Part shown: in pieces, positions 1 through 64,000 of the stretch
Numbering within the stretch: the stretch's first letter is position 1
Layout of the letters: each line of letters starts with the position of its first letter
DNA from: an uncultured Actinomycetes bacterium
Lineage (GTDB): Bacteria > Actinomycetota > Thermoleophilia > RBG-16-64-13
NCBI GenBank assembly: GCA_963809395.1
Contig: CAWEJM010000006.1
Location: 15,922-79,921, forward strand
DNA length: 64,000 nucleotides
Direction: 5' to 3'
The notes under the pieces: generated by a model
What the model was told of the DNA's origin: nothing
Database searches by the model: none
Seen by the model: only the letters and a program-made list of their open reading frames with translations
Program-made: the position numbers and the translations under genes

Positions 1-19
1 TCCGTATGTGGAGGAATCG

Positions 20-382
20 ATGAGTTCTGCAAAACTGTATGTGGGCAACCTCAGCTACGAAACGTCTGAAGCAAGTGTAAAGGCCCTCTTCGAACAGCAC
101 GGCGAAGTCACGTCCGTCAACCTGATCACCGATCGGGATAGCGGCCGGCCCAAGGGCTTCGGCTTCGTGGAGATGGCGACCCCGGAAGCGGCGGAAGCCG
201 CCAAGAGCGCCCTCGACGGCACCCAGCTCGACGGTCGCGCCCTTAAAGTCGACGTGGCCAAGGAACTGCAGCCCCGGGCCCCCCGCAGCGGCGGCGGCTA
301 CGGTGGCGGCGGCGGCTACGGCGGCGGCGGTGGCGGCGGCGGCTACGGCGGCGGTGGCGGCGGCGGGAATCGTCGCTGGTAG
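20..382 (+). CDS. RRM-type RNA-binding protein with Gly/Tyr-rich tail
   Basis: ORF 8..382. RNP-2 KLYVGNL and RNP-1 KGFGFVEM motifs, C-terminal GGYGGGGG repeats. GGAGG at 10-14 favours the ATG at 20. Confidence 0.85.
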
Positions 383-410
383 TCACCAGCCTACAGAGCA
401 ATCTGTGCAG

Positions 411-445
411 GAGCGCCGGCCTTCGGGCCGGCGCTCTTTTCATTT
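411..445 (+). terminator. Rho-independent terminator after the RRM gene
   Basis: GAGCGCCGGCC / GGCCGGCGCTC stem with TTCG loop, followed by TTTTCATTT. Confidence 0.7.
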
Positions 446-506
446 GTGGGCTTGTATACTCTGGTATCCAATGATCCGGCCCCGGACGGGGTCCAGGGAG
501 GCTCTC

Positions 507-1381
507 ATGCAGATCTACATCGACGGCGAGTTCTACAGCAAGGAAGACGCGAAGGTCAGCGTCTTCGACCACGGTCTCCTGTATGGGGACGGCGTGTTCG
601 AAGGTATCCGGGTGTACGCCGGCCGGGTATTCGAGCTCGACCCCCATATCGACCGGCTGTACGCTTCGGCTCAGGCCCTGGCGTTGGAGATTCCCCTGCC
701 GCGCGTCGATCTGGTGGAAGCCATGCTGGAGACCATCCGTCGCAACGATATCCACAACGGGTACGTGCGTCTGGTGGTCACCCGAGGCGATAGGCGATCT
801 GGGGCTCAATCCCGCGAAGTGCCCCAAGGCCACCGTGTTCTGCATCGCCGACGGCATCTCGCTCTATCCGGCCGAGGTCTACGAGCAGGGGTTCAAGGTG
901 GCCACGCTGGCCACGCGGCGTAACGATCCGCAGGCCGTCAATCCGGCCATCAAGAGCCTCAACTACCTGAACAACATCATCGGCGCCTTGGAGCTGCGCG
1001 GCCGGGCCGTGAACGAGGGCCTGTTCCTCACCACCTCGGGCTACGTGTGCGAGTGCACCGCCGACAACTTCTTCCTGATCAAGGGGCGCAAGTTGATGAC
1101 GCCCCATCCGGCGCTGGGCGCGCTGGGCGGCATCACCCGGGCCGTGGTGATGAGGTTGGCGAGCGGTCATGGGCATGGAGGTGGAAGAGGGCTTCTACAC
1201 CCTGTACGACGTGTACACGGCGGACGAGGCCTTCCTCACCGGGACCGCCGCCGAGGTGGGGCCGGTGGTGGAGGTCGACAAGCGGGCGATCGGCGCGGGC
1301 GTACCCGGCCCGCTGACCCGGGAGATCATCGCCCGCTTCCACGAGTATGCCTTGAGCACCGGCACCCCGGTCAACGGGTAG
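507..1381 (+). CDS. ilvE: Branched-chain amino acid aminotransferase (class IV PLP enzyme), frame broken twice
   Basis: MQIYIDGEFYSKEDAKVSVFDHGLLYGDGVFEGIRVY (ORF 303..923), continues in ORF 583..1398 (NPAIKSLNYLNNI) and ORF 1169..1381. Frame hops near 790 and 1165. GGGAG RBS before the ATG at 507. Confidence 0.8.
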
Positions 1382-1426
1382 CCCTGGACCGGCGATGAAC
1401 GGCTGCGGACGACGCCGGGGCGCGCG

Positions 1427-3057
1427 ATGACATCCGCGCGCCCCATCCTCCTGTACGACACCACCCTGCGTGACGGCATGCAGCGGGAGGGCATGAGCGT
1501 CTCGGTGGACGAGAAGGTGCGCATCGCCGCCCGCATCGCCGATCTGGGCGTGCACGTCATCGAAGGGGGGTTCCCGGGCTCCAATCCCAAGGACGAGGAG
1601 TTCTTCCGCAAGCTGGAGAAGGAGCCGCTCGGGACCACGGTGGTGGCGGCCTTCGGCACCACCCGCGGCGCGGGGGTGCGGGCCGACGCGGACGCCAAGC
1701 TCCGCGTCCTGGCCGATTGCTGGGCTCCGGTGGCCGCTCTGGTGGGCAAGACCTGGGACCTGCACGTGGAGAAGGTCCTGCGGGTGGACCGCGAGGAGAA
1801 CCTGCGCATGATCGCCGAGTCGGTGGCCTTTCTGCGGGGGCAGGGCAAGCGGGTCTTCTACGACGCCGAGCACTTCTTCGACGCCTATGCCGCCCATCCC
1901 GACTACGCGCTGGCCTGCCTGCGGGCCGCCGCCGAGGCCGGGGCCGAGGCCGTCTGCCTGTGCGACACCAACGGGGCGGCCCTCCCGATGCAGGTGGCGG
2001 AGGTGGTGGAGCGGGTGGTCTCGGTGCTGGGCGGCGTCTGCCGGGTGGGCATCCACGCCCACAACGACGCCGGCTGCGCGGTGGCCAACTCCCTGGTCGC
2101 GGTGGACCGGGGCGCAGATTCGGTGCAGGGCACCATCAACGGCTACGGGGAGCGCTGCGGCAACGCCGATCTCTGCGCCATCATCCCGGCGCTCAAGCTC
2201 AAGATGGGTCTCGACTGCGTCTCCGACCGCGACCTGGCCAAGCTCACCGACACGGCTCATTTCGTGGCCGAGCTCTGCAACATCTCGCCCGATCCGCACC
2301 AGCCCTACGTGGGTCACAACGCCTTCGCCCACAAGGGCGGGCTGCACGTGTCGGCGGTGGAGCGCGACCCCAGCACCTTCGAGCACATCGACCCGGCTCT
2401 GGTGGGCAACTCCCCGCACGTGCTGGTGTCGGAGCTGTCGGGGCGGGCCACCATCAATCAGAGGGTGCGGGAGCTGGGCTATCCCCTGCACGGAAGAGAA
2501 CGAGCTGGCCGACCGGGTGCTCGAGCGGGTGAAGGCAGCAGGAGCACGCCGGCTATCACTACGAGGCCGCCGACGCCTCCTTCGAGTTGCTGCTGCGCGC
2601 CGAGATGGGTCTCAAGGTGGAACTCTTCCACTTGGAGACCTTCCGCATCATCGTGGAGAAGCGCGAGGACGGCGAAACGGTGAGCGAGGCCACCATCAAG
2701 GTGCATGTGGGCGGCGACCGCTTCATCGAGACCGCCGAAGGGAACGGCCCGGTCAACGCCCTGGACAAGGCCCTGCGCCTGGCCATCGAGCGCAAGTTCC
2801 CGGCGGTGCACGACATCCGCCTGGTCAACTACAGCGTGCGCATACTGGACGAGGACAAGGGCACCGCGGCCAAGACCAGGGTGCTGATCGACTCGTCCGA
2901 CGGGCGTGACAGTTGGGGCAGCGTGGGGGTGAGCGTGAACGTGGTGGAGGCTTCGTGGCAGGCGTTGGTCGACTCCATCTCATACGGACTGCTGCGCCCG
3001 CGCGGCGACGAGGCGGCGGGCGCGAGCGCGCCGCCGAAAACCAAGGAGGCAGAATGA
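1427..3057 (+). CDS. cimA: Citramalate synthase / 2-isopropylmalate synthase family, frame broken
   Basis: LYDTTLRDGMQREGMSVSVDEK, HAHNDAGCAVANS, and the C-terminal regulatory domain in ORF 2587..3057. Hops near 2485 and 2535. Confidence 0.75.
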
Positions 3058-3902
3058 AGCTGGCCCGTATCGAGTACCAGGGCGAGGTCTACGAGCGCCA
3101 CGGTGACCTGCAACGGCTACCTATCGTCGAGGGGCCGGAGGCGCCCGGTTCGCCGCGCTGCACCGGAGCGGGCGCCGCGCGCACCTGCGCCGCCTCGCTC
3201 GCGGCCGGCACCGTCATCTCCGAGCAGGAAGCCACCCTTCTGCCCCCGGTGACTCCGGGGAAGATCCTGGGAGTGGGGTGGAACTTCCCGGCGCACATCA
3301 AGGAGATGGTCGACCGGACCTCCGCCGGCGAGCGGGTCACCGAGCCCCCCACGGAAGAAGTGCCGCCTCCCATCCTCTTCTTCAAGCCACCTTCGAGCCT
3401 GATCGGGCATCGAGAGGCGATCGTCTATCCCCGGGACGCCACCCGGGTGGAGTACGAGGGCGAGTTGGCCGTGGTCATCGGGCGCGACACCCGCAGGGTC
3501 ACGCCGGAGGAGGCCAGGCAGGCCGTGCTGGGTTGGACCTGCGCCAACGACGTCACCGAGCGCGACCTGCAGGGGCAGGACAAGCAGTGGTGGCGGGCCA
3601 AGGGCTACGACACCTTCGCCGTGGCCGGTCCCTTCTTGGAGACCGAGACGCCGGCGCCCGAGGCCTGGATCCGCACGCGGGTCAACGGGGAACTGCGCCA
3701 GGAGGGCCAGGTCCGGGACATGATCCGCGATCCGTTCGAGATCATCTCGCTGGTGAGCCAGGCCATGACCCTCCAGCGCGGCGATCTGATCATGCTCGGG
3801 ACTCCACCCGGAGTGGGCGAGCTTCATCCGGGAGACGAGGTCGAGGTGGAGATCGACGGCGTGGGCTATCTGCGGAACAGGGTGGAGCGGGAGATCACGT
3901 GA
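3054..3902 (+). CDS. Fumarylacetoacetate hydrolase (FAH) family protein
   Basis: Internal ATG of ORF 2913..3902 overlaps the cimA stop (ATGA). FFKPPSSLIGH, EYEGELAVVIG and GDLIMLGTPPGVG motifs. Confidence 0.75.
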   Translation: MKLARIEYQGEVYERHGDLQRLPIVEGPEAPGSPRCTGAGAARTCAASLAAGTVISEQEATLLPPVTPGKILGVGWNFPAHIKEMVDRTSAGERVTEPPTEEVPPPILFFKPPSSLIGHREAIVYPRDATRVEYEGELAVVIGRDTRRVTPEEARQAVLGWTCANDVTERDLQGQDKQWWRAKGYDTFAVAGPFLETETPAPEAWIRTRVNGELRQEGQVRDMIRDPFEIISLVSQAMTLQRGDLIMLGTPPGVGELHPGDEVEVEIDGVGYLRNRVEREIT

Positions 3903-3905
3903 AAC

Positions 3906-3926
3906 CCGCTCTCAGCGGATTTTGTT
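3906..3926 (+). terminator. Weak hairpin plus T-tract after the FAH gene
   Basis: CCGCT-CTC-AGCGG followed by ATTTTGTT. The stem is short. Confidence 0.3.
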
Positions 3927-3948
3927 CACCTCCAGCCGACACGACAGC

Positions 3949-3977
3949 TTGAGGAGGCACTGGGCTTCGGGTAGAAT
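3949..3977 (+). promoter_or_regulatory. Sigma70-like promoter candidate upstream of dnaE
   Basis: TTGAGG (3949-3954), 17-nt spacer, TAGAAT (3972-3977), about 58 nt upstream of the GTG at 4036. Confidence 0.35.
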
Positions 3978-4035
3978 CGACCAGTAGTCCGGCGTCCGCC
4001 CCGTTGTTCTTATCGGGGAGTCCTCAGGGAGAATC

Positions 4036-7000
4036 GTGGTTTTGTCAGCTCCTTCCCAGCCCGCCACTGAAGGGATAGCTCGGCCGGCGGCCGGCTTCTG
4101 CCACCTGCACGTCCACACCCACTACTCGGCGCTCGATGGGGCCTGCAAGGTGGACGACCTGGTGGCCCGGGCCGTGGAGCTGGGCATGCCGGCCTTGGCC
4201 ATCACCGATCACGGGGTGCTGTCCGGCATCATCCAGTTCTACCAGCAGTGCCTGAAGGCCGGCATCAAGCCCATCATCGGGCTGGAAGCCTACCTGGTGG
4301 AAGACCGCTTCCGCAAGGAAGGGCAGAACGAGGAGCGCTGGCATCTCACCCTTCTGGCCCGCGACGACAGCGGCTATCGGAATCTGCTCAAGCTGGGCAG
4401 CCTGGCCTTCCTGGAGGGCTACTACTACAAGCCGCGCATGGACTACGCCGCTCTTCGGGAGCACGCCGAGGGTCTCATCTGCCTGTCCGGCTGCGCCAGC
4501 GGCCGTCTCTCCAAGGCCCTCCAGTTCGGACAGTTCGCCGCCGCCGACGCCGAGGTGGAGCGTCTGGTGCGAGATCTTCGGCAAGGAGAACGTCTACCTG
4601 GAGATACAGGAGACCGGCATCCGCGAGCTGGCCGAGGTGAACCCGCGCCTGGTGGAGTTGGCGGAACGGACCGGCCTGAAACTGGTGGCCACCAACGACG
4701 TCCACTACCTGCGCGAGGGCGACGCCACCGCGCACGACGTGCTGCTCTGCATCCAGACCGGCTCGCGGCTTTCCGAGGAGAACCGCCTGCGCTTCTCGTC
4801 GGAGGAGTTCTTCCTCAAGAGCGGAGACGAGATGCGGGCCGCCTTCCCGGATCATCCCCAGGCGTTGGCCACCACCCTGGAGGTGGCCGAGCGCTGCAAC
4901 GTGGAGATCAAGCTCGACGAGATGCTCATCCCGCATTTCCCGGTCCCCGAGGGGTACGACGAAGCCTCGTATCTGCGGGAGCAGTGCGAGAAGGGATTGA
5001 CGCGCCGCTACGGGAGCGCGGTGTCGCCCGAGGTGCGGGAGCGCCTCGAGACCGAGCTGGCGGTGGTGGAGAAGATGGGCTTCCCGCCCTACTTCCTCAT
5101 CGTGTGGGACTTCGTCAGCTACGCCAAGCAGTCCGGCATCGCCGTGGGCCCGGGCCGGGGCTCGGCCGCGGGCTCGCTGGTCTCCTACCTGCTGGGCATC
5201 ACCGACCTCGATCCCATCACCTACGACCTGCTGTTCGAGCGCTTCCTCAATCCCGACCGCATCAGCATGCCCGACATCGACATCGACTTCTCGGTCAGCG
5301 GCCGGGAGAAGGTCATCGACTACGTGGCCAACAAGTACGGGCGCGACCGGGTGGCCCAGATCGCCACCTTCGGCACCATCAAGGCCCGCCAGGCCATCCG
5401 CGACGCCGCCCGGGTCATGGACGTGCCCTACGGCCAGGCCGACCGCATCGCCAAGCTGGTGCCGGAGGTGCTCAACATCACCCTCGACGCCTGCCTGGCC
5501 GACGCCAAGGGCGAGCTGCGCGCCGCCTACGACAGCGACGACGTGGTGCGCGAAGTCATCGACATGGCCCGGCCCCTGGAGGGGCTCATCCGTCAGGACT
5601 CCATCCACGCCGCCGGCGTGGTCATCTCCAAGGGGCCGCTCACCGAGCATCTGCCTCTCATGCAGAAGGGCGACGCCGAGGTGGTCACCCAGGTGTCCAT
5701 GAACGACGTGGAGAAGCTGGGCCTGCTCAAGATGGACTTCCTGGGTCTGCGCAACCTGGACGTCATCGACAGCGCCGTCGGAGATCATCCGAGAGGGCGG
5801 CCATCCCGAGTTCGATATCGAGACCATCCCCCTGGACGACCCGCCCACCTACCAGATGCTGGCCAAGGGCGACTCCGAGGGCGTGTTCCAGTTCGAATCG
5901 AGCGGCATGCGCGAGGCTCTGCGCGACATCCAGCCCACCCGGCTCGACGATCTCATCGCCCTGGTGGCGCTCTACCGGCCCGGTCCCATGGAGTTCATCT
6001 CCCAGTACGCCCGCAACAAGCGCGACCCGGGGAGCATCAAGTACGAGGACGACCGCCTGGAGCCCATCCTCAGCCCCACCTACGGGGTGGCGATCTACCA
6101 GGAACAGCTCATGGAGATCTCCAAGCGCATCGGCGGCTTCACACCGTCCCAGGCCGACGATCTGCGCAAGGCCATCGGCAAGAAGATCCGGGCCAAGATG
6201 GATCAACTGGAGCCCAAGTTCCGGGAGGGAGCCGAGGCCTCGGGCACCTCGCCCCGGGTCATCGATCACCTGTGGTCGTTGATGGAGAAGGCCGGCGACT
6301 ACTCCTTCAACAAGTCGCACGCCGCCTGCTATGCCCTCATCTCCTATCGCACCGCCTACCTCAAGGCCAACTTCCCGGTGCAGTACATGGCCGCGCTCAT
6401 CTCCAGCGTCATGGACACCAAGGACAAGGTGCCCTTCTACGTCGACGGTGGCCAACGAGATGGGCATCGAGGTGCTGCCCCCCGACATCAACGAGTCGGT
6501 TCTCGACTTCCGGGGGGTGGAGGGGCGCATCCGCTTCGGGTTGAACGCGGTCAAGAACGTGGGCGAGACGGCCATCCGCAACATCCTCGAGGCCCGGGAA
6601 CAGGACGGTCCTTTCCGCGACCTGTTCGACTTCTGCGAGAGGGTGGATCTGGGCGCAGTCAACGGCAGGGCCATCGAGAGCCTGGTCAAGTCGGGGGCCA
6701 TGGATTCCATCGGGCCTTCGCGCCGGGGCATGCTCATGGTGCTGCCGCAGGCCATGGCATACGGCAAGAAGACCCGCTCCGACACCGACCGGGGCCAAGG
6801 CTCCATCTTCGATCTGATGATGGACGCGGCGTCGGCCGCGACCGAGACGGACTCGGGCAACGGACGCCCGCTGCCAACGGATCCCGGGCCAACGGATCCC
6901 CTCCGGTGGACATCCCTCGCGATGACTTCACCCGGGAAGAGCTTCTGGCGTTGGAGAAGGAGACGCTGGGCCTGTACGTGAGCTCCCATCCGCTCAAGGA

Positions 7001-7591
7001 CATTCGGCACGAGGTGCGCCGGGAGGCCGGGTACCTCATCTCCCAGTTGAGCGAAGTGTCCGACGGCACGGTCACCACCATCGTGGGCATGGTCGGCCGG
7101 TCAAGAAGATCACCACCAAGAAGTCGGGGGAGACCATGGCCTTCGTCACCGTCGAGGGCCTGGAGGGCTCGGTGGAGATAGTGTGCTTCCCGGCCGTCTA
7201 CCAGGAGCACAAGGAACTTCTGGTCGAGGACAAGGTGATCAAGATCAAGGGCAGGGTGGACCACAAGGAAGATGCCGAGACCAAGTTCATCCCTCTGGCC
7301 ATCGAAGCCTTCGCGCCCAAGACCGGGCTGGAGCCGCTGGCCCTGTCCGTCGACGGTGACAGCTTTCCCAGCACGGTCGTCGACGACCTCAAGCGCATCC
7401 TGGCCCGCTTTCCCGGGCAGTGCTCCGTGGACATGTACGTGCGCTCGGGAGCGCAGGCCCGGCGCCTGCGGCTCGGCGACGGCTACCGGGTCGATCCCCA
7501 GGCCAGTCTCTTCGCCGAGTTGAAGGAGTTGTTGGGCGAGGGCTGCGTGGGCCAGGGGCCGCCGTTTCCGGGCGGCACCACGGCCAAGTAG
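4036..7591 (+). CDS. dnaE: DNA polymerase III alpha subunit, frame broken about five times
   Basis: PHP domain HLHVHTHYSALDGA. Polymerase core and OB fold run through ORFs 4036, 4637, 5856, 6331, 5856 again, then 7136..7591. Hops near 4568, 5778, 6445, 6875 and 7098. Confidence 0.9.
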
Positions 7592-7625
7592 GGACCGGCA
7601 TCGGACTATCCGCGGAGGTGACCGC

Positions 7626-10229
7626 ATGACGCAGAGCGATGGTCAAGAAAGGACGCTGATCCGGGACATCAGCTTCTGCGGCGTGGCCAACGGCGCCAAC
7701 GCCTGCATGGTGGACGTCGAGGACGGCAGGATACTCCGCATCCGGCCCATGCACTACGACTGGAAGTACGAGCGCCGACGAGCTCGGTCACTGGATGATG
7801 AAGGCCCGGGGCAAGACGCTTCACGCCCAGCATGAAGACCCTGATCCCGCCCTTCAGTCTGGCCTACAAGAAGCGGGTCCACTCCCCGGCCCGGATCCGG
7901 TTCCCCATGAAGCGGGTGGACTTCGACCCCAACGGGGAGCGCAACATCCAGAACCGGGGCGTCAGCAAGTACGTGCGCATCTCCTGGGACGAAGCCCTCG
8001 ACATCATCACCGGCGAGATGCTGCGGGTGCGGGAGAAGTACGGGCCGACCGCCATCCTGTACCAGTCCGACCAGCACGGCGAGAACAAGGTGGTGCACGG
8101 TCCCCACGGCTGCGGGAGGAAGCTCCTGCGGCTGCTCGGGGGCTTCACGCTCCAGGCCCGGCAGCCCGACAGCTGGGAAGGCTGGTCGTGGGGCGCCAAG
8201 CACGTGTGGGGGATGGAGCCGGTCGGGCAGCAGGTGCCCGCAGGCCAATCTCATCTACGACATCGCCAAGAACGCGGAGCTGCTGCTCTTCTGGGGCTGC
8301 GACCAGGAGACGACCACCTGGGCCTGGCAGGGCCAGCTCCCCAGCCGCCTCAGCTACTGGTACACCGAGCTGGGGATCAGAGCAGATCTACATCGCCCCC
8401 GACCTCAACTACGCCGCGGCCGTGCACGCCGACCGGTGGATCCCCATCCTCCCCAACACCGACGCCGCCCTGTATCTGGCCGTCGCCTATCAGTGGTTCA
8501 AGGAAGGCACCTACGACAAGGAGTACCTGGAGACGCACGCGTACGGGGTGGACAAGTTCGAAGCCTACGTGATGGGCGACGGCGGACGGGGTCCCCAAGA
8601 GCCCGGCGTGGGCGGCGCCCATCACCGGCGTGCCGTCGCGCGTCATCAAGGCGCTGGCGCGAGAGTGGGCCTCGAAACGGACGACGGTGGTCATCGGCAA
8701 CGGCGGCCCCGCCATACGCGGTCCCTATTCAAGCGAGCCCGCCCGCCTGCAGGTGCTCTGCCTGGCCATGCAGGGCCTGGGTAGCGCCGGGAGCCAACCA
8801 GGCCAAGATGCTCGATTGGGGCTTCATGGACGACATGGCCCAGGTCGGTTGCCCCCAGCCGGCGATGATCCCCAGTCTCATGGCCGCCTATACCGGCAGC
8901 AACTCGACCGAGACCAACCACGCCTTCCTGCCCAAGACCCTCCTCCCCAAGGCGATCCTCGAAGGCGGGTGCGAGTGGTGGGGCAACGAGCACGAGATGG
9001 CTCCCCGGGAGGACCAGTTCGTTCCTACAAGTACCCGGCCGACGGCTGCTCCAAGATCCACATGGTCTGGACCGACTCTCCCTGCTTCATGACCTGCTGG
9101 AACGACGGCAACAGCTTCGTGCGGGCCATGCGCCACCCCGACATCGAGTTCATCTTCGCCCAGCACCCCTGGCTCGAGAACGACTGCCTGCTGGCCGACG
9201 TGATCCTGCCGGTGAACACCAAGCTGGAAGAGGACGACATCAACAGCGACCTCTACAGCGGTCAGTCGATCCTGGTCTTCCCCGAGGAGCGGTGCGTGGA
9301 GCCGCTGGGCGAGTCGTTCAGCGACTACGAGATCGTCTGCAAGATCGCCGAGCGACTGGGGCTGCTCGAGGAATACACCGGCGGCCGGTCGATCGACGAC
9401 CTCAGGCGCCTGGGGTTCGAGACTTCCGGGGATCCGGGCATCTGCCCGGCTGCTGAGCGGCTCACGTGGGAGCAGTTCCAGGAGAAAGGCTACGTGGTGG
9501 TGCCCACCGACCCGGACTGGGAGAAGGTGCCGGCCGGTCTCATCGACTTCTACCAGGACCCCGAGGGCCATCCCCTGTCGACGCCCACCGGCAAGATCGA
9601 GTTCTACGCCACCGGTCTGGCCGAGCACTTCCCCGACGATCCCGAGCGTCCACCGGTGCCGGCGTGGATCCCCTCCGGCGAGACCCACCAGGAGACCCTG
9701 GGCACCGAGCGGGCCAAGAAATACCCGCTGCTGGTGGTGTCGAACCACCCGCGCTGGGCGGTGCACGCTCAGCACGACGACATCAGCTGGCTTCGGGAGA
9801 TACGCACCTGCAAGGTGACGGGCCCCGATGGCTATCAGTACCAGCCGCTGTGGATCCATCCCCGGGATGCCGCCGCGCGGGGCATCGAGAGACGGGGACG
9901 TGGTCGCCGTCTACAACGAGCGCGGGACCGTTCTGGCCGGGGCCTACGTGACCGAGCGGATCGTGCCGGGAGCGGTCAGCATGGACCACGGAGCCAAGTA
10001 CGACCCTATCGTCGCCGATGAGATCGATCGGGGAGGCAACATCAACGCCATCGTGCCCGGCAACACCACCTCGAAGAACGCCGTGGGGATGGTGGTGAGC
10101 GGCTTCCTGGCCCAGGTCGAGAAGGCCGACCTGGAGGGCCTCAGGTCGAGGTATCCGGAGGCCTTCGCGCGGCCGTTCCACCCGGGCGCCGGGCCGGACC
10201 TGGCGGCGTGGCTGGTGGGCGGGGTCTGA
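7626..10229 (+). CDS. Molybdopterin oxidoreductase, pyrogallol hydroxytransferase large subunit (AthL)-like, frame broken many times
   Basis: FPMKRVDFDPNGERN, QPDSWEGWSWGAKHVWG, KIEFYATGLAEHFPDD, and a C-terminal beta-barrel segment in ORF 9828..10229. Pieced from ORFs 7626, 7832, 7795, 8630, 8436 and 9828. Confidence 0.8.
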
Positions 10230-10273
10230 GCCGGCGACTGCCGGACTGGCGTTGCAGCCCGTGTCGCATTAGC

Positions 10274-11173
10274 ATGGTGAGCAGGATGAGGGACGTGGGC
10301 GAAAGGACGTATCACTTCAAAATAGGCCAGATCGACTGCACCGCGGTGAGCGACGGGCACTTCGTCTATGCGCCTCCCATCTTTCCCCCGCCGGTCGACT
10401 TCCTCTTTGCGAACGCTCCCCCCGACCGACTTCGCGAGGTGCTTCGGGAGGTTGGGGCAGACCTTGAAACGGCGGGTGAATGGATGGGTCCCTATACCTG
10501 CCTGTTGATCCGGACCGGGGGAAACCAGGTGCTCGTCGACACCGGAGCTGGCGGTCTCGGTCCGGCATACCGGGCGGCTGCTGGAGAGCTTGGCGCTGGA
10601 CGGAGTCGATCCCGGCGACATAGATGTGGTCATTCTCACCCATGCTCATCCCGATCATCTCGGCGGCAACACCGGCCCGCAGGGCGATCTCATGCTTTCC
10701 GGCGGCAGAATGGGTCATCTCAGAACGAGAGTGGACCTTTTGGACCGAAGGAGAAGCGGAACAGTGAATTGCCCGAGCATGGAAAAGACGTCTTGCTCGG
10801 GTTCGCTCGGCGCAATCTGTCTGTGCTCAAAGATCGCGTTCGGCTGGTCAAGGGTGAGGAAGAGATACTTCCCGGCATTCGCATAATCCCGGCGCCTGGC
10901 CACACGCCCGGCCAAATCGCCGTCAGCGTGTCCTCGGAAGGTCAGTCGCTGTACTGCTTGTCTGACGTCGTCTTGCACCCTGCCCACATGAGAGAGCCGG
11001 AGTGGATGGCGGTGGTCGACATGCTCCCGACGCAGTTGGTCGCCACTAGGCGGTCGCTGCTGGAGAAGGCAGCAACCGAGGAAGCTCTCGTGATGGTCTT
11101 TCACTTTCCATTCCCCGGGCTTGGCCGCGTACTGCCGGAAGCCGATGGCTGGCAGTGGAAGCCTCTGGGATAG
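10274..11173 (+). CDS. MBL-fold metallo-hydrolase, frame broken
   Basis: HAHPDHLGG (HxHxDH) in ORF 10590. N- and C-terminal parts lie in ORF 10208..11173. Confidence 0.75.
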   Translation: MVSRMRDVGERTYHFKIGQIDCTAVSDGHFVYAPPIFPPPVDFLFANAPPDRLREVLREVGADLETAGEWMGPYTCLLIRTGGNQVLVDTGAGGLGPAYRAAAGELGAGRSRSRRHRCGHSHPCSSRSSRRQHRPAGRSHAFRRQNGSSQNESGPFGPKEKRNSELPEHGKDVLLGFARRNLSVLKDRVRLVKGEEEILPGIRIIPAPGHTPGQIAVSVSSEGQSLYCLSDVVLHPAHMREPEWMAVVDMLPTQLVATRRSLLEKAATEEALVMVFHFPFPGLGRVLPEADGWQWKPLG

Positions 11174-11313
11174 GCGGAGAACTCCGCTGACCTCCTTGAG
11201 CCTTGTGGGCCGCAGCGCTGACATGGGTACCGACGCTTGGGCCGCCGACTCCGGCTCGTGAGGTATCCTTGTTCAGCCGTTTACGCATCAGCTGATGGGC
11301 TGGAGCCTGAGCC

Positions 11314-12698
11314 ATGATGATCAAAGCCTTGACCGTAACCTCCGTGTCGTCCGAGGTGGCGGCACTCCGCCCGTCGGAATCGTCCGGCCGGGAGGTCGCC
11401 GACGTGGTGGCCCGGCTGCTCGCGGATGTCCGCGCCCGGGGCGACGCCGCCGTGGTCGAGGCGACGGCTCGGTTCGACTGGGAAGGGGCGAGCGCGGCGG
11501 CACTGCCCGTGCCCGCGGCCGATCTCGAGGCTGCCTACCGGCGCGGCCGACCCGCGGATCATCGCGGCGCTGCAGACGGCTCGCGACAACTGCACCTTCT
11601 TCCACCGGCACGAATTGGTGGCCGACTGGGAGGATGAGGGTGCCCAAGGCCAGAAGCTGGGCATCCGCCACCTGCCGGTGGAGCGCGCCGGGCTGTACGT
11701 GCCCGGCGGGTTGGGCTCCTATGCCTCCACGGTGATCATGAACGCCGTGCCCGCTCTGGTGGCCGGGGTGAAGGAGCTGATCGTCTGCACTCCGCCGGGC
11801 CGCGATGGGAGCGTCAACCTCTCGGTACTGGCCGCCGCCCGGCTCATGGGGATCGACCGGGTGTTCCGCGTGGGCGGGGCCCAGGCCATCGCAGCCATGG
11901 CCTATGGGACCGAGACGATCCCCAGGGTGGACGTCATCTGCGGCCCCGGCAACGCCTACGTGATGGAGGCGAAGCGCCAGGTGTACGGCGCGGTGGGCAT
12001 CGACAATCTGGCCGGCCCCAGCGAGGTGCTGGTGGTCGCCGACCGCACCGCCCGCCCCGCCTGGATCGCGGCCGACATGCTCGCTCAGGAGGAGCACGGG
12101 AGCGGGGCGCAGGCGGTGCTGATGGCGGACTCGCGCGACCTGTGCGTCGAGGTCGAGGAGGCTCTTGCGGCGACTCCGCGAGGCCGGTGCGCCGTCCGAC
12201 GCCTCGGGCACCGGTGTGGCCGCATCTCGCGCGGGCGCGGCGGGCAGCGCGCCGCGCCGGGCGCGGACGCTCGGCCGGCGCCGGCACGGGCGATTCCCGG
12301 CTCTGGGCCTTCTATCCCGCGGCGGGCGAAGACTTCCTGGAACTGGCGGCCGCGCTGGTCGACTGCTACGCCCCCGAGCACCTGGAGCTGCAACTGGCCG
12401 ACGCGCGCGGCTTCCTGCCTCGGGTGCACTCGGCCGGGGCGATCTTCATCGGCCACCGCACCCCCACCGCTTTCGGCGACTACATCGCCGGCAGCAACCA
12501 CGTGCTGCCGACCGGTGGTGTCGGCCCGGTTCTCGTCGCCACTTTCGGTGGATACCTTCATGCGGAAGTCGTCGTACGTGGAGATGTCACCCGAGGCGGT
12601 CAAGGCTCTCACGCCGCACTTGGCAGAGGTGGCGAATAGCGAAGGCTTCGCGTTCCACCGCATCTCGGCCGAGCTGCGGGCGGCGGAGGTCGGACTGA
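11314..12698 (+). CDS. hisD: Histidinol dehydrogenase, frame broken; 3' end uncertain
   Basis: ORF 11314 N-terminus. ORF 11426 carries [25 protein letters not shown] and [15 protein letters not shown] 12142 carries APEHLEL and [15 protein letters not shown]. Confidence 0.85.
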
Positions 12699-12874
12699 GG
12701 CCGTCGGCTCGTCGCCGGCTCGCTGGCCTCGCGGCGCCGGCGGTCGCGGAGCCCCTGGCGCCGGCCCGCGGCCTCTGTGCTATCCTCCTGGCGTCGCTTC
12801 GGAGCCCGTGCTATCCTCGCTGGCGAAGAGAGCGGCTCACCAGGATTTGTCCCCATCTGACCACGGAGGAGACA

Positions 12875-13501
12875 GTGCAGCCCGACAGCTCCACGCGGCC
12901 TCTCGACAGCGCTCCCCGAGTGGCCACCATCGAGCGGGAGACGCGCGAGACCAAAGTCGCGGTCACGCTCGGCCTCGACGGCTCGGGCAAGGCGACCATC
13001 GCCACCGGTCTGGGCTTCTTCGACCACATGCTGGAACTCTTCGCCGGTCACGGCCTGTTCGACGTGCGCGTGGAGGCCGGCGGCGATCTGCACACGGGTG
13101 GGCACCACACCGTGGAAGACATCGGCATCTGTCTGGGGCTGGCGCTGGCCAAGGCTGTGGGCGACAAGAAGGGGATCAACCGTTACGGGAGCATGCTCGT
13201 TCCCATGGACGAGTCCCTGGTCCTGGTGGCTCTCGATCTGAGCGGTCGCCCCTACTTCGCCTACGAAGGCGGGCCGGTGGGGGAGAGCATCGCCGGGTTC
13301 GACGCCGAGCTTGGTGGCGGAGTTCTTCAGGGCGGTCGTCAACAACGCGAAGATGACCATGCACGTGCGCGTGCTCGCCGGGCGGCGACGCTCACCACAC
13401 CATCGAGGCGGTGTTCAAGGCATTCGGCAAGGCGCTTGCGGCAGGCCGTCTCCCCCGACCCGCGGGTCACCGGCATCCCCTCCACCAAAGGGGTCTTGTG
13501 A
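12875..13501 (+). CDS. hisB: Imidazoleglycerol-phosphate dehydratase, frame broken
   Basis: GTG at 12875 after [53 protein letters not shown]. Tail [14 protein letters not shown]. Confidence 0.85.
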
Positions 13502-14136
13502 CCGGGTCCGCGTCTCTCTACATCGTCGACTACGGCTCCGGTAACCTGCGCTCGGTACAGAAAGCGTTCGAACACGTGGGCGTGGACGCCGTCGTGGGCT
13601 CCGACCCACGGGCGATGGCGGATGCCGCCGGTCTGGTGCTGCCCGGGAGTGGGCGCCTTCGGCGCGGCCATGGCGCAGCTGGAAGAGAAGGGCCTGGTGG
13701 ACCCGCTTCTCGAGCGGATCGAGGCCGGAGTGCCTTTCTTGGGGGTGTGCCTGGGCCTGCAATTGCTGTTCGAGAGCAGCGAGGAGGATCCAGGGGTGCG
13801 CGGGACTGGGGCTGGTGCGCGGCGACGTGCGCGCGCTCCCGCCCACGGTCAAGGTGCCCCATATCGGCTGGAACCAGGTGGAGACCTGTACCTGCTCCGA
13901 TCTCATGGACGGTATTCCGGACGGATCGGCCTTCTACTTCGTGCATGGGTACGCGGTGGTCCCGCGCTCGCCCGGGCGACGTGCTGGCCATGACCGACTA
14001 CGATGGCGTGACGTTCGTGTCGGCCGTCGAGGTCGACAACGTGGCGGCCGTGCAGTTCCACCCGGAGAAGTCGAGCACCCTGGGCCTGCGCTTCTACCGC
14101 AATTTCGCCCGGCGGGCGGGACTGGCGACGGCCTGA
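13498..14136 (+). CDS. hisH: Imidazole glycerol phosphate synthase glutaminase subunit, frame broken
   Basis: GTGA overlap with his[44 protein letters not shown]. Confidence 0.85.
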
Positions 14137-14986
14137 TGCGGCTGATCCCGGCCATCGATATCCAAGGAGGCCGCTGCGTCCGTCTGCGCCGGGGCGACTT
14201 CGCCGACGAGACGGTGTTCGGCGACGATCCCGTGGCCATGGCCGAGCACTGGGTGCGCGAAGGCGCTCGCTTCCTGCATGTGGTCGACCTGGACGGGGCC
14301 CGGGAGGGGGCGCCGCGCAACTTTCCGCTGGTGCGGGCCATCGCCGAGGCGGTGTCCATCCCGGTGGAGTTCGGGGGCGGCATCCGCACCCAAGAGGCCT
14401 TGGACTTGATCGCCGGCAGCCGGGTGGCCAAGGCGGTCATCGGGACGAGCGCCGTGGAGGACGAGGCCTTCTTGGAGCGGGCCTTGGCCGTGCTGGGGCC
14501 GGACCGGATCGTGGTGGCCGTGGACGCCGAGGACGGCTTCGTCAAGACCAAGGGTTGGCAGGAGCGGAGCGACGTCCGGGTCCTGGAGCTGGTGCGCCGC
14601 CTGGAGGAGAGGGGCGTGCGCGAGATCCTCTACACCGACATCAGCCGGGACGGCATGATGCAGAGCGTGAACCTGGAGGGCATCCGGGAGCTGGCGGAGA
14701 ACAGTCGGCTGGGGATCATCGCCTCGGGCGGGCGTGACCAGCCTGGACGATCTGCGCGCGCTCTCGGCGCTCGAGCCGCTCGGTGTGACCGGCGTGATCG
14801 CCGGGCGGGCGCTGTACGAGGGGCGGTTCACCGTCGCGGAGGCGCTGGCGGTGTTGGATGCGGCGCCGCGAGCGCGGCGCCGGCACTGCCGGGGACTCCG
14901 GCGGGACGTCCGCGCCGGCCGGCTCCGGCTCTGGCCCGGGCGCCGGGCGCGGCGGCCTGCCGCCCGCGCCACAAGGTGGCGGCTGA
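14136..14986 (+). CDS. hisA: ProFAR isomerase, frame broken, with a low-complexity 3' tail
   Basis: [51 protein letters not shown]. The stop is probably the TGA at 14984-14986. Confidence 0.8.
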
Positions 14987-15786
14987 TGCTGCTCAAGCGC
15001 GTCATCCCCTGCCTGGACGTCGACAAGGGCCGGGTGGTCAAAGGCACCAACTTCGTCGACATCCGCGACGCCGGCGACCCGGTGGAGCTGGCCTCGCGCT
15101 ACGATCGCGAGGGGGCCGACGAGGTGGTCTTTCTCGACATCACCGCCTCGCACGAAAGGCGCGACACGATCGTGGAACTGGCCCGGCACTGCGCCGAGGA
15201 GCTGTTCATCCCCTTCACCATCGGGGGTGGCATCCGCAGTGAAGACGACGTGAGGGCGCTTCTCGGGGCTGGGGCAGACAAGGTCTCGCTCAACTCGGCG
15301 GCCATCCACGACCCCGATCTCATCACCGCGTGCGCGCGCCGCTTCGGGTCGCAGTGCGTGGTCATCGCCATCGACGCCAAGCGGGTGGAGACTCGCGCGG
15401 GAGCCGCGTCGGGCCTGGGCGCCGGCCTCGGGACGCCGCGCTGGGAGGCGTACCTGAACGGCGGGCGGGTCCCCACCGGGTTGGACGCGGTGGAGTGGGC
15501 GGCGCGGGCCGTCTCTCTGGGTGCCGGAGAGATCCTGCTCACCTCCATGGACAGAGACGGCACCAAGGACGGATACGATCTCGAACTCACCCGGGCCGTG
15601 GCCGAGGCCGTGAACGTGCCGGTCATCGCCAGCGGGGGCGCGGGGACGCTCGATCACCTGGTGGAGGTCATCCGCGACGGCAAAGCCGACGCGGTGCTGG
15701 CCGCCTCGATCTTCCACTACGGCGAATTCACCATCCACGAGGCGAAGGAACACATGGCCGCCGCGGGGATCCCGGTTCGGCTGTGA
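14986..15786 (+). CDS. hisF: Imidazole glycerol phosphate synthase cyclase subunit
   Basis: [47 protein letters not shown]. Intact within ORF 14734..15786. Confidence 0.9.
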
Positions 15787-15878
15787 CCGGCATCGCGGCG
15801 CGCCGGATCGCGGGCCGGGCGCCGGTCGATGCGCCGCTGCGGCTGAGGCCGGGCCGGCGGGCGTCTCACTTCAGCCTT

Positions 15879-15887
15879 TGGTAGAAT
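15879..15887 (+). promoter_or_regulatory. Extended -10 promoter candidate (TGgTAGAAT) upstream of the M23 peptidase gene
   Basis: TGGTAGAAT. The same GGTAGAATCG string occurs at the dnaE promoter candidate. No good -35. Confidence 0.3.
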
Positions 15888-17030
15888 CGGCACCTGTATG
15901 AGCACTTTCCGGACACCGGAAGCGCGAACAGAGGCGGATCGGGAGATGGATTTCTCCGTCTTTCACCGTGGCCGTGGTGCTCATCTTCCTGGTCCTTCTG
16001 CCCCTTTTCTCTCCTGCCCTTGGGTCCGTCCTTTCGGAGAAGCAGGCAGCGCTGAGCGAAGCTTCGGCCCGGCTGGGGCGTCTGCAGGATTCCCTCAACG
16101 CTTTGGCGGACAAGTACGGCAAGGCTGAGGCCCGGCTGGCTGAGATCGATGATGCCATCGCCGAGGCCGAGAACGACATCGCTCGATCGAAGAAGGATCT
16201 GGGCATCGCCCAGGCGCGATTGGCCGAACGAGTGGTCAACCTCTACAAGGACAACCATTCGTCGACTCCGCGCTATCTGGAGGTCTTGTTCGCGGAGAGT
16301 GATTTCACCAGCGTTCTGCAGCGGTTCTCTCTGCTCGGCAAGCTGGCCGATCAGGATCAGGAACTCTTCACCCAGGTGCAGAACTATCTGGAGAAGTCAC
16401 AGGCCCTCGAAGCCACGCTGGTCGAGAAGAAGACGGCGCAGGGCGCGCAGATGCAGGAGTTGAAAGCTCTCCAGGCCGAGATGGACACCAAGATGAAGTC
16501 GTCCGCCGTCGAATACCGGCGTCTGAAGAGCCAGGTGGTGGCGTTGAGAGAAGCCGCGCGCAAGGCGGCCGAGGCCGCGGCCGCGGCCAAGGCGGCCGCC
16601 GCGGCGGCCGCCGCCAATGCGGCCAAGACCAACAAGAGCGGCGGCAAGGTCCAGTCGGGGTCGTTCGTCTTCCCGGTCGACGGGCCTCACAGCTACGCCA
16701 ATACGTGGGGCGCCCCCCGTTCGGGCGGGCGCACCCACAAGGGCACCGACATCATGGCTCCCAAGGGCACGCCGGTGGTGGCGTGCGTCAGCGGGACCAT
16801 CTCCCGCACCAATCCGAGCGACACCGGACTGGGGGGCATCAGCATCTGGCTGCGGGGCAAGAACGGCACCACCTACTACTACTGCCATCTGGACGGCCTG
16901 GCCTCCGGCATCCACGCGGGAGCGTCGGTGTCCGCCGGTCAGGTGATCGGCTGGGTGGGAGACACCGGCAACGCCGCCGGCGGAGCCTACCACCTGCACT
17001 TCCAGATCCATCCGGGCGGCGGAGCGGCCG

Positions 17031-22581
<5,551 letters not shown>

Positions 22582-22688
22582 CCGCGCCGCCAGGTTTACG
22601 AAAGCCCGGGAGCGGGCAGGCCTCAAGAGACCGACGAGTTGGATCGAGGAGGCAAGCATGGGAAAAGTGGCGGACACGCAAAGAGAAC

Positions 22689-22872
22689 ATGGCCAACTGC
22701 ATCTGCGGGGATTGCCCGTCGATACCCGCAAGGCGACCTGGGTTTCTATTGCGCCAAGGGCAAGAGCTCCCAGTCGGTGCGCCGCCGGGGCTGCATCTGC
22801 GGCGACTGCAAGAATTGGGCGGAATACGGTCTCACCAAAGCCTACTACTGTGATGAAGGCGTGACCGAGTGA
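22689..22872 (+). CDS. Small Cys-rich protein, DUF2769-like, frame broken
   Basis: MANCICGDCPSIP, then GFYCAKGKS...GCICGDCKNWAEYGL..YYC (ORF 22639..22872). Confidence 0.45.
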
Positions 22873-22904
22873 GCCTCCAGCCGATGGTCCATGGGGCGTA
22901 GACG

Positions 22905-23490
22905 ATGGCCGTCACCGTGCTCGGTCTTGCAGGGCAGTGCCCGTCGCGGCGGCAACACTGAGACCCTGCTCGACTGGTGTTTGGCCGCGGCCCGCGACGA
23001 AGGGGCCGAGGTACTCAAGTTCCGGCTGTGCGATCTCGATCTGCATGGCTGCCGGGCCTGTGACGCCTGCTGGCGCGAAGGGTCCTGCGTGGTGAACGAC
23101 GACATGCAGACGCTGTATCCGCACCTGCGGGCGGCCGACTCGATCGTGTTGGCTGCTCCCGTTTATTCCATGGGCATTCCGGCGGTCCCCAAGATGATGA
23201 TCGACCGCTGTCAGCCTTTCTGGGCGCTCAAGTACGTGCTCAAGCACACCCTCACCGAACCCGGCCGCCCGGAGCGACTGGGCGCGTTCCTCAGTTGCTC
23301 GGGGACCACGTTCACGCACGTCTTCGACGGCAGCCGGCAGGTGATGCGCAACCTCTGGCACGTACTGGAGGTATCACCCGCGGGTGAGCTGCTGTGCCCG
23401 GGCGTGGACGCGAGGGGCGAGATACTGGACCAGCCCCCGGCGCGGGCGGTGGCGGAGGACATCGGCCACCGGCTGGGCCGGGAACGCTAG
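22905..23490 (+). CDS. Flavodoxin-like FMN reductase, iron-sulfur flavoprotein (Isf)-like, frame broken near the 5' end
   Basis: MAVTVLGLAG, then GSARRGGNTETLL. Compact Cys motif CRACDACWREGSC. ORF 22891..23490. Confidence 0.7.
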
Positions 23491-23507
23491 GCAGAAAGGG
23501 AGGTCAG

Positions 23508-23711
23508 GTGGGAGACGAAGTCAAGACCTGCATCAATTGCGGCAGGCCCCTTGCCGACCGGGTGGAGGAAGTGGAGCGCACCGGCACGGGGCTGAGCCGG
23601 TCCACGGGCGAGTGCAGCACCTATCGGATATGGTTCTGCGTCAACAGCGAGTGCGTGATGTTCAATACCGATCTCTACCGAGAACAGATGGCCGACCGGA
23701 CCGACCGCTGA
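23508..23711 (+). CDS. Small zinc-ribbon-like hypothetical protein
   Basis: GTG after AAAGGGAGG. CINCGRP...C...CVNSEC. Lies inside ORF 23394..23711. Confidence 0.45.
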   Translation: MGDEVKTCINCGRPLADRVEEVERTGTGLSRSTGECSTYRIWFCVNSECVMFNTDLYREQMADRTDR

Positions 23712-23783
23712 CCGTTCGCGAGCCGCGGCGAGCGACCGGCGCGATCGAGCTACAAGGCGGATTCACACGAAGAGGGGACCTAT

Positions 23784-23987
23784 ATGAACAAGCGTTTGCA
23801 GCGATCCCGGACCGAGAAGATGATCGGTGGGGTGTGCGGGGGCCTGGCGGAGTATTTCAGTGTCGACCCCACGATCGTCCGGATCCTCTGGGTGCTCATC
23901 ACCCTGCTCGGGGGCGCCGGGATCATTCTCTACGTCGTCCTCTGGGTGATCATGCCCCTAGAACGCCCGGGTCCGCCTGCGCGCTAG
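23784..23987 (+). CDS. PspC domain-containing membrane protein
   Basis: RSRTEKMIGGVCGGLAEYFSVDPTIVRILWVL followed by a TM segment. Confidence 0.7.
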   Translation: MNKRLQRSRTEKMIGGVCGGLAEYFSVDPTIVRILWVLITLLGGAGIILYVVLWVIMPLERPGPPAR

Positions 23988-24750
23988 AGCGTGGGGTGGG
24001 GCGAACCCGTAGGGAAGCTCGAGGTCGTGGGCGGCCAGCAACGCCTCGTCCAGGAGAATGTCCTCGATGGGCCCATCCGCGACGATCCGGCCCTGGGATA
24101 GGATCAGGGCGCGTTCGCACAGCTCGTAGGCCACCGGCAGGTCGTGGGTGACGATGATCTTGGTCACCGGCAGATCCTGCAGGATGTCGATGAGGTGGCG
24201 GCGGGCCTTCGGGTCAAGGTTGGACGACGGCTCGTCCAGCACCAGCACCTCGGGACGCATGGCCAGCACCGTAGCGGTGGCGATCCGCTTCTTCTGGCCG
24301 AAGGAGAGGTGGTGGGCGGAACGGTCCTCGAAACCCTCCATGCCCACGGCCGCAAGCGCCTCTTTGACCCGGGTGGCGATCTCGTCTCTGTCGAGGCCCA
24401 TGTTGGCCGGTCCGAAGGCTACGTCTTGGGCTACGCTGGTCAGGAACAGCTGGTCCTCGGGGTCCTGGAAGACCACGCCCACTCTGCGCCGGATCTCGCG
24501 CACGTTCTTGTCTTCGAGAGGCAGCCCGAGGATGCGGAGGTCGCCCGTGCCCCGGAGGATGCCGTTGAGGTGGAGAAGCAGGGTGCTCTTGCCCGCGCCG
24601 TTCGGCCCGATGATGGCCACCGATTCCCCCTGCTCGACGGTGAAGTCGACCCCTCGCAGCACCTCGGTGCCGTCCGGGTAGCTGAAGCGGAGCCCGGCCG
24701 CCTCGATGGCCGGCGGACGCCCAGAAAGCGAGGGTACCGCCCTCGATCAC
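23958..24750 (-). CDS. cbiO: ECF-type cobalt/nickel transporter ATPase; 5' end shifted, start approximate
   Basis: GPNGAGKSTLL Walker A, LSFGQKKRIATA signature, LVLDEPSSNLD Walker B. The upstream piece IEAAGLRFSYPDGTEV is in another frame. Confidence 0.8.
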
Positions 24751-24779
24751 CGTGTATGGTCCCGGAGTCACGCAGCCGC

Positions 24780-25556
24780 CTAGACTGAAGAGATCACGCG
24801 GATCACGACCACCACACCTAGAAGGGCCACCAGAAAGGCACCGTCGGCCGCGCCGAACCGGCTGCCGCCGAGCACCCGCACCGTGCCCTCGTAGCCGCGA
24901 CTGAGCATGGCCACGTAGACCCGCTCTCCCCGGCTGTAGCTGCGCAGGAACAGGGCGCTCAGCATGTGGCCCAAGGTGGGAACGTTCCAGAGCCAGCGGG
25001 CGCGGTAGTTGCGCGAGGCCATGGCCCGCTGCATGCGCCGCAGCTCCTCCACGAAGACGAAGCTGTACCGGTACATGAAGCTCACGATGAGTATGAAGAC
25101 CTTGGGAGTATGGAGGCGCTCGAAGCCGGAGACCATATCGGGGAAGGTGGTGGTCGAGCCCAGCACGATCATGCTGAGGACCCCCAGCACCGCCTTGGCC
25201 CCGGCGTTCCAGAGCACCAGCAGGCCCTCGCCGGTCACTCGCATGCCCCCCAGGCTGTATCCGCCGGCGCCCGCTCTGTGGAAGAAGGGCAGGAAGATGG
25301 CCACTACCAGCACGAAGGGTACGACGACCAAGGCGCGCTTCAGCACGTACGTGAGCGGCAGCCGGGCCAAGCCGATGAGAAAGGCCAGCACGACGGCGTA
25401 GAGAACGAACGCCCAGATGGCTCCGGCCGGCGTGGTCACCACCACCACCGTGAACCCGATGAAGCCAAGGATCTTGGCCCGGGCGTCCAGCCGGTGCACG
25501 AGACTGCCGCCGGTGCGGGCCTCGGTGAGAAGTGAAGCAGTCCCGGTGAACGCCAT
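24780..25556 (-). CDS. cbiQ: ECF transporter transmembrane (T) component
   Basis: Intact 258-aa multi-TM ORF with LDARAKI and RRMQRAMASRNY features of CbiQ. Confidence 0.85.
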   Translation of the reverse strand: MAFTGTASLLTEARTGGSLVHRLDARAKILGFIGFTVVVVTTPAGAIWAFVLYAVVLAFLIGLARLPLTYVLKRALVVVPFVLVVAIFLPFFHRAGAGGYSLGGMRVTGEGLLVLWNAGAKAVLGVLSMIVLGSTTTFPDMVSGFERLHTPKVFILIVSFMYRYSFVFVEELRRMQRAMASRNYRARWLWNVPTLGHMLSALFLRSYSRGERVYVAMLSRGYEGTVRVLGGSRFGAADGAFLVALLGVVVVIRVISSV

Positions 25557-25561
25557 CTAGA

Positions 25562-25967
25562 TCAGCAGCCATCCTGGTCGACGGGTCTCAGGATTGCCTG
25601 AGCGATCGGACGAGCCCCGGCGGAGGCGGCCGGTCCCGCCGTCTGGGAGCGGCACCGCCGCCGGCGGCCGAGCGCGCGACCCACCAGCACCACAAGGGCA
25701 AAGAGGACCACGGTGCCGAGGAGCCCGGCCACGGCGGTGGCTACCTTCTCGTTGCCGATCCCGGGCAGTCTGGTAGTCGCCCAAGGGGGAGAAACGCCAC
25801 ACGGGTTGCTCGGCCGCAGCTGTCTCGAAGCCTTTGTCCGCGGCCACTCGCTCGAGTCCGTCGGGGGAGCCGGAGGCGAAGGGCGAGACGAATACCGCCA
25901 GGGCGACGGCCACCACCAGCGCGCCGACCACGAACGACCAGAAACGAGCCCTCCCGGCAGGGCGCAT
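25562..25967 (-). CDS. PDGLE domain protein (CbiN/NikN position), frame broken
   Basis: TM segment, then GSPDGLERVAADKGFE. The C-terminal TM re-reads as LPGIGNEKVATAVAGLLGTVVLFALVVLV. Confidence 0.65.
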
Positions 25968-25969
25968 GC

Positions 25970-26645
25970 CCGGCTGGCCCGCGCGTGCGCCGCACGGTCT
26001 CAAGCGGCAGGTCGAAGCTCTTGACCAGGTCGGGCCGGGCGACCAGCACCGCCGCGACCAGAGCGGTGGCGATGATAGCCTCCCCGAGGCCGATGATCAT
26101 GTGCACCGAGACCATGGCCGGCAGCGCCACGCTCAAGGGTACCGTGCCCGAGACGGCCAGTTCCAGCGACGCGGCCGCCGACGCCAGGACGACCGATACC
26201 CAGGAGGCCACGGCAAATGAGATCAAGTAGCCGGTGAGCGTGCGGGGGAGGAGCCTTCTTGAGCAGGTAGAAGAGACCGAAACCCCACGAATACCGCGAC
26301 CACGCCCATGTTGAAGACGTTGGCGCCCAGCGCGGTGATGCCGCCGTCGGCCATGCCCAGAGCCTGAACGACGAGGACGACGGTCATGACTATCGAGGCC
26401 GCCCAGGGCCCCAGCAGAGCAACGGCAAGCATCGCCCCCAGGAAATGTCCGCTGGTGCCTCCGGCCACGGGGAAGTTGAGCATCTGAGCGGCGAAGATGA
26501 AGGCGGCGGTCACACCCAATAGCGGTATCGTGCGCTCGCCCAGGTTCTTGCTGGTCTTGCGCACCGCGTAGGCCACCACGCCCAGCGAGACCGCGCCCGT
26601 GGCCACGGCCGTGGGGACGTCTACGAAGCCGTCGGGGATGTGCAC
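25970..26645 (-). CDS. cbiM: ECF transporter substrate-capture component CbiM/NikM, frame broken; 3' end unclear
   Basis: (V)HIPDGFVDVPTAVATG, GGTSGHFLG, GMADGGITALGANVFNMG. Continues in ORF 25741..26226. AAGGAGG RBS. No stop before the PDGLE start in that frame. Confidence 0.8.
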
Positions 26646-27085
26646 TATTGGTCCTCCTTCGTGGTGCGGTCAGGGCCGTCCTGACAGTCTCTGCATCGGC
26701 CGAACACGGTCAGTTCCCGGACGGCGAAGCCGTGCTCCTGGCGGAGCAACGGGTCCAGGGTCCCGAGATCTTCGTCGTGCAGGTGGGTCACCTTGCCGCA
26801 CCGGTCGCACACCAGATGGTGGTGAGGGATCTCCTCTTCCACCTCGAAGAAACGCCGGGTCGGGCCCAGGTGCGTCTCTCTCACCAACCCGAGACCGACG
26901 AGCAGCTCGAGGGTGCGATAGACCGTGGACATGTTGACGTGGGGAAATTGCTCCTGCACCGGGCAGCAGACTTCTTCGGCGCTCATGTGAGAGCCGTGCT
27001 GGCGCAAGACGTCCCACACGAGGGTTCGCTGCGGGGTCAGCCTGTAGCCGAGGTCTTGGAGCGTGCGTGTAGCGTGATGGGTCAT
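26645..27085 (-). CDS. Fur family metalloregulator
   Basis: Intact. RLTPQRTLVWDVL, STVYRTLELL, HHHLVCDRCG...CRDC. Confidence 0.8.
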   Translation of the reverse strand: MTHHATRTLQDLGYRLTPQRTLVWDVLRQHGSHMSAEEVCCPVQEQFPHVNMSTVYRTLELLVGLGLVRETHLGPTRRFFEVEEEIPHHHLVCDRCGKVTHLHDEDLGTLDPLLRQEHGFAVRELTVFGRCRDCQDGPDRTTKEDQ

Positions 27086-27090
27086 CGCAG

Positions 27091-27107
27091 TTGCGAGTTT
27101 ATTGCAA
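27091..27107. promoter_or_regulatory. Candidate Fur-family (Nur-like) operator TTGCGA-N5-TTGCAA
   Basis: Hexamer-N5-hexamer 6 nt upstream of the fur start codon, in the fur/selD divergent region. Confidence 0.35.
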
Positions 27108-27247
27108 TAGCGATGGGCGCCGTCAACGGTCGAGCCGGCTCCGGGATAGTGGCTCCGTGGGCTGCATGTCTGCTAGTGTCGTGCCGGGCGCGGCCGACCG
27201 CCGCGCCGGGAGGAATCCGCGCGCGACCAGGAAGGAGGTGATGGTCG

Positions 27248-28367
27248 ATGGAGGAGATCCCGAGGCTGACCACCCTTTCGCACGGCTCCGGCTGAGCGTG
27301 CAAGCTGGGCCCCAAGGACTTGGGGCAGGTCATGGACATGCTGCCGCGGGTCGATGACCCCGCCCTGCTGGTGGGCGCCGACACGCTCGACGACGCGGCC
27401 GTCTACCGCCTGACCGACGAGATCGCCCTGGTGCAGACGGTGGATTTCTTCACCCCGGTGGTCGACGACCCCTACGACTTCGGCCGGATCGCGGCCGCCA
27501 ACGCCTTCTCCGACGTCTACGCCATGGGCGGGCGACCGCTGACGGCCTTGAACATCGTCTGCTTCCCGTCGGAGACGCTGCCGCTCGAGTATCTGGGCCG
27601 GATCCTTCAGGGCGGCGCGGAGACCGCCCGGCTGGCCGGAGCCACCATCGTGGGCGGCCACACCATCGACGATCCCGAGCCCAAGTACGGCCTGGCGGTC
27701 ACCGGGGTTCTCAGGCCCGGGGACGAACTGACCAACGCCGGCGGCCGTGCCCGGGGACGTGCTGGTTCTGACCAAGCCGCTCGGGACCGGCATCGTCGCC
27801 ACGGCCATCAAGCAGGGCAAGGCGTCCGAGACCGCGATCGCCGCCGCCACGGCATCGATGGCGGCCCTCAACCGGGACGGCGCCGAGGTGGCGCGCGACC
27901 ACGGCGTGCGTGCGCTCACCGACGTCACCGGCTTCGGGTTGCTCGGCCATCTGAGCGAGATGTGCCGCGCCAGTGGGGTGGCGGCCGAGGTGTGGTTCGA
28001 CCGGCTGCCTCTGCTGCCGGAGGCCGAGGCGCTGGCGCGCCAGGGCGTCGTCCCCGGGGGGACCAAGCGCAACCTGGAGTACGTCGAGGCCTGGACCAGC
28101 TTCGATCCCGCGTTGGAGCCCTGGCAGCGGCTGCTGTGCGCGGATGCGCAGACATCCGGCGGCCTTCTCTTGGCCGTGCCGGCCGAAAGTGTCCGCAGGT
28201 GCTCGCAGGAGTTGGCCGAGCGCCACACCCCGGCCGCTGCCGTGGTCGGGAGGATCCTAGGGGCCGGAGGAGCCTTGCTGAACGTGCGTGCGGCCGCCGA
28301 CGGCCGGCGGCTAGATCATGCGGGCAATCGGCGGCAGCGTCTCGGTCGAGCAGCACCGACAGGCTGA
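27248..28367 (+). CDS. selD: Selenide, water dikinase with in-frame UGA (Sec) at 27293-27295; one frame break near 27740; 3' end uncertain
   Basis: [30 protein letters not shown] is in frame with ORF 27320. DDAAVY and [33 protein letters not shown] 27747 carries [11 protein letters not shown]. Confidence 0.85.
27309..27326 (+). promoter_or_regulatory. Candidate bacterial SECIS hairpin
   Basis: GCCCCAA-GGAC-TTGGGGC: 7-bp stem and tetraloop starting 13 nt after the UGA. Confidence 0.45.
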
Positions 28368-28773
28368 CCTTCGTGCCGCCGCCGGGGGCGCGGGCGAAGC
28401 TGACCTCGTCCATGAGCGCCACCATGAGGGGCAGGCCCAGGCCCCGTTGTGGAAGCTCTCCCGAGATGGGGAGGGCGGATGGAACAGCCCGGTGTCGGTG
28501 ACGATGAAGGTGAGGCGCCGGCCTGGAGTCGAGCGCAGACCTCCAGGGGCACCGCTTCGCAGCCGGCATGCTCGACGGCGTTGGCGCAGGCTTCCGAGAC
28601 GGCCACCTTGAGATCGAACACCCGTTCCATGTCCAGAGCCGCCTCGAGAGCCACCTCTTCCACGAACCGCCGGATCTCCGCCAACTGGGCCGTCTCGGCC
28701 TTGACCCGAATGACGCGCTGGAAGTCGTGATCCCGAGCTCGATCACGTCGCCATCTCGTTCGGCCAGAGCCAT
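28311..28773 (-). CDS. RsbW-like anti-sigma factor / serine kinase (HATPase_c), frame broken; ends uncertain
   Basis: [65 protein letters not shown]. Spread over three frames. Confidence 0.55.
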
Positions 28774-29098
28774 CTGCGCCGCCTCCCTGCTCCTCGAAGA
28801 CCCGGAAGTTCGGGTCGACCAGCAGCCCGACGATCTCCAGAAGCCGCCTCACATTGGGATTGGGGCCGATGACACCCAGCCAACCGCGCTCCCGCAGCAG
28901 GCGCACGCCGGAGAGGAGGACGGAGAGCCCGCCGCTGTCGATGTAGGTGACCTGGCGCAGGTCGAGGAGCACGATATCGTTCCCGTCGGCGAGCGCCTCG
29001 TCGAGAGCCGACCCGACCGAGCCGCACGTATTGTGGTCGATATCTCCTCTGGCCTCGAGAAGGGGCGTCTCCCCGAGTCTGGTCACCGTCACTTCCAT
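28743..29098 (-). CDS. STAS domain anti-sigma factor antagonist; 3' end uncertain
   Basis: [48 protein letters not shown]. Confidence 0.65.
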
Positions 29099-30626
29099 GG
29101 CCACCGAATCGTTCTCGTTTCCGACCAACGTCTCCCAAGTACCCCACACGCGCTAACATGCCAAACACGCTCGCGCTCGGCGATCCAGCGGAGGATGGGC
29201 TCCCGGGCGGCCCTCACCTCGTCCGGTCTGCGCACCGGCGTGGTGTGCGGAGCCTCGCGGACGAGATCCGGGTCTTCGTCGATCTCCCGGTCGATGCGCT
29301 CCATCACCTCCACGAAGGCGTCGAGCGTGGGCAGATCCTCGGTCTCGGTCGGCTCGATCATGAGGGCTTCGGGGACGATGAGGGGGAAGTAGATGGTGGG
29401 GGAGTGCATTTCAAAATCGAGGATCCGCTTGGCGATGTCGCGAGCCGTGCCTCCGCGCTCGGCCTGAGCGGAGGCCGAGAGCACGAACTCGTGCATGCAG
29501 AGGCCGTCGTAGGGGACCCGGTAGCGATCGCGCAGGCGCACGCGCAGGTAGTTGGCGTTGAGCACCGCGTCCTCGCTGGCTTGGCGCAGACCGTCGGCCC
29601 CCATGCGCAGCAGGTAGGCGTACGCTCGGATCAGCACGCCGACATTGCCGTAGAAGCCCTTGAGCCGGCCGATGCTGAGGGGGCGATCGTAGTCGAGCCC
29701 ATAGGTGCCCGGCGCTCGGAGCGGAACACGAGGGGCAGAGGGAGGTAGGGCTCCAGCGCGGCGCTCACCGCCACCGGCCCCGCTCCGGGACCGCCGCCGC
29801 CGTGCGGGGTGGAGAAGGTCTTGTGGAGGTTCATGTGGACCACGTCCATGCCCATGTCGCCGGGGCGGGCCTTGCCCATGATGGCGTTGAGGTTGGCTCC
29901 GTCGTAGTAGCAGAGGGCGCCGGCCTCGTGGGCCAGGCGGGAGATCTCGAGGATGTCCTCTTCGAACAGCCCCAGGGTGTTGGGATTGGTCAGCATGAGA
30001 GCGGCGGTCCGGTCGGATAGGTTGGCCCGCAGGGCGGCCAGGTCGATGAGGCCCCGAGGCGAGCTGGGGATCTCCACGACCCGATAGCCGGCCATGGCCG
30101 CGGAGGCCAGGTTGGTGCCGTGGGCGGAATCGGGGACGATGACCGTGTCCCGGCGGTCGCCGGCGTGGTCTCGGTGGTAGGCCTTGATCATGAGGATCCC
30201 GGCCAGTTCGCCGTGGGCTCCGGCCGCCGGCTGCAGGGTGGCCCGGTGCATGCCGGTGATCTCGAGCAGCGCCCGCTCGAGTTCGTACATCAACCGGAGC
30301 AGGCCTTGGACCTCATCTTCCGCCTGGTAGGGGTGCAGGTCGGCGAAGCCCGGCAAGGCGGCCAGCTCGTCGTTCAGCTTGGGGTTGTACTTCATGGTGC
30401 AGGAGCCCAGCGGGTAGAACCCGGTGTCGACCGAGTGGTTCAGGTGGGAGAGGCGGGTGTAGTGGCGCACCACCTGGGGTTCGGCCACTTCGGGCAGGCG
30501 GGGCGGCTCCTGGCGCAGGCGCACCCCCGGCAGCAGAGCGGCCAGGTCGGCCGGCGGGACGCCGGCGGCGGGCAGATCGAGCCCGCGAAGCCCGGGCACG
30601 CTCTTGGCGAAGATGAGGGGTTCCAT
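29089..30626 (-). CDS. gcvPB: Glycine dehydrogenase (decarboxylating) subunit 2, frame broken
   Basis: [40 protein letters not shown]-terminal part in ORF 29089..29637. Confidence 0.85.
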
Positions 30627-30660
30627 GCGCGCCATCATCGCCCGCTTCGGCGGTGCGGGG

Positions 30661-32154
30661 TCAGCGCCGGGGCGGCGCGCCTCGGCTGGTCGGCGCCGAG
30701 GCGAGCACATCGAGAACCTCTCGCGCGCCGGCGAGATACCGGTCGAGCGCCTCCGGCGTGTTCAGCTCGGTGACCGCCACCAGGAGCACGTTCCCGGCCG
30801 CAGCGGCGTCCGGTACGGCGGCGCTCGCGAGGCAGGCGGTGGCGACAGCCGCCGGCGCCCGCCGGGGCCGAGGCCGCGGCCCGCGAAGCAGGCGGCCGAA
30901 CGGCACGCCGGGATCCACGCCCCGGCCGCGCATGGCGGCTGACGAAGCTGGAGGCGGCGCAGGGCAACCGCAGGGCGAACTCGTGGAAGAACGGGCCCTC
31001 GACCAACGGCTTCACGCCCGGGAGGGCACAGAGCCCGGCGTGGAGATAGTGGGCGCGCTCCAGGCAGATCAGCCCCAGCTCGCGCAGGCCTTGAGGACCG
31101 AGCAGGGCCAGGTGGATGGTGGCGGCCAGCGCGCTCAGAGCCTGGTTGGAGCAGATGTTGGAGGTGGCCTTCGCCCGGCGGATGTGCTGCTCCCGAGCCT
31201 GCAGGGTCAGGGTGTAGCAGGTCCGCCCGTCCTCATCGACGGTCTGGCCCACCAGACGGCCGGGGATCTGGCGCACGTGAGCCTCCCGGCAGGCCAAGAA
31301 GCCCGCGGACGGCCCCCCGAAAGACGGGGCGTTGCCGAATACCTGCACGTCTCCCACCGCGATGTCGGCTCCGGCCCTCCCGGGGCCTCCAGGATCCCCG
31401 AGCGTCACCGGGTTGACAGCCACCACCAGCAGGGCGCCGAGCGGCGTGGGCCGCCTCCGCCAGCGGTTCCAGATCCTCGATCACCCCCAGGCAGTTGGGC
31501 TGCTGCACCAGCACGGCGCCGATCGAGTCTGCCGGCAGGGCGGCGGGACGCGGCGGGCGGGCGAAAGAGCCGGGGGATATCAGTCGCTCCCGACCGAGGG
31601 TCGAGGGGCCACTGGTGCACGGCCAGGCCGGGACCGGCGGCGTACGTCGCGACCACCTGGGCGGCCTCGGGGTGCACTCCGGCGGAGATGAGTATCCCGT
31701 CTCGCCGGGTGAGGCGCAGGGCCATGAACGCCGCTTCGGCCAAGGCGGACGGGCCGTCGTAGAGGGAGGCGTTGGCGACGTCCAGGCCGGTGAGCTCGCA
31801 GATGCAGGTCTGAAACTCGAAGATGTGTTGCAGCGTGCCTTGGCTGACCTCTGCCTGGTAAGGGGTATAGGCGGTGGCGAACTCGCTGCGGGCGGTCAAA
31901 GCCCGGACGGCGGCCGGCACGAAGTGGCGGTAGCATCCGGCTCCGAGAAACGAGGCCGGACCCAGCGGCCGGTTCGCGCCGGCAAGGGCCTCCACCCGAG
32001 CCCGCACCTCGGGCTCGGTGAGGCCCGGCGGGAGGTGGAGCTCCGCCCTCTGAAGGGATCGGGGTATGGGGGCGAACAACTCCTCAACGGTGGAGACGCC
32101 CACCACCTCCAACATGTGCCGGCGGTCGTTCTCGCTGTGGCTCTCGTATCTCAT
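30661..32154 (-). CDS. gcvPA: Glycine dehydrogenase (decarboxylating) subunit 1, frame broken several times
   Basis: [68 protein letters not shown]. Confidence 0.85.
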
Positions 32155-32299
32155 GCGGCCCCCATCTTAGCGCTCCGTCGGCCGCTGTTGCGCACGTATC
32201 CTTTGCCGATATTTCGGGATTTGCTCACACTTCCCTCACATCCTGGACGCCAGACTGATCACATCAGACCGTGATCGACGATCAGAGGAGGCGTTCGAA

Positions 32300-32800
32300 A
32301 TGAAGACTATGTGGATGCGGATGTGGAGACGCAAATGGCTCGTCACCGCGGCGACCTTGGCCATGTTCCTGTCCGTGGGAGCGGTGGCCTGGGCGGCCGG
32401 CGGCGACGGGACGCAGGCTTCCGACCCGAGTCGCCGGAAGCCAAGTCGCTGCGGATGGCGCTGTGCTGGCTCTGGCCGGTACCGATCAGCAGTCGCTGAC
32501 GGCCGCCAAGACGGCCGACCCTCAAGCCAGGGAGGCGCTGAAGGCAGAAGCGCGAGCAGCGGATCAAGCGCCTTGAGGCCTTGATGAAACTGGTGCGAGA
32601 CAAGATGAGCCCTGAGGACCAGGCTACCTATGACCAGTTGGTGCAAACCGCCAAGGATCAACGTACTGCCCTTCAGCAGGCCCGGACAGGATCTGAACCA
32701 GACCGTCAAGGATCTGCGCGAGCTCACGAACAAGTACCTGGACGCTGGAAGCGCCGCGAGCGGTCTGCTCCGGCCGCGACGACCGCTCAATGAGGTAGCC
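32300..32800 (+). CDS. Hypothetical secreted helical protein, frame broken; extent approximate
   Basis: Signal-like MKTMWMRMWRRKWLVTAATLAMFLSVGAVAWA, then helical segments (KMSPEDQATYDQLVQTAKDQRTALQQA) in other frames. Confidence 0.3.
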
Positions 32801-33024
32801 CGGCGGCGCCCGCGGCCGCGAGACCGCGGGCGCCACGCGGTCGCCGCCGCGCCCATCCCCGGGGACGTCTGTCCCCGGGGATGGGCGCCGTCTCGGCCGA
32901 GCGGTCGGGCGACAGAGGGAACCGGGACCGGGGAGCAAAGTACTAGACCGTGCCGTAGGCCGCGTTGGGGCGCGGCGACGAACGCAACTCCGACGTGATC
33001 TTCAAGGAGGAAGAACCCAGAGTG

Positions 33025-33733
33025 ATGCCGGCGCGAGAGGGAGCGGGTCAACGCGATCGTCGTGGTCATCGAAGACGACCCTTCGATCTCCGAACTGCTG
33101 GAGCTCTATCTGAGCCGGGAGAGCTACGTGGTGCACGCGACCGCGCTCGGCGGCCTGGGCGCGGCTCTCGTCAAGGAGAAGAGCCCCGCCCTGGTGATCC
33201 TCGACCTCATGCTGCCGGACGGCTCGGGTTTCGACGTGCTCAAGGCCGTCAGAGGCTTCTCCCAGGTGCCGCTCATCATCCTCACGGCCCGGGACGCGGA
33301 GCAGGACAAGATCCTGGGCCTGGAGTTGGGCGCCGACGACTACATGGTCAAGCCGTTCAGCCCCGGCGAGCTGGTGGCCCGGGCCAGGGCGGTGCTGCGC
33401 CGGGTGGGCGCGCAGGCGGACCCGTCCACTCAGGTCCAGGTGCTGGGTGGCATCGAGCTGCTGCCCGACGAACGGACGGTGCGGGTCGACGGCGCGCTGG
33501 TGGACCTGACTCCGAAGGAGTTCGAGCTGCTCCACTACCTGCTGGTCAACCGGGGATTGGCCCTCACCCGCGAACGGCTGCTGGAGGAAGTCTGGGGCTA
33601 CAGCTTCTACGGCGACGCCCGCACGGTGGACGTCCACGTCGGCCAACTGCGGAAGAAGCTCGGCCCCTGGGGCAGGGTCATACAGACCGTGTGGGGGCTG
33701 GGCTACAAGGCCGATCCCGAGGCGTCATCGTGA
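33025..33733 (+). CDS. OmpR-family response regulator, 5' frame break
   Basis: AAGGAGG, then ATG 33025. VVIEDDPS, LVILDLMLPDGSG, winged helix LTPKEFELLHYL...GYKA. Confidence 0.85.
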
Positions 33734-35241
33734 ACGGCCGCGGGCTCCATCCGCTGGAGGCTCGTCCTGGCGCTGGCCGGCGTGTCGCTGTTCACTCTGG
33801 TGGTCGTCGGGCTGGTCTTCTACCTCTTCCTGGGCGCGTACGTCATCGACCGGCAGAAGGAGCAACTTCTCAACCAGGCGGTCGAGGTGGCGGAGCAGGT
33901 CGCAGGGGTTGAGCGACTCCGCTCCCGTCGGTCTCGCCGGAGGGAAGATCCTCACGGCGCTCTTGCGGTCCGATCTGCGCGTCCTGCCCGCCGGGGCGGG
34001 GATCGCGGTGTTCCGGGGCGCGGACGTGGTCGCCAAGGTGGGAGCCATCCCGGCAAAGACCGACAACCTGGCCCGCTTGCGGACGGAGGGCGAGCGACTG
34101 GGAGGCACGGAACCGGGCGCCGGGGTGGTCAGATCCGTCACCGGATCCGGGGCCGGCGGGCAGACGGTCGTTCTGCTGGCGGCCGCTCCCGTCCGGCTCT
34201 CGAACGGGACCTCGGGTCTGGCGGTGGTCACCCTTGCCAGAGCGGACGCCTTCGCGGCCAGACGGCGGTCTTCTGCGCATGCTGCTGATCTCGGGGGCGA
34301 TCGCGATCGCGCTGGCGGTGATCGTCGGGCTTGGGCCTGGGATCGTGGATGACCCGGCCTCTGCGCCGGCTCTCGGCTCGCCGCCCGAGGGATGGCCGGC
34401 GGTTCGTACGACCAGCCGGTGACCGGCACGTATCCGGGAGAGATCCAGGAACTGGCGACCAGCATGGAGACCATGCGCCAGGAGGTCCGGCGCAGCGAGG
34501 AATCGCTGCGCGGTTTCGTCGCCTCCGCGGCCCACGAGCTGCGCACGCCGCTCACCTCCATACAGGGCTTCTCTCAGGCCCTTCTCGACGGCACGGCGGC
34601 CACGACCGAGCAGCAGCAGCGCTCGGCGGCGGCCATCTATCGGGAATCGGCCCGGCTGCAACGACTGGTGGATGCCCTGCTCACCCTGTCTCGGTACGAC
34701 TCCCGCGAGTTCCACCCCACCTCTGGCGCCGGTGGCGGTCGAGGCTCTGATACGCGAGGAGGTGGAGCGTCTGGTCCAGGCGGGCCTTGCCGAGACCGGG
34801 CGGATAGTGGTGCAGGCCGATCCACAGGCCCGGGCGGTCACCGACGCCGACATGCTGCGCCAGGTGGTCGCCAATCTGCTGCGCAACGCCGTCCAGTATG
34901 GAGGCGCCGACCCGGTGACGGTCACGGCGTGGAGCCAGGGAGGGGAGCTTCTGATCGAGGTGACCAACGGCGGGGAGCCTCTCGGTCCGGAAGAGAGGGC
35001 GCGCATCTTCGAGCGCTTCTATCGGGGCCGGGGGGGCAGGCGCGGAGACGGGTTCGGTCTCGGTCTGGCTCTGGTGCGAGAGATCTGCGGGGTGCTCGGC
35101 GGGCGGGTGGAACTGGTGGGAGAGGGGCCGTCCACCGTGTTTCGGGTGACCATTCCCGTCGATCCCGGTAGGCACGCCGGTAGACCGGGGTTGCGGACTG
35201 GGCCCGAGGAGGCGTGTGCTACCATACTTTCCGCGCCATGA
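33730..35241 (+). CDS. Sensor histidine kinase, frame broken many times; 3' end uncertain
   Basis: GTGA overlap with the regulator gene. TM segments, H-box FVASAAHELRTPLTSIQG, N-box LLRNAVQYG, G-box GFGLGLALV. Confidence 0.75.
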
Positions 35242-35263
35242 ATCAAGCAACTGCGAGGTCGGC

Positions 35264-36715
35264 GTGCGCATCACCTTCATCGAACCTGCCGCTCCAGGCT
35301 TTCACGTATACAGCTTCGTAAAGCAAATCCGGCTCGGTCTCCCTCTTCTGGGCGCGCTCATGAAGGCGCGCGGACACGAGGTCCGCATCTACGCGGAGAG
35401 CCTCAGCGAGGTCGACTGGGACGACGTTCTCTCTTCGGACCTGGTGGGCATCTCGACCACCACGTCCACGGCCATCCGCGCCTACCGCTACGCGCAGCGG
35501 GTGCGCGACGCCGGCATCCCCATCATCATGGGCGGGCCGCACGTGACCTTCCTGGCCGACGAGGCCATGGACTTCTGCGACTACGTCATCCGCAACGAGG
35601 GCGAAGAGACCCTCGATCGAGCTGGTCGACTACCTGCAGGGCCGCGGGTCGCTCGAGAACATCCTGGGACTCACCTACCGGGCCAAGGACGGTCAGGTAG
35701 TGCACAACCCCGCTCGCCCTCTGCTGAGCTTCGCTGACCGATCTGCCCTGGCCCGACATGAGCCTGGTGGTGGGCGGCGAGAAGGTGCAGTCCCACTCCC
35801 ATCTTGGCCTCGCGCGGCTGCCCGTTCGGATGCGAGTTCTGCTCGGTGGTGCTGATGTTCGGGCGCAGGGTGCGCACCGTCGAGCCGGCGGAGGTGGTCA
35901 AGCACATCAAGCGAGCTGAAACCGCGAGAAGCTCTTCTTCTACGACGACAACTTCTTCATCAGCAAGCGCCGGGGCAAGGAGTTGCTGGCGCAGATGATC
36001 CGGGAGAAGGTGGAGGTGCCGTTCTTCGCTCAGATCCGGGTCGATTCCGTGTGCAAGGACGGCAAGGTCGATCAGGAGCTGCTCGATCTGCTCTGGAACG
36101 CCGGCTGCCGGATCGTCTACCTGGGGCTGGAGTCCGTCAACCCGGCCACGCTGAAGGAATATCACAAGGAATCCAGCATCGACGACATGGCCGGCGGCCT
36201 GGAAGCACTGGCCAACAGGGGCATCAAGACCCACGGCATGTTCGTGTTCGGCGCCGACTCCGACACCGCCGAGTCCCTGCACCACACGGCCGATTTCGCG
36301 ACGCAGCACGGTCTGAACAGCGTCCAGTTCCTGGCGCTCACCCCTCTGCCCGGCACGCGGCAGACCGCCCAGTTCGAGGCGGAGGGACGCATCTTCACGA
36401 AGAACTGGAGCCTCTACGACGGGCATCACGTGGTGTTCTGGCCCAAGCAGATGACGCCTTACGAACTGCAGGAGGTCATGCTGCAGGCTCACAAGCGGTT
36501 CTACAAGGCGCGGCGGATCGTCACCATCAAGCCCAAGGCTCCCATGTACCACAAGCACCAGATCGCAGGGATATCTGATCAGCCGGGCCTGGGAGCACGT
36601 GCGCGAGAACCGCGATTTCATGCGGGAGCTCAAGGATTTCTCCGAGTCGCAGGCGCCCCCGGTGTCGGTGGCTCCCGGCTTTCTCAAGTCGGGTTTCGAG
36701 ACGGTCACCCAGTAG
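35264..36715 (+). CDS. B12-binding domain radical SAM protein, frame broken
   Basis: VRITFIEPAAP...IIMGGPHVTF (B12-binding-like), SRGCPFGCEFC (CxxxCxxC), VYLGLESVN. Pieced from ORFs 35216, 35804 and 35983. Confidence 0.75.
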
Positions 36716-36856
36716 TCTCGCCGCTCCGTTGCCGGAGACGGGATGAGCCGGCGTTGGCCGCGGCTCGGTCCGTCGCGACAGAGGATTCTGCCCGTCTCTT
36801 TCGAAAGGCTATCATCGTCGACTTTCGCAATCGCTATTTGACCAAGGGGAGCACGT

Positions 36857-37616
36857 TTGGCCAAAGTCGTGGCCTTCGCGAATCAGAAGGGCGGCGTGGC
36901 GAAGACCACGACCACCCTCAATCTGGGTGTGGCCTTCCAGGAGCTGGGCCACCGCGTGCTGGCCGTGGACATGGACCCCCAGGGCAATCTCACCATGAGC
37001 CTGGGGCTCAACCCGGACTCGGTGCGGCCGAGCATGTTCGACGTGCTGGTCAACGGGGTGAGCATCGAGGAGGCGCTCTTCCATCAGGAGCTCGACGTGG
37101 TGGTGTCGAGCATCGATCTGGCCGCGGCCGAGATCGCGCTCAGCTCGCAGATCGGAAGAGAGACGAGCGCTGAGCAAGGCCCTGCTGCAGGTGCACGACC
37201 GGTACGACTACATCTTGATCGACACGCCGCCCTCGCTGGGCCTGCTGACCATCAACGCGCTGACGGCTTCCGACGCGGTGATCGTCCCCGTTCAGTGCGA
37301 GTATCTGTCGCTGCGTGGTCTGGCCCAGCTGGAACGGACTCTCGAGCTGGTGCGGGAGAATCTCAACCCCAACGTGCATATTGCCGGGATCGTGCCCACT
37401 ATGTACGATTCTCGTACGGTGCACGGACGGGAGGCCGTCGAGGTGCTCAGGAGCAGCTTCGGCGACCTGGTCTTCGAGACCACCATCCGGAAGACCATCA
37501 AGTTCGCAGAGGCGCCGGTGAAGGGGGAGTCGGTGCTCAAGTACGCGCCCGACAGCCAGGCGGCCAAAGCGTATCGCCAGCTCGCGAGAGAGGTGCTCAA
37601 TGGAAAAAAGATCTAG
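36857..37616 (+). CDS. parA: ParA/Soj-family ATPase, one frame break
   Basis: TTG start after AAGGGGA. ANQKGGVAKTTTTLNLG deviant Walker A, ILIDTPPSLG. C-terminal part in ORF 37191..37616. Confidence 0.85.
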
Positions 37617-39010
37617 CATGAAGGACAGCGGCCTCAGCTCTCTCTTCAGGGCGACGGAGGCGGCCAGGCAGGACGAAGAGGAAGCCGACTCTGCGGACCC
37701 AGGTGAGCAGAGGACGTCTCGAGCTCAGCCCGACGCGGGGCTCGGTCGACGACGACCGCCGACGCAGCGCCCGGGCGAGAGCATGTGGACGTCACCTGCA
37801 GCCTACCCGGACGAGGCCCGGCGCACGCTCATCCAGCCGTCTCGCAGCTTCCCGGCCGTCATCCGAGTGGTCGGGGTCGGAGGCGCCGGCACCAACGCGA
37901 TCAATCGCATGCTCGAGGCCGGGCTCGAAGGCGTGGAGTTCATCGCCATCAACACCGACGCGCAGGCTCTGGCCATGTGCGAGGCCGATCACAAGCTGCG
38001 CATCGGCCGGGAGCTGACCAAGGGGCTGGGCGGCGGTTCCGATCCCAAGGTCGGCCGGGAAGCGGCCGCGGCCGCGTACGACGAGATCAAGGCCATGCTC
38101 AAGGGCAGCGACATGGTCTTCATCACGGCGGGAGAAGGGGGCGGCACCGGTACCGGTGCCGCGCCGGTGGTGGCCGAGATAGCCAAGTCTCTGGGAGCGC
38201 TCACCATCGGCGTGGTGTCGCGTCCCTTCGCCTTCGAGGGCAAGCGTCGGGGCCTGCAGGCGCTGGAGGGCGTCCGCGTCCTGCGGCAGCGGGCCGACAC
38301 GGTGATCGTGGTCCCGAACGACAAGCTCCTCGAGGTGGCCGACAGGGGCACCTCGATGATCGCGGCGCTGCGCCTGGCCGACGACGTGCTCCGGCAGGGT
38401 GTGCAGGGCATCTGCGACCTGGTCACCGTGCCCGGTCTCATCAACCTCGACCTGGCCGACGTGCGCACCATCATGACCGGCGCGGGCACCGCCCACATGG
38501 GCATCGGCCGGGCCCGGGGAGAGCAGCGGGCGCAGAAGGCGGCGGAGATGGCCGTCAACTCCTCTCTGCTCGAGACCTCCATCGAGGGGGCGCGCGGCAT
38601 CCTCTTGAACATCAGCGGGGGCAAAGACCTGTCGCTCCACGAGGTCAACGAGGTGGCCGAGATCGTCAACGCGGCCGCCGATCCGGAGGCCAACATCATC
38701 TTCGGAGCGGTGGTGGACGAGTCCCTGGGCGACGCTCTCTGGGTGACGGTGGTGGCCACCGGGTTCGACGCCACCAGCGAAGAGGTACTGACGGAGCAGG
38801 TGGAGAGCGTGGCGAGGCTGCACCATCCGGGCGGGCGGCAGACTCCTGCCGGCGGTCGTCGCGGCTACGGCGGCACGAGCTCCGGCGGCGCGGGCGCCTC
38901 GTGCCGGCGCGCGAGGCCGCGCCCGGCGTTTCTCAACAGCCGCCTCGGCACGGGCAGACAGGCGCCGGCGGCCCGACGATGAGCTCGAGATCCCGCCGTT
39001 CCTAAGGTAG
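37600..39010 (+). CDS. ftsZ: Cell division GTPase FtsZ with about 85 aa N-terminal extension; C-terminal linker frame broken
   Basis: VVGVGGAGTNAINRM, GGGTGTGAAPVVA, NLDLADVRTIM. The conserved C-terminal peptide DDELEIPPFLR-TAG (stop 39008-39010) lies in another frame. Alternative start is the ATG at 37783. Confidence 0.9.
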
Positions 39011-39023
39011 GTCGGCGCTGCGG

Positions 39024-39485
39024 GTCAGCTTTCCGCCGGCGGCAGGTCGCGCTCGAAGTAGAGGCAGGTCTTCTCGGCCAGCCCCAGGCTGCGGTAGAAG
39101 GCGTGCGCGTCCAGGTTCCAGGACTCGGCCAGCAGGAAGAGCCGGCTGCAGCCACGCGCCCGGGCGATCGCCTCGGCGGCGCTCACCAGGCCCCGTCCCA
39201 CGCGGCTCGCGCCGGTGGCTCGCCGTGACCACCACGTCCTGGAGTTCGCACACGAGCGAGGCCGACCAGGTACTGTAGGAGAATATGAGGGCGCACATCC
39301 CCACCAGGTCGCCCTCGGATTCGGCTACCAGCAAGCGAATGGTCGGGTGACGCCAGGATGGCGGCGACGGTGGCGGCCAGGCGGTCCGGTGCGGGAGGGA
39401 CCACGCCATGGTGCTCCATGATCTCGTCGAGGAGCGAGAGCAGTCGGGCGGCGTCGGCCGGGGCGGCTTGTCGGTACGTGATCAT
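39024..39485 (-). CDS. GNAT family N-acetyltransferase, frame broken
   Basis: MITYRQAAPADAARLLSLLDEI, LLVAESEGDLVGMCAL, GRGLVSAAEAIARARGC, LYFERDL. Confidence 0.65.
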
Positions 39486-39515
39486 CGACGCGAGGGTAGC
39501 AGATGGATAGCTGAG

Positions 39516-40400
39516 ATGCTGTATCTGAACGGGGAGTTCATGCCTCTGTCCGAGGGGCGGGTAGACGTCGAGGACCGCGGGTTCCAGCTGGGTGACGGGG
39601 TGTACGAGGTCATCAAGGTCATGAACGGTCGCCTCGTGTGGCTCGATGACCATCTGGAGCGCTTGGGGCGCAGTCTGGCGGCGGTCAGGCTCGCCGAGGC
39701 GCTGGAGGGACATCGGCTCGACAGCGTGCTCCCCGAGCTGGTGGATCGTTCCGGGGTGCGCGACGGCATGGTGTACGTCCAGGTCACGAGGGGAGTGGCT
39801 CCCCGGGAGTTCGTGTTCCCGCATCCTCCGCACCCCACCGTGCTGGCCTACGCGCGGAGCAAGCCGTCTCCCCGACGTCGCCGAGATCCTGGCGGGAACG
39901 GTCCTTCACCCGGTGGAGGACCAGCGCTGGGCCCGCTGCGACATCAAGTCCACCAACCTGCTGGCCGCGGTGCTGGCCAAGGAGGAGGCTCGGGAGGCCG
40001 GAGCGCACGAGGCGCTCTTCCTGGGCCCGGACGGGGTGGTGCGCGAAGGCGGGTCGTCCAACGTCTTCGCGGTGCTCGGCGGCGTGCTCCGCACCCATCC
40101 GCTGAACAATCGCATCCTCGGGGGATCACCCGCAAGCACGTGCTCGAGATCGCCCGCCGGACGGGATACACGGTCGAGGAGCGGGCCTTCACGCTGGCCG
40201 AGGTGACTCGGCGCCGCAAGAGACGGGTGCGAGGTCTTCACCGCCTCGACCATGAAGGACATCCAGCCGGTCGTGCGGATCGGCGCATCACGTGATCGGG
40301 GACGGCCGTCCCGGTCGGGTGACTCTGACTCTGCTGGATGTCATGCGCCGGGAGCAGGCGCTTCTGGTGGGTCTGGCAGCCCCCTCCCGCATTGGCTTCA
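39516..40400 (+). CDS. Class IV aminotransferase (D-amino acid / branched-chain), frame broken; 3' end uncertain
   Basis: [63 protein letters not shown]. Confidence 0.7.
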
Positions 40401-41287
40401 CCAGGGCCAGGCTAGCGGCGTCGGGCCCGTGGCCGTCCGGCCCCGGCACCTCGAGCACGAAGGGGACGGCAGCGAACGCCGGGTGCCTCACCACCCGGGC
40501 CAGGCCGGCGAAACCGATGTGGCCGTCGCCCGGGTTCTCGTGCCGGTCGCGGGTCGATGCGAAAGGCGTCTTCGAATCGTTGAGGTGGATGAGCCCGACG
40601 GAGCTTAGGAGACCGCGCTCCCCGAGCTCCTCGACCAAGTGCTCCAGGCCGTCGGCGGTGTGTACCGCGTAGCCGGCGGCGAACAGATGGGCCGTGTCGA
40701 GGCACAGGCCGCAGCTCGGGGGGAGCGACGCCAGGAGTTCGGCCAGTTCCTCGAGACGACCGCCCACCGTTCCGCCCGACCCCGCGCCCGTCTCCAGGAG
40801 CAGGGGAGGGAGCCGTGCTCGTGGCCTTTCGCCACGAGTCCGCTCCGGCGCCGTCTATCGCCGCTCGTACCGCGCTGATCACCCACCCGGCCGCGGCGGC
40901 GAAGCCCTCGCCCCGATGAGAGCCCACGTGGGTGACGACGCCGGCCGCCCCGCGAGCGCGCCCAGGACCAGCGCCTCGGCCAGGGCCTCGCCGGAGCGCT
41001 GCCGGAGCGGTTCGTCCGGCGAGGCGAGGTTGATCAGGTAGATGGTGTGGAAGAAGAGAGGCAGGCGGTGCCGCCGCAGGCCGGCGGTCAGCGCGGTCAT
41101 CTCCTCCGGATGGGGCAGGCGGGTGCGCCAGGTCCGAGGGTTGGAGTTGAAGATCTGCACCGCCTCGGCGCCGATGGCGAGCGCCCGCTCCGGCACCGGC
41201 GCGAAGCCGCCCGCCGTGCGGATCTGGGCGCCGATCAGGGGAAGGCTTCGGGGCGCCGGGCTGCCGGCGCCGGTCTAGTCGCGCCAC
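40288..41287 (-). CDS. nfo: Endonuclease IV (deoxyribonuclease IV), frame broken; both ends uncertain
   Basis: LIGAQIRTAGGF, AVQIFNSNPRTW, HTIYLINLASPD, VTHVGSH, CLDTAHLFAAGY, IHLNDSK. Confidence 0.7.
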
Positions 41288-41409
41288 CTAGTCCTCGTTC
41301 TTCGAGGCGCTCTGTGCCCCTGCGGGGCCAGGATATAGAATCAGGCCGGGATTTTGAATCGGGATGGCACCACGGCGGGCGGGCACGGACGAAAGAAGGC
41401 GAGGCATCG

Positions 41410-41715
41410 GTGATCGACTCGAGCGGAGAGGGCGGGACGGGCGATCGGTCGGGGCTGAGCGTTTGGGCGCTCGAGCCCTACTTCGGGGGCTCGCACAAGC
41501 AGTTCCTGGAGGGGCTGGCACGCCATTCGCGCCACGACCTCACGCTTTTCACACTGCCGGGGCGTCACTGGAAGTGGCGCATGCACGGGGGCGCTTGTCG
41601 CTGGCCCGCGCCACGCGGGACCGGCGGGCGGGCGGATACCATGGGCGGGGCTCGAGGCAATTGCCCGGATGTGCTGCTCGCATCGGATATGCTCGATCTT
41701 CCGGTCTTTCTGGCG
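41410..41715 (+). pseudogene. DUF3524-type glycosyltransferase, N-terminal fragment, cut at the block A/B junction
   Basis: [47 protein letters not shown]...[18 protein letters not shown], then homology stops. Confidence 0.5.
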
Positions 41716-41960
41716 GCGGTATCGAAGGCGCGGGCACCAAGAACGTCTCCGGCCGCGGCGGCAAGGCCCGCATCATCACCGACCTCAACCAGCCGTGGGG
41801 CACCTCCGACACCTGCACCAAGTGCGGCAAGTGCGTCATGTCCTGCCCCACCGGCGCGCTGTTCAACAAAGGCTCGACGGTGGGCGAGATGGAGCGCGAC
41901 CGCACCAAGCTCGAATTCATCGTCACGGCGCGGGAGAAGAAACAATGGATTGCAGACTAA
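41712..41960 (+). pseudogene. hoxU: NAD-reducing hydrogenase diaphorase Fe-S subunit HoxU, C-terminal fragment only
   Basis: [48 protein letters not shown]. No N-terminal 2Fe-2S part upstream. Confidence 0.6.
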
Positions 41961-41963
41961 GCA

Positions 41964-42094
41964 GTTACAAGGTTACATGGTTACATGGGTTACATGAGTT
42001 GCATGGGCTACATGCGACATGGCACCTGATGTAACTCCTGTAACTCATGTAACCTATTGTAACTGATGTAACTTTGTAACCTGTAGCTACTAAC
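41964..42094. repeat. Inverted array of GTTACA(TG) / TGTAAC units filling the hoxU-hoxY spacer
   Basis: GTTACA at 41964, 41972, 41980 and 41989; degenerate at 41998, 42007 and 42014. TGTAAC at 42030, 42039, 42048, 42058, 42067 and 42075; degenerate at 42082. Spacing is 7-10 nt. Confidence 0.85.
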
Positions 42095-42687
42095 ATGCAA
42101 ACAAGCACGAAACAAAGCCCAGCCGGAAACCGGCAAGCCAGCTCTCCTGCGCCTGGCCACCGTCTGGTTCGGCGGCTGTTCCGGCTGCCACATGTCGTTC
42201 CTGGACCTGGACGAGTTCCTCATCGAGCTGGCCGGCAAGGTGGAGATCGTCTTCAGCCCGGTCATGGACGTGAAGGAATACCCCGAGCACGTGGATGTGT
42301 GCCTGATCGAAGGCGCCATCTGCAACGAGGACAACCTGGAACTGCTCCACAAGATTCGGCAGCGGACCAAGGTCCTCGTCTCGTTCGGCGACTGCGCGGT
42401 GACGGCCAACGTGCCGGCCATCCGCAACCAGCTCGGCCTGGGCAACGCGGAGAGCGTCCTGCAGCGGGCCTACATCGAGTGCGCGCAAACCAACCCGGGC
42501 GTGCCCAAGGAACCGGGCATCGTGCCCGGCGCTGCTGCCGCGGGTGATGCCGGTGCACGAGGTCGTGCACGTGAACTATTTCCTGCCCGGCTGCCCGCCG
42601 CCGGCCGACCGCATCAAGGCCCTGCTGGTGCAGGTGCTCGACGGCGAGGAGCCGAAACTCGAAGGCCCGCAGCTCAAGTTTGGATAG
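42095..42687 (+). CDS. hoxY: NiFe hydrogenase small subunit (HoxY type), frame broken
   Basis: [46 protein letters not shown], then [14 protein letters not shown] in another frame. Confidence 0.8.
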
Positions 42688-42690
42688 ATT

Positions 42691-44125
42691 ATGGCTCAAC
42701 GTATCGTCATTGATCCCGTGACCCGCATCGAGGGCCACGCCAAGATCAGCATCTTCATGGACGACGCCGGCAACGTGTCCGACGCCGAGTTCCACGTCGT
42801 CGAGTTCCGCGGCTTCGAGAAGTTCTGCGAGGGCCGTCCCTACAGCGAGATGCCCGGCATCACCCCGCGCATCTGCGGCATCTGCCCCGTCAGCCATCTG
42901 CTGGCCTCGGCCAAGGCGGGCGACGCCATCATGGCCGTCAACATCCCGCCCGCCGCCGACAAGCTGCGCCGGCTGATGAACCTCGGCCAGATCATCCAGA
43001 GCCATGCCCTGAGCTTCTTCCACCTGAGCGCGCCCGATTTCCTGCTCGGCTGGGATACGCCGCCGGCCAAGCGGAATGTGTTCGGGCTGATCGCCTCGAA
43101 CACCGACCTGGCCCGCGCCGGCATCCGGCTGCGCCAGTTCGGCCAGGAGATCATCGCAGGTGCTCGGCGGCCAGAAGATTCATCCCGCCTGGGCCGTGCC
43201 CGGCGGCGTCCGCAGCCCGCTGACCGAGGAAGGCCGCACCCGCATTCGCGCCTGGCTGCCCGAGGCCTACGCCACGACCAAGATCGGCCTTCGACCTCTT
43301 CAAGAAGATGCTCGACACCCACAAGAAGGAAGTCCAGATCTTCGGCAACTTCCCCTCGCTCTTCATGGGCCTGGTGGAACCGGACGGCACCTGGGAACAT
43401 CACGGCGGCAAGCTCCGTTTCACCGACAGCAGCGGCAGCATCATCGCCGACCAGCTCGATCCGCAGAAGTACTACGAGTACATCGGCGAATCGGTGCAAA
43501 GCTCCTCCTACCTCAAGTCGCCGTATTACTAGCCCGCTGGGCTTCCCGGACGGCATGTATCGCGTCGGCCCGCTGGCCCGGCTCAATGTGGCCGAGCAGA
43601 TGGGCACGCCCAAGGCGGACGCCGAGTTGAAGAAGTTCAAGAAGCTGACGCGCGGGCGCAACGCCGTGACCTCGTCCTTCCATTATCACTACGCGCGGCT
43701 GATCGAAATCCTCGCCTCGCATCGAGCGGGTGGAAGCCGCCATGGACGACGCCGACCTGCTCAGCGAAGACCTGCGCGCCGATGCCGGCATCAACAGCCT
43801 CCGCGGCGTGGGCGTCAGCGAAGCCCCGCGCGGCACGCTCTTCCACGATTACACCGTGGACCGCGACGGCCTGCTCAAGAAGGTCAACCTCATCGTCGCC
43901 ACCGGCCAGAACAACCTGGCGATGAACCAGACCGTCGCCCAGATCGCGCGCCATTACGTGCGCGGCAACAAGATTCCCGAGCCCATGCTCAACCGCGTCG
44001 AGCACGGCATCCGCTGCTACGACCCGTGCCTGAGCTGCTCCACGCACGCCGTCGGCCAGATGCCGCTGCACGTCCAGCTCATCGCCCCGGACGGCACCGT
44101 GCTGGACGAAGTCGCGCGGGGCTGA
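42691..44125 (+). CDS. hoxH: NiFe hydrogenase large subunit (HoxH type), frame broken about four times
   Basis: [20 protein letters not shown] (N-terminal Ni ligands), [17 protein letters not shown] (C-terminal Ni ligands). Confidence 0.9.
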
Positions 44126-44296
44126 GTCGCCGCGACGAACTGACGTTGGCAGGGCGGCGCAGCCCTCCAAGAACCTCGCAGCACTCGCCGCCGTCGGTGG
44201 GACCGAGCGCCGCCGTCTTCCCGGCCAGAGTGTTCCCAATCCCTTCACAGGATTTGAGCGGCATACAGTTCGGCGTGGCGGTTCCGCCGCGGCTGT

Positions 44297-44520
44297 TCAA
44301 AGCAGGCTCGTAAACTCTTCCTTCGTCAGTGCCCGATTCGCGGATTAGCGCCCGCAACGTCCCCTTGGCCGACTTCCAATGCATCGGCACCGTGCGTCGG
44401 CGCATTTGCGGGTGGCGCAGGATGATGTGGCTCCCCGGTTTGGTGATCCACGGGCGTGGCCCGGCCTTCTCCAAAGGCGCGAACGGCCTGCTGCCCGGAG
44501 CAAACAGGCAGACGGCTCAT
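44297..44520 (-). CDS. hicA: HicA family mRNA interferase toxin, one frame break
   Basis: MSRLPVCSGQQAVRAF, ITKPGSHIILRHP, KGTLRALIRESGLTKEEFTSLL. Confidence 0.75.
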
Positions 44521-44729
44521 GCGGGAATCTCGACGATCTCCTCGGAGATGGGGGAGGGCACCGGTTCGCCGTGCTTCCTAAGGCTGGCCACATAGCCGGT
44601 CATGGCATCCTTGATGTTGACGAGGGCCTCGGCGCGCGTCTTGCCTTGCGAAATGCAACCCGGCAGGGCCGGACATTCCGCCACAAACACCCCGTCCTCG
44701 TCCACCTCGATGACCACTCGGTATTTCAT
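44517..44729 (-). CDS. hicB: HicB family antitoxin
   Basis: MKYRVVIEVDEDGVFVAECPALPGCISQGKTRAEAL. 4-nt overlap with hicA. Confidence 0.8.
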   Translation of the reverse strand: MKYRVVIEVDEDGVFVAECPALPGCISQGKTRAEALVNIKDAMTGYVASLRKHGEPVPSPISEEIVEIPA

Positions 44730-45039
44730 GCTCTGAATCTGCGGTTGCCTCTGTCCAAAGTCAACCGCGCCCACCCCATCGCTCAACTCTCAACCTTGCC
44801 GTCACAGCCCCACCCGCAAGGAAAGGCACTTCGTCGCAGCGGTGGCTCGGCAGAGCGCCGCTCTCTTCCTGGCGAGGGCATCCCGTTTGGGATCGGCCCC
44901 TGCGTCCGCTCTCCGAGCCGCCGCTACGGACCCACCCGCTGCCCGGCCTTTAGCCTTCAGCCTTCAGCGTTCAGCCTTTCCCCTCACTGCCCGTTCGGCA
45001 CGAGCTTGATGCCCCAGACGCCGGAAGCCTGTAACCCCC

Positions 45040-45440
45040 TTACCCCAGCAACGCTTGAAACCCGCTTGCGTGAAATGATGATCACCGGTCAGAGCGTCTG
45101 TGAGTTGCTCCTCCGTCATGATTGCGAAGGAAATGCAGTCGGTCAGCGGCCAGTCTTTGTCCGGGCGCTGCTCATAGAGCTGCAAGCCGCGCTCAAACCA
45201 ATCACTCGCGGCACGCACAATTTTGACTTGGGGGTCTCGGGCTAGGTCCCGCATGAACGGGGCCACTGAGCGTCGGCTGCCCGAATCAGCTAAGGCATCC
45301 GCAACTTCCGTTAACACCCACTCGGTGGTGACAATCTCCCCGTGCAATTGGCTGGCAGCGGCGGCCGCCTTGGCGTGGTATTGGTCGGCGCGGTTCAGCA
45401 GCGCCACGAAATAGAAGGCGTCCGCGAAGACCCGGCTCAT
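45040..45440 (-). CDS. PIN domain toxin (VapC-like), frame break near the 3' end
   Basis: MSRVFADAFYFVALLN, TTEWVLTEVAD, PLTDCISFAIM, TGDHHFTQAGF, then ALLG-TAA after a 1-nt hop. Confidence 0.7.
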
Positions 45441-45606
45441 TTCTTCCGGTGCCCGTGCACGTAATGGTCCAGGTTCGCCGCCAGGTCCGGCGGCAGGTCC
45501 GTCGGCCACGCCGATGTAGGCGGCGTAACGCTCAGCAAACGACGGCTGGGACAGCGGAGTCCGGGATGGTCAGCCGCACCTCGGCCCCGTCCGGCAACTC
45601 CACGCC
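45437..45606 (-). pseudogene. PIN-associated antitoxin (AF2212/DUF104-like), 5'-truncated at the block B/C junction, frame broken
   Basis: GVELPDGAEVRLTI, FAERYAAYIG, LPPDLAANLDHYVHGHRKK. Its stop overlaps the PIN start (ATGA). The N-terminal ~20 aa are absent. Confidence 0.5.
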
Positions 45607-46378
45607 GGGCGGCGCCGCCATTCTGGGCGGGCAGGCGCTGGAAGGCGGACACATCGGCTCCATCTTGCAGCCGACGGCGGCGCTGATCGTCTTTGGCGGC
45701 ACCCTCGGCGCGGTGTCGTTGCAGTTTCCCAGCGCCACCCTGCGGAAGACGGTGCGGAGCATCCGCGAGGTGTTCAAGCCGTCGCGCTACGACCTCGGTG
45801 AGACGGTGAGGACGGTGGTGACGCTGGCCAACAAGGCGCGCCGCGAAGGGCTGGTCTCCATCGAGAAGGAAGCGGAGGAGATCAAGGATCCGTTCCTCAA
45901 GCGCGCGGTGGAGATGGCGGTGGACGGCACCGAAGCCAAGGTGTTGCGCAGCGCGCTGGAGATGGAGCTCGAGCACCACGAGGAAGAGGGCGAAGGTCCC
46001 ATCAAGGTGCTGGAGTCGGGCGGTGGATATGCGCCCACCGTCGGAATTCTCGGCGCGGTGTTGGGGCTCATCCACGTCATGGAGAACCTGGCCGATCCGT
46101 CGAAGCTGGGCGGCGGCATCGCCGTGGCGTTCGTCGCCACGGTGTACGGCGTGGGGCTCGCCAACCTGATCCTCCTGCCGATGTCGGGAAAGCTGAAGAC
46201 GCGCCACCGCGAGCACACGCTGGCGATGGAGGTGACGATGGAGGGTGTGTGCGCCATCGCTGAGGGCGAAAACCCGCGCATCATCGAGCGCAAGCTGTCC
46301 ATCTACATCGGCGAGCGCAAGGGCGGCGCCGCTCCCAACGAAGCGGTCAAGAAGGCCGAGCTGAAGGCGGCGGCGTAG
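45606..46378 (+). pseudogene. motA: Flagellar stator protein MotA, 5'-truncated
   Basis: Starts mid-TM1 at GGAAILGGQALEGGHIGSILQPTAALIVFGGTLGA. GYAPTVGILGAVLGLI and AFVATVYGVGLANL. No start codon or N-terminal residues. Confidence 0.8.
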
Positions 46379-47149
46379 ATGGCGCGACGAAAGAGAAAGC
46401 CGGAGGAGCACGTCAACCACGAGCGCTGGCTGGTCAGGTACGCCGACTTCATCACGCTGCTCTTCGCGTTCTTCACCACGCTCTATGCCATCTCGACGGT
46501 GGATCAGAGCAAAGCGGGCCGGCTCATGTATTCGATGATGACCGCGCTCAACATCGACTTCTTTCCGGTGGGCAAGGCGCCGTCCCAGCAGTCGGCGGTG
46601 GGCGCCATCGTCCCCAAGGACGACGGCAAGGGCGGCCACGGCAAGCGCTCGGACATGGGCCGCATCGCCGAGGAGCTGCGCACGCTGGCGATCGATCCGG
46701 TGCTGCGCGGCCGCATGCAGGTGCACGAGACCCAGCGCGGCATCGTCGTCAGCCTGGCCGAGGCCGGCTTCTTCGAGTCGGGCAAGACGGACATTCGCAA
46801 GGACGCGGCGCAGGCGCTCGAGGTGATCGGCGCCGCCATCGCCGCACATGGCGATCTCGACGTTCTGGTGGAAGGCCACACCGACAATGTCCCGGTGCGC
46901 CAGGGCTCCAACTGGCTGCTCTCGACGGCGCGGGCCACCTACGTCGTCCTGCAGCTGCAGCAGCGGATGGGAGTGGCGCCGGAGCGGTTGTCGGCGGCGG
47001 GCTATGGCGAGTTTCGCCCGGTCGCCTCCAACGACACGCCCGAAGGCCGCGCGCGCAACCGGCGTGTGGACCTGGTGCTGCGCGATCACGCTTTGTCAAA
47101 ATTGACGGAACCGGGCGCGCCCGAGGCGGAAACTCCGCCGCAGGATTGA
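46379..47149 (+). CDS. motB: Flagellar stator protein MotB (OmpA-like C-terminal domain)
   Basis: Intact. ERWLVRYADFITLLFAFF plug/TM, GHTDNVP, NWLLSTARA, NRRVDL. Confidence 0.85.
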   Translation: MARRKRKPEEHVNHERWLVRYADFITLLFAFFTTLYAISTVDQSKAGRLMYSMMTALNIDFFPVGKAPSQQSAVGAIVPKDDGKGGHGKRSDMGRIAEELRTLAIDPVLRGRMQVHETQRGIVVSLAEAGFFESGKTDIRKDAAQALEVIGAAIAAHGDLDVLVEGHTDNVPVRQGSNWLLSTARATYVVLQLQQRMGVAPERLSAAGYGEFRPVASNDTPEGRARNRRVDLVLRDHALSKLTEPGAPEAETPPQD

Positions 47150-47188
47150 CGATCGGGTTGGCCCGACATTTGAAAAAGGGAGTGCATC

Positions 47189-47683
47189 ATGAGCGACGCC
47201 AAACCTGCCGAAGCCCCTCCCGCCGCCAAGAAAGCGGGGGGCGGAGGGCCCATGCCCCTCATCGGGGTCGTTTTGACGGTCCTCAACCTCGGGGCCACCG
47301 GCTTCGTGGCCACCAAGGTCCTGAAGCTGGGCCACATGAGCGCCGGTCCGACGGCGCAGGCCGAGCCTTCACCGCCGCCCAATCTGCCCAGCGCCGCCTT
47401 CGAGCCGTTCGTGGTCAATCTCAACGAGCCCGGCTCCAACCGCTATCTCAAGACCAGCTTCGAGGTCGAGCTCGGCAACGAAAAAGCCGTCGAGACCATC
47501 AATCACGAGAAGAAGGCGCTTCGCGACGACATCCTCCGCTATCTCTCCGGCCTCACCGTCGCCGAAACCATGGGCGAAGCCGGTAAGGACAAGATTCAGG
47601 AGCAGATCATCGCCCGCGTCGACAAGGCGGTCGGCGCCGGCGGCGTGCGCCATCTGTACTTCACCGACTTCGTTATTCAGTAA
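47189..47683 (+). CDS. fliL: Flagellar basal body-associated protein FliL
   Basis: Intact. Single TM, FVVNLNEPGSNRYLKTSFEVEL, LYFTDFVIQ. Confidence 0.8.
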   Translation: MSDAKPAEAPPAAKKAGGGGPMPLIGVVLTVLNLGATGFVATKVLKLGHMSAGPTAQAEPSPPPNLPSAAFEPFVVNLNEPGSNRYLKTSFEVELGNEKAVETINHEKKALRDDILRYLSGLTVAETMGEAGKDKIQEQIIARVDKAVGAGGVRHLYFTDFVIQ

Positions 47684-47690
47684 CGCGTCC

Positions 47691-47723
47691 CTTGACCGGG
47701 GCTGACTCGCGCGGTCAAGATTT
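47691..47723 (+). terminator. Hairpin after fliL
   Basis: CTTGACCG / CGGTCAAG stem, 13-nt loop, then ATTT. Confidence 0.35.
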
Positions 47724-47728
47724 CAACG

Positions 47729-48541
47729 ATGGCACCAGACCAAACGGCGGTGCGGGTGGCGTTGTGGCGCGCCCTCCACGTCGAGCTCGATGCGCCGCCG
47801 CACGTCTTCGAAGACCTGCTCGGGCGGCAGCTTGCCGCTCCCGACGAAGGTTGGCGAAGTCGGCCTGACATGAATCCGCAGGGCACGAGGGGAATGCGCG
47901 CGTCGATCGTGGCGCGCGCCCGCTTCGTCGAGGACCTGGTCGTCGAGAAGGGGGTTCGCCAATACGTGATCCTCGGCGCCGGCCTCGACACCTTTGCCCA
48001 GCGGTGGCCCGATCTCGTGCAGGTCTTCGAGGTCGATCGCCCCGGGCCGCAAGAGTGGAAGCGGCAGCGGCTCCTGACGCTCGGGCTCGGCGTCCCCTGC
48101 CTGGTGCCGGTCGACTTCGAAGCCGGCGCCTCGTGGTGGGACCAGCTCGTGGCTGCGGGCTTCGACGCCGGCGCGCCCGCGGTCGTGTCCTCGACCGGGG
48201 TCAGCATGTACCTCACCCAGGATGCCATCGCCGCCACGCTGCGGACAGTGGCGCGGTTGCCGCCGGGCTCGACGTTGGCGATGACCTACATGCTGCCAAT
48301 GGATTTGGTCGACGAAGACGAGCGCCGGATGCGCGAGTTCGCCGAGCGCGGCGCCCGCGCCTCTGGAACGCCCTTCATCAGCTTCTTCTCGCCGTCGGAG
48401 ATGACGGCGTTCGCGCGCGACTGCGGCTTCCGCGAGGCGCGCACCGTTTCGGCCGACGATCACACGGCGCGGTATTTTGCCGGCAGGAGCGATGGACTGC
48501 GTCCGGCGAAGTCCGAGGAGATCCTGGTCGCCACGACGTAG
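47729..48541 (+). CDS. Class I SAM-dependent methyltransferase (leucine carboxyl / O-methyltransferase family)
   Basis: Intact 270 aa. VRQYVILGAGLDTFAQR, VFEVDRPGPQEWK, VSSTGVSMYL. Confidence 0.7.
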   Translation: MAPDQTAVRVALWRALHVELDAPPHVFEDLLGRQLAAPDEGWRSRPDMNPQGTRGMRASIVARARFVEDLVVEKGVRQYVILGAGLDTFAQRWPDLVQVFEVDRPGPQEWKRQRLLTLGLGVPCLVPVDFEAGASWWDQLVAAGFDAGAPAVVSSTGVSMYLTQDAIAATLRTVARLPPGSTLAMTYMLPMDLVDEDERRMREFAERGARASGTPFISFFSPSEMTAFARDCGFREARTVSADDHTARYFAGRSDGLRPAKSEEILVATT

Positions 48542-48629
48542 CTTCGGCCGTCGCGGGTTGCAACGACGAACGCGCTTGGATTTGTACGTTGGTACGTCGA
48601 ACCACAGTTGCCCGTTTGTGGATTCTGGG

Positions 48630-51031
48630 ATGAGAGGAAATGATAGCCTGGTCGTTGCCTGAAGTTCCTCGCACCAATCGCTCCCGGCCTCATTGTCGCG
48701 CTGCTGAGTAGCTGCGCCGACCGCCCGCTCTATCTTCCGGTCGACGAAGTTCCAGCGCCGGATTTGAGCGCTCGCGATCTGGGAGGGGCGCGTGACCTCA
48801 CGATCGCGTCCGATCTGAGCGTAGCGATTGATCTGAGCGTAGCGATTGATCTGAGCGTAGCGATTGATCTGAGCGTAGCGATTGATCTGGGCGTCGCTCC
48901 CGATCTGGGCGTGGCTCCCGATCTCAGCGTGGCACCCGATCTCAGTGTGGCACCCGATCTGAGCGTCGCGCCAGATCTCAGCGCACCCGATTTGAGCATT
49001 CCAACCCGTCCTGGCTGCGACGGGACTCTGCTTCTGCCGTCGGTGCCACGGCTGCTCGGGCGCGGTACTACCGTCAGCCTCGCCGCAGGCGATTACGACG
49101 GCGATGGCCGCCTCGATCTGATCGCCGGCTCGCCCTACAGCGGCACGGTGTCGCTGTTCCTGAGCGAAGGGCGCGGCCACTTTGGCCCCCCGACCACGCT
49201 CCCACTGACGACCGACCCGCTCGACGTCTTCGCTTTCGACGCCACCAGCGATGGCAAGACCGACATCGTCACTATTGGCGGGATGGGCATCCCCACGGTC
49301 TTGCCGGGCAACGGCGATGGCACCTTCGCCACTCCCATCAGCTCCATCACGGGGATCTCCGGGTACCCCCACGCCGTGGCAGGGGAGGTGAACGGCGACG
49401 GCATCACCGATCTGATCGCAGTGGACACCACTGTGGTGGTGCTTCTCGGCAACGGCGACGGCACCTACACCCGCGGCTTCTCGTCCCCGCTTCCGGCCCG
49501 CCAAAGCGCCGCCGCCATCGGGGACTTCGACGAGGACGGCGTCGCTGACGTGGTCGTCTCCTTCTGGGAGGGCGCGCCGGGACCGGCAGTCTACTTCGGT
49601 AACGGTGACGGCTCATTCGCCGGCCCGGTCAACGTCGACACCATCGGTTACGTCGAGGACCTCACGGTTGGCGACCTCGACGGCGACGGCCACCTCGATA
49701 TCGCCGCTGCGCAGGACGGCAGCTATCCCGGGTCCGTCCTCGTGTGGCCCGGCCTGGGTAACGGCGTGTTCGCACCCGCCGTGATCTACCCCGCCGACGA
49801 TCACAACTACAAGCTCGCTGCGGGCGACTTCGATGGCGACGGCCGTACCGACCTGGTCGACTCCGGCGACCACGGACTCAACCTGTATTTGCAGCAGCTC
49901 GACGGGACCCTCGGCCCGCGCCGCGTCTACCCGCTGGAAACGGCCGCCGCCACCTGGGCCGGCGACCTCGACAGTGACGGCCGCGACGATCTCGTGATCG
50001 CCTTTCACGGCGACGACATCGGCGTCCAACTCTCGCAGCCTGGAGGTGGCTTCCTTGTCGAAGACCACCTGGCCGGCGTCAGCGACCCGGCGGGCGGCGC
50101 TTCGTCCTTCTCATTCGCCGGCGGCGACTTCGATGGAGACGGCGATCGCGACATCGCCGTCTCCGAATGGTCGGGTACGGTCCGTATCCTGACGAATGCC
50201 GGCGGCGGCAGTTTCACCGCCGGACAGACGGTTTTTCGGCCGGGCAACTACCGCACGCTTGCTGCCGCGGACTTCAACCGCGATCGCATTCTTGATCTCG
50301 CCGTCGTCGATTTCTCGGCCGGCATCCGCTTCTTCCGTGGCGTGGGCGACGGCACCTTCGCCGCCGCCGGAATCATCTCCTATAGCTATCCCCTGGATCT
50401 GCTGCTCGGCGACTTCGATCGCGACGGTTTCCCCGACGTGGTGGTGCTGGCCAATCCGGCAGTCAGCATCTACCGCAATGTCGGCAACGGCACCTTCACC
50501 ACTGCCGGTTATTTCTCCAACGTCGGCGGCGGCCAATACTCCATCGGCGACATCGATGGCGACGGCAAGCCCGACCTGATCGGGGCCGATGCCTATAACG
50601 CCAAGCTGGAGTTGCTCCTCGGGCGTGGCGACGGCACCTTCACGCGTCAACCCCCCACGCCGATTGCCGGCTTGTGCGGCGCTACGGCCGGCGACTTCGA
50701 GCGCAACGGTCGCGATGAGCTGGTGATCGCCGACACCTCCGGCGCGCACCCGGTCGACCGCCGCGCCGACGGGACGCTGGCGCCCCGCGCGCCCATCCAA
50801 GGCAGCCTCTGCGCCACGCTCATCACCGCTGATCTCGATTCCGACGGGCGCCTCGACCTTCTCATGACCGGCAGCCCGCTCGGCTTCGCCCGCGGACATG
50901 GCGACGGCACCTTTACCCGCACGCGCGTGTACCAACATGGCGACTCGCCAGGCGACTTCGACGGCGATGGCACAGTCGACCTCCTGACCGCGCCCGGCGT
51001 ATCGCTTTTGAGGAACCGCGGCTGCGAGTAG
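48630..51031 (+). CDS. Lipoprotein with hexapeptide repeat linker and 14 FG-GAP/VCBS repeats; one frame break in the signal peptide
   Basis: MRGNDSLVVA, then LIVALLSSC lipobox in the ORF 48764 frame. DLSVAI/DLSVAP repeats. 14 GDxDGDGxxD units (two predicted 7-blade propellers). Confidence 0.75.
48761..48997 (+). repeat. About 13 tandem 18-bp (hexapeptide) coding repeats, four of them identical
   Basis: GATCTGAGCGTAGCGATT x4 at 48812-48883, flanked by diverged units (GATCTGGGCGTCGCTCCC and others). Confidence 0.85.
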
Positions 51032-51062
51032 CGCGAGTTGGTGGACTCGCTGCCCGAAAGTC

Positions 51063-51347
51063 TCAGTAGCCGTGGCGATGCCCGCCGAGGCGCAAAGACA
51101 GCTCGTGGCGGGCGCGGTGGAGCGCCGCCGACCAGCGTGAGTCGCGCTCGCACACCATCTCCAGCGTGGCGCGGCTCCGGGTGTCCAGGTCGTAGCCGTC
51201 GAGGATCTGCGCCAGGCGCTCGATGTGGGGAGCGCGCTCGGAGGTCATGGTTTCGGCGGCCGAAAGGACGTCGCCGGGATCAGCGTCGGAGGCCGGCGGC
51301 TCGGGCGTGGCCTGAAGGAGCGCGTCGAGGGTCTCGCCGGCGGTCAT
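51063..51347 (-). CDS. Hypothetical protein downstream of fliS (position suggests a FliT-like chaperone)
   Basis: Internal ATG of ORF 51063..51488 overlaps the fliS stop (ATGA). No recognisable motif. Confidence 0.4.
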   Translation of the reverse strand: MTAGETLDALLQATPEPPASDADPGDVLSAAETMTSERAPHIERLAQILDGYDLDTRSRATLEMVCERDSRWSAALHRARHELSLRLGGHRHGY

Positions 51348-51712
51348 TGGGCGCTCGCCTTCAGGAAGGCGTCGCGCAGGGTCTCGACGACGCGAGCGGC
51401 TTCGGCGAGCGGCTTTTCGTCCATGCTCAGGTTGGCGGCCAACAGCCGCGCCGAGACGAAGCCGTAGAGGCGGCTCAAGTTGGAGCACAGCTCGGGCGCG
51501 CTCTGGCGGTCGAGCGCCAGGGACAGCTCGTCGACGATGGCCAGCGCGTGGCTGATGGCGGTGCCCTTGCCGCCGGGATCGCGTGCGCGGATGAGCTCAC
51601 GCGCCTGGTCCATGTCCCTGAGCAGCCGCAGGTATAGCTCGTCGAGGAGGCGGGTGGGAGACGCCGACTCCAGGTACACCTGCTTGTACGCCTGTGCGCC
51701 GCGGGCGCTCAT
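51344..51712 (-). CDS. fliS: Flagellar export chaperone FliS
   Basis: MSARGAQAYKQVYLESASPTRLLDELYLRLL...SNLSRLYGFVSARL, within ORF 51344..51904. Confidence 0.8.
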   Translation of the reverse strand: MSARGAQAYKQVYLESASPTRLLDELYLRLLRDMDQARELIRARDPGGKGTAISHALAIVDELSLALDRQSAPELCSNLSRLYGFVSARLLAANLSMDEKPLAEAARVVETLRDAFLKASAQ

Positions 51713-51915
51713 TTCTTGCTGCTCGACGACGAGCTCGAGGAGAAGACGCTCGTCAAATAGCTTTGTTGGGTCTGAAAAGCCTGCATGAGCTTCTCCATGG
51801 CGGTGAACTGCGTCTGTAGCCGGGTCTCGAGCGCCGTGGCGCGCGCCTCGATGCGGGCGATCTCGGCTGTAAGGAGGGTCCCGCATAGATCGACGCCGCG
51901 CCACCCTTTTTTGCC
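51709..51915 (-). pseudogene. fliD: Flagellar cap protein FliD, C-terminal ~55 aa fragment only
   Basis: EIARIEARATALETRLQTQFTAMEKLMQAFQTQQSYLTSVF. Stop overlaps the fliS start. The frame opens just after a TAG, with no upstream FliD sequence. Confidence 0.55.
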
Positions 51916-51983
51916 GACCTAAGCTAGTGGTTGATCACTAATAGCATGGAGGGTCCGACCCGGGCCCACGAAGGGAGCTCACG

Positions 51984-53453
51984 TTGACTCGCAGGATCAC
52001 GCTCACGACATTCCTGATCACCTCTCTGGCCCTCTTCATGGTGTCGCTCGACAACCTCGTGGTGACGACCGCGCTTCCGGTGATCAAGCGGGAGCTCGGC
52101 GCCACGCTGGCCCAGCTCGAGTGGACCGTCAACGCCTATACCCTGACGTTCGCCGTCCTGCTGTTGACCGGCGCCGCGCTCGGCGACCGTTTCGGCCGCA
52201 AGCGGGTCTTCATCGTCGGCCTGACGATCTTCACCCTGGGTTCCGCCGCCGCCGCCCTCTCGACCACGGGTGACACGCTCGTCCTCGCCCGCGCCGTGCA
52301 GGGCCTCGGCGCGGCGATCGTGACGCCCCTGACGCTCACGATCCTCTCGGCTGCCGTGGCGCCTGAGCGCCGCGGGCTTGCCCTGGGCGCCTGGGGCGGT
52401 ATCACGGGCCTCGCGATCGCCCTCGGGCCGCTCGTCGGCGGCGCCATCGTGGAGGGCGTGAGCTGGCAGTGGATCTTCTGGGTGAACGTGCCGATCGGCC
52501 TCATCACCATCCCCCTCGCGGCGGCCTTCCTCGTCGAGAGCCGCGGCCCCGACACGCGGCTGGACATCCCTGGCCTCGCCTTTGCGTCGGGCGGCCTCCT
52601 GGCCCTCGTGTGGGGCCTGATTCACGGCAACGACGAAGGCTGGACGAGCGGCCCCATCGTGATGGCGTTCGTTGCGGCGGCGCTGCTCCTGGCCGGCTTC
52701 GTGGCCTGGGAGCGACGGACGCCGAGCCCGATGCTGCCGCCCCGGCTCTTCCGGAGCCGCCAGTTCAGCGCCGCGAACGGGGTCAGCTTCCTGATGTCGT
52801 TCGGGATGTTCGGCTCGATCTTCCTGCTGGCGCAGTTCTTCCAGGTCGTCCAGGGCTACTCGCCGTTCGAAGCGGGACTCCGGACCCTCCCGTGGACCGG
52901 CATGCCGATCATCGTGGCGCCGATCGCCGGCGCCCTTTCGGACCGGATCCATCCGCGCCTGCTGCTGGTGGCAGGCATGGGACTCATGGGAGCCGGCCTG
53001 GCGTGGATGGCCGCCCTCGTCACGCCGACGGTCGAGTACCTGGCCCTGGTGCCGGCATTCATGCTGGCCGGCACGGGAATGGCCCTGTACTTCGCCCCCA
53101 CCGCAAACCTCGTCCTCTCCGCGGTCCGCCGCGACGAGGAAGGGCGCGCCTCGGGCGCCAACAACACCATTCGGGAGGTCGGTGGCGTCTTCGGAGTGGC
53201 GATCCTCGCCTCGGTCTTCTCGGCCTTCGGTGGCTACGTCTCACCGCAGGCATTCGTCGACGGGCTCGTCCCGGCGGTCTGGGTCGGGGCGGTGGCCGTG
53301 AGCGCCGGCGCGTTCGTGGCGCTCCTCATCCCGGCACGTCGCGCGCTCGCGATCGGCAACGAGCCGAGGGCGACGGATCGTCCAGGGCTCGGATCGCTCG
53401 GCGCGCTCGGCGAGCCGGCCCTCGCTCCGGAGCCGGTGCGGATCGACCGCTGA
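51984..53453 (+). CDS. MFS transporter, DHA2 (EmrB/QacA) family
   Basis: Intact 489 aa, TTG start after GAAGGGAG. LGDRFGRKRVF and 14-TM-type layout. Confidence 0.85.
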   Translation: MTRRITLTTFLITSLALFMVSLDNLVVTTALPVIKRELGATLAQLEWTVNAYTLTFAVLLLTGAALGDRFGRKRVFIVGLTIFTLGSAAAALSTTGDTLVLARAVQGLGAAIVTPLTLTILSAAVAPERRGLALGAWGGITGLAIALGPLVGGAIVEGVSWQWIFWVNVPIGLITIPLAAAFLVESRGPDTRLDIPGLAFASGGLLALVWGLIHGNDEGWTSGPIVMAFVAAALLLAGFVAWERRTPSPMLPPRLFRSRQFSAANGVSFLMSFGMFGSIFLLAQFFQVVQGYSPFEAGLRTLPWTGMPIIVAPIAGALSDRIHPRLLLVAGMGLMGAGLAWMAALVTPTVEYLALVPAFMLAGTGMALYFAPTANLVLSAVRRDEEGRASGANNTIREVGGVFGVAILASVFSAFGGYVSPQAFVDGLVPAVWVGAVAVSAGAFVALLIPARRALAIGNEPRATDRPGLGSLGALGEPALAPEPVRIDR

Positions 53454-53472
53454 CGGCCGACGGCAGGAACAC

Positions 53473-53500
53473 GCGTGCCCCGGCGCCAGCCGGGGCACGC
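53473..53500. terminator. GC-rich hairpin between convergent genes
   Basis: GCGTGCCCCGG-CGCCAG-CCGGGGCACGC: 11-bp stem, no U-tract. Confidence 0.4.
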
Positions 53501-53604
53501 CCTTGCCCGGCTCGCCTCGACAAGCTCAGCCTGACAAGCAGCGGCGGCCACGATGTCCGCGAGGCGGCCTCGTCGAGATGCCCGGCGACGGAACGGGCCG
53601 CGAC

Positions 53605-54309
53605 CTAAAGGTCCGCGACGTCGATCAGGCCGCGACGGATCGCGTACTTGAGAAGCTCCACGCGGTCGTGGAAGCCGAGCTTCTCCATCACGTTCGCCCG
53701 GTAGTTGTGGATCGTCTGCTCCGAGAGATGGAGCGTCCGGGCGATCTCCCGGTTCGTGTGGCCGACGGCCGCGAGGAGCATGACCTCGCGCTCACGCTCG
53801 CTGAGCGTCTCGTACGGGTCCTCGAGCGTTCCCTGGGGCGTCTTCAGGACGTACGTGTTCACCATGCGCGTGACGATCGATGGGCTGACGTACGTCTGGC
53901 CGCGGCTGATCGAACGGAGGGCCGTCACGAAGTCGGAGGCGTGGGCCTCCCGGGTCAGGAAGCCGTCGGCACCCGCCTTGATGGCGAGCGAGAACTGCTC
54001 GCTCGTGCAGCGACACTCGACCGCCAGGATCTTCATGCCAGGCTTCGCGGCTCGCACGGCCTCGATCTGCTGGAACGAGGTGCAGCCCGAGCGGTCGTAG
54101 GGCAGGCACTCGGTGATCACCGCATCCGCGGGCGAGCGCATGACTTCCTCGCGCATCGCGTCGCGGTCCTGGACCTCGCCGAGCACTTCCATGTCGGGCT
54201 CGGCGTCGATGACCTCGCGCAGCCCGACGTTGAGCATCGGGAAGTCGAAGATAGCCAGGAGCACGCCGAGCTTCCTGCCGTTCGCCGGGCCGTGCCCGTT
54301 CGTGCTCAC
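53605..54309 (-). CDS. LuxR/NarL-type regulator with degenerate Cys-rich receiver domain (paralog 1)
   Basis: GTG start after GAGGTGA. C-terminal HTH LSEREREVMLLAAVGHTNREIARTLHLSEQTIHNYRANVMEKLG. The receiver has ITECLPY in place of the phospho-Asp motif, and ECRC. Confidence 0.75.
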   Translation of the reverse strand: MSTNGHGPANGRKLGVLLAIFDFPMLNVGLREVIDAEPDMEVLGEVQDRDAMREEVMRSPADAVITECLPYDRSGCTSFQQIEAVRAAKPGMKILAVECRCTSEQFSLAIKAGADGFLTREAHASDFVTALRSISRGQTYVSPSIVTRMVNTYVLKTPQGTLEDPYETLSEREREVMLLAAVGHTNREIARTLHLSEQTIHNYRANVMEKLGFHDRVELLKYAIRRGLIDVADL

Positions 54310-54458
54310 GCTGATGTCATCACCTCGCGGAAGGCGCTCCGGATAAACGCCCGGGACGCGGGTACCACTATCCGCCGACGGCGGGGGGTACGGCGTAGGG
54401 CCATCCGTCGCGTATGCGGATCCCTGTGGCCCCCCGCGGGCGGGACGAGCGGCCCCGG

Positions 54459-55223
54459 CTAGTCCTGCGCGCGGGTCTCCCCGTGGCAGAAGGTGCACAT
54501 GCCGGCCCGCGAGACCAGGTCATGTGGAGCGGTCGGCGCGGCCGTCGGCGACTGGGCGTGGCATGCCAGGCACATGGCGTTGGTGCGGTCCCGGTGATCG
54601 CCCGGGAGGGCGCCCACCTTGCCTGCCACGTGGCACGTGAGGCACTTCCCATCGGTGGGCGTCGGATGCTCGTACGCGGGCGCCTGCGCGCCCGATCCCT
54701 GGTGGCACAGCCAGCATGTGGTGCCCGAGCGATTGCGCATGCTGGCCGGCAGCGGCGCGAGCGACCCGTGACAGCCCAGGCAGTTCGCGTTCTTGGCGAG
54801 CGAATGCGGGCGATCGACTGCCGCGGGCGTCGTCGCCTTGTGGCAGAGGAGGCACTGGTCGGCGTGGATCCCGCTGTGGCCCGGCGCCGTCTTGACCAGG
54901 CGGTCGTTCGCATGACACTGGGTGCAGCTGGTCCATCCCTGGAGGGGGTGTCCGATGGGCGGCACGGCCACCGTGTCGCCGGGCGTCTTGTGGCACGCCG
55001 TGCAGTCGCCCGTCGGCATCTGCAGGGCGAGCTCGCCCGGCGGCGTGGACGGCGAGGCCGTCGGCACGGGAAGGGGCAGGGGAGTGGGCGTCGGAGCCTG
55101 CGCCGCGCGCCGCGGCTCCAGGCCGAAGCTGATGACGGCCAGGCCGATCGCGATCCCGATCGCCAGCATGGCGAACGCCGCAACGAGCCCTGCCACGACG
55201 CGTCGGATCCTCCTCGTCTTCAC
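54459..55223 (-). CDS. Membrane-anchored octahaem c-type cytochrome
   Basis: N-terminal TM, Pro-rich linker, and 8 CxxCH (CTACH, CTQCH, CLLCH, CLGCH, CWLCH, CLTCH, CLACH, CTFCH). Confidence 0.85.
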   Translation of the reverse strand: MKTRRIRRVVAGLVAAFAMLAIGIAIGLAVISFGLEPRRAAQAPTPTPLPLPVPTASPSTPPGELALQMPTGDCTACHKTPGDTVAVPPIGHPLQGWTSCTQCHANDRLVKTAPGHSGIHADQCLLCHKATTPAAVDRPHSLAKNANCLGCHGSLAPLPASMRNRSGTTCWLCHQGSGAQAPAYEHPTPTDGKCLTCHVAGKVGALPGDHRDRTNAMCLACHAQSPTAAPTAPHDLVSRAGMCTFCHGETRAQD

Positions 55224-56602
55224 CCGGCACCTCCGGATCCGTCCATCACCGGTGCGGAGAGCGCGACGGCAGGTGGGGTTGCCGGCGCGACGGCGGGCGG
55301 CGCCGGGACGTGCGCGGCGGGCGCTGCCGGGACGTGCACGGCCGGTGCCGCGTCATCGTCGTCGGCAGGCGGGCGCGACGCCCGGACGAGATGGCCCTCG
55401 TGCTCGCCCATCGGCAGGTAGCGCTCCATGAGGGTATAGGCGAGGCCGATGAAGCCGAGCGCTCCCACGACGATCGCGATCTCGACGGGAGACGGCGTAT
55501 ACGTCGCCCACGGCGACGAGACGACTCCCGAGACTGCCGTCGTCGGCGCGATCTGGCCGGCGTTCACGAAGAGCATCCGGTCGGCGAAGAGGCCGACGAA
55601 CGCCAGGACGGAGGCCGCGAAGAGGCCGGCCGGCGTCCGCGTCCCGGGCAGGACGAGGACCGCCATCGGGACGGCCAGCCCGAGGCCGACGCGGATCACC
55701 CAGAAGGGGATCGCGAGCGGCCCGACGAGCAGCGCGAGCGTGGCGTCGGAGAGCCCGGGGACCGCGCCGTAGAGGCCCATGATCGTCTGCAGCAGGAGGA
55801 GGAGCGCGGCCACAACAAGGACGATCGTGAGCACCAACCGCAGGGCCGGGATCGCCAGGCTCGTCCCGCGCTCCCAGCCGGCGAGGCGGAAGCGGAAGAC
55901 GCAGTAGAAGACGATCCCGAGGAGTGCCGTGCCCGACAGCAGGGCGGACACGATCATGAACAGCGGCGTGAAGGGACCGTGCCAGAACCCGCGCGCGGCC
56001 AGCACGCCGAACACCGCCCCCAGGGTCGCCGGGGCGAAGATGGCCGTGACCGAGGAGCACAGGCAGGCGACCCGGTGGACCCCCCAGCGCCCGGTGAACA
56101 TGCTCCACACCTCGGTGAGGAGGAACACTAGGTAGACACCGTAGAAGACGCCCATCCACCACATCGGCGACAACGGCGACGGGCTGAGGACGGCCCCGAA
56201 CGCCAGGCGGAGGGGGTAGTGGAGGTCGAGGGCGATCACGCCGAATGCGGTGACCAGGCTGAGGACCGCGAGCAGCGCGTGGCGCTTCTCGAGCGGCATG
56301 AACATCTCGATCCCGAAGACCGTGCCGAGCGAGGAGACCAGGCACAGCCCGCTCGTGGTGATGGCGAAGAAGACGTAGGCGCCGATGAGGATCCCCCACT
56401 CGGTGGTGGGCGTCGTCCCGAAGACCTCCCACCCGGGAGGCAGGCTGAGGATCGCGCCGACCGCGCCGACCAGGCACAGGACGGACAGGAAGCCGAGCCA
56501 GAGCTTCAGGGGCCGCGGCGTCGTCGCGATCTCGATCCGGAGCGCGCCGATGGCGACCCGCGGGTCGGCGGACAGGTGGCGGCCGGCGACGTGGACGCTC
56601 AT
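55220..56602 (-). CDS. NrfD/PsrC-family integral membrane quinol-interacting subunit
   Basis: Internal ATG of ORF 55220..57760. 460-aa polytopic protein with a Pro/Ala-rich C-terminal tail. 1-nt overlap with the upstream Fe-S gene. Confidence 0.8.
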   Translation of the reverse strand: MSVHVAGRHLSADPRVAIGALRIEIATTPRPLKLWLGFLSVLCLVGAVGAILSLPPGWEVFGTTPTTEWGILIGAYVFFAITTSGLCLVSSLGTVFGIEMFMPLEKRHALLAVLSLVTAFGVIALDLHYPLRLAFGAVLSPSPLSPMWWMGVFYGVYLVFLLTEVWSMFTGRWGVHRVACLCSSVTAIFAPATLGAVFGVLAARGFWHGPFTPLFMIVSALLSGTALLGIVFYCVFRFRLAGWERGTSLAIPALRLVLTIVLVVAALLLLLQTIMGLYGAVPGLSDATLALLVGPLAIPFWVIRVGLGLAVPMAVLVLPGTRTPAGLFAASVLAFVGLFADRMLFVNAGQIAPTTAVSGVVSSPWATYTPSPVEIAIVVGALGFIGLAYTLMERYLPMGEHEGHLVRASRPPADDDDAAPAVHVPAAPAAHVPAPPAVAPATPPAVALSAPVMDGSGGAG

Positions 56603-57474
56603 CAGTCCACCTCCCCCTGCAGGCCCTTGTAGTAGACCTTCGGCCTCGTACCCAGCGAGGGCCGCATCGTCCGGACCCGGTCGTCGAGGATCGTGGTGCT
56701 CACGACGCTGGTCGGGTCCTTCAGGTCGCCGAAGATGCGAGCCTGGACGGGGCACACCTCGACGCACGCCGGCAGCTGGCCCCGGGTCGTCCGGTGGTAG
56801 CAGAACGTGCACTTGTCGGCGACGCCCGCAACGCCCTTCGGCGTCGTCTCGCCGGCCGGCACCATGTAGCGTGCGCCGTAGGGGCACGAGACGAGACAGT
56901 ACCCGCAGCCGATGCACCGGTCCTGGTCGACCAGAACGACTCCGTCGGGCGTCCGGTAGGTGGCGCTGACGGGACAGACCGTGACGCAGGGCGGGTTCTC
57001 GCACTGCATGCAGAGGCGGGGCACGAAGTAGGCTTCGCGGACGGTCGCCCCTGGCGCCGGTGGGAGCGCGCCCTCCGGCGGGAACCCGCGGACTCCGCCG
57101 TCGGGCGACTCGATCCGGACCGTCCCGTCGTCCAGGAGGGCGTGGAGCTCGATCCAGGTCCGGTTGCAGGTTGGCTCCTCGGGGACGTGGTTCTCGAGCT
57201 TGCAGGCCTCGACGCAGCGGCCGCAGCCGATGCACGTCGTCGTGTCGACCACGTAGCCCCACCGATGTGCCGCCGGGTCGTACTGCCCCGCCGGCGAGGG
57301 CATCTCGGCCGCTGCGGCCACGCCGTCGTCGGTGGTCGAGAGCAGGAGGCCCAGCGCCCTGGCGCCCACGATGCCGGGGACGATGGCCAGGCCGAGCCCC
57401 AGGAGGCGGCGCCGCGAGAGCGCCATCCGGCCCCGAGCGGGGGCCTCCGAGTTGGTCACGTGGGGATCGCTCAT
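56602..57474 (-). CDS. Tat-exported four-cluster ferredoxin subunit (NrfC/PsrB/DmsB type)
   Basis: SRRRLLGLG twin-arginine motif. CIGCGRCVEAC, CMQCENPPCVTVCP, CIGCGYCLVSCP, CTFC...CVEVCP. Confidence 0.85.
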   Translation of the reverse strand: MSDPHVTNSEAPARGRMALSRRRLLGLGLAIVPGIVGARALGLLLSTTDDGVAAAAEMPSPAGQYDPAAHRWGYVVDTTTCIGCGRCVEACKLENHVPEEPTCNRTWIELHALLDDGTVRIESPDGGVRGFPPEGALPPAPGATVREAYFVPRLCMQCENPPCVTVCPVSATYRTPDGVVLVDQDRCIGCGYCLVSCPYGARYMVPAGETTPKGVAGVADKCTFCYHRTTRGQLPACVEVCPVQARIFGDLKDPTSVVSTTILDDRVRTMRPSLGTRPKVYYKGLQGEVD

Positions 57475-57483
57475 GGGGCGCTC

Positions 57484-58179
57484 CTAGTCGCCGGCCGTCG
57501 ACGGCTTGTGGCAGGTCCGGCAGACCGCGTCCGGGCCTTCCTCGTGCCCGACGGGCACGGGCTTGAGTCCAGCCGGCCGGTGGCAGGTGACACACGCCGG
57601 CAGGTTTGCCAGCGAGTGCGAGATGTCGGGGGGCCGTAGCGCCGTCGTGGCGTGGCTGTCGTGGCAGCCCAGGCAAGGGGCGCCGGCGTAGTGCTTCGTC
57701 AGGTCGACCTGGGGGAAGGTGAGCCGCCTCCCGGTCACGGCGGCATGGCAGACCGCGCACAGCCCGTCGGACGGCTTCTCGATCGCGAGGCTCCCTGCGG
57801 GCGCCGTGACCGGCGCCGTGGCCGCATGCTCGGCCAACGGCCCGTGGCAGCTCTCACAGGTCACCGCTGCGTGCTTGGCTGCCTGCCACGGCGCGTACTC
57901 GCGCGCGTGGCAGCGCTGGCACAGCGCGGAGTCCGCGTATTGCGGGGTGAGGGCCGCCCACGACCGGGCGTTCTGCTCGGGGTGGAAGCCATACTCGTCG
58001 TAGACCCGGGGGATCACCACCAGGATGGCCATGGCAGAGATGGTCATGACTGCGACCAGGGCGACGCCGGCCACCACGGCCTTGAGCGTTCGCCGCGGGC
58101 CGGATGGACGCAGGCGTCGCAGCGAGGCCCGCAGGGCCGCAGGGCGCCCGCCCCCGAGCGCCGCGCGCAGGCGGGTCAC
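57484..58179 (-). CDS. Membrane-anchored hexahaem c-type cytochrome
   Basis: N-terminal TM and 6 CxxCH (CQRCH, CESCH, CAVCH, CLGCH, CVTCH, CRTCH). GTG start overlaps the regulator stop (GTGA). Confidence 0.85.
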   Translation of the reverse strand: MTRLRAALGGGRPAALRASLRRLRPSGPRRTLKAVVAGVALVAVMTISAMAILVVIPRVYDEYGFHPEQNARSWAALTPQYADSALCQRCHAREYAPWQAAKHAAVTCESCHGPLAEHAATAPVTAPAGSLAIEKPSDGLCAVCHAAVTGRRLTFPQVDLTKHYAGAPCLGCHDSHATTALRPPDISHSLANLPACVTCHRPAGLKPVPVGHEEGPDAVCRTCHKPSTAGD

Positions 58180-58883
58180 AGCTCCGCCGCCTGGATCACG
58201 CCGCGACGAAGCGCGTACCTCAGGAGGTCGACCCGGTCATGGAAGCCGAGCTTCTCCATGATCGTGGCCCGGTGGTTGTGCACCGTCTGCTCCGAGACGT
58301 GGAGCGTGCGTGCGATCTCGCGATTCGTGTGCCCGAAGGCGGCGAGGCGGAAGATCTCGCGCGACCGCTCGCTGAGCGACTCGTAGGCGTCCGCCTGCCC
58401 CGCCTCGGGCCCGCGCAGGACGTAGGTGTTCACCATCCGCGTGACGACCGCCGGGCTCACGTACGTCTCGCCGGCGGCGATGCGACGCACGGCTTCGAGG
58501 ACGTCGGCGGGCTGGGCCTCGCGGGTGAGGAAGCCGTCGGCGCCGGCCTTGATGGCCAGCGAGAACTGCTCGCTGCCACAGCGGCACTCGATCGCCAGGA
58601 TCTTGACGGTCGGGTTCGCCGCCCGGATCGTCTCGATCGCCTGGAACGACACGCAGCCCGTGCTCCCGTAGGGCAGGCACTCCGTGATGACGACATCGGC
58701 AGCGGACCGGGCCACCTGGTCCCGCACCGGCTCGCCGTCGTCGAGGACGCCGACGACATGCATGTCGGCCTGCCTGTCGATCAACGCGCGAAAGCCGGCG
58801 ACGAGCGCCGGAAAGCTGGCGATGCCGAGGTACACGCCGAGACGCTGACCATTGCCCGGCAGGGGCCCCTGGGCTCCCATCAC
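58176..58883 (-). CDS. LuxR/NarL-type regulator with degenerate Cys-rich receiver domain (paralog 2)
   Basis: Same architecture as 53605..54309: ITECLPYGSTGC, ILAIECRC, AIKAGADGFLTRE, HTH LSERSREIFRLAAFGHTNREIARTLHVSEQTVHNH. Confidence 0.75.
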   Translation of the reverse strand: MMGAQGPLPGNGQRLGVYLGIASFPALVAGFRALIDRQADMHVVGVLDDGEPVRDQVARSAADVVITECLPYGSTGCVSFQAIETIRAANPTVKILAIECRCGSEQFSLAIKAGADGFLTREAQPADVLEAVRRIAAGETYVSPAVVTRMVNTYVLRGPEAGQADAYESLSERSREIFRLAAFGHTNREIARTLHVSEQTVHNHRATIMEKLGFHDRVDLLRYALRRGVIQAAEL

Positions 58884-58905
58884 GCGTTCGCCCCAGGATC
58901 CCGGC

Positions 58906-59208
58906 TCAGCCGTGCGCCGCGACGCTGTGCGCCCGCCTTCGAAGCGCGAGGGCCCATGCGACGGGCGTGGCCGCGAAGATGATCACGCTCACGATGACGC
59001 CGACCGTCGCCGCCCCGGTCCCGAGGGTGAAAAGCAGGCCGTAGGTGACGATGAACAGGATGATGAACTCGCAGGCCATCGAAAGCAGCGTGAGAGCGAG
59101 CCAGGGGGCCACAAGGGAGCGTCCGCTGCTGCCCGGAACCCGCAGGAGCGCAGCGCCGATCACCAGCAGCCAGATCAGGAGCGCCACCAGGACTTCAACG
59201 CTGTCCAT
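58906..59208 (-). CDS. Small hypothetical membrane protein (about 3 TM)
   Basis: Internal ATG of ORF 58906..59328. Hydrophobic segments only. Confidence 0.4.
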   Translation of the reverse strand: MDSVEVLVALLIWLLVIGAALLRVPGSSGRSLVAPWLALTLLSMACEFIILFIVTYGLLFTLGTGAATVGVIVSVIIFAATPVAWALALRRRAHSVAAHG

Positions 59209-59332
59209 GTCCGTGTCCTCGTCAACCCATGGGCGTCGGACTCGATCCGTTCGACGTAGCCTGAATCTGGGTGTCTCGAGCGCGGACGGGTACCGCATAC
59301 CGGGGCCATGTTGGTCCGACAGACGCACTCAA

Positions 59333-59405
59333 CTTGGGCAACGGTCGTGGGAATTGCCGCGACCGTCGGCGGCGATTGGGCAACGCTCGTCGACAATGGA
59401 GCAAC
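59333..59405. promoter_or_regulatory. Three phased direct repeats (TTGGGCAACG-type) upstream of the membrane protein / regulator / cytochrome operon
   Basis: TTGGGCAACGgTCGT at 59333, TTGGGCAACGcTCGT at 59375, TGGAGCAACGcCCGT at 59396. The GCAACG cores are spaced 42 and 21 bp apart. Confidence 0.45.
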
Positions 59406-59444
59406 GCCCGTTGGTCGCGGGACGACGCCCGCCAGGTGTCGGGG

Positions 59445-59864
59445 TCAGGCGCCGTCCTGGCGCGATCGACCGACGACGCGGACGATGCCTCGCCCGATCC
59501 CGTAGCCGATCACGACCGGCGGCAGGAACCAGAACAACGCCATCACGCCCTGGACGGGGTCGATCGGGACCGGGTTGCCCACCGAGGATGCCAGGAGCGG
59601 GATCGTCACGAGGCCGAGCAGGGCGCCGACGACCACGAAGCCGAGGCCCGGCCATCCGTTCGTCAGGATCCCGGCGAGGCTGCCGGCGAGGAGCAGGATG
59701 ATCGGCGACACGAGGATGCCGTTGAGCGCGCACTCGGCGGTCAGGCCCTGGGTGGCGCAGCTGAGGAGAGCGCCGCCGAACAACGCCGCCGGGCACGCGA
59801 CGGCGACGAGGAGCAGCGCGGCCATGTCGCGGATCATGGTCCTGGAGGCCAGGCTCACGGGCAC
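59445..59864 (-). CDS. Hypothetical membrane protein
   Basis: 139-aa ORF with 4 hydrophobic segments. No recognisable motif. Start not resolved. Confidence 0.4.
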   Translation of the reverse strand: MPVSLASRTMIRDMAALLLVAVACPAALFGGALLSCATQGLTAECALNGILVSPIILLLAGSLAGILTNGWPGLGFVVVGALLGLVTIPLLASSVGNPVPIDPVQGVMALFWFLPPVVIGYGIGRGIVRVVGRSRQDGA

Positions 59865-60020
59865 CTCCTCGCTGCCATCATGCGCGCTTCCGCGCCCCGC
59901 GTCTCACGGTCGCGGCGCATCCCACGGGCCCGTCCCACGGGCCGGTCCCGCCGGCTTCGCGCTCCGCGGTCCGCGACGGCCGCCCGCTCGACCACCTGCC
60001 GCAGGTTACGCTCCGTCGCG

Positions 60021-61907
60021 ATGACCGACCGCGACCGGACGCTCGCCGCCGTCGTGGACGCCTTCGCCCCGGGCGGCGAGGGCCTCCCGCCTGCAAGCGA
60101 CCTTGGCGTCCATCACCGCTTCCTCGCCGAAGTGGCCGCGCTCGATCGCCCGTCGCTGACGCGCGAGCTCGACCTCCTCCTGCGGCTCATGGATTCGCGC
60201 GCCGGCAGTCTGGCCCTCGCCGGCCGCCCCGTTCGCTTCACGCACCTCGACCAGGACGGCCGCGAGGCGTACTTGCGCCGGCTCGCGGCCAGCCCGATCC
60301 CGCTGAAGCGGACCGCGTTCCAGGACCTGAAACGCCTGACCCTCCTACTCGTCTACGGCATGGAGGACTCTCCCTGGCGGGCGCGCACCGGCTACAGGCC
60401 ACCCCCGCCCGACCCGCCCGACATCGGCCCGGTGACAGCGCGGACGCCGGCGGACGGCGAGGTGATCGAAGCCGACGCCGTCGTCATCGGTTCGGGCGCG
60501 GGTGGATCCGTGGCCGCGGCGGTGCTCGCCGCGGCCGGCCGGCGGGTCGTCGTCCTGGAACGTGCCGCGATGGTCGCCGAGGACCGCTTCGGCGGGCCGG
60601 AGCTCGACGGGCTCGCAGACCTGTTCCTGGATCGGGGACTCGCCGCCACGTCCGACCGATGGATCTCGATCCGTGCCGGGAGCGCGGTCGGAGGCGGGAC
60701 GGTCGTCAACTGGAGCTCGTCGCTGCGCGCTCCGGCAGCCGTTCGCGACGAATGGCGCGCGGCCGGCATCGAGGATGACCTCGACGCACACTACGCGGCC
60801 GTCGAGGCGGAGCTCGAGGTCACGACGACAGAGAGCGAGCCGAATGGGCCGAATGGCCGCCTCCTGGCCGGCCTCCAGGCGCTCGGCCTGGCGTCGGCGG
60901 TCGTGCCGCGCAACGTCCGGGGGTGCGGCGACTGTGGCCCGTGTGCCGTGGGCTGTCGGCGGGGCGCCAAGAAGTCGGCCCTGCGGACGTACCTGGCGGC
61001 TGCCTGCGGCGCCGGCGCCGTCGTCCTCGATCGCTGCGAGGCCCACCGGATCATCGTCGAGAGCGGGCGCGCGACGGGGGTCGTCGCCCGAGTGCCGGGC
61101 GGTGAGGTCACCATCCAGGCTCCGCTCGTCGCGCTCGCCGGCGGCAGCATCCTCTCGCCCGCGGTGCTGCTGTGGTCAGGGATCGCGACCGCGACCGCCG
61201 GACGATCCCTGCTGATCCATCCCGTCGTCGCCGTCGCCGGCATCTATGCCGAGCCGCTCGAGCCTTGGGGCGGCGTTCCGCAGTCGATCCTCAGCGAGTC
61301 CCACGCCGAGATCGACGGACCGTGGGGCTTCCGCATCGAGGCTGCGCCGACGCACCCAGGCCTCATCGCCAGCGGGCTCCCCTGGTGGTCCAGCGCGGGC
61401 CACCGGGCGCTGATGGCGGACAGCGGGCGGACCGCCGCCTTTCTGGCCATCATCCGCGATCGCAATCCGGGCCGTGTCCAGGTGTCGCGCGACGGCGGCG
61501 TGACCGTGCGCTACGCACCCGGGGCCCCCGAGCGCGCGCTCCTTGGACGAGCCATGCCGGAGCTCTCGCGAGTCCACCACGCGGCGGGTGCCCGGAGGAT
61601 CGTCCCGCTCGTGACGCCGCCGGCGACCTGGGAGGAAGGGCGTCCCTTCGATCGATATCTCGCGGAGCTGGCGCGCCGCCCGATCAGCCCGAACCGGGTG
61701 CTCCTCTTCACGGCCCACCAGATGGCCAGCTGCCGGATCGGCACGAGTCCCCGGAGCAGCGTGGCCGACCCCGACGGGCGCGTCTGGGGCGTGGACGGGC
61801 TCTACGTCACCGACGGCAGCGCCTTCCCCACGGCGACCGGCGTCAACCCGATGCTCTCCATCCTCGCCCTGGCCCGTCGCACGGCGCAGCGGATGGCAGA
61901 TCGCTGA
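60021..61907 (+). CDS. GMC family FAD-dependent oxidoreductase (long-chain alcohol oxidase-like, with N-terminal extension)
   Basis: Internal ATG of ORF 59271..61907. ADAVVIGSGAGGSVAA dinucleotide fold. C-terminal GVDGLYVTDGSAFPTATGVNP. Confidence 0.8.
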   Translation: MTDRDRTLAAVVDAFAPGGEGLPPASDLGVHHRFLAEVAALDRPSLTRELDLLLRLMDSRAGSLALAGRPVRFTHLDQDGREAYLRRLAASPIPLKRTAFQDLKRLTLLLVYGMEDSPWRARTGYRPPPPDPPDIGPVTARTPADGEVIEADAVVIGSGAGGSVAAAVLAAAGRRVVVLERAAMVAEDRFGGPELDGLADLFLDRGLAATSDRWISIRAGSAVGGGTVVNWSSSLRAPAAVRDEWRAAGIEDDLDAHYAAVEAELEVTTTESEPNGPNGRLLAGLQALGLASAVVPRNVRGCGDCGPCAVGCRRGAKKSALRTYLAAACGAGAVVLDRCEAHRIIVESGRATGVVARVPGGEVTIQAPLVALAGGSILSPAVLLWSGIATATAGRSLLIHPVVAVAGIYAEPLEPWGGVPQSILSESHAEIDGPWGFRIEAAPTHPGLIASGLPWWSSAGHRALMADSGRTAAFLAIIRDRNPGRVQVSRDGGVTVRYAPGAPERALLGRAMPELSRVHHAAGARRIVPLVTPPATWEEGRPFDRYLAELARRPISPNRVLLFTAHQMASCRIGTSPRSSVADPDGRVWGVDGLYVTDGSAFPTATGVNPMLSILALARRTAQRMADR

Positions 61908-61983
61908 TTGCCCCGGGGTGCGCCGGCGGAGGTCAGTGGCCGGTGGTCGGCGGGCTGCGGATCGCCTGCGGCAGGGAGCCCGG

Positions 61984-62907
61984 TCAGGTGGTCCGGAGCG
62001 ACGTGGCGCGAGGCCGCCACGCGGCACGGGCGCCGTCGACGTCTCCCGTGCCCGGCGGTGTGCCGGCCCGGACCCCGCTGCTGGCGAGCGCGACCGCGGC
62101 CAGGAGCATGGAGGCGCCGCCAAACCACAGGGCCGGCAGGGCCACCATCGCGGCAACCGGAACGGTCCAGCGCCGGTCGGTCCGGGCTCCCCAGGTGACG
62201 ATCGCGGCGGCGAGGGGCAGGCGGACCCAGACGGGCACCGGGACCGCGGCCCACGTTCCGGCCGTCTTCGTCGCGCTGGCGCCGAGCACCGTCAGCCATT
62301 GCGTCCACAGGTCGGGTGCGGCGAGCCACGAGACGGCGACGATCGCGGCGGTCGCACCCAGGGCGATCCCGAGGCTCCGCCACTCGCGACGCACCGCGAA
62401 CCAGAGAAGGCCCACGCCGGGCGTCACCTTCGTGAGGAGGACGAAGGACCAGGCGGCCGGCCAGCGGAAGCCCGCGACGATCGCCACGGCCAGGAGCAGG
62501 TGGATGTTGCCACCCAGGATCTCGAGCACGCAGAAGGCGATCGCAATGGCCCACAGGCGTGCGCCCGCGAGATAGCGGATGGCCAGCAGGAGCAGCACCG
62601 TCCACGTGGCAAAGAAGGCCTCCCACGGCAGGGCCTTTAGCAGCGCGATCACCTGCAGGAACGCCGGCGAGTAGACGTACGCGATCGGCTGCGTCCAGTT
62701 CGAGCTTGCGTACGGGTCGGCGAGGCTCGGGAACCAGTAGCAGAAGGCCTCCTGGCCCGTCGGCGTGGGGCCGGAGTTCGGCACGATGTTGGCGAGGGCG
62801 TACAGGAGGACGATGGCAGCCGCGAACAGCCCCAGGCCTTCCCGTCTGAGGAACGTGCTCGTGCGCCGAAGCCTGACCCTCGTGATGGCTACCCCCGGAC
62901 GACGCAT
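61984..62907 (-). CDS. Polytopic membrane protein, DUF2029 / glycosyltransferase family 87-like
   Basis: Internal ATG of ORF 61984..63441. YVYSPAFL and GNIHLLLAVAIVAGFRWPAAWSFVLLTKVTPGVGLLWFAVRREWR. Confidence 0.5.
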   Translation of the reverse strand: MRRPGVAITRVRLRRTSTFLRREGLGLFAAAIVLLYALANIVPNSGPTPTGQEAFCYWFPSLADPYASSNWTQPIAYVYSPAFLQVIALLKALPWEAFFATWTVLLLLAIRYLAGARLWAIAIAFCVLEILGGNIHLLLAVAIVAGFRWPAAWSFVLLTKVTPGVGLLWFAVRREWRSLGIALGATAAIVAVSWLAAPDLWTQWLTVLGASATKTAGTWAAVPVPVWVRLPLAAAIVTWGARTDRRWTVPVAAMVALPALWFGGASMLLAAVALASSGVRAGTPPGTGDVDGARAAWRPRATSLRTT

Positions 62908-63166
62908 TCTCGGACGATGCCGCTGCTGATCGGCGGCCCGCCGGTTTCGACACCTGTGTACAGGATCGGGCTCGCCTCCCGCAAGGTCAAGCGTACCGGA
63001 TTTGGCGAGGCCTTCCCGTCCGAGTTGACCGGTCCAGGCAGCCCGGTCGCGCCGGCTGCCACTGTCTGGCGGCCCTGCGCCTCGTGGGGTATCGACCGGC
63101 CGGCTGGGGTGCCAGGAATACGGCGCAGCGTTTGACCGTCGCACCGGCGGCGCGCAGGCTTGGCCG

Positions 63167-64000
63167 ATGCCTCGACGACCGCGCGCAGCGATTGCCCTCG
63201 TCGTCGCGATCGCCGCGGCGACGCTTGCGGCCTGCGCGCCAGCGCCCGACCGAGCGTCCACGGCGTCCCCAATGGTGGCCGGTCCGAGCCCGTCGGCCGC
63301 GACCGAGCCCTCCCACCCGCCGCCCGGCCACGAGGTCTTCGGCTTCCTGCCGTACTGGGAGATGGACCAGACGATCGCGGCCCACCTGCGCGCCACCGAC
63401 CTGACCACGCTCGCCCTGTTCAGCGTCACGAACACCCGCACCGGCGCGATCGACGCGACGCAGAACGGCTATCGGCGGATGACCGGCCCGGTCGGTCTGC
63501 AGGTGATTCGCGAGGCCCACCAGAGGGGCGTCCGCGTCGAGATCGTGTTCACGAGCTTCGGGCTGCAGCGGAACCGGACCTTCTTCGGGAACCTCGCGCT
63601 CCAGGACGCGACGATCACAGCACTCGTGGCGCTCGTCGCGGAGATGGGGTGCGACGGCGTCGACGTCGACGTGGAATCCCTGGACCCGGAGCTGGTGCCG
63701 GCCTACGGAGCGTTCCTCGGCCGTCTGCGGGCGGCGGTCGTCGCCGCCGATCCGGCGGACCGGCTCTCGGTGTCGACGTCCGCAAGCCTCCTCGGGGCGG
63801 CGATGGCCGCCGCCGCGGCGGAAGCAGGAACGGACCGCGTCTTCCTCATGGGCTACGACTACCGCGTCGCCGGGTCGGAGCCGGGCGCCACGGCCCCCAT
63901 CGACCGAAGGGACGGCGAGGCCCAGGACCTGGTCTGGTCCCTGGACCTCTACGCTTCACTTGGCGTTCCGGTCGAGCGCACGCTCCTGGGCCTGCCGCTC
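63167..64000 (+). CDS. Glycoside hydrolase family 18-like lipoprotein (3' partial, runs off the window)
   Basis: Not in the ORF track (no stop). MPRRPRAAIALVVAIAAATLAAC lipobox. FGFLPYWE. DGVDVDVE matches the DxxDxDxE catalytic motif. Confidence 0.75.
   Translation, partial: MPRRPRAAIALVVAIAAATLAACAPAPDRASTASPMVAGPSPSAATEPSHPPPGHEVFGFLPYWEMDQTIAAHLRATDLTTLALFSVTNTRTGAIDATQNGYRRMTGPVGLQVIREAHQRGVRVEIVFTSFGLQRNRTFFGNLALQDATITALVALVAEMGCDGVDVDVESLDPELVPAYGAFLGRLRAAVVAADPADRLSVSTSASLLGAAMAAAAAEAGTDRVFLMGYDYRVAGSEPGATAPIDRRDGEAQDLVWSLDLYASLGVPVERTLLGLPL

Follow-up and report, generated by a model that had tools for sequence, protein, structure and literature searches.

A lineage-specific NrfC/NrfD gene cassette with two membrane-anchored multihaem cytochromes and cysteine-rich regulators in uncultured Limnocylindria

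Introduction

Modules in which an NrfC-like and an NrfD-like protein oxidise quinol and deliver the electrons to a multihaem cytochrome are known from Escherichia coli (NrfBCD), Aeromonas (NetBCD) and Shewanella (SirCD). NetBCD (PMC8805035, PMC9012536) and SirCD (PMC11434368) are precedents for quinol dehydrogenases of this kind without a catalytic subunit, and serve extracellular or multiple acceptors. Cbc4 of Geobacter sulfurreducens (CbcS-CbcT-CbcU) is a proposed menaquinol:cytochrome c oxidoreductase (bioRxiv 10.1101/2025.04.14.648717), composed of an anchored multihaem cytochrome, a four-cluster iron–sulfur protein and a haem-free membrane subunit. In gene clusters of the Methanoperedenaceae (groups 4 and 5 of Leu et al. 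2020), which lack a catalytic subunit, an NrfD-like gene adjoins those of multihaem cytochromes and a 4Fe-4S ferredoxin, and menaquinone:cytochrome c oxidoreductases acting in extracellular electron transfer were proposed (PMC7327174).

Similar parts are found in Alternative Complex III (ACIII; ActABCDEF), a quinol:cytochrome c oxidoreductase with an anchored multihaem ActA, an iron–sulfur module and a second cytochrome, and in QrcABCD of sulfate reducers, with an anchored hexahaem cytochrome, a four-cluster iron–sulfur protein, a 10-helix NrfD and a quinone site located at the outer side of the membrane. Here, a gene cassette with related components is described from a stretch of 64,000 nucleotides, hereafter the window.

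Results

Gene content and organization

The cassette comprises, in this order, a small membrane protein, a regulator, a hexahaem cytochrome, an NrfC, an NrfD, a cytochrome with 5, 7 or 8 haems and sometimes a second regulator. In the window all its genes are located on the minus strand:

58906..59328, minus strand: small three-helix membrane protein, first gene of the cassette
58176..58883, minus strand: RR1, LuxR/NarL-type regulator, degenerate receiver and GerE domain
57484..58179, minus strand: cyt6, hexahaem c-type cytochrome of 231 aa, six CxxCH and an anchor
56602..57474, minus strand: NrfC-type ferredoxin of 290 aa, four [4Fe-4S] clusters, own Tat signal
55220..56602, minus strand: NrfD-type integral membrane subunit of 460 aa (Pfam NrfD)
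54459..55223, minus strand: cyt8, octahaem c-type cytochrome of 254 aa, eight CxxCH and an anchor
53605..54306, minus strand: RR2, second LuxR-type putative pseudo-receiver regulator, paralogue of RR1

The three stop/start overlaps of the initial annotation were all found. RR1 is translationally coupled to cyt6, its TGA overlapping the GTG start of the latter (GTGA, 58176-58179); NrfC and NrfD overlap as TGATG (56600-56604), and NrfD and cyt8 as GTGA (55220-55223). The TAG of cyt6 is followed by a gap of 9 nt before the start of NrfC, upstream of which a GGAG is present. RR2 follows downstream of cyt8, separated from it by about 150 nt of intergenic DNA; its likely start is GTG 54306, in a reading frame open up to 54498. 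The GC3 was 0.90–0.93 across the five genes from RR1 to cyt8. The six reading frames of the window contained 18 CxxCH motifs, and 14 of them are inside cyt6 and cyt8, a density of haem motifs far above chance. Profile searches against Pfam returned the GerE, multihaem, 4Fe-4S dicluster and NrfD families, in agreement with the identities first proposed for these genes.

Comparison with described systems

Cbc4, likened to the cassette by its description, shows the same order, has its cytochrome likewise on an unstructured linker and is likewise without a catalytic subunit. On the other hand, CbcS is a tetrahaem NapC/NirT-type protein, whereas cyt6 is hexahaem without the NapC/NirT signature; moreover, Cbc4 has one cytochrome instead of two, and neither the small membrane protein nor pseudo-receiver regulators. 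The layout had been considered related, but not identical, to known systems; it is indeed not identical to any, but stands nearer to them, in particular to Cbc4, than was implied.

Both cytochromes of the cassette are anchored, in contrast to the soluble periplasmic ones of NrfBCD, NetBCD and SirCD, all of diderm bacteria. The Nrf equivalogs of NCBIfam scored far under their cutoffs (NrfC 149.8 versus 377.6; NrfB 23.6 versus 184), and the NrfD equivalog gave no match for the cassette NrfD. The Methanoperedenaceae clusters, likened by gene content, are archaeal, with other cytochromes and no such regulators described. Compared with ACIII, the cassette is devoid of the ActB1 molybdopterin-like domain, ActD, the second NrfD-like protein ActF and the monohaem ActE; compared with QrcABCD, it lacks QrcB, and Qrc reduces menaquinone, opposite to the direction favoured here. 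The nearest sequence relatives of the cassette NrfD belong to three-subunit molybdoenzymes (CISM family) that look like the Psr/Phs type, and among solved structures PsrB is the closest to the cassette NrfC. However, the catalytic molybdopterin subunit of these enzymes is absent in all 59 loci, where cytochromes replace it, and the cassette NrfC is about 100 residues longer, with its own Tat signal.

Cytochromes

The CxxCH counts of the initial annotation, six and eight, were reproduced on re-examination, as was the N-terminal anchor of both cytochromes, a single hydrophobic stretch of about 23 residues in each. Neither protein has any cysteine besides those of the haem motifs, so this anchor is likely a signal-anchor rather than a lipobox. 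Chloroflexota are thought to be without an outer membrane, and membrane-anchored cytochromes are expected there.

The motifs of cyt6 are at residues 87, 108, 141, 169, 196 and 220, and its anchor at residues 38–56. All six motifs were retained by 56 of 57 orthologues and by 117 of 120 database homologues. Judged from residue conservation, from which the axial ligands of both cytochromes were deduced, six additional histidines (103, 118, 163, 176, 188 and 212; 98–100% conserved) are apparently enough for each of the six haems to be bis-His coordinated. Conservation extends to the stretch that links the anchor to the first haem (Y60, G64, P67, W74), which suggests that cyt6 is a fixed subunit. 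The AF2 model of cyt6 was poor (pLDDT 70, pTM 0.39) and matched no known structure.

In cyt8 the motifs (residues 74, 100, 124, 148, 170, 194, 218 and 243) are regularly spaced by 22–26 residues, so that the haem unit repeats about every 24 residues, and the protein has a Pro/Thr/Ala-rich linker of about 40 residues; this Pro-rich tether is flexible. Length differences among the distal cytochromes correspond to whole haem units, with 5 haems in 46 loci and 8 in nine, and 5, 7 or 8 in database homologues, whereas cyt6 is constant at six. A His or Met occurs 8–9 residues ahead of seven of the eight motifs; among orthologues M162 is 93% and M69 78% conserved, and the distal cytochrome thus probably bears at least one His/Met haem of higher potential.

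NrfC and NrfD subunits

The Tat-signal, four-cluster ferredoxin first proposed was recovered, with the twin-arginine motif SRRRLLGLG and four cysteine motifs that together hold 16 cluster cysteines. It matched Fer4_7 and Fer4_11 in Pfam; the top NCBIfam match was DsrO (199.8 bits; cutoff 200), with TtrB, NrfC, ArrB and QrcC next in order, and the top PDB match was PsrB (2vpw_B, E=1e-46). The Tat motif (S/T-RR-x-F/V/L-L/I) was found in 54 of 60 NrfC copies. Since NrfC has its own signal, a Tat-exported partner for hitch-hiking is not needed, which indicates that the cassette has not lost a catalytic partner. Across its copies, the ligands of all haems and clusters are conserved.

For NrfD, the length of 460 aa and the affiliation to the NrfD/PsrC type (Pfam NrfD, 72.6 bits; cutoff 25.8) were borne out, and the Pro/Ala-rich tail is real (residues 409–460, unconserved, predicted to be disordered). 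Ten helices were predicted, versus 8 in the Nrf-type NrfD of NrfBCD, NetBCD and SirCD. Neither sequence nor profile searches gave a match in the PDB; the top Foldseek matches of the AF2 model (pLDDT 76, pTM 0.75) were ActC of ACIII (6btm_C, 8k9e_C, 6f0k_C and 6lod_C; TM-scores 0.67–0.72), at only 14–16% identity. NrfD is presumed to hold the quinone site of the complex. Its nearest relatives outside the family are encoded in operons of a Tat-exported molybdoenzyme, an iron–sulfur protein and NrfD, with rhodanese, sulfur-transport and TorD-like genes, which look like those of Psr/Phs-type reductases, fed by quinol.

Regulators and small membrane protein

RR1 matched GerE with 65.5 bits and Response_reg weakly (31.6 bits; cutoff 30.2). 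When RR1 was aligned with NarL and with a canonical regulator of the same window, it emerged that the acidic pair DD of its receiver is replaced by AS, the acceptor Asp by Glu68 and the conserved Lys by Arg, and four cysteines (C69, C77, C100 and C102) are each present in 89–97% of 63 regulator copies. RR2 has the identical set of cysteines, with 63% protein identity to RR1 and 78% DNA identity over 300 nt (family D1). By these residues, both are assigned as pseudo-receivers in which four conserved cysteines take the place of the phospho-acceptor pocket. This arrangement suggests a redox switch that works by thiol, metal or Fe-S chemistry and not by phosphorylation. The initial annotation had neither RR2 nor the assignment of the two regulators as pseudo-receivers. 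The downstream copy was present in only eight loci, and in locus L018 the regulator is swapped for a MerR-type.

Atypical response regulators with a cysteine-based redox switch are RitR (PMC5965902) and HP1021/CemR (PMC8266642, PMC11334517), the latter governing energy-conversion genes. Like RR1 and RR2, compared here by sequence, they have a receiver-like domain without a working phospho-acceptor, and their cysteines are the sensor. They differ in having OmpR-type or other outputs and one or few cysteines, whereas RR1 and RR2 have a LuxR/GerE output and four cysteines (x7 and CxC spacing) around the former acceptor pocket.

The small membrane protein, not included in the initial annotation, was spotted because conserved k-mers upstream of the regulator proved to be coding. 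The protein has three helices. Its reading frame has 140 aa; the true start is likely ATG 59208 (about 100 aa, MDSVEVLV...), and the gene ends 22 nt upstream of RR1. No Pfam family was assigned. It may be a subunit of the complex or a signalling partner. By tblastn it was located on the strand of the regulator and immediately upstream of it in 51 of the 59 loci; six of the other eight are cut on that side or have no LuxR regulator, and two (L003 and L004) fell below the score cutoff used.

Conservation and distribution

The core order cyt6-NrfC-NrfD-cytochrome was present in 57 species-level Chloroflexota/Limnocylindria genomes and in two further loci (L058 and L059). The proposed hexahaem–NrfC–NrfD–octahaem synteny therefore recurs, but with a distal cytochrome of 5, 7 or 8 haems. 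All carriers are uncultured metagenome-assembled genomes, some with the cassette on Mb-sized contigs. The flanks of the core are variable and unrelated, with no further conserved neighbour across loci; a NapC/NirT-like decahaem cytochrome adjoins it in three genomes. No acceptor gene was found linked to the cassette.

Neither a molybdopterin subunit nor a cytochrome b was detected by tblastn in the 59 loci (870 kb in total for L001–L057) or within about 8 kb in the 57 genomes, and no CxxCK haem protein or ActB/QrcB-like gene was found in the window or within about 8 kb in the 57 other genomes; these four absences, first noticed in the window, hold in all of them. An overlooked catalytic gene, considered possible at first, is contradicted by the order conserved between unrelated flanks and by the Tat signal of NrfC. 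A chimeric contig was also suspected, but window positions 51872-63074 are matched colinearly, at 96.3% identity, by L001, an independent contig of 988 kb. Many genes of the window are frameshifted, as is typical of long-read assemblies; those of the cassette are intact.

Discussion

The quinone-linked extracytoplasmic electron conduit suggested initially is still the best explanation. With slightly better than even confidence, the cassette is regarded as encoding a redox-regulated menaquinol:multihaem-cytochrome oxidoreductase with an extracytoplasmic acceptor. The analysis shows the gene content, cofactor motifs, export signals, fold and conservation, and that a catalytic subunit is absent; what we infer is in which direction electrons flow, which cytochrome comes first, what the acceptor is, how regulation works and whether energy is conserved. 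The haem-free, 10-helix NrfD would oxidise menaquinol at a site close to the outer membrane face, and the Tat-exported NrfC would relay the electrons over its four [4Fe-4S] clusters to the six bis-His haems of cyt6, from which they would reach the tethered distal cytochrome and then the acceptor. Oxidants of extracellular or cell-wall-distal location, for example Fe(III)/Mn(IV) minerals or humics, are candidate acceptors, and so is a distinct reductase on the extracytoplasmic side. Quinol oxidation is favoured as the inherited polarity, given the Psr/Phs-like operons of the nearest NrfD relatives; the match of the fold to ActC, the quinol-binding subunit of ACIII, counted for the menaquinol-oxidising reading.

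A complex working in reverse, in which extracytoplasmic donors (reduced humics, Fe(II), or H2/formate through other periplasmic enzymes) would reduce the cytochromes, NrfC and finally menaquinone, and which could be electrogenic, is considered unlikely. Qrc, made from the same parts, is a cytochrome c:menaquinone oxidoreductase (PMC6303296, PMC13059093), its cytochrome also has six haems, and the all-bis-His pattern of cyt6 would fit low-potential donors. Nevertheless, a QrcB-like subunit is absent, QrcC scored only 109.9 bits (cutoff 400), the nearest NrfD relatives anchor reductases, that is, quinol oxidisers, the conserved Met of the distal cytochrome hints at an exit haem of higher potential, and no hydrogenase or formate dehydrogenase is linked.

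Ranked just after it, and doubtful too, is a pared-down analogue of ACIII, a housekeeping or conditional quinol:cytochrome c oxidoreductase that would feed the cell's own terminal oxidase or denitrification enzymes and not serve external acceptors. ActC provides the best structural matches of NrfD, the gene order parallels actA-actB-actC...actE, and the probable His/Met haem of the distal cytochrome has its parallel in ActE, the high-potential cytochrome of ACIII; additionally, Limnocylindria relatives were described as respiring oxygen and nitrate (PMC13212565). However, ActB1, ActD, ActE and ActF are all missing, 5–8 haems on a long flexible tether exceed what reaching a neighbouring membrane oxidase needs, the redox-type regulators and their swap suggest an accessory, conditional module, and no oxidase genes are linked.

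A DsrJOP-like module for sulfite or sulfur redox chemistry is very improbable and close to refuted: DsrO is nearly at cutoff for NrfC, DsrP is the sole NCBIfam match of NrfD and the order equals dsrJ-dsrO-dsrP, but DsrP reached 32.7 bits (cutoff 350), dsrM and dsrK (cytochrome b or HdrD-like) are in none of the 59 loci, and DsrJ has three haems, not six or 5–8. An artefact or decayed Psr-like operon, its catalytic gene lost by misassembly or pseudogenisation, might be imagined from the frameshifts in the window and the molybdoenzyme operons of the NrfD relatives, but is refuted by the intact genes, the order shared by 57 genomes, the conserved ligands, the signal of NrfC and the colinear contig.

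The menaquinol-oxidising conduit preferred here belongs to a cassette that is specific to a lineage of uncultured soil Chloroflexota (Limnocylindria), and whose expression is probably set by RR1/RR2-type regulators. Its design is known from metal-respiring bacteria; the Limnocylindria version and its cysteine-rich regulators are previously undescribed.

Organization of the gene cassette

A co-directional gene string was delineated on the minus strand of the window. The string and its members, from the upstream end, are as follows:

53605–59328, minus strand: co-directional gene string
58906–59328 (likely start 59208), minus strand: small three-helix membrane protein, about 100 aa
58176–58883, minus strand: RR1, LuxR-type regulator upstream of the core, GerE and weak Response_reg domains (Pfam)
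57484–58179, minus strand: cyt6, anchored hexahaem cytochrome, 231 aa, multihaem family match (Pfam), 6 CxxCH
56602–57474, minus strand: NrfC-type gene, 290 aa, 4Fe-4S dicluster families (Pfam)
GTG start in the overlap 55220–55223, minus strand: cyt8, anchored octahaem cytochrome, 254 aa, multihaem family match (Pfam), 8 CxxCH
53605–54306, minus strand: RR2, paralogous regulator about 150 nt past cyt8

The gene of the membrane subunit NrfD lies between those of NrfC and cyt8; its ATG is overlapped by the NrfC stop codon (TGATG, 56600–56604) and its own stop overlaps the GTG of cyt8 (GTGA, 55220–55223). Upstream, the TGA stop of RR1 overlaps the GTG start of cyt6, and NrfC starts 9 nt beyond the cyt6 TAG. 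GC3 was 0.90–0.93 across the five genes, and 14 of the 18 CxxCH motifs in the six reading frames of the window fall within cyt6 and cyt8. Since gene order, codon overlaps, Pfam results, CxxCH counts and GC3 agree, the gene string had been correctly described in the initial annotation, whose overlaps, haem motif counts, membrane anchors and Pfam families were all confirmed; the annotation had missed RR2 and the pseudo-receiver nature of both regulators, and its gene list omitted the small membrane protein upstream of RR1.

No promoter-like sites were detected in a promoter scan of 53400–60000, and the two terminator-like sites in this region are not claimed as an excess over the approximately 0.9 expected from shuffled sequence. 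A GMC-family oxidoreductase gene (59271–61907, plus strand) diverges from the cassette; its listed ORF includes some 440 N-terminal residues, with much Arg, Asp and Ala, that are probably untranslated, and translation likely begins near 60500.

Integrity and conservation of the cassette

Assembly-type frameshifts are present in the window, and the cassette genes themselves are intact. The gene dnaE (4036–7591) is broken over four frames, hisD forms a fusion with hisB (11426–13501) and gcvP, for the glycine-cleavage P protein (29631–32154), is in fragments; these broken or fused housekeeping genes look like long-read assembly indel errors rather than biology. An independent 988-kb MAG contig (locus L001) is colinear with positions 51872–63074 at 96.3% identity.

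When one genome per species was scanned, 57 loci were found, all of them in Chloroflexota MAGs labelled Limnocylindria, Limnocylindrales or 'uncultured Chloroflexia', with NrfD proteins 49–95% identical to that of the window. The order regulator, cyt6, NrfC, NrfD, second cytochrome is kept in nearly all of them and the 4-nt overlaps are often retained. On a 3.55-Mb contig the same six genes stand between unrelated flanks. When the flanking ORFs were all clustered, no further functional neighbour proved conserved; those that recur, such as an aldo-keto reductase, reflect lineage synteny only.

A catalytic subunit was searched for by tblastn in 59 loci, of which the 57 species-level loci sum to 870 kb. 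Neither a molybdopterin subunit (three PsrA-like queries and the window's own Mo-protein fragments) nor a cytochrome b was matched in these loci. One candidate within the window was considered:

7795–10229, plus strand: molybdopterin oxidoreductase, Molybdopterin and Molydop_binding domains, three frames

This frameshifted gene was rejected as the missing catalytic subunit, being 45 kb away and beside dnaE and the his genes; nothing similar occurs near the cassette in the 59 other loci. The cassette is real, conserved and uncharacterised.

Iron-sulfur and membrane subunits

NrfC is a four-cluster ferredoxin of the NrfC/PsrB/DmsB type (Fer4_7 88.4 bits, Fer4_11 77.8 bits; Pfam), with 16 motif cysteines readable in four motifs for four [4Fe-4S] clusters; its closest solved relative is PsrB (2vpw_B, E=1e-46). 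Of 60 NrfC copies, 54 bear an S-RR-x-F-L Tat motif of their own. Since the FeS subunit of true molybdoenzymes usually depends for its export on the signal of the catalytic subunit, the autonomous signal fits a complex designed without such a subunit.

NrfD belongs to the NrfD/PsrC superfamily (PF03916, 72.6 bits against a cutoff of 25.8, profile positions 4–310 of 313). Sequence and profile searches of the PDB gave no relatives, and structural matches were obtained by fold search only: the AF2 model (pLDDT 76, pTM 0.75), which consists of ten long helices and ends in a disordered tail, resembles ActC of Alternative Complex III (ACIII) with TM-scores of 0.67–0.72 at 14–16% identity. By our own positive-inside reading of the topology both termini are cytoplasmic, and the invariant residues E68, D126, S142, S145 and H208 are placed in predicted outer loops, which would be consistent with the quinone site reported at the outer face for the NrfD family (PMC8076601).

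Among 1.84 billion cluster representatives, a profile search recovered 175 NrfD relatives at E<1e-30. The closest outside the cassette family are found in operons where NrfD accompanies a Tat-signal molybdopterin subunit and an FeS protein of some 180 residues. Rhodanese, sulfur-transport and TorD-like genes in the same operons mark them as Psr/Phs-like reductases. One further relative belongs to a trio of NrfD, FeS protein and cytochrome c7-like protein. Judged from these relationships, the cassette likely derives from a Psr-type quinol module in which the enzyme was exchanged for cytochromes.

Multihaem cytochromes

In each cytochrome of the window, a single hydrophobic stretch of about 23 residues lies at the N-terminus, and cysteines occur only in haem motifs. 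Cyt6 keeps its six CxxCH in 56 of the 57 orthologues and 117 of the 120 homologues from databases; exactly six additional His are 98–100% conserved, predicted to be enough for bis-His ligation of every haem. The segment from the anchor to the first haem is also conserved, an indication that cyt6 is docked as a subunit. Modelled with AF2 from 36 aligned sequences, cyt6 reached only low confidence (pLDDT 70, pTM 0.39), and the Foldseek matches to this model were meaningless.

In cyt8, CxxCH motifs recur every 22–26 residues, seven of the eight preceded by His or Met at 8–9 residues. The distal cytochrome, as the second cytochrome of the four-gene core (cyt6, NrfC, NrfD and this protein) is termed here, has 5 or 8 haems in the species genomes and 5, 7 or 8 in metagenome homologues, behind an unconserved Pro/Thr-rich linker. 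Met162, which occupies a ligand-like position and is 93% conserved, and Met69 (78%) point to at least one putative higher-potential His/Met haem. The two cytochrome families are small (175 and 96 database matches, all unnamed or 'hypothetical'), and the few matches with an organism label are Chloroflexota. Searches of the PDB with phmmer gave marginal matches (E 1e-3 to 1e-2), NrfB/MtrA-like for cyt6 and MtrC for cyt8, and neither cytochrome is assigned to a fold family here.

A NapC/NirT-like decahaem cytochrome of 540–660 aa adjoins the core in three divergent genomes:

L018, 74–3044: variant cassette with decahaem cytochrome
L050, 3528–5510: variant cassette with decahaem cytochrome
L048, 3681–5309: variant cassette with decahaem cytochrome

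The first of these also has a thioredoxin/AhpC-like gene and, instead of the LuxR pseudo-receiver, a MerR/HTH_17 regulator translationally coupled to cyt6. These additions and this replacement indicate that the four-gene core is the unit, whereas regulation and extra haem proteins are swappable.

Regulators and small membrane proteins

The downstream regulator copy was present in only 8 loci, mostly those with an 8-haem cytochrome. The receiver domains were aligned with NarL and with a canonical regulator from the window. In place of the acidic pair, RR1 has AS and RR2 has FD; both carry Glu at the acceptor position (Glu68 in RR1) and Arg where the conserved Lys would be. Neither has the full set of residues of a phosphorylatable receiver (acidic pair, acceptor Asp, Thr/Ser, Lys), although RR2 retains one Asp of the pair. 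Response_reg scores were 31.6 (RR1) and 26.5 bits (RR2) against a Pfam cutoff of 30.2. Four cysteines, C69 directly after the former acceptor, C77 in the next loop, and C100 and C102 past strand 4, are kept in 89–97% of 63 regulator copies, and on the receiver fold we infer that they encircle the active-site pocket. RR1 and RR2 probably sense redox state through these cysteines, and their domains may be a receiver-fold variant of a new kind that responds to redox state or metals. Atypical regulators with Cys-based redox switches are known, namely RitR (PMC5965902) and HP1021/CemR (PMC8266642, PMC11334517). Elsewhere in the window (17038–20040, minus strand), a 1000-aa protein has an unusual architecture in which a PEP-utilising/PPDK_N ATP-binding domain is joined to a weak receiver-like one.

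A k-mer search upstream of the regulators identified no operator: the shared k-mers proved to be coding sequence, and the small membrane protein was found in this way. It stops 12–32 nt ahead of the regulator in most readable loci and was matched by tblastn in 51 of 59. Six of the eight loci without a match are truncated on that side or have no LuxR regulator; the other two (L003 and L004) were also under the score cutoff used. The protein has no Pfam family. Structural subunits of related complexes include ActD and NhcD, and the protein could be either a membrane partner of the regulators or a structural subunit. A second such protein lies further upstream:

59445–59864, minus strand: second small membrane protein, 139 aa, multi-helix, conserved cysteines, without Pfam family

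Its homologues are on the cassette strand in only 14 of 59 loci, at shifting positions (upstream or 1–8 kb downstream), and it was for this reason not counted as a cassette member; a loose association is possible.

Comparison with known systems

The top curated match of NrfC was DsrO (199.8 bits, just short of the cutoff of 200), followed by TtrB, NrfC, ArrB and QrcC, all under cutoff. The cassette differs from DsrMKJOP in DsrP (32.7 vs. 350) and in the absence, among the 59 loci, of DsrM or DsrK candidates (no cytochrome b by tblastn, no HdrD-like conserved neighbour by ORF clustering). It differs from NrfABCD in the scores for NrfC (TIGR03149, 149.8 vs. 377.6) and NrfB (23.6 vs. 184), has no NrfD equivalog match and lacks an NrfA-like gene, the two CxxCH cytochromes being the only cytochrome genes in the cassette. 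Complexes of the Psr/Phs/Ttr type (CISM) differ in the molybdopterin subunit, absent in the 59 loci, and in the NrfC, which here has its own Tat signal.

Compared with published descriptions, the cassette is a predicted member of the functional class of Cbc4/NetBCD-type NrfCD modules with multihaem cytochromes and without catalytic subunit, an assignment based on gene content, overlapping codons and conservation. Catalytic-subunit-free quinol:cytochrome c oxidoreductases composed of an NrfD-like protein, a four-cluster FeS protein and one or more multihaem cytochromes are known as a class. Cbc4 of Geobacter has the same gene order and an anchored cytochrome on a linker (bioRxiv 10.1101/2025.04.14.648717), SirCD is able to substitute for CymA (PMC11434368), NetBCD is counted among functionally characterised inner-membrane quinol dehydrogenases (PMC8805035, PMC9012536), and Methanoperedenaceae carry NrfD-FeS-MHC clusters (PMC7327174). 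A named MHC6-NrfC-NrfD-MHC8 group or a description of the Limnocylindria cassette was not found in the searchable literature. New here are the composition, a fixed hexahaem and a variable-length tethered cytochrome, the confinement to Chloroflexota of the Limnocylindria type, the small membrane protein and the four-cysteine pseudo-receivers.

Proposed function

From the sequence evidence, the complex is somewhat more probably than otherwise a menaquinol:multihaem-cytochrome oxidoreductase. Quinol would give up electrons at NrfD, from which they would pass through the four FeS clusters of NrfC to six low-potential haems in cyt6, and on through the tethered 5–8-haem cytochrome to an extracytoplasmic acceptor. 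Outward flow is favoured because the closest relatives of NrfD work with reductases that oxidise quinol, the ligand pattern puts the probable higher-potential haem distally, a NapC/NirT-type decahaem cytochrome is joined to the core in some genomes, and NetBCD, SirCD and NrfBCD are precedents with experimental support; all four arguments are indirect. Flow in the reverse, Qrc-like direction, against which they speak, is unlikely; QrcC is among the curated matches of NrfC, but at 109.9 against 400, and the molybdopterin-like ORF of QrcABCD is absent. A role as a reduced form of ACIII, feeding the cell's own oxidases, is quite unlikely: the likeness is confined to the ActC fold, whereas ACIII requires ActB with a fused molybdopterin-like domain, ActC and ActF, ActD and ActE, and the cassette has a single NrfD-like gene and an NrfC without molybdopterin-like domain.

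Beyond the menaquinol oxidoreductase reading, a broader proposal is offered as a doubtful conjecture: Limnocylindria would possess an extracellular-electron-transfer module that is self-contained and horizontally shuffled. It would descend from a Psr-type quinol module in which the molybdoenzyme was traded for two tethered haem wires, and it would be switched by a new regulator class whose receiver phospho-acceptor pocket has turned into a redox sensor of four cysteines (possibly with Fe-S or metal), partnered by the three-helix membrane protein.

Host lineage and significance

Limnocylindria (relatives of Ellin6529 and CSP1-4) are an abundant, uncultured branch of the Chloroflexota, widespread in soils, sediments and lakes. 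They have been described mainly as aerobic or nitrate-respiring heterotrophs (PMC13212565), and no mention of a multihaem respiratory module was found for them in the searchable literature. In the window, MotA and MotB stator genes (45449–47149, plus strand) imply flagellar motility, called uncommon in Chloroflexota and reported for freshwater relatives of this lineage (PMC13212565). Positions 48764–51031 (plus strand) encode a 755-aa FG-GAP/VCBS-repeat protein with N-terminal hexapeptide repeats (DLSVAI/DLSVAP/DLGVAP), corresponding to an 18-nt tandem repeat at about 48790–48960.

The four-cysteine pseudo-receivers are a candidate new redox-sensing variant of the response-regulator fold. With its compact four-gene core and a distal cytochrome changing by whole haem units (5, 7, 8), the cassette is a tidy model for NrfCD modules re-plugged from enzymes to haem wires. 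For its hosts, it would open a route to extracytoplasmic acceptors (iron, manganese, humics) or an unrecognised branch of the respiratory chain, which would bear on how carbon and metals are cycled in soils alternating between oxic and anoxic conditions.
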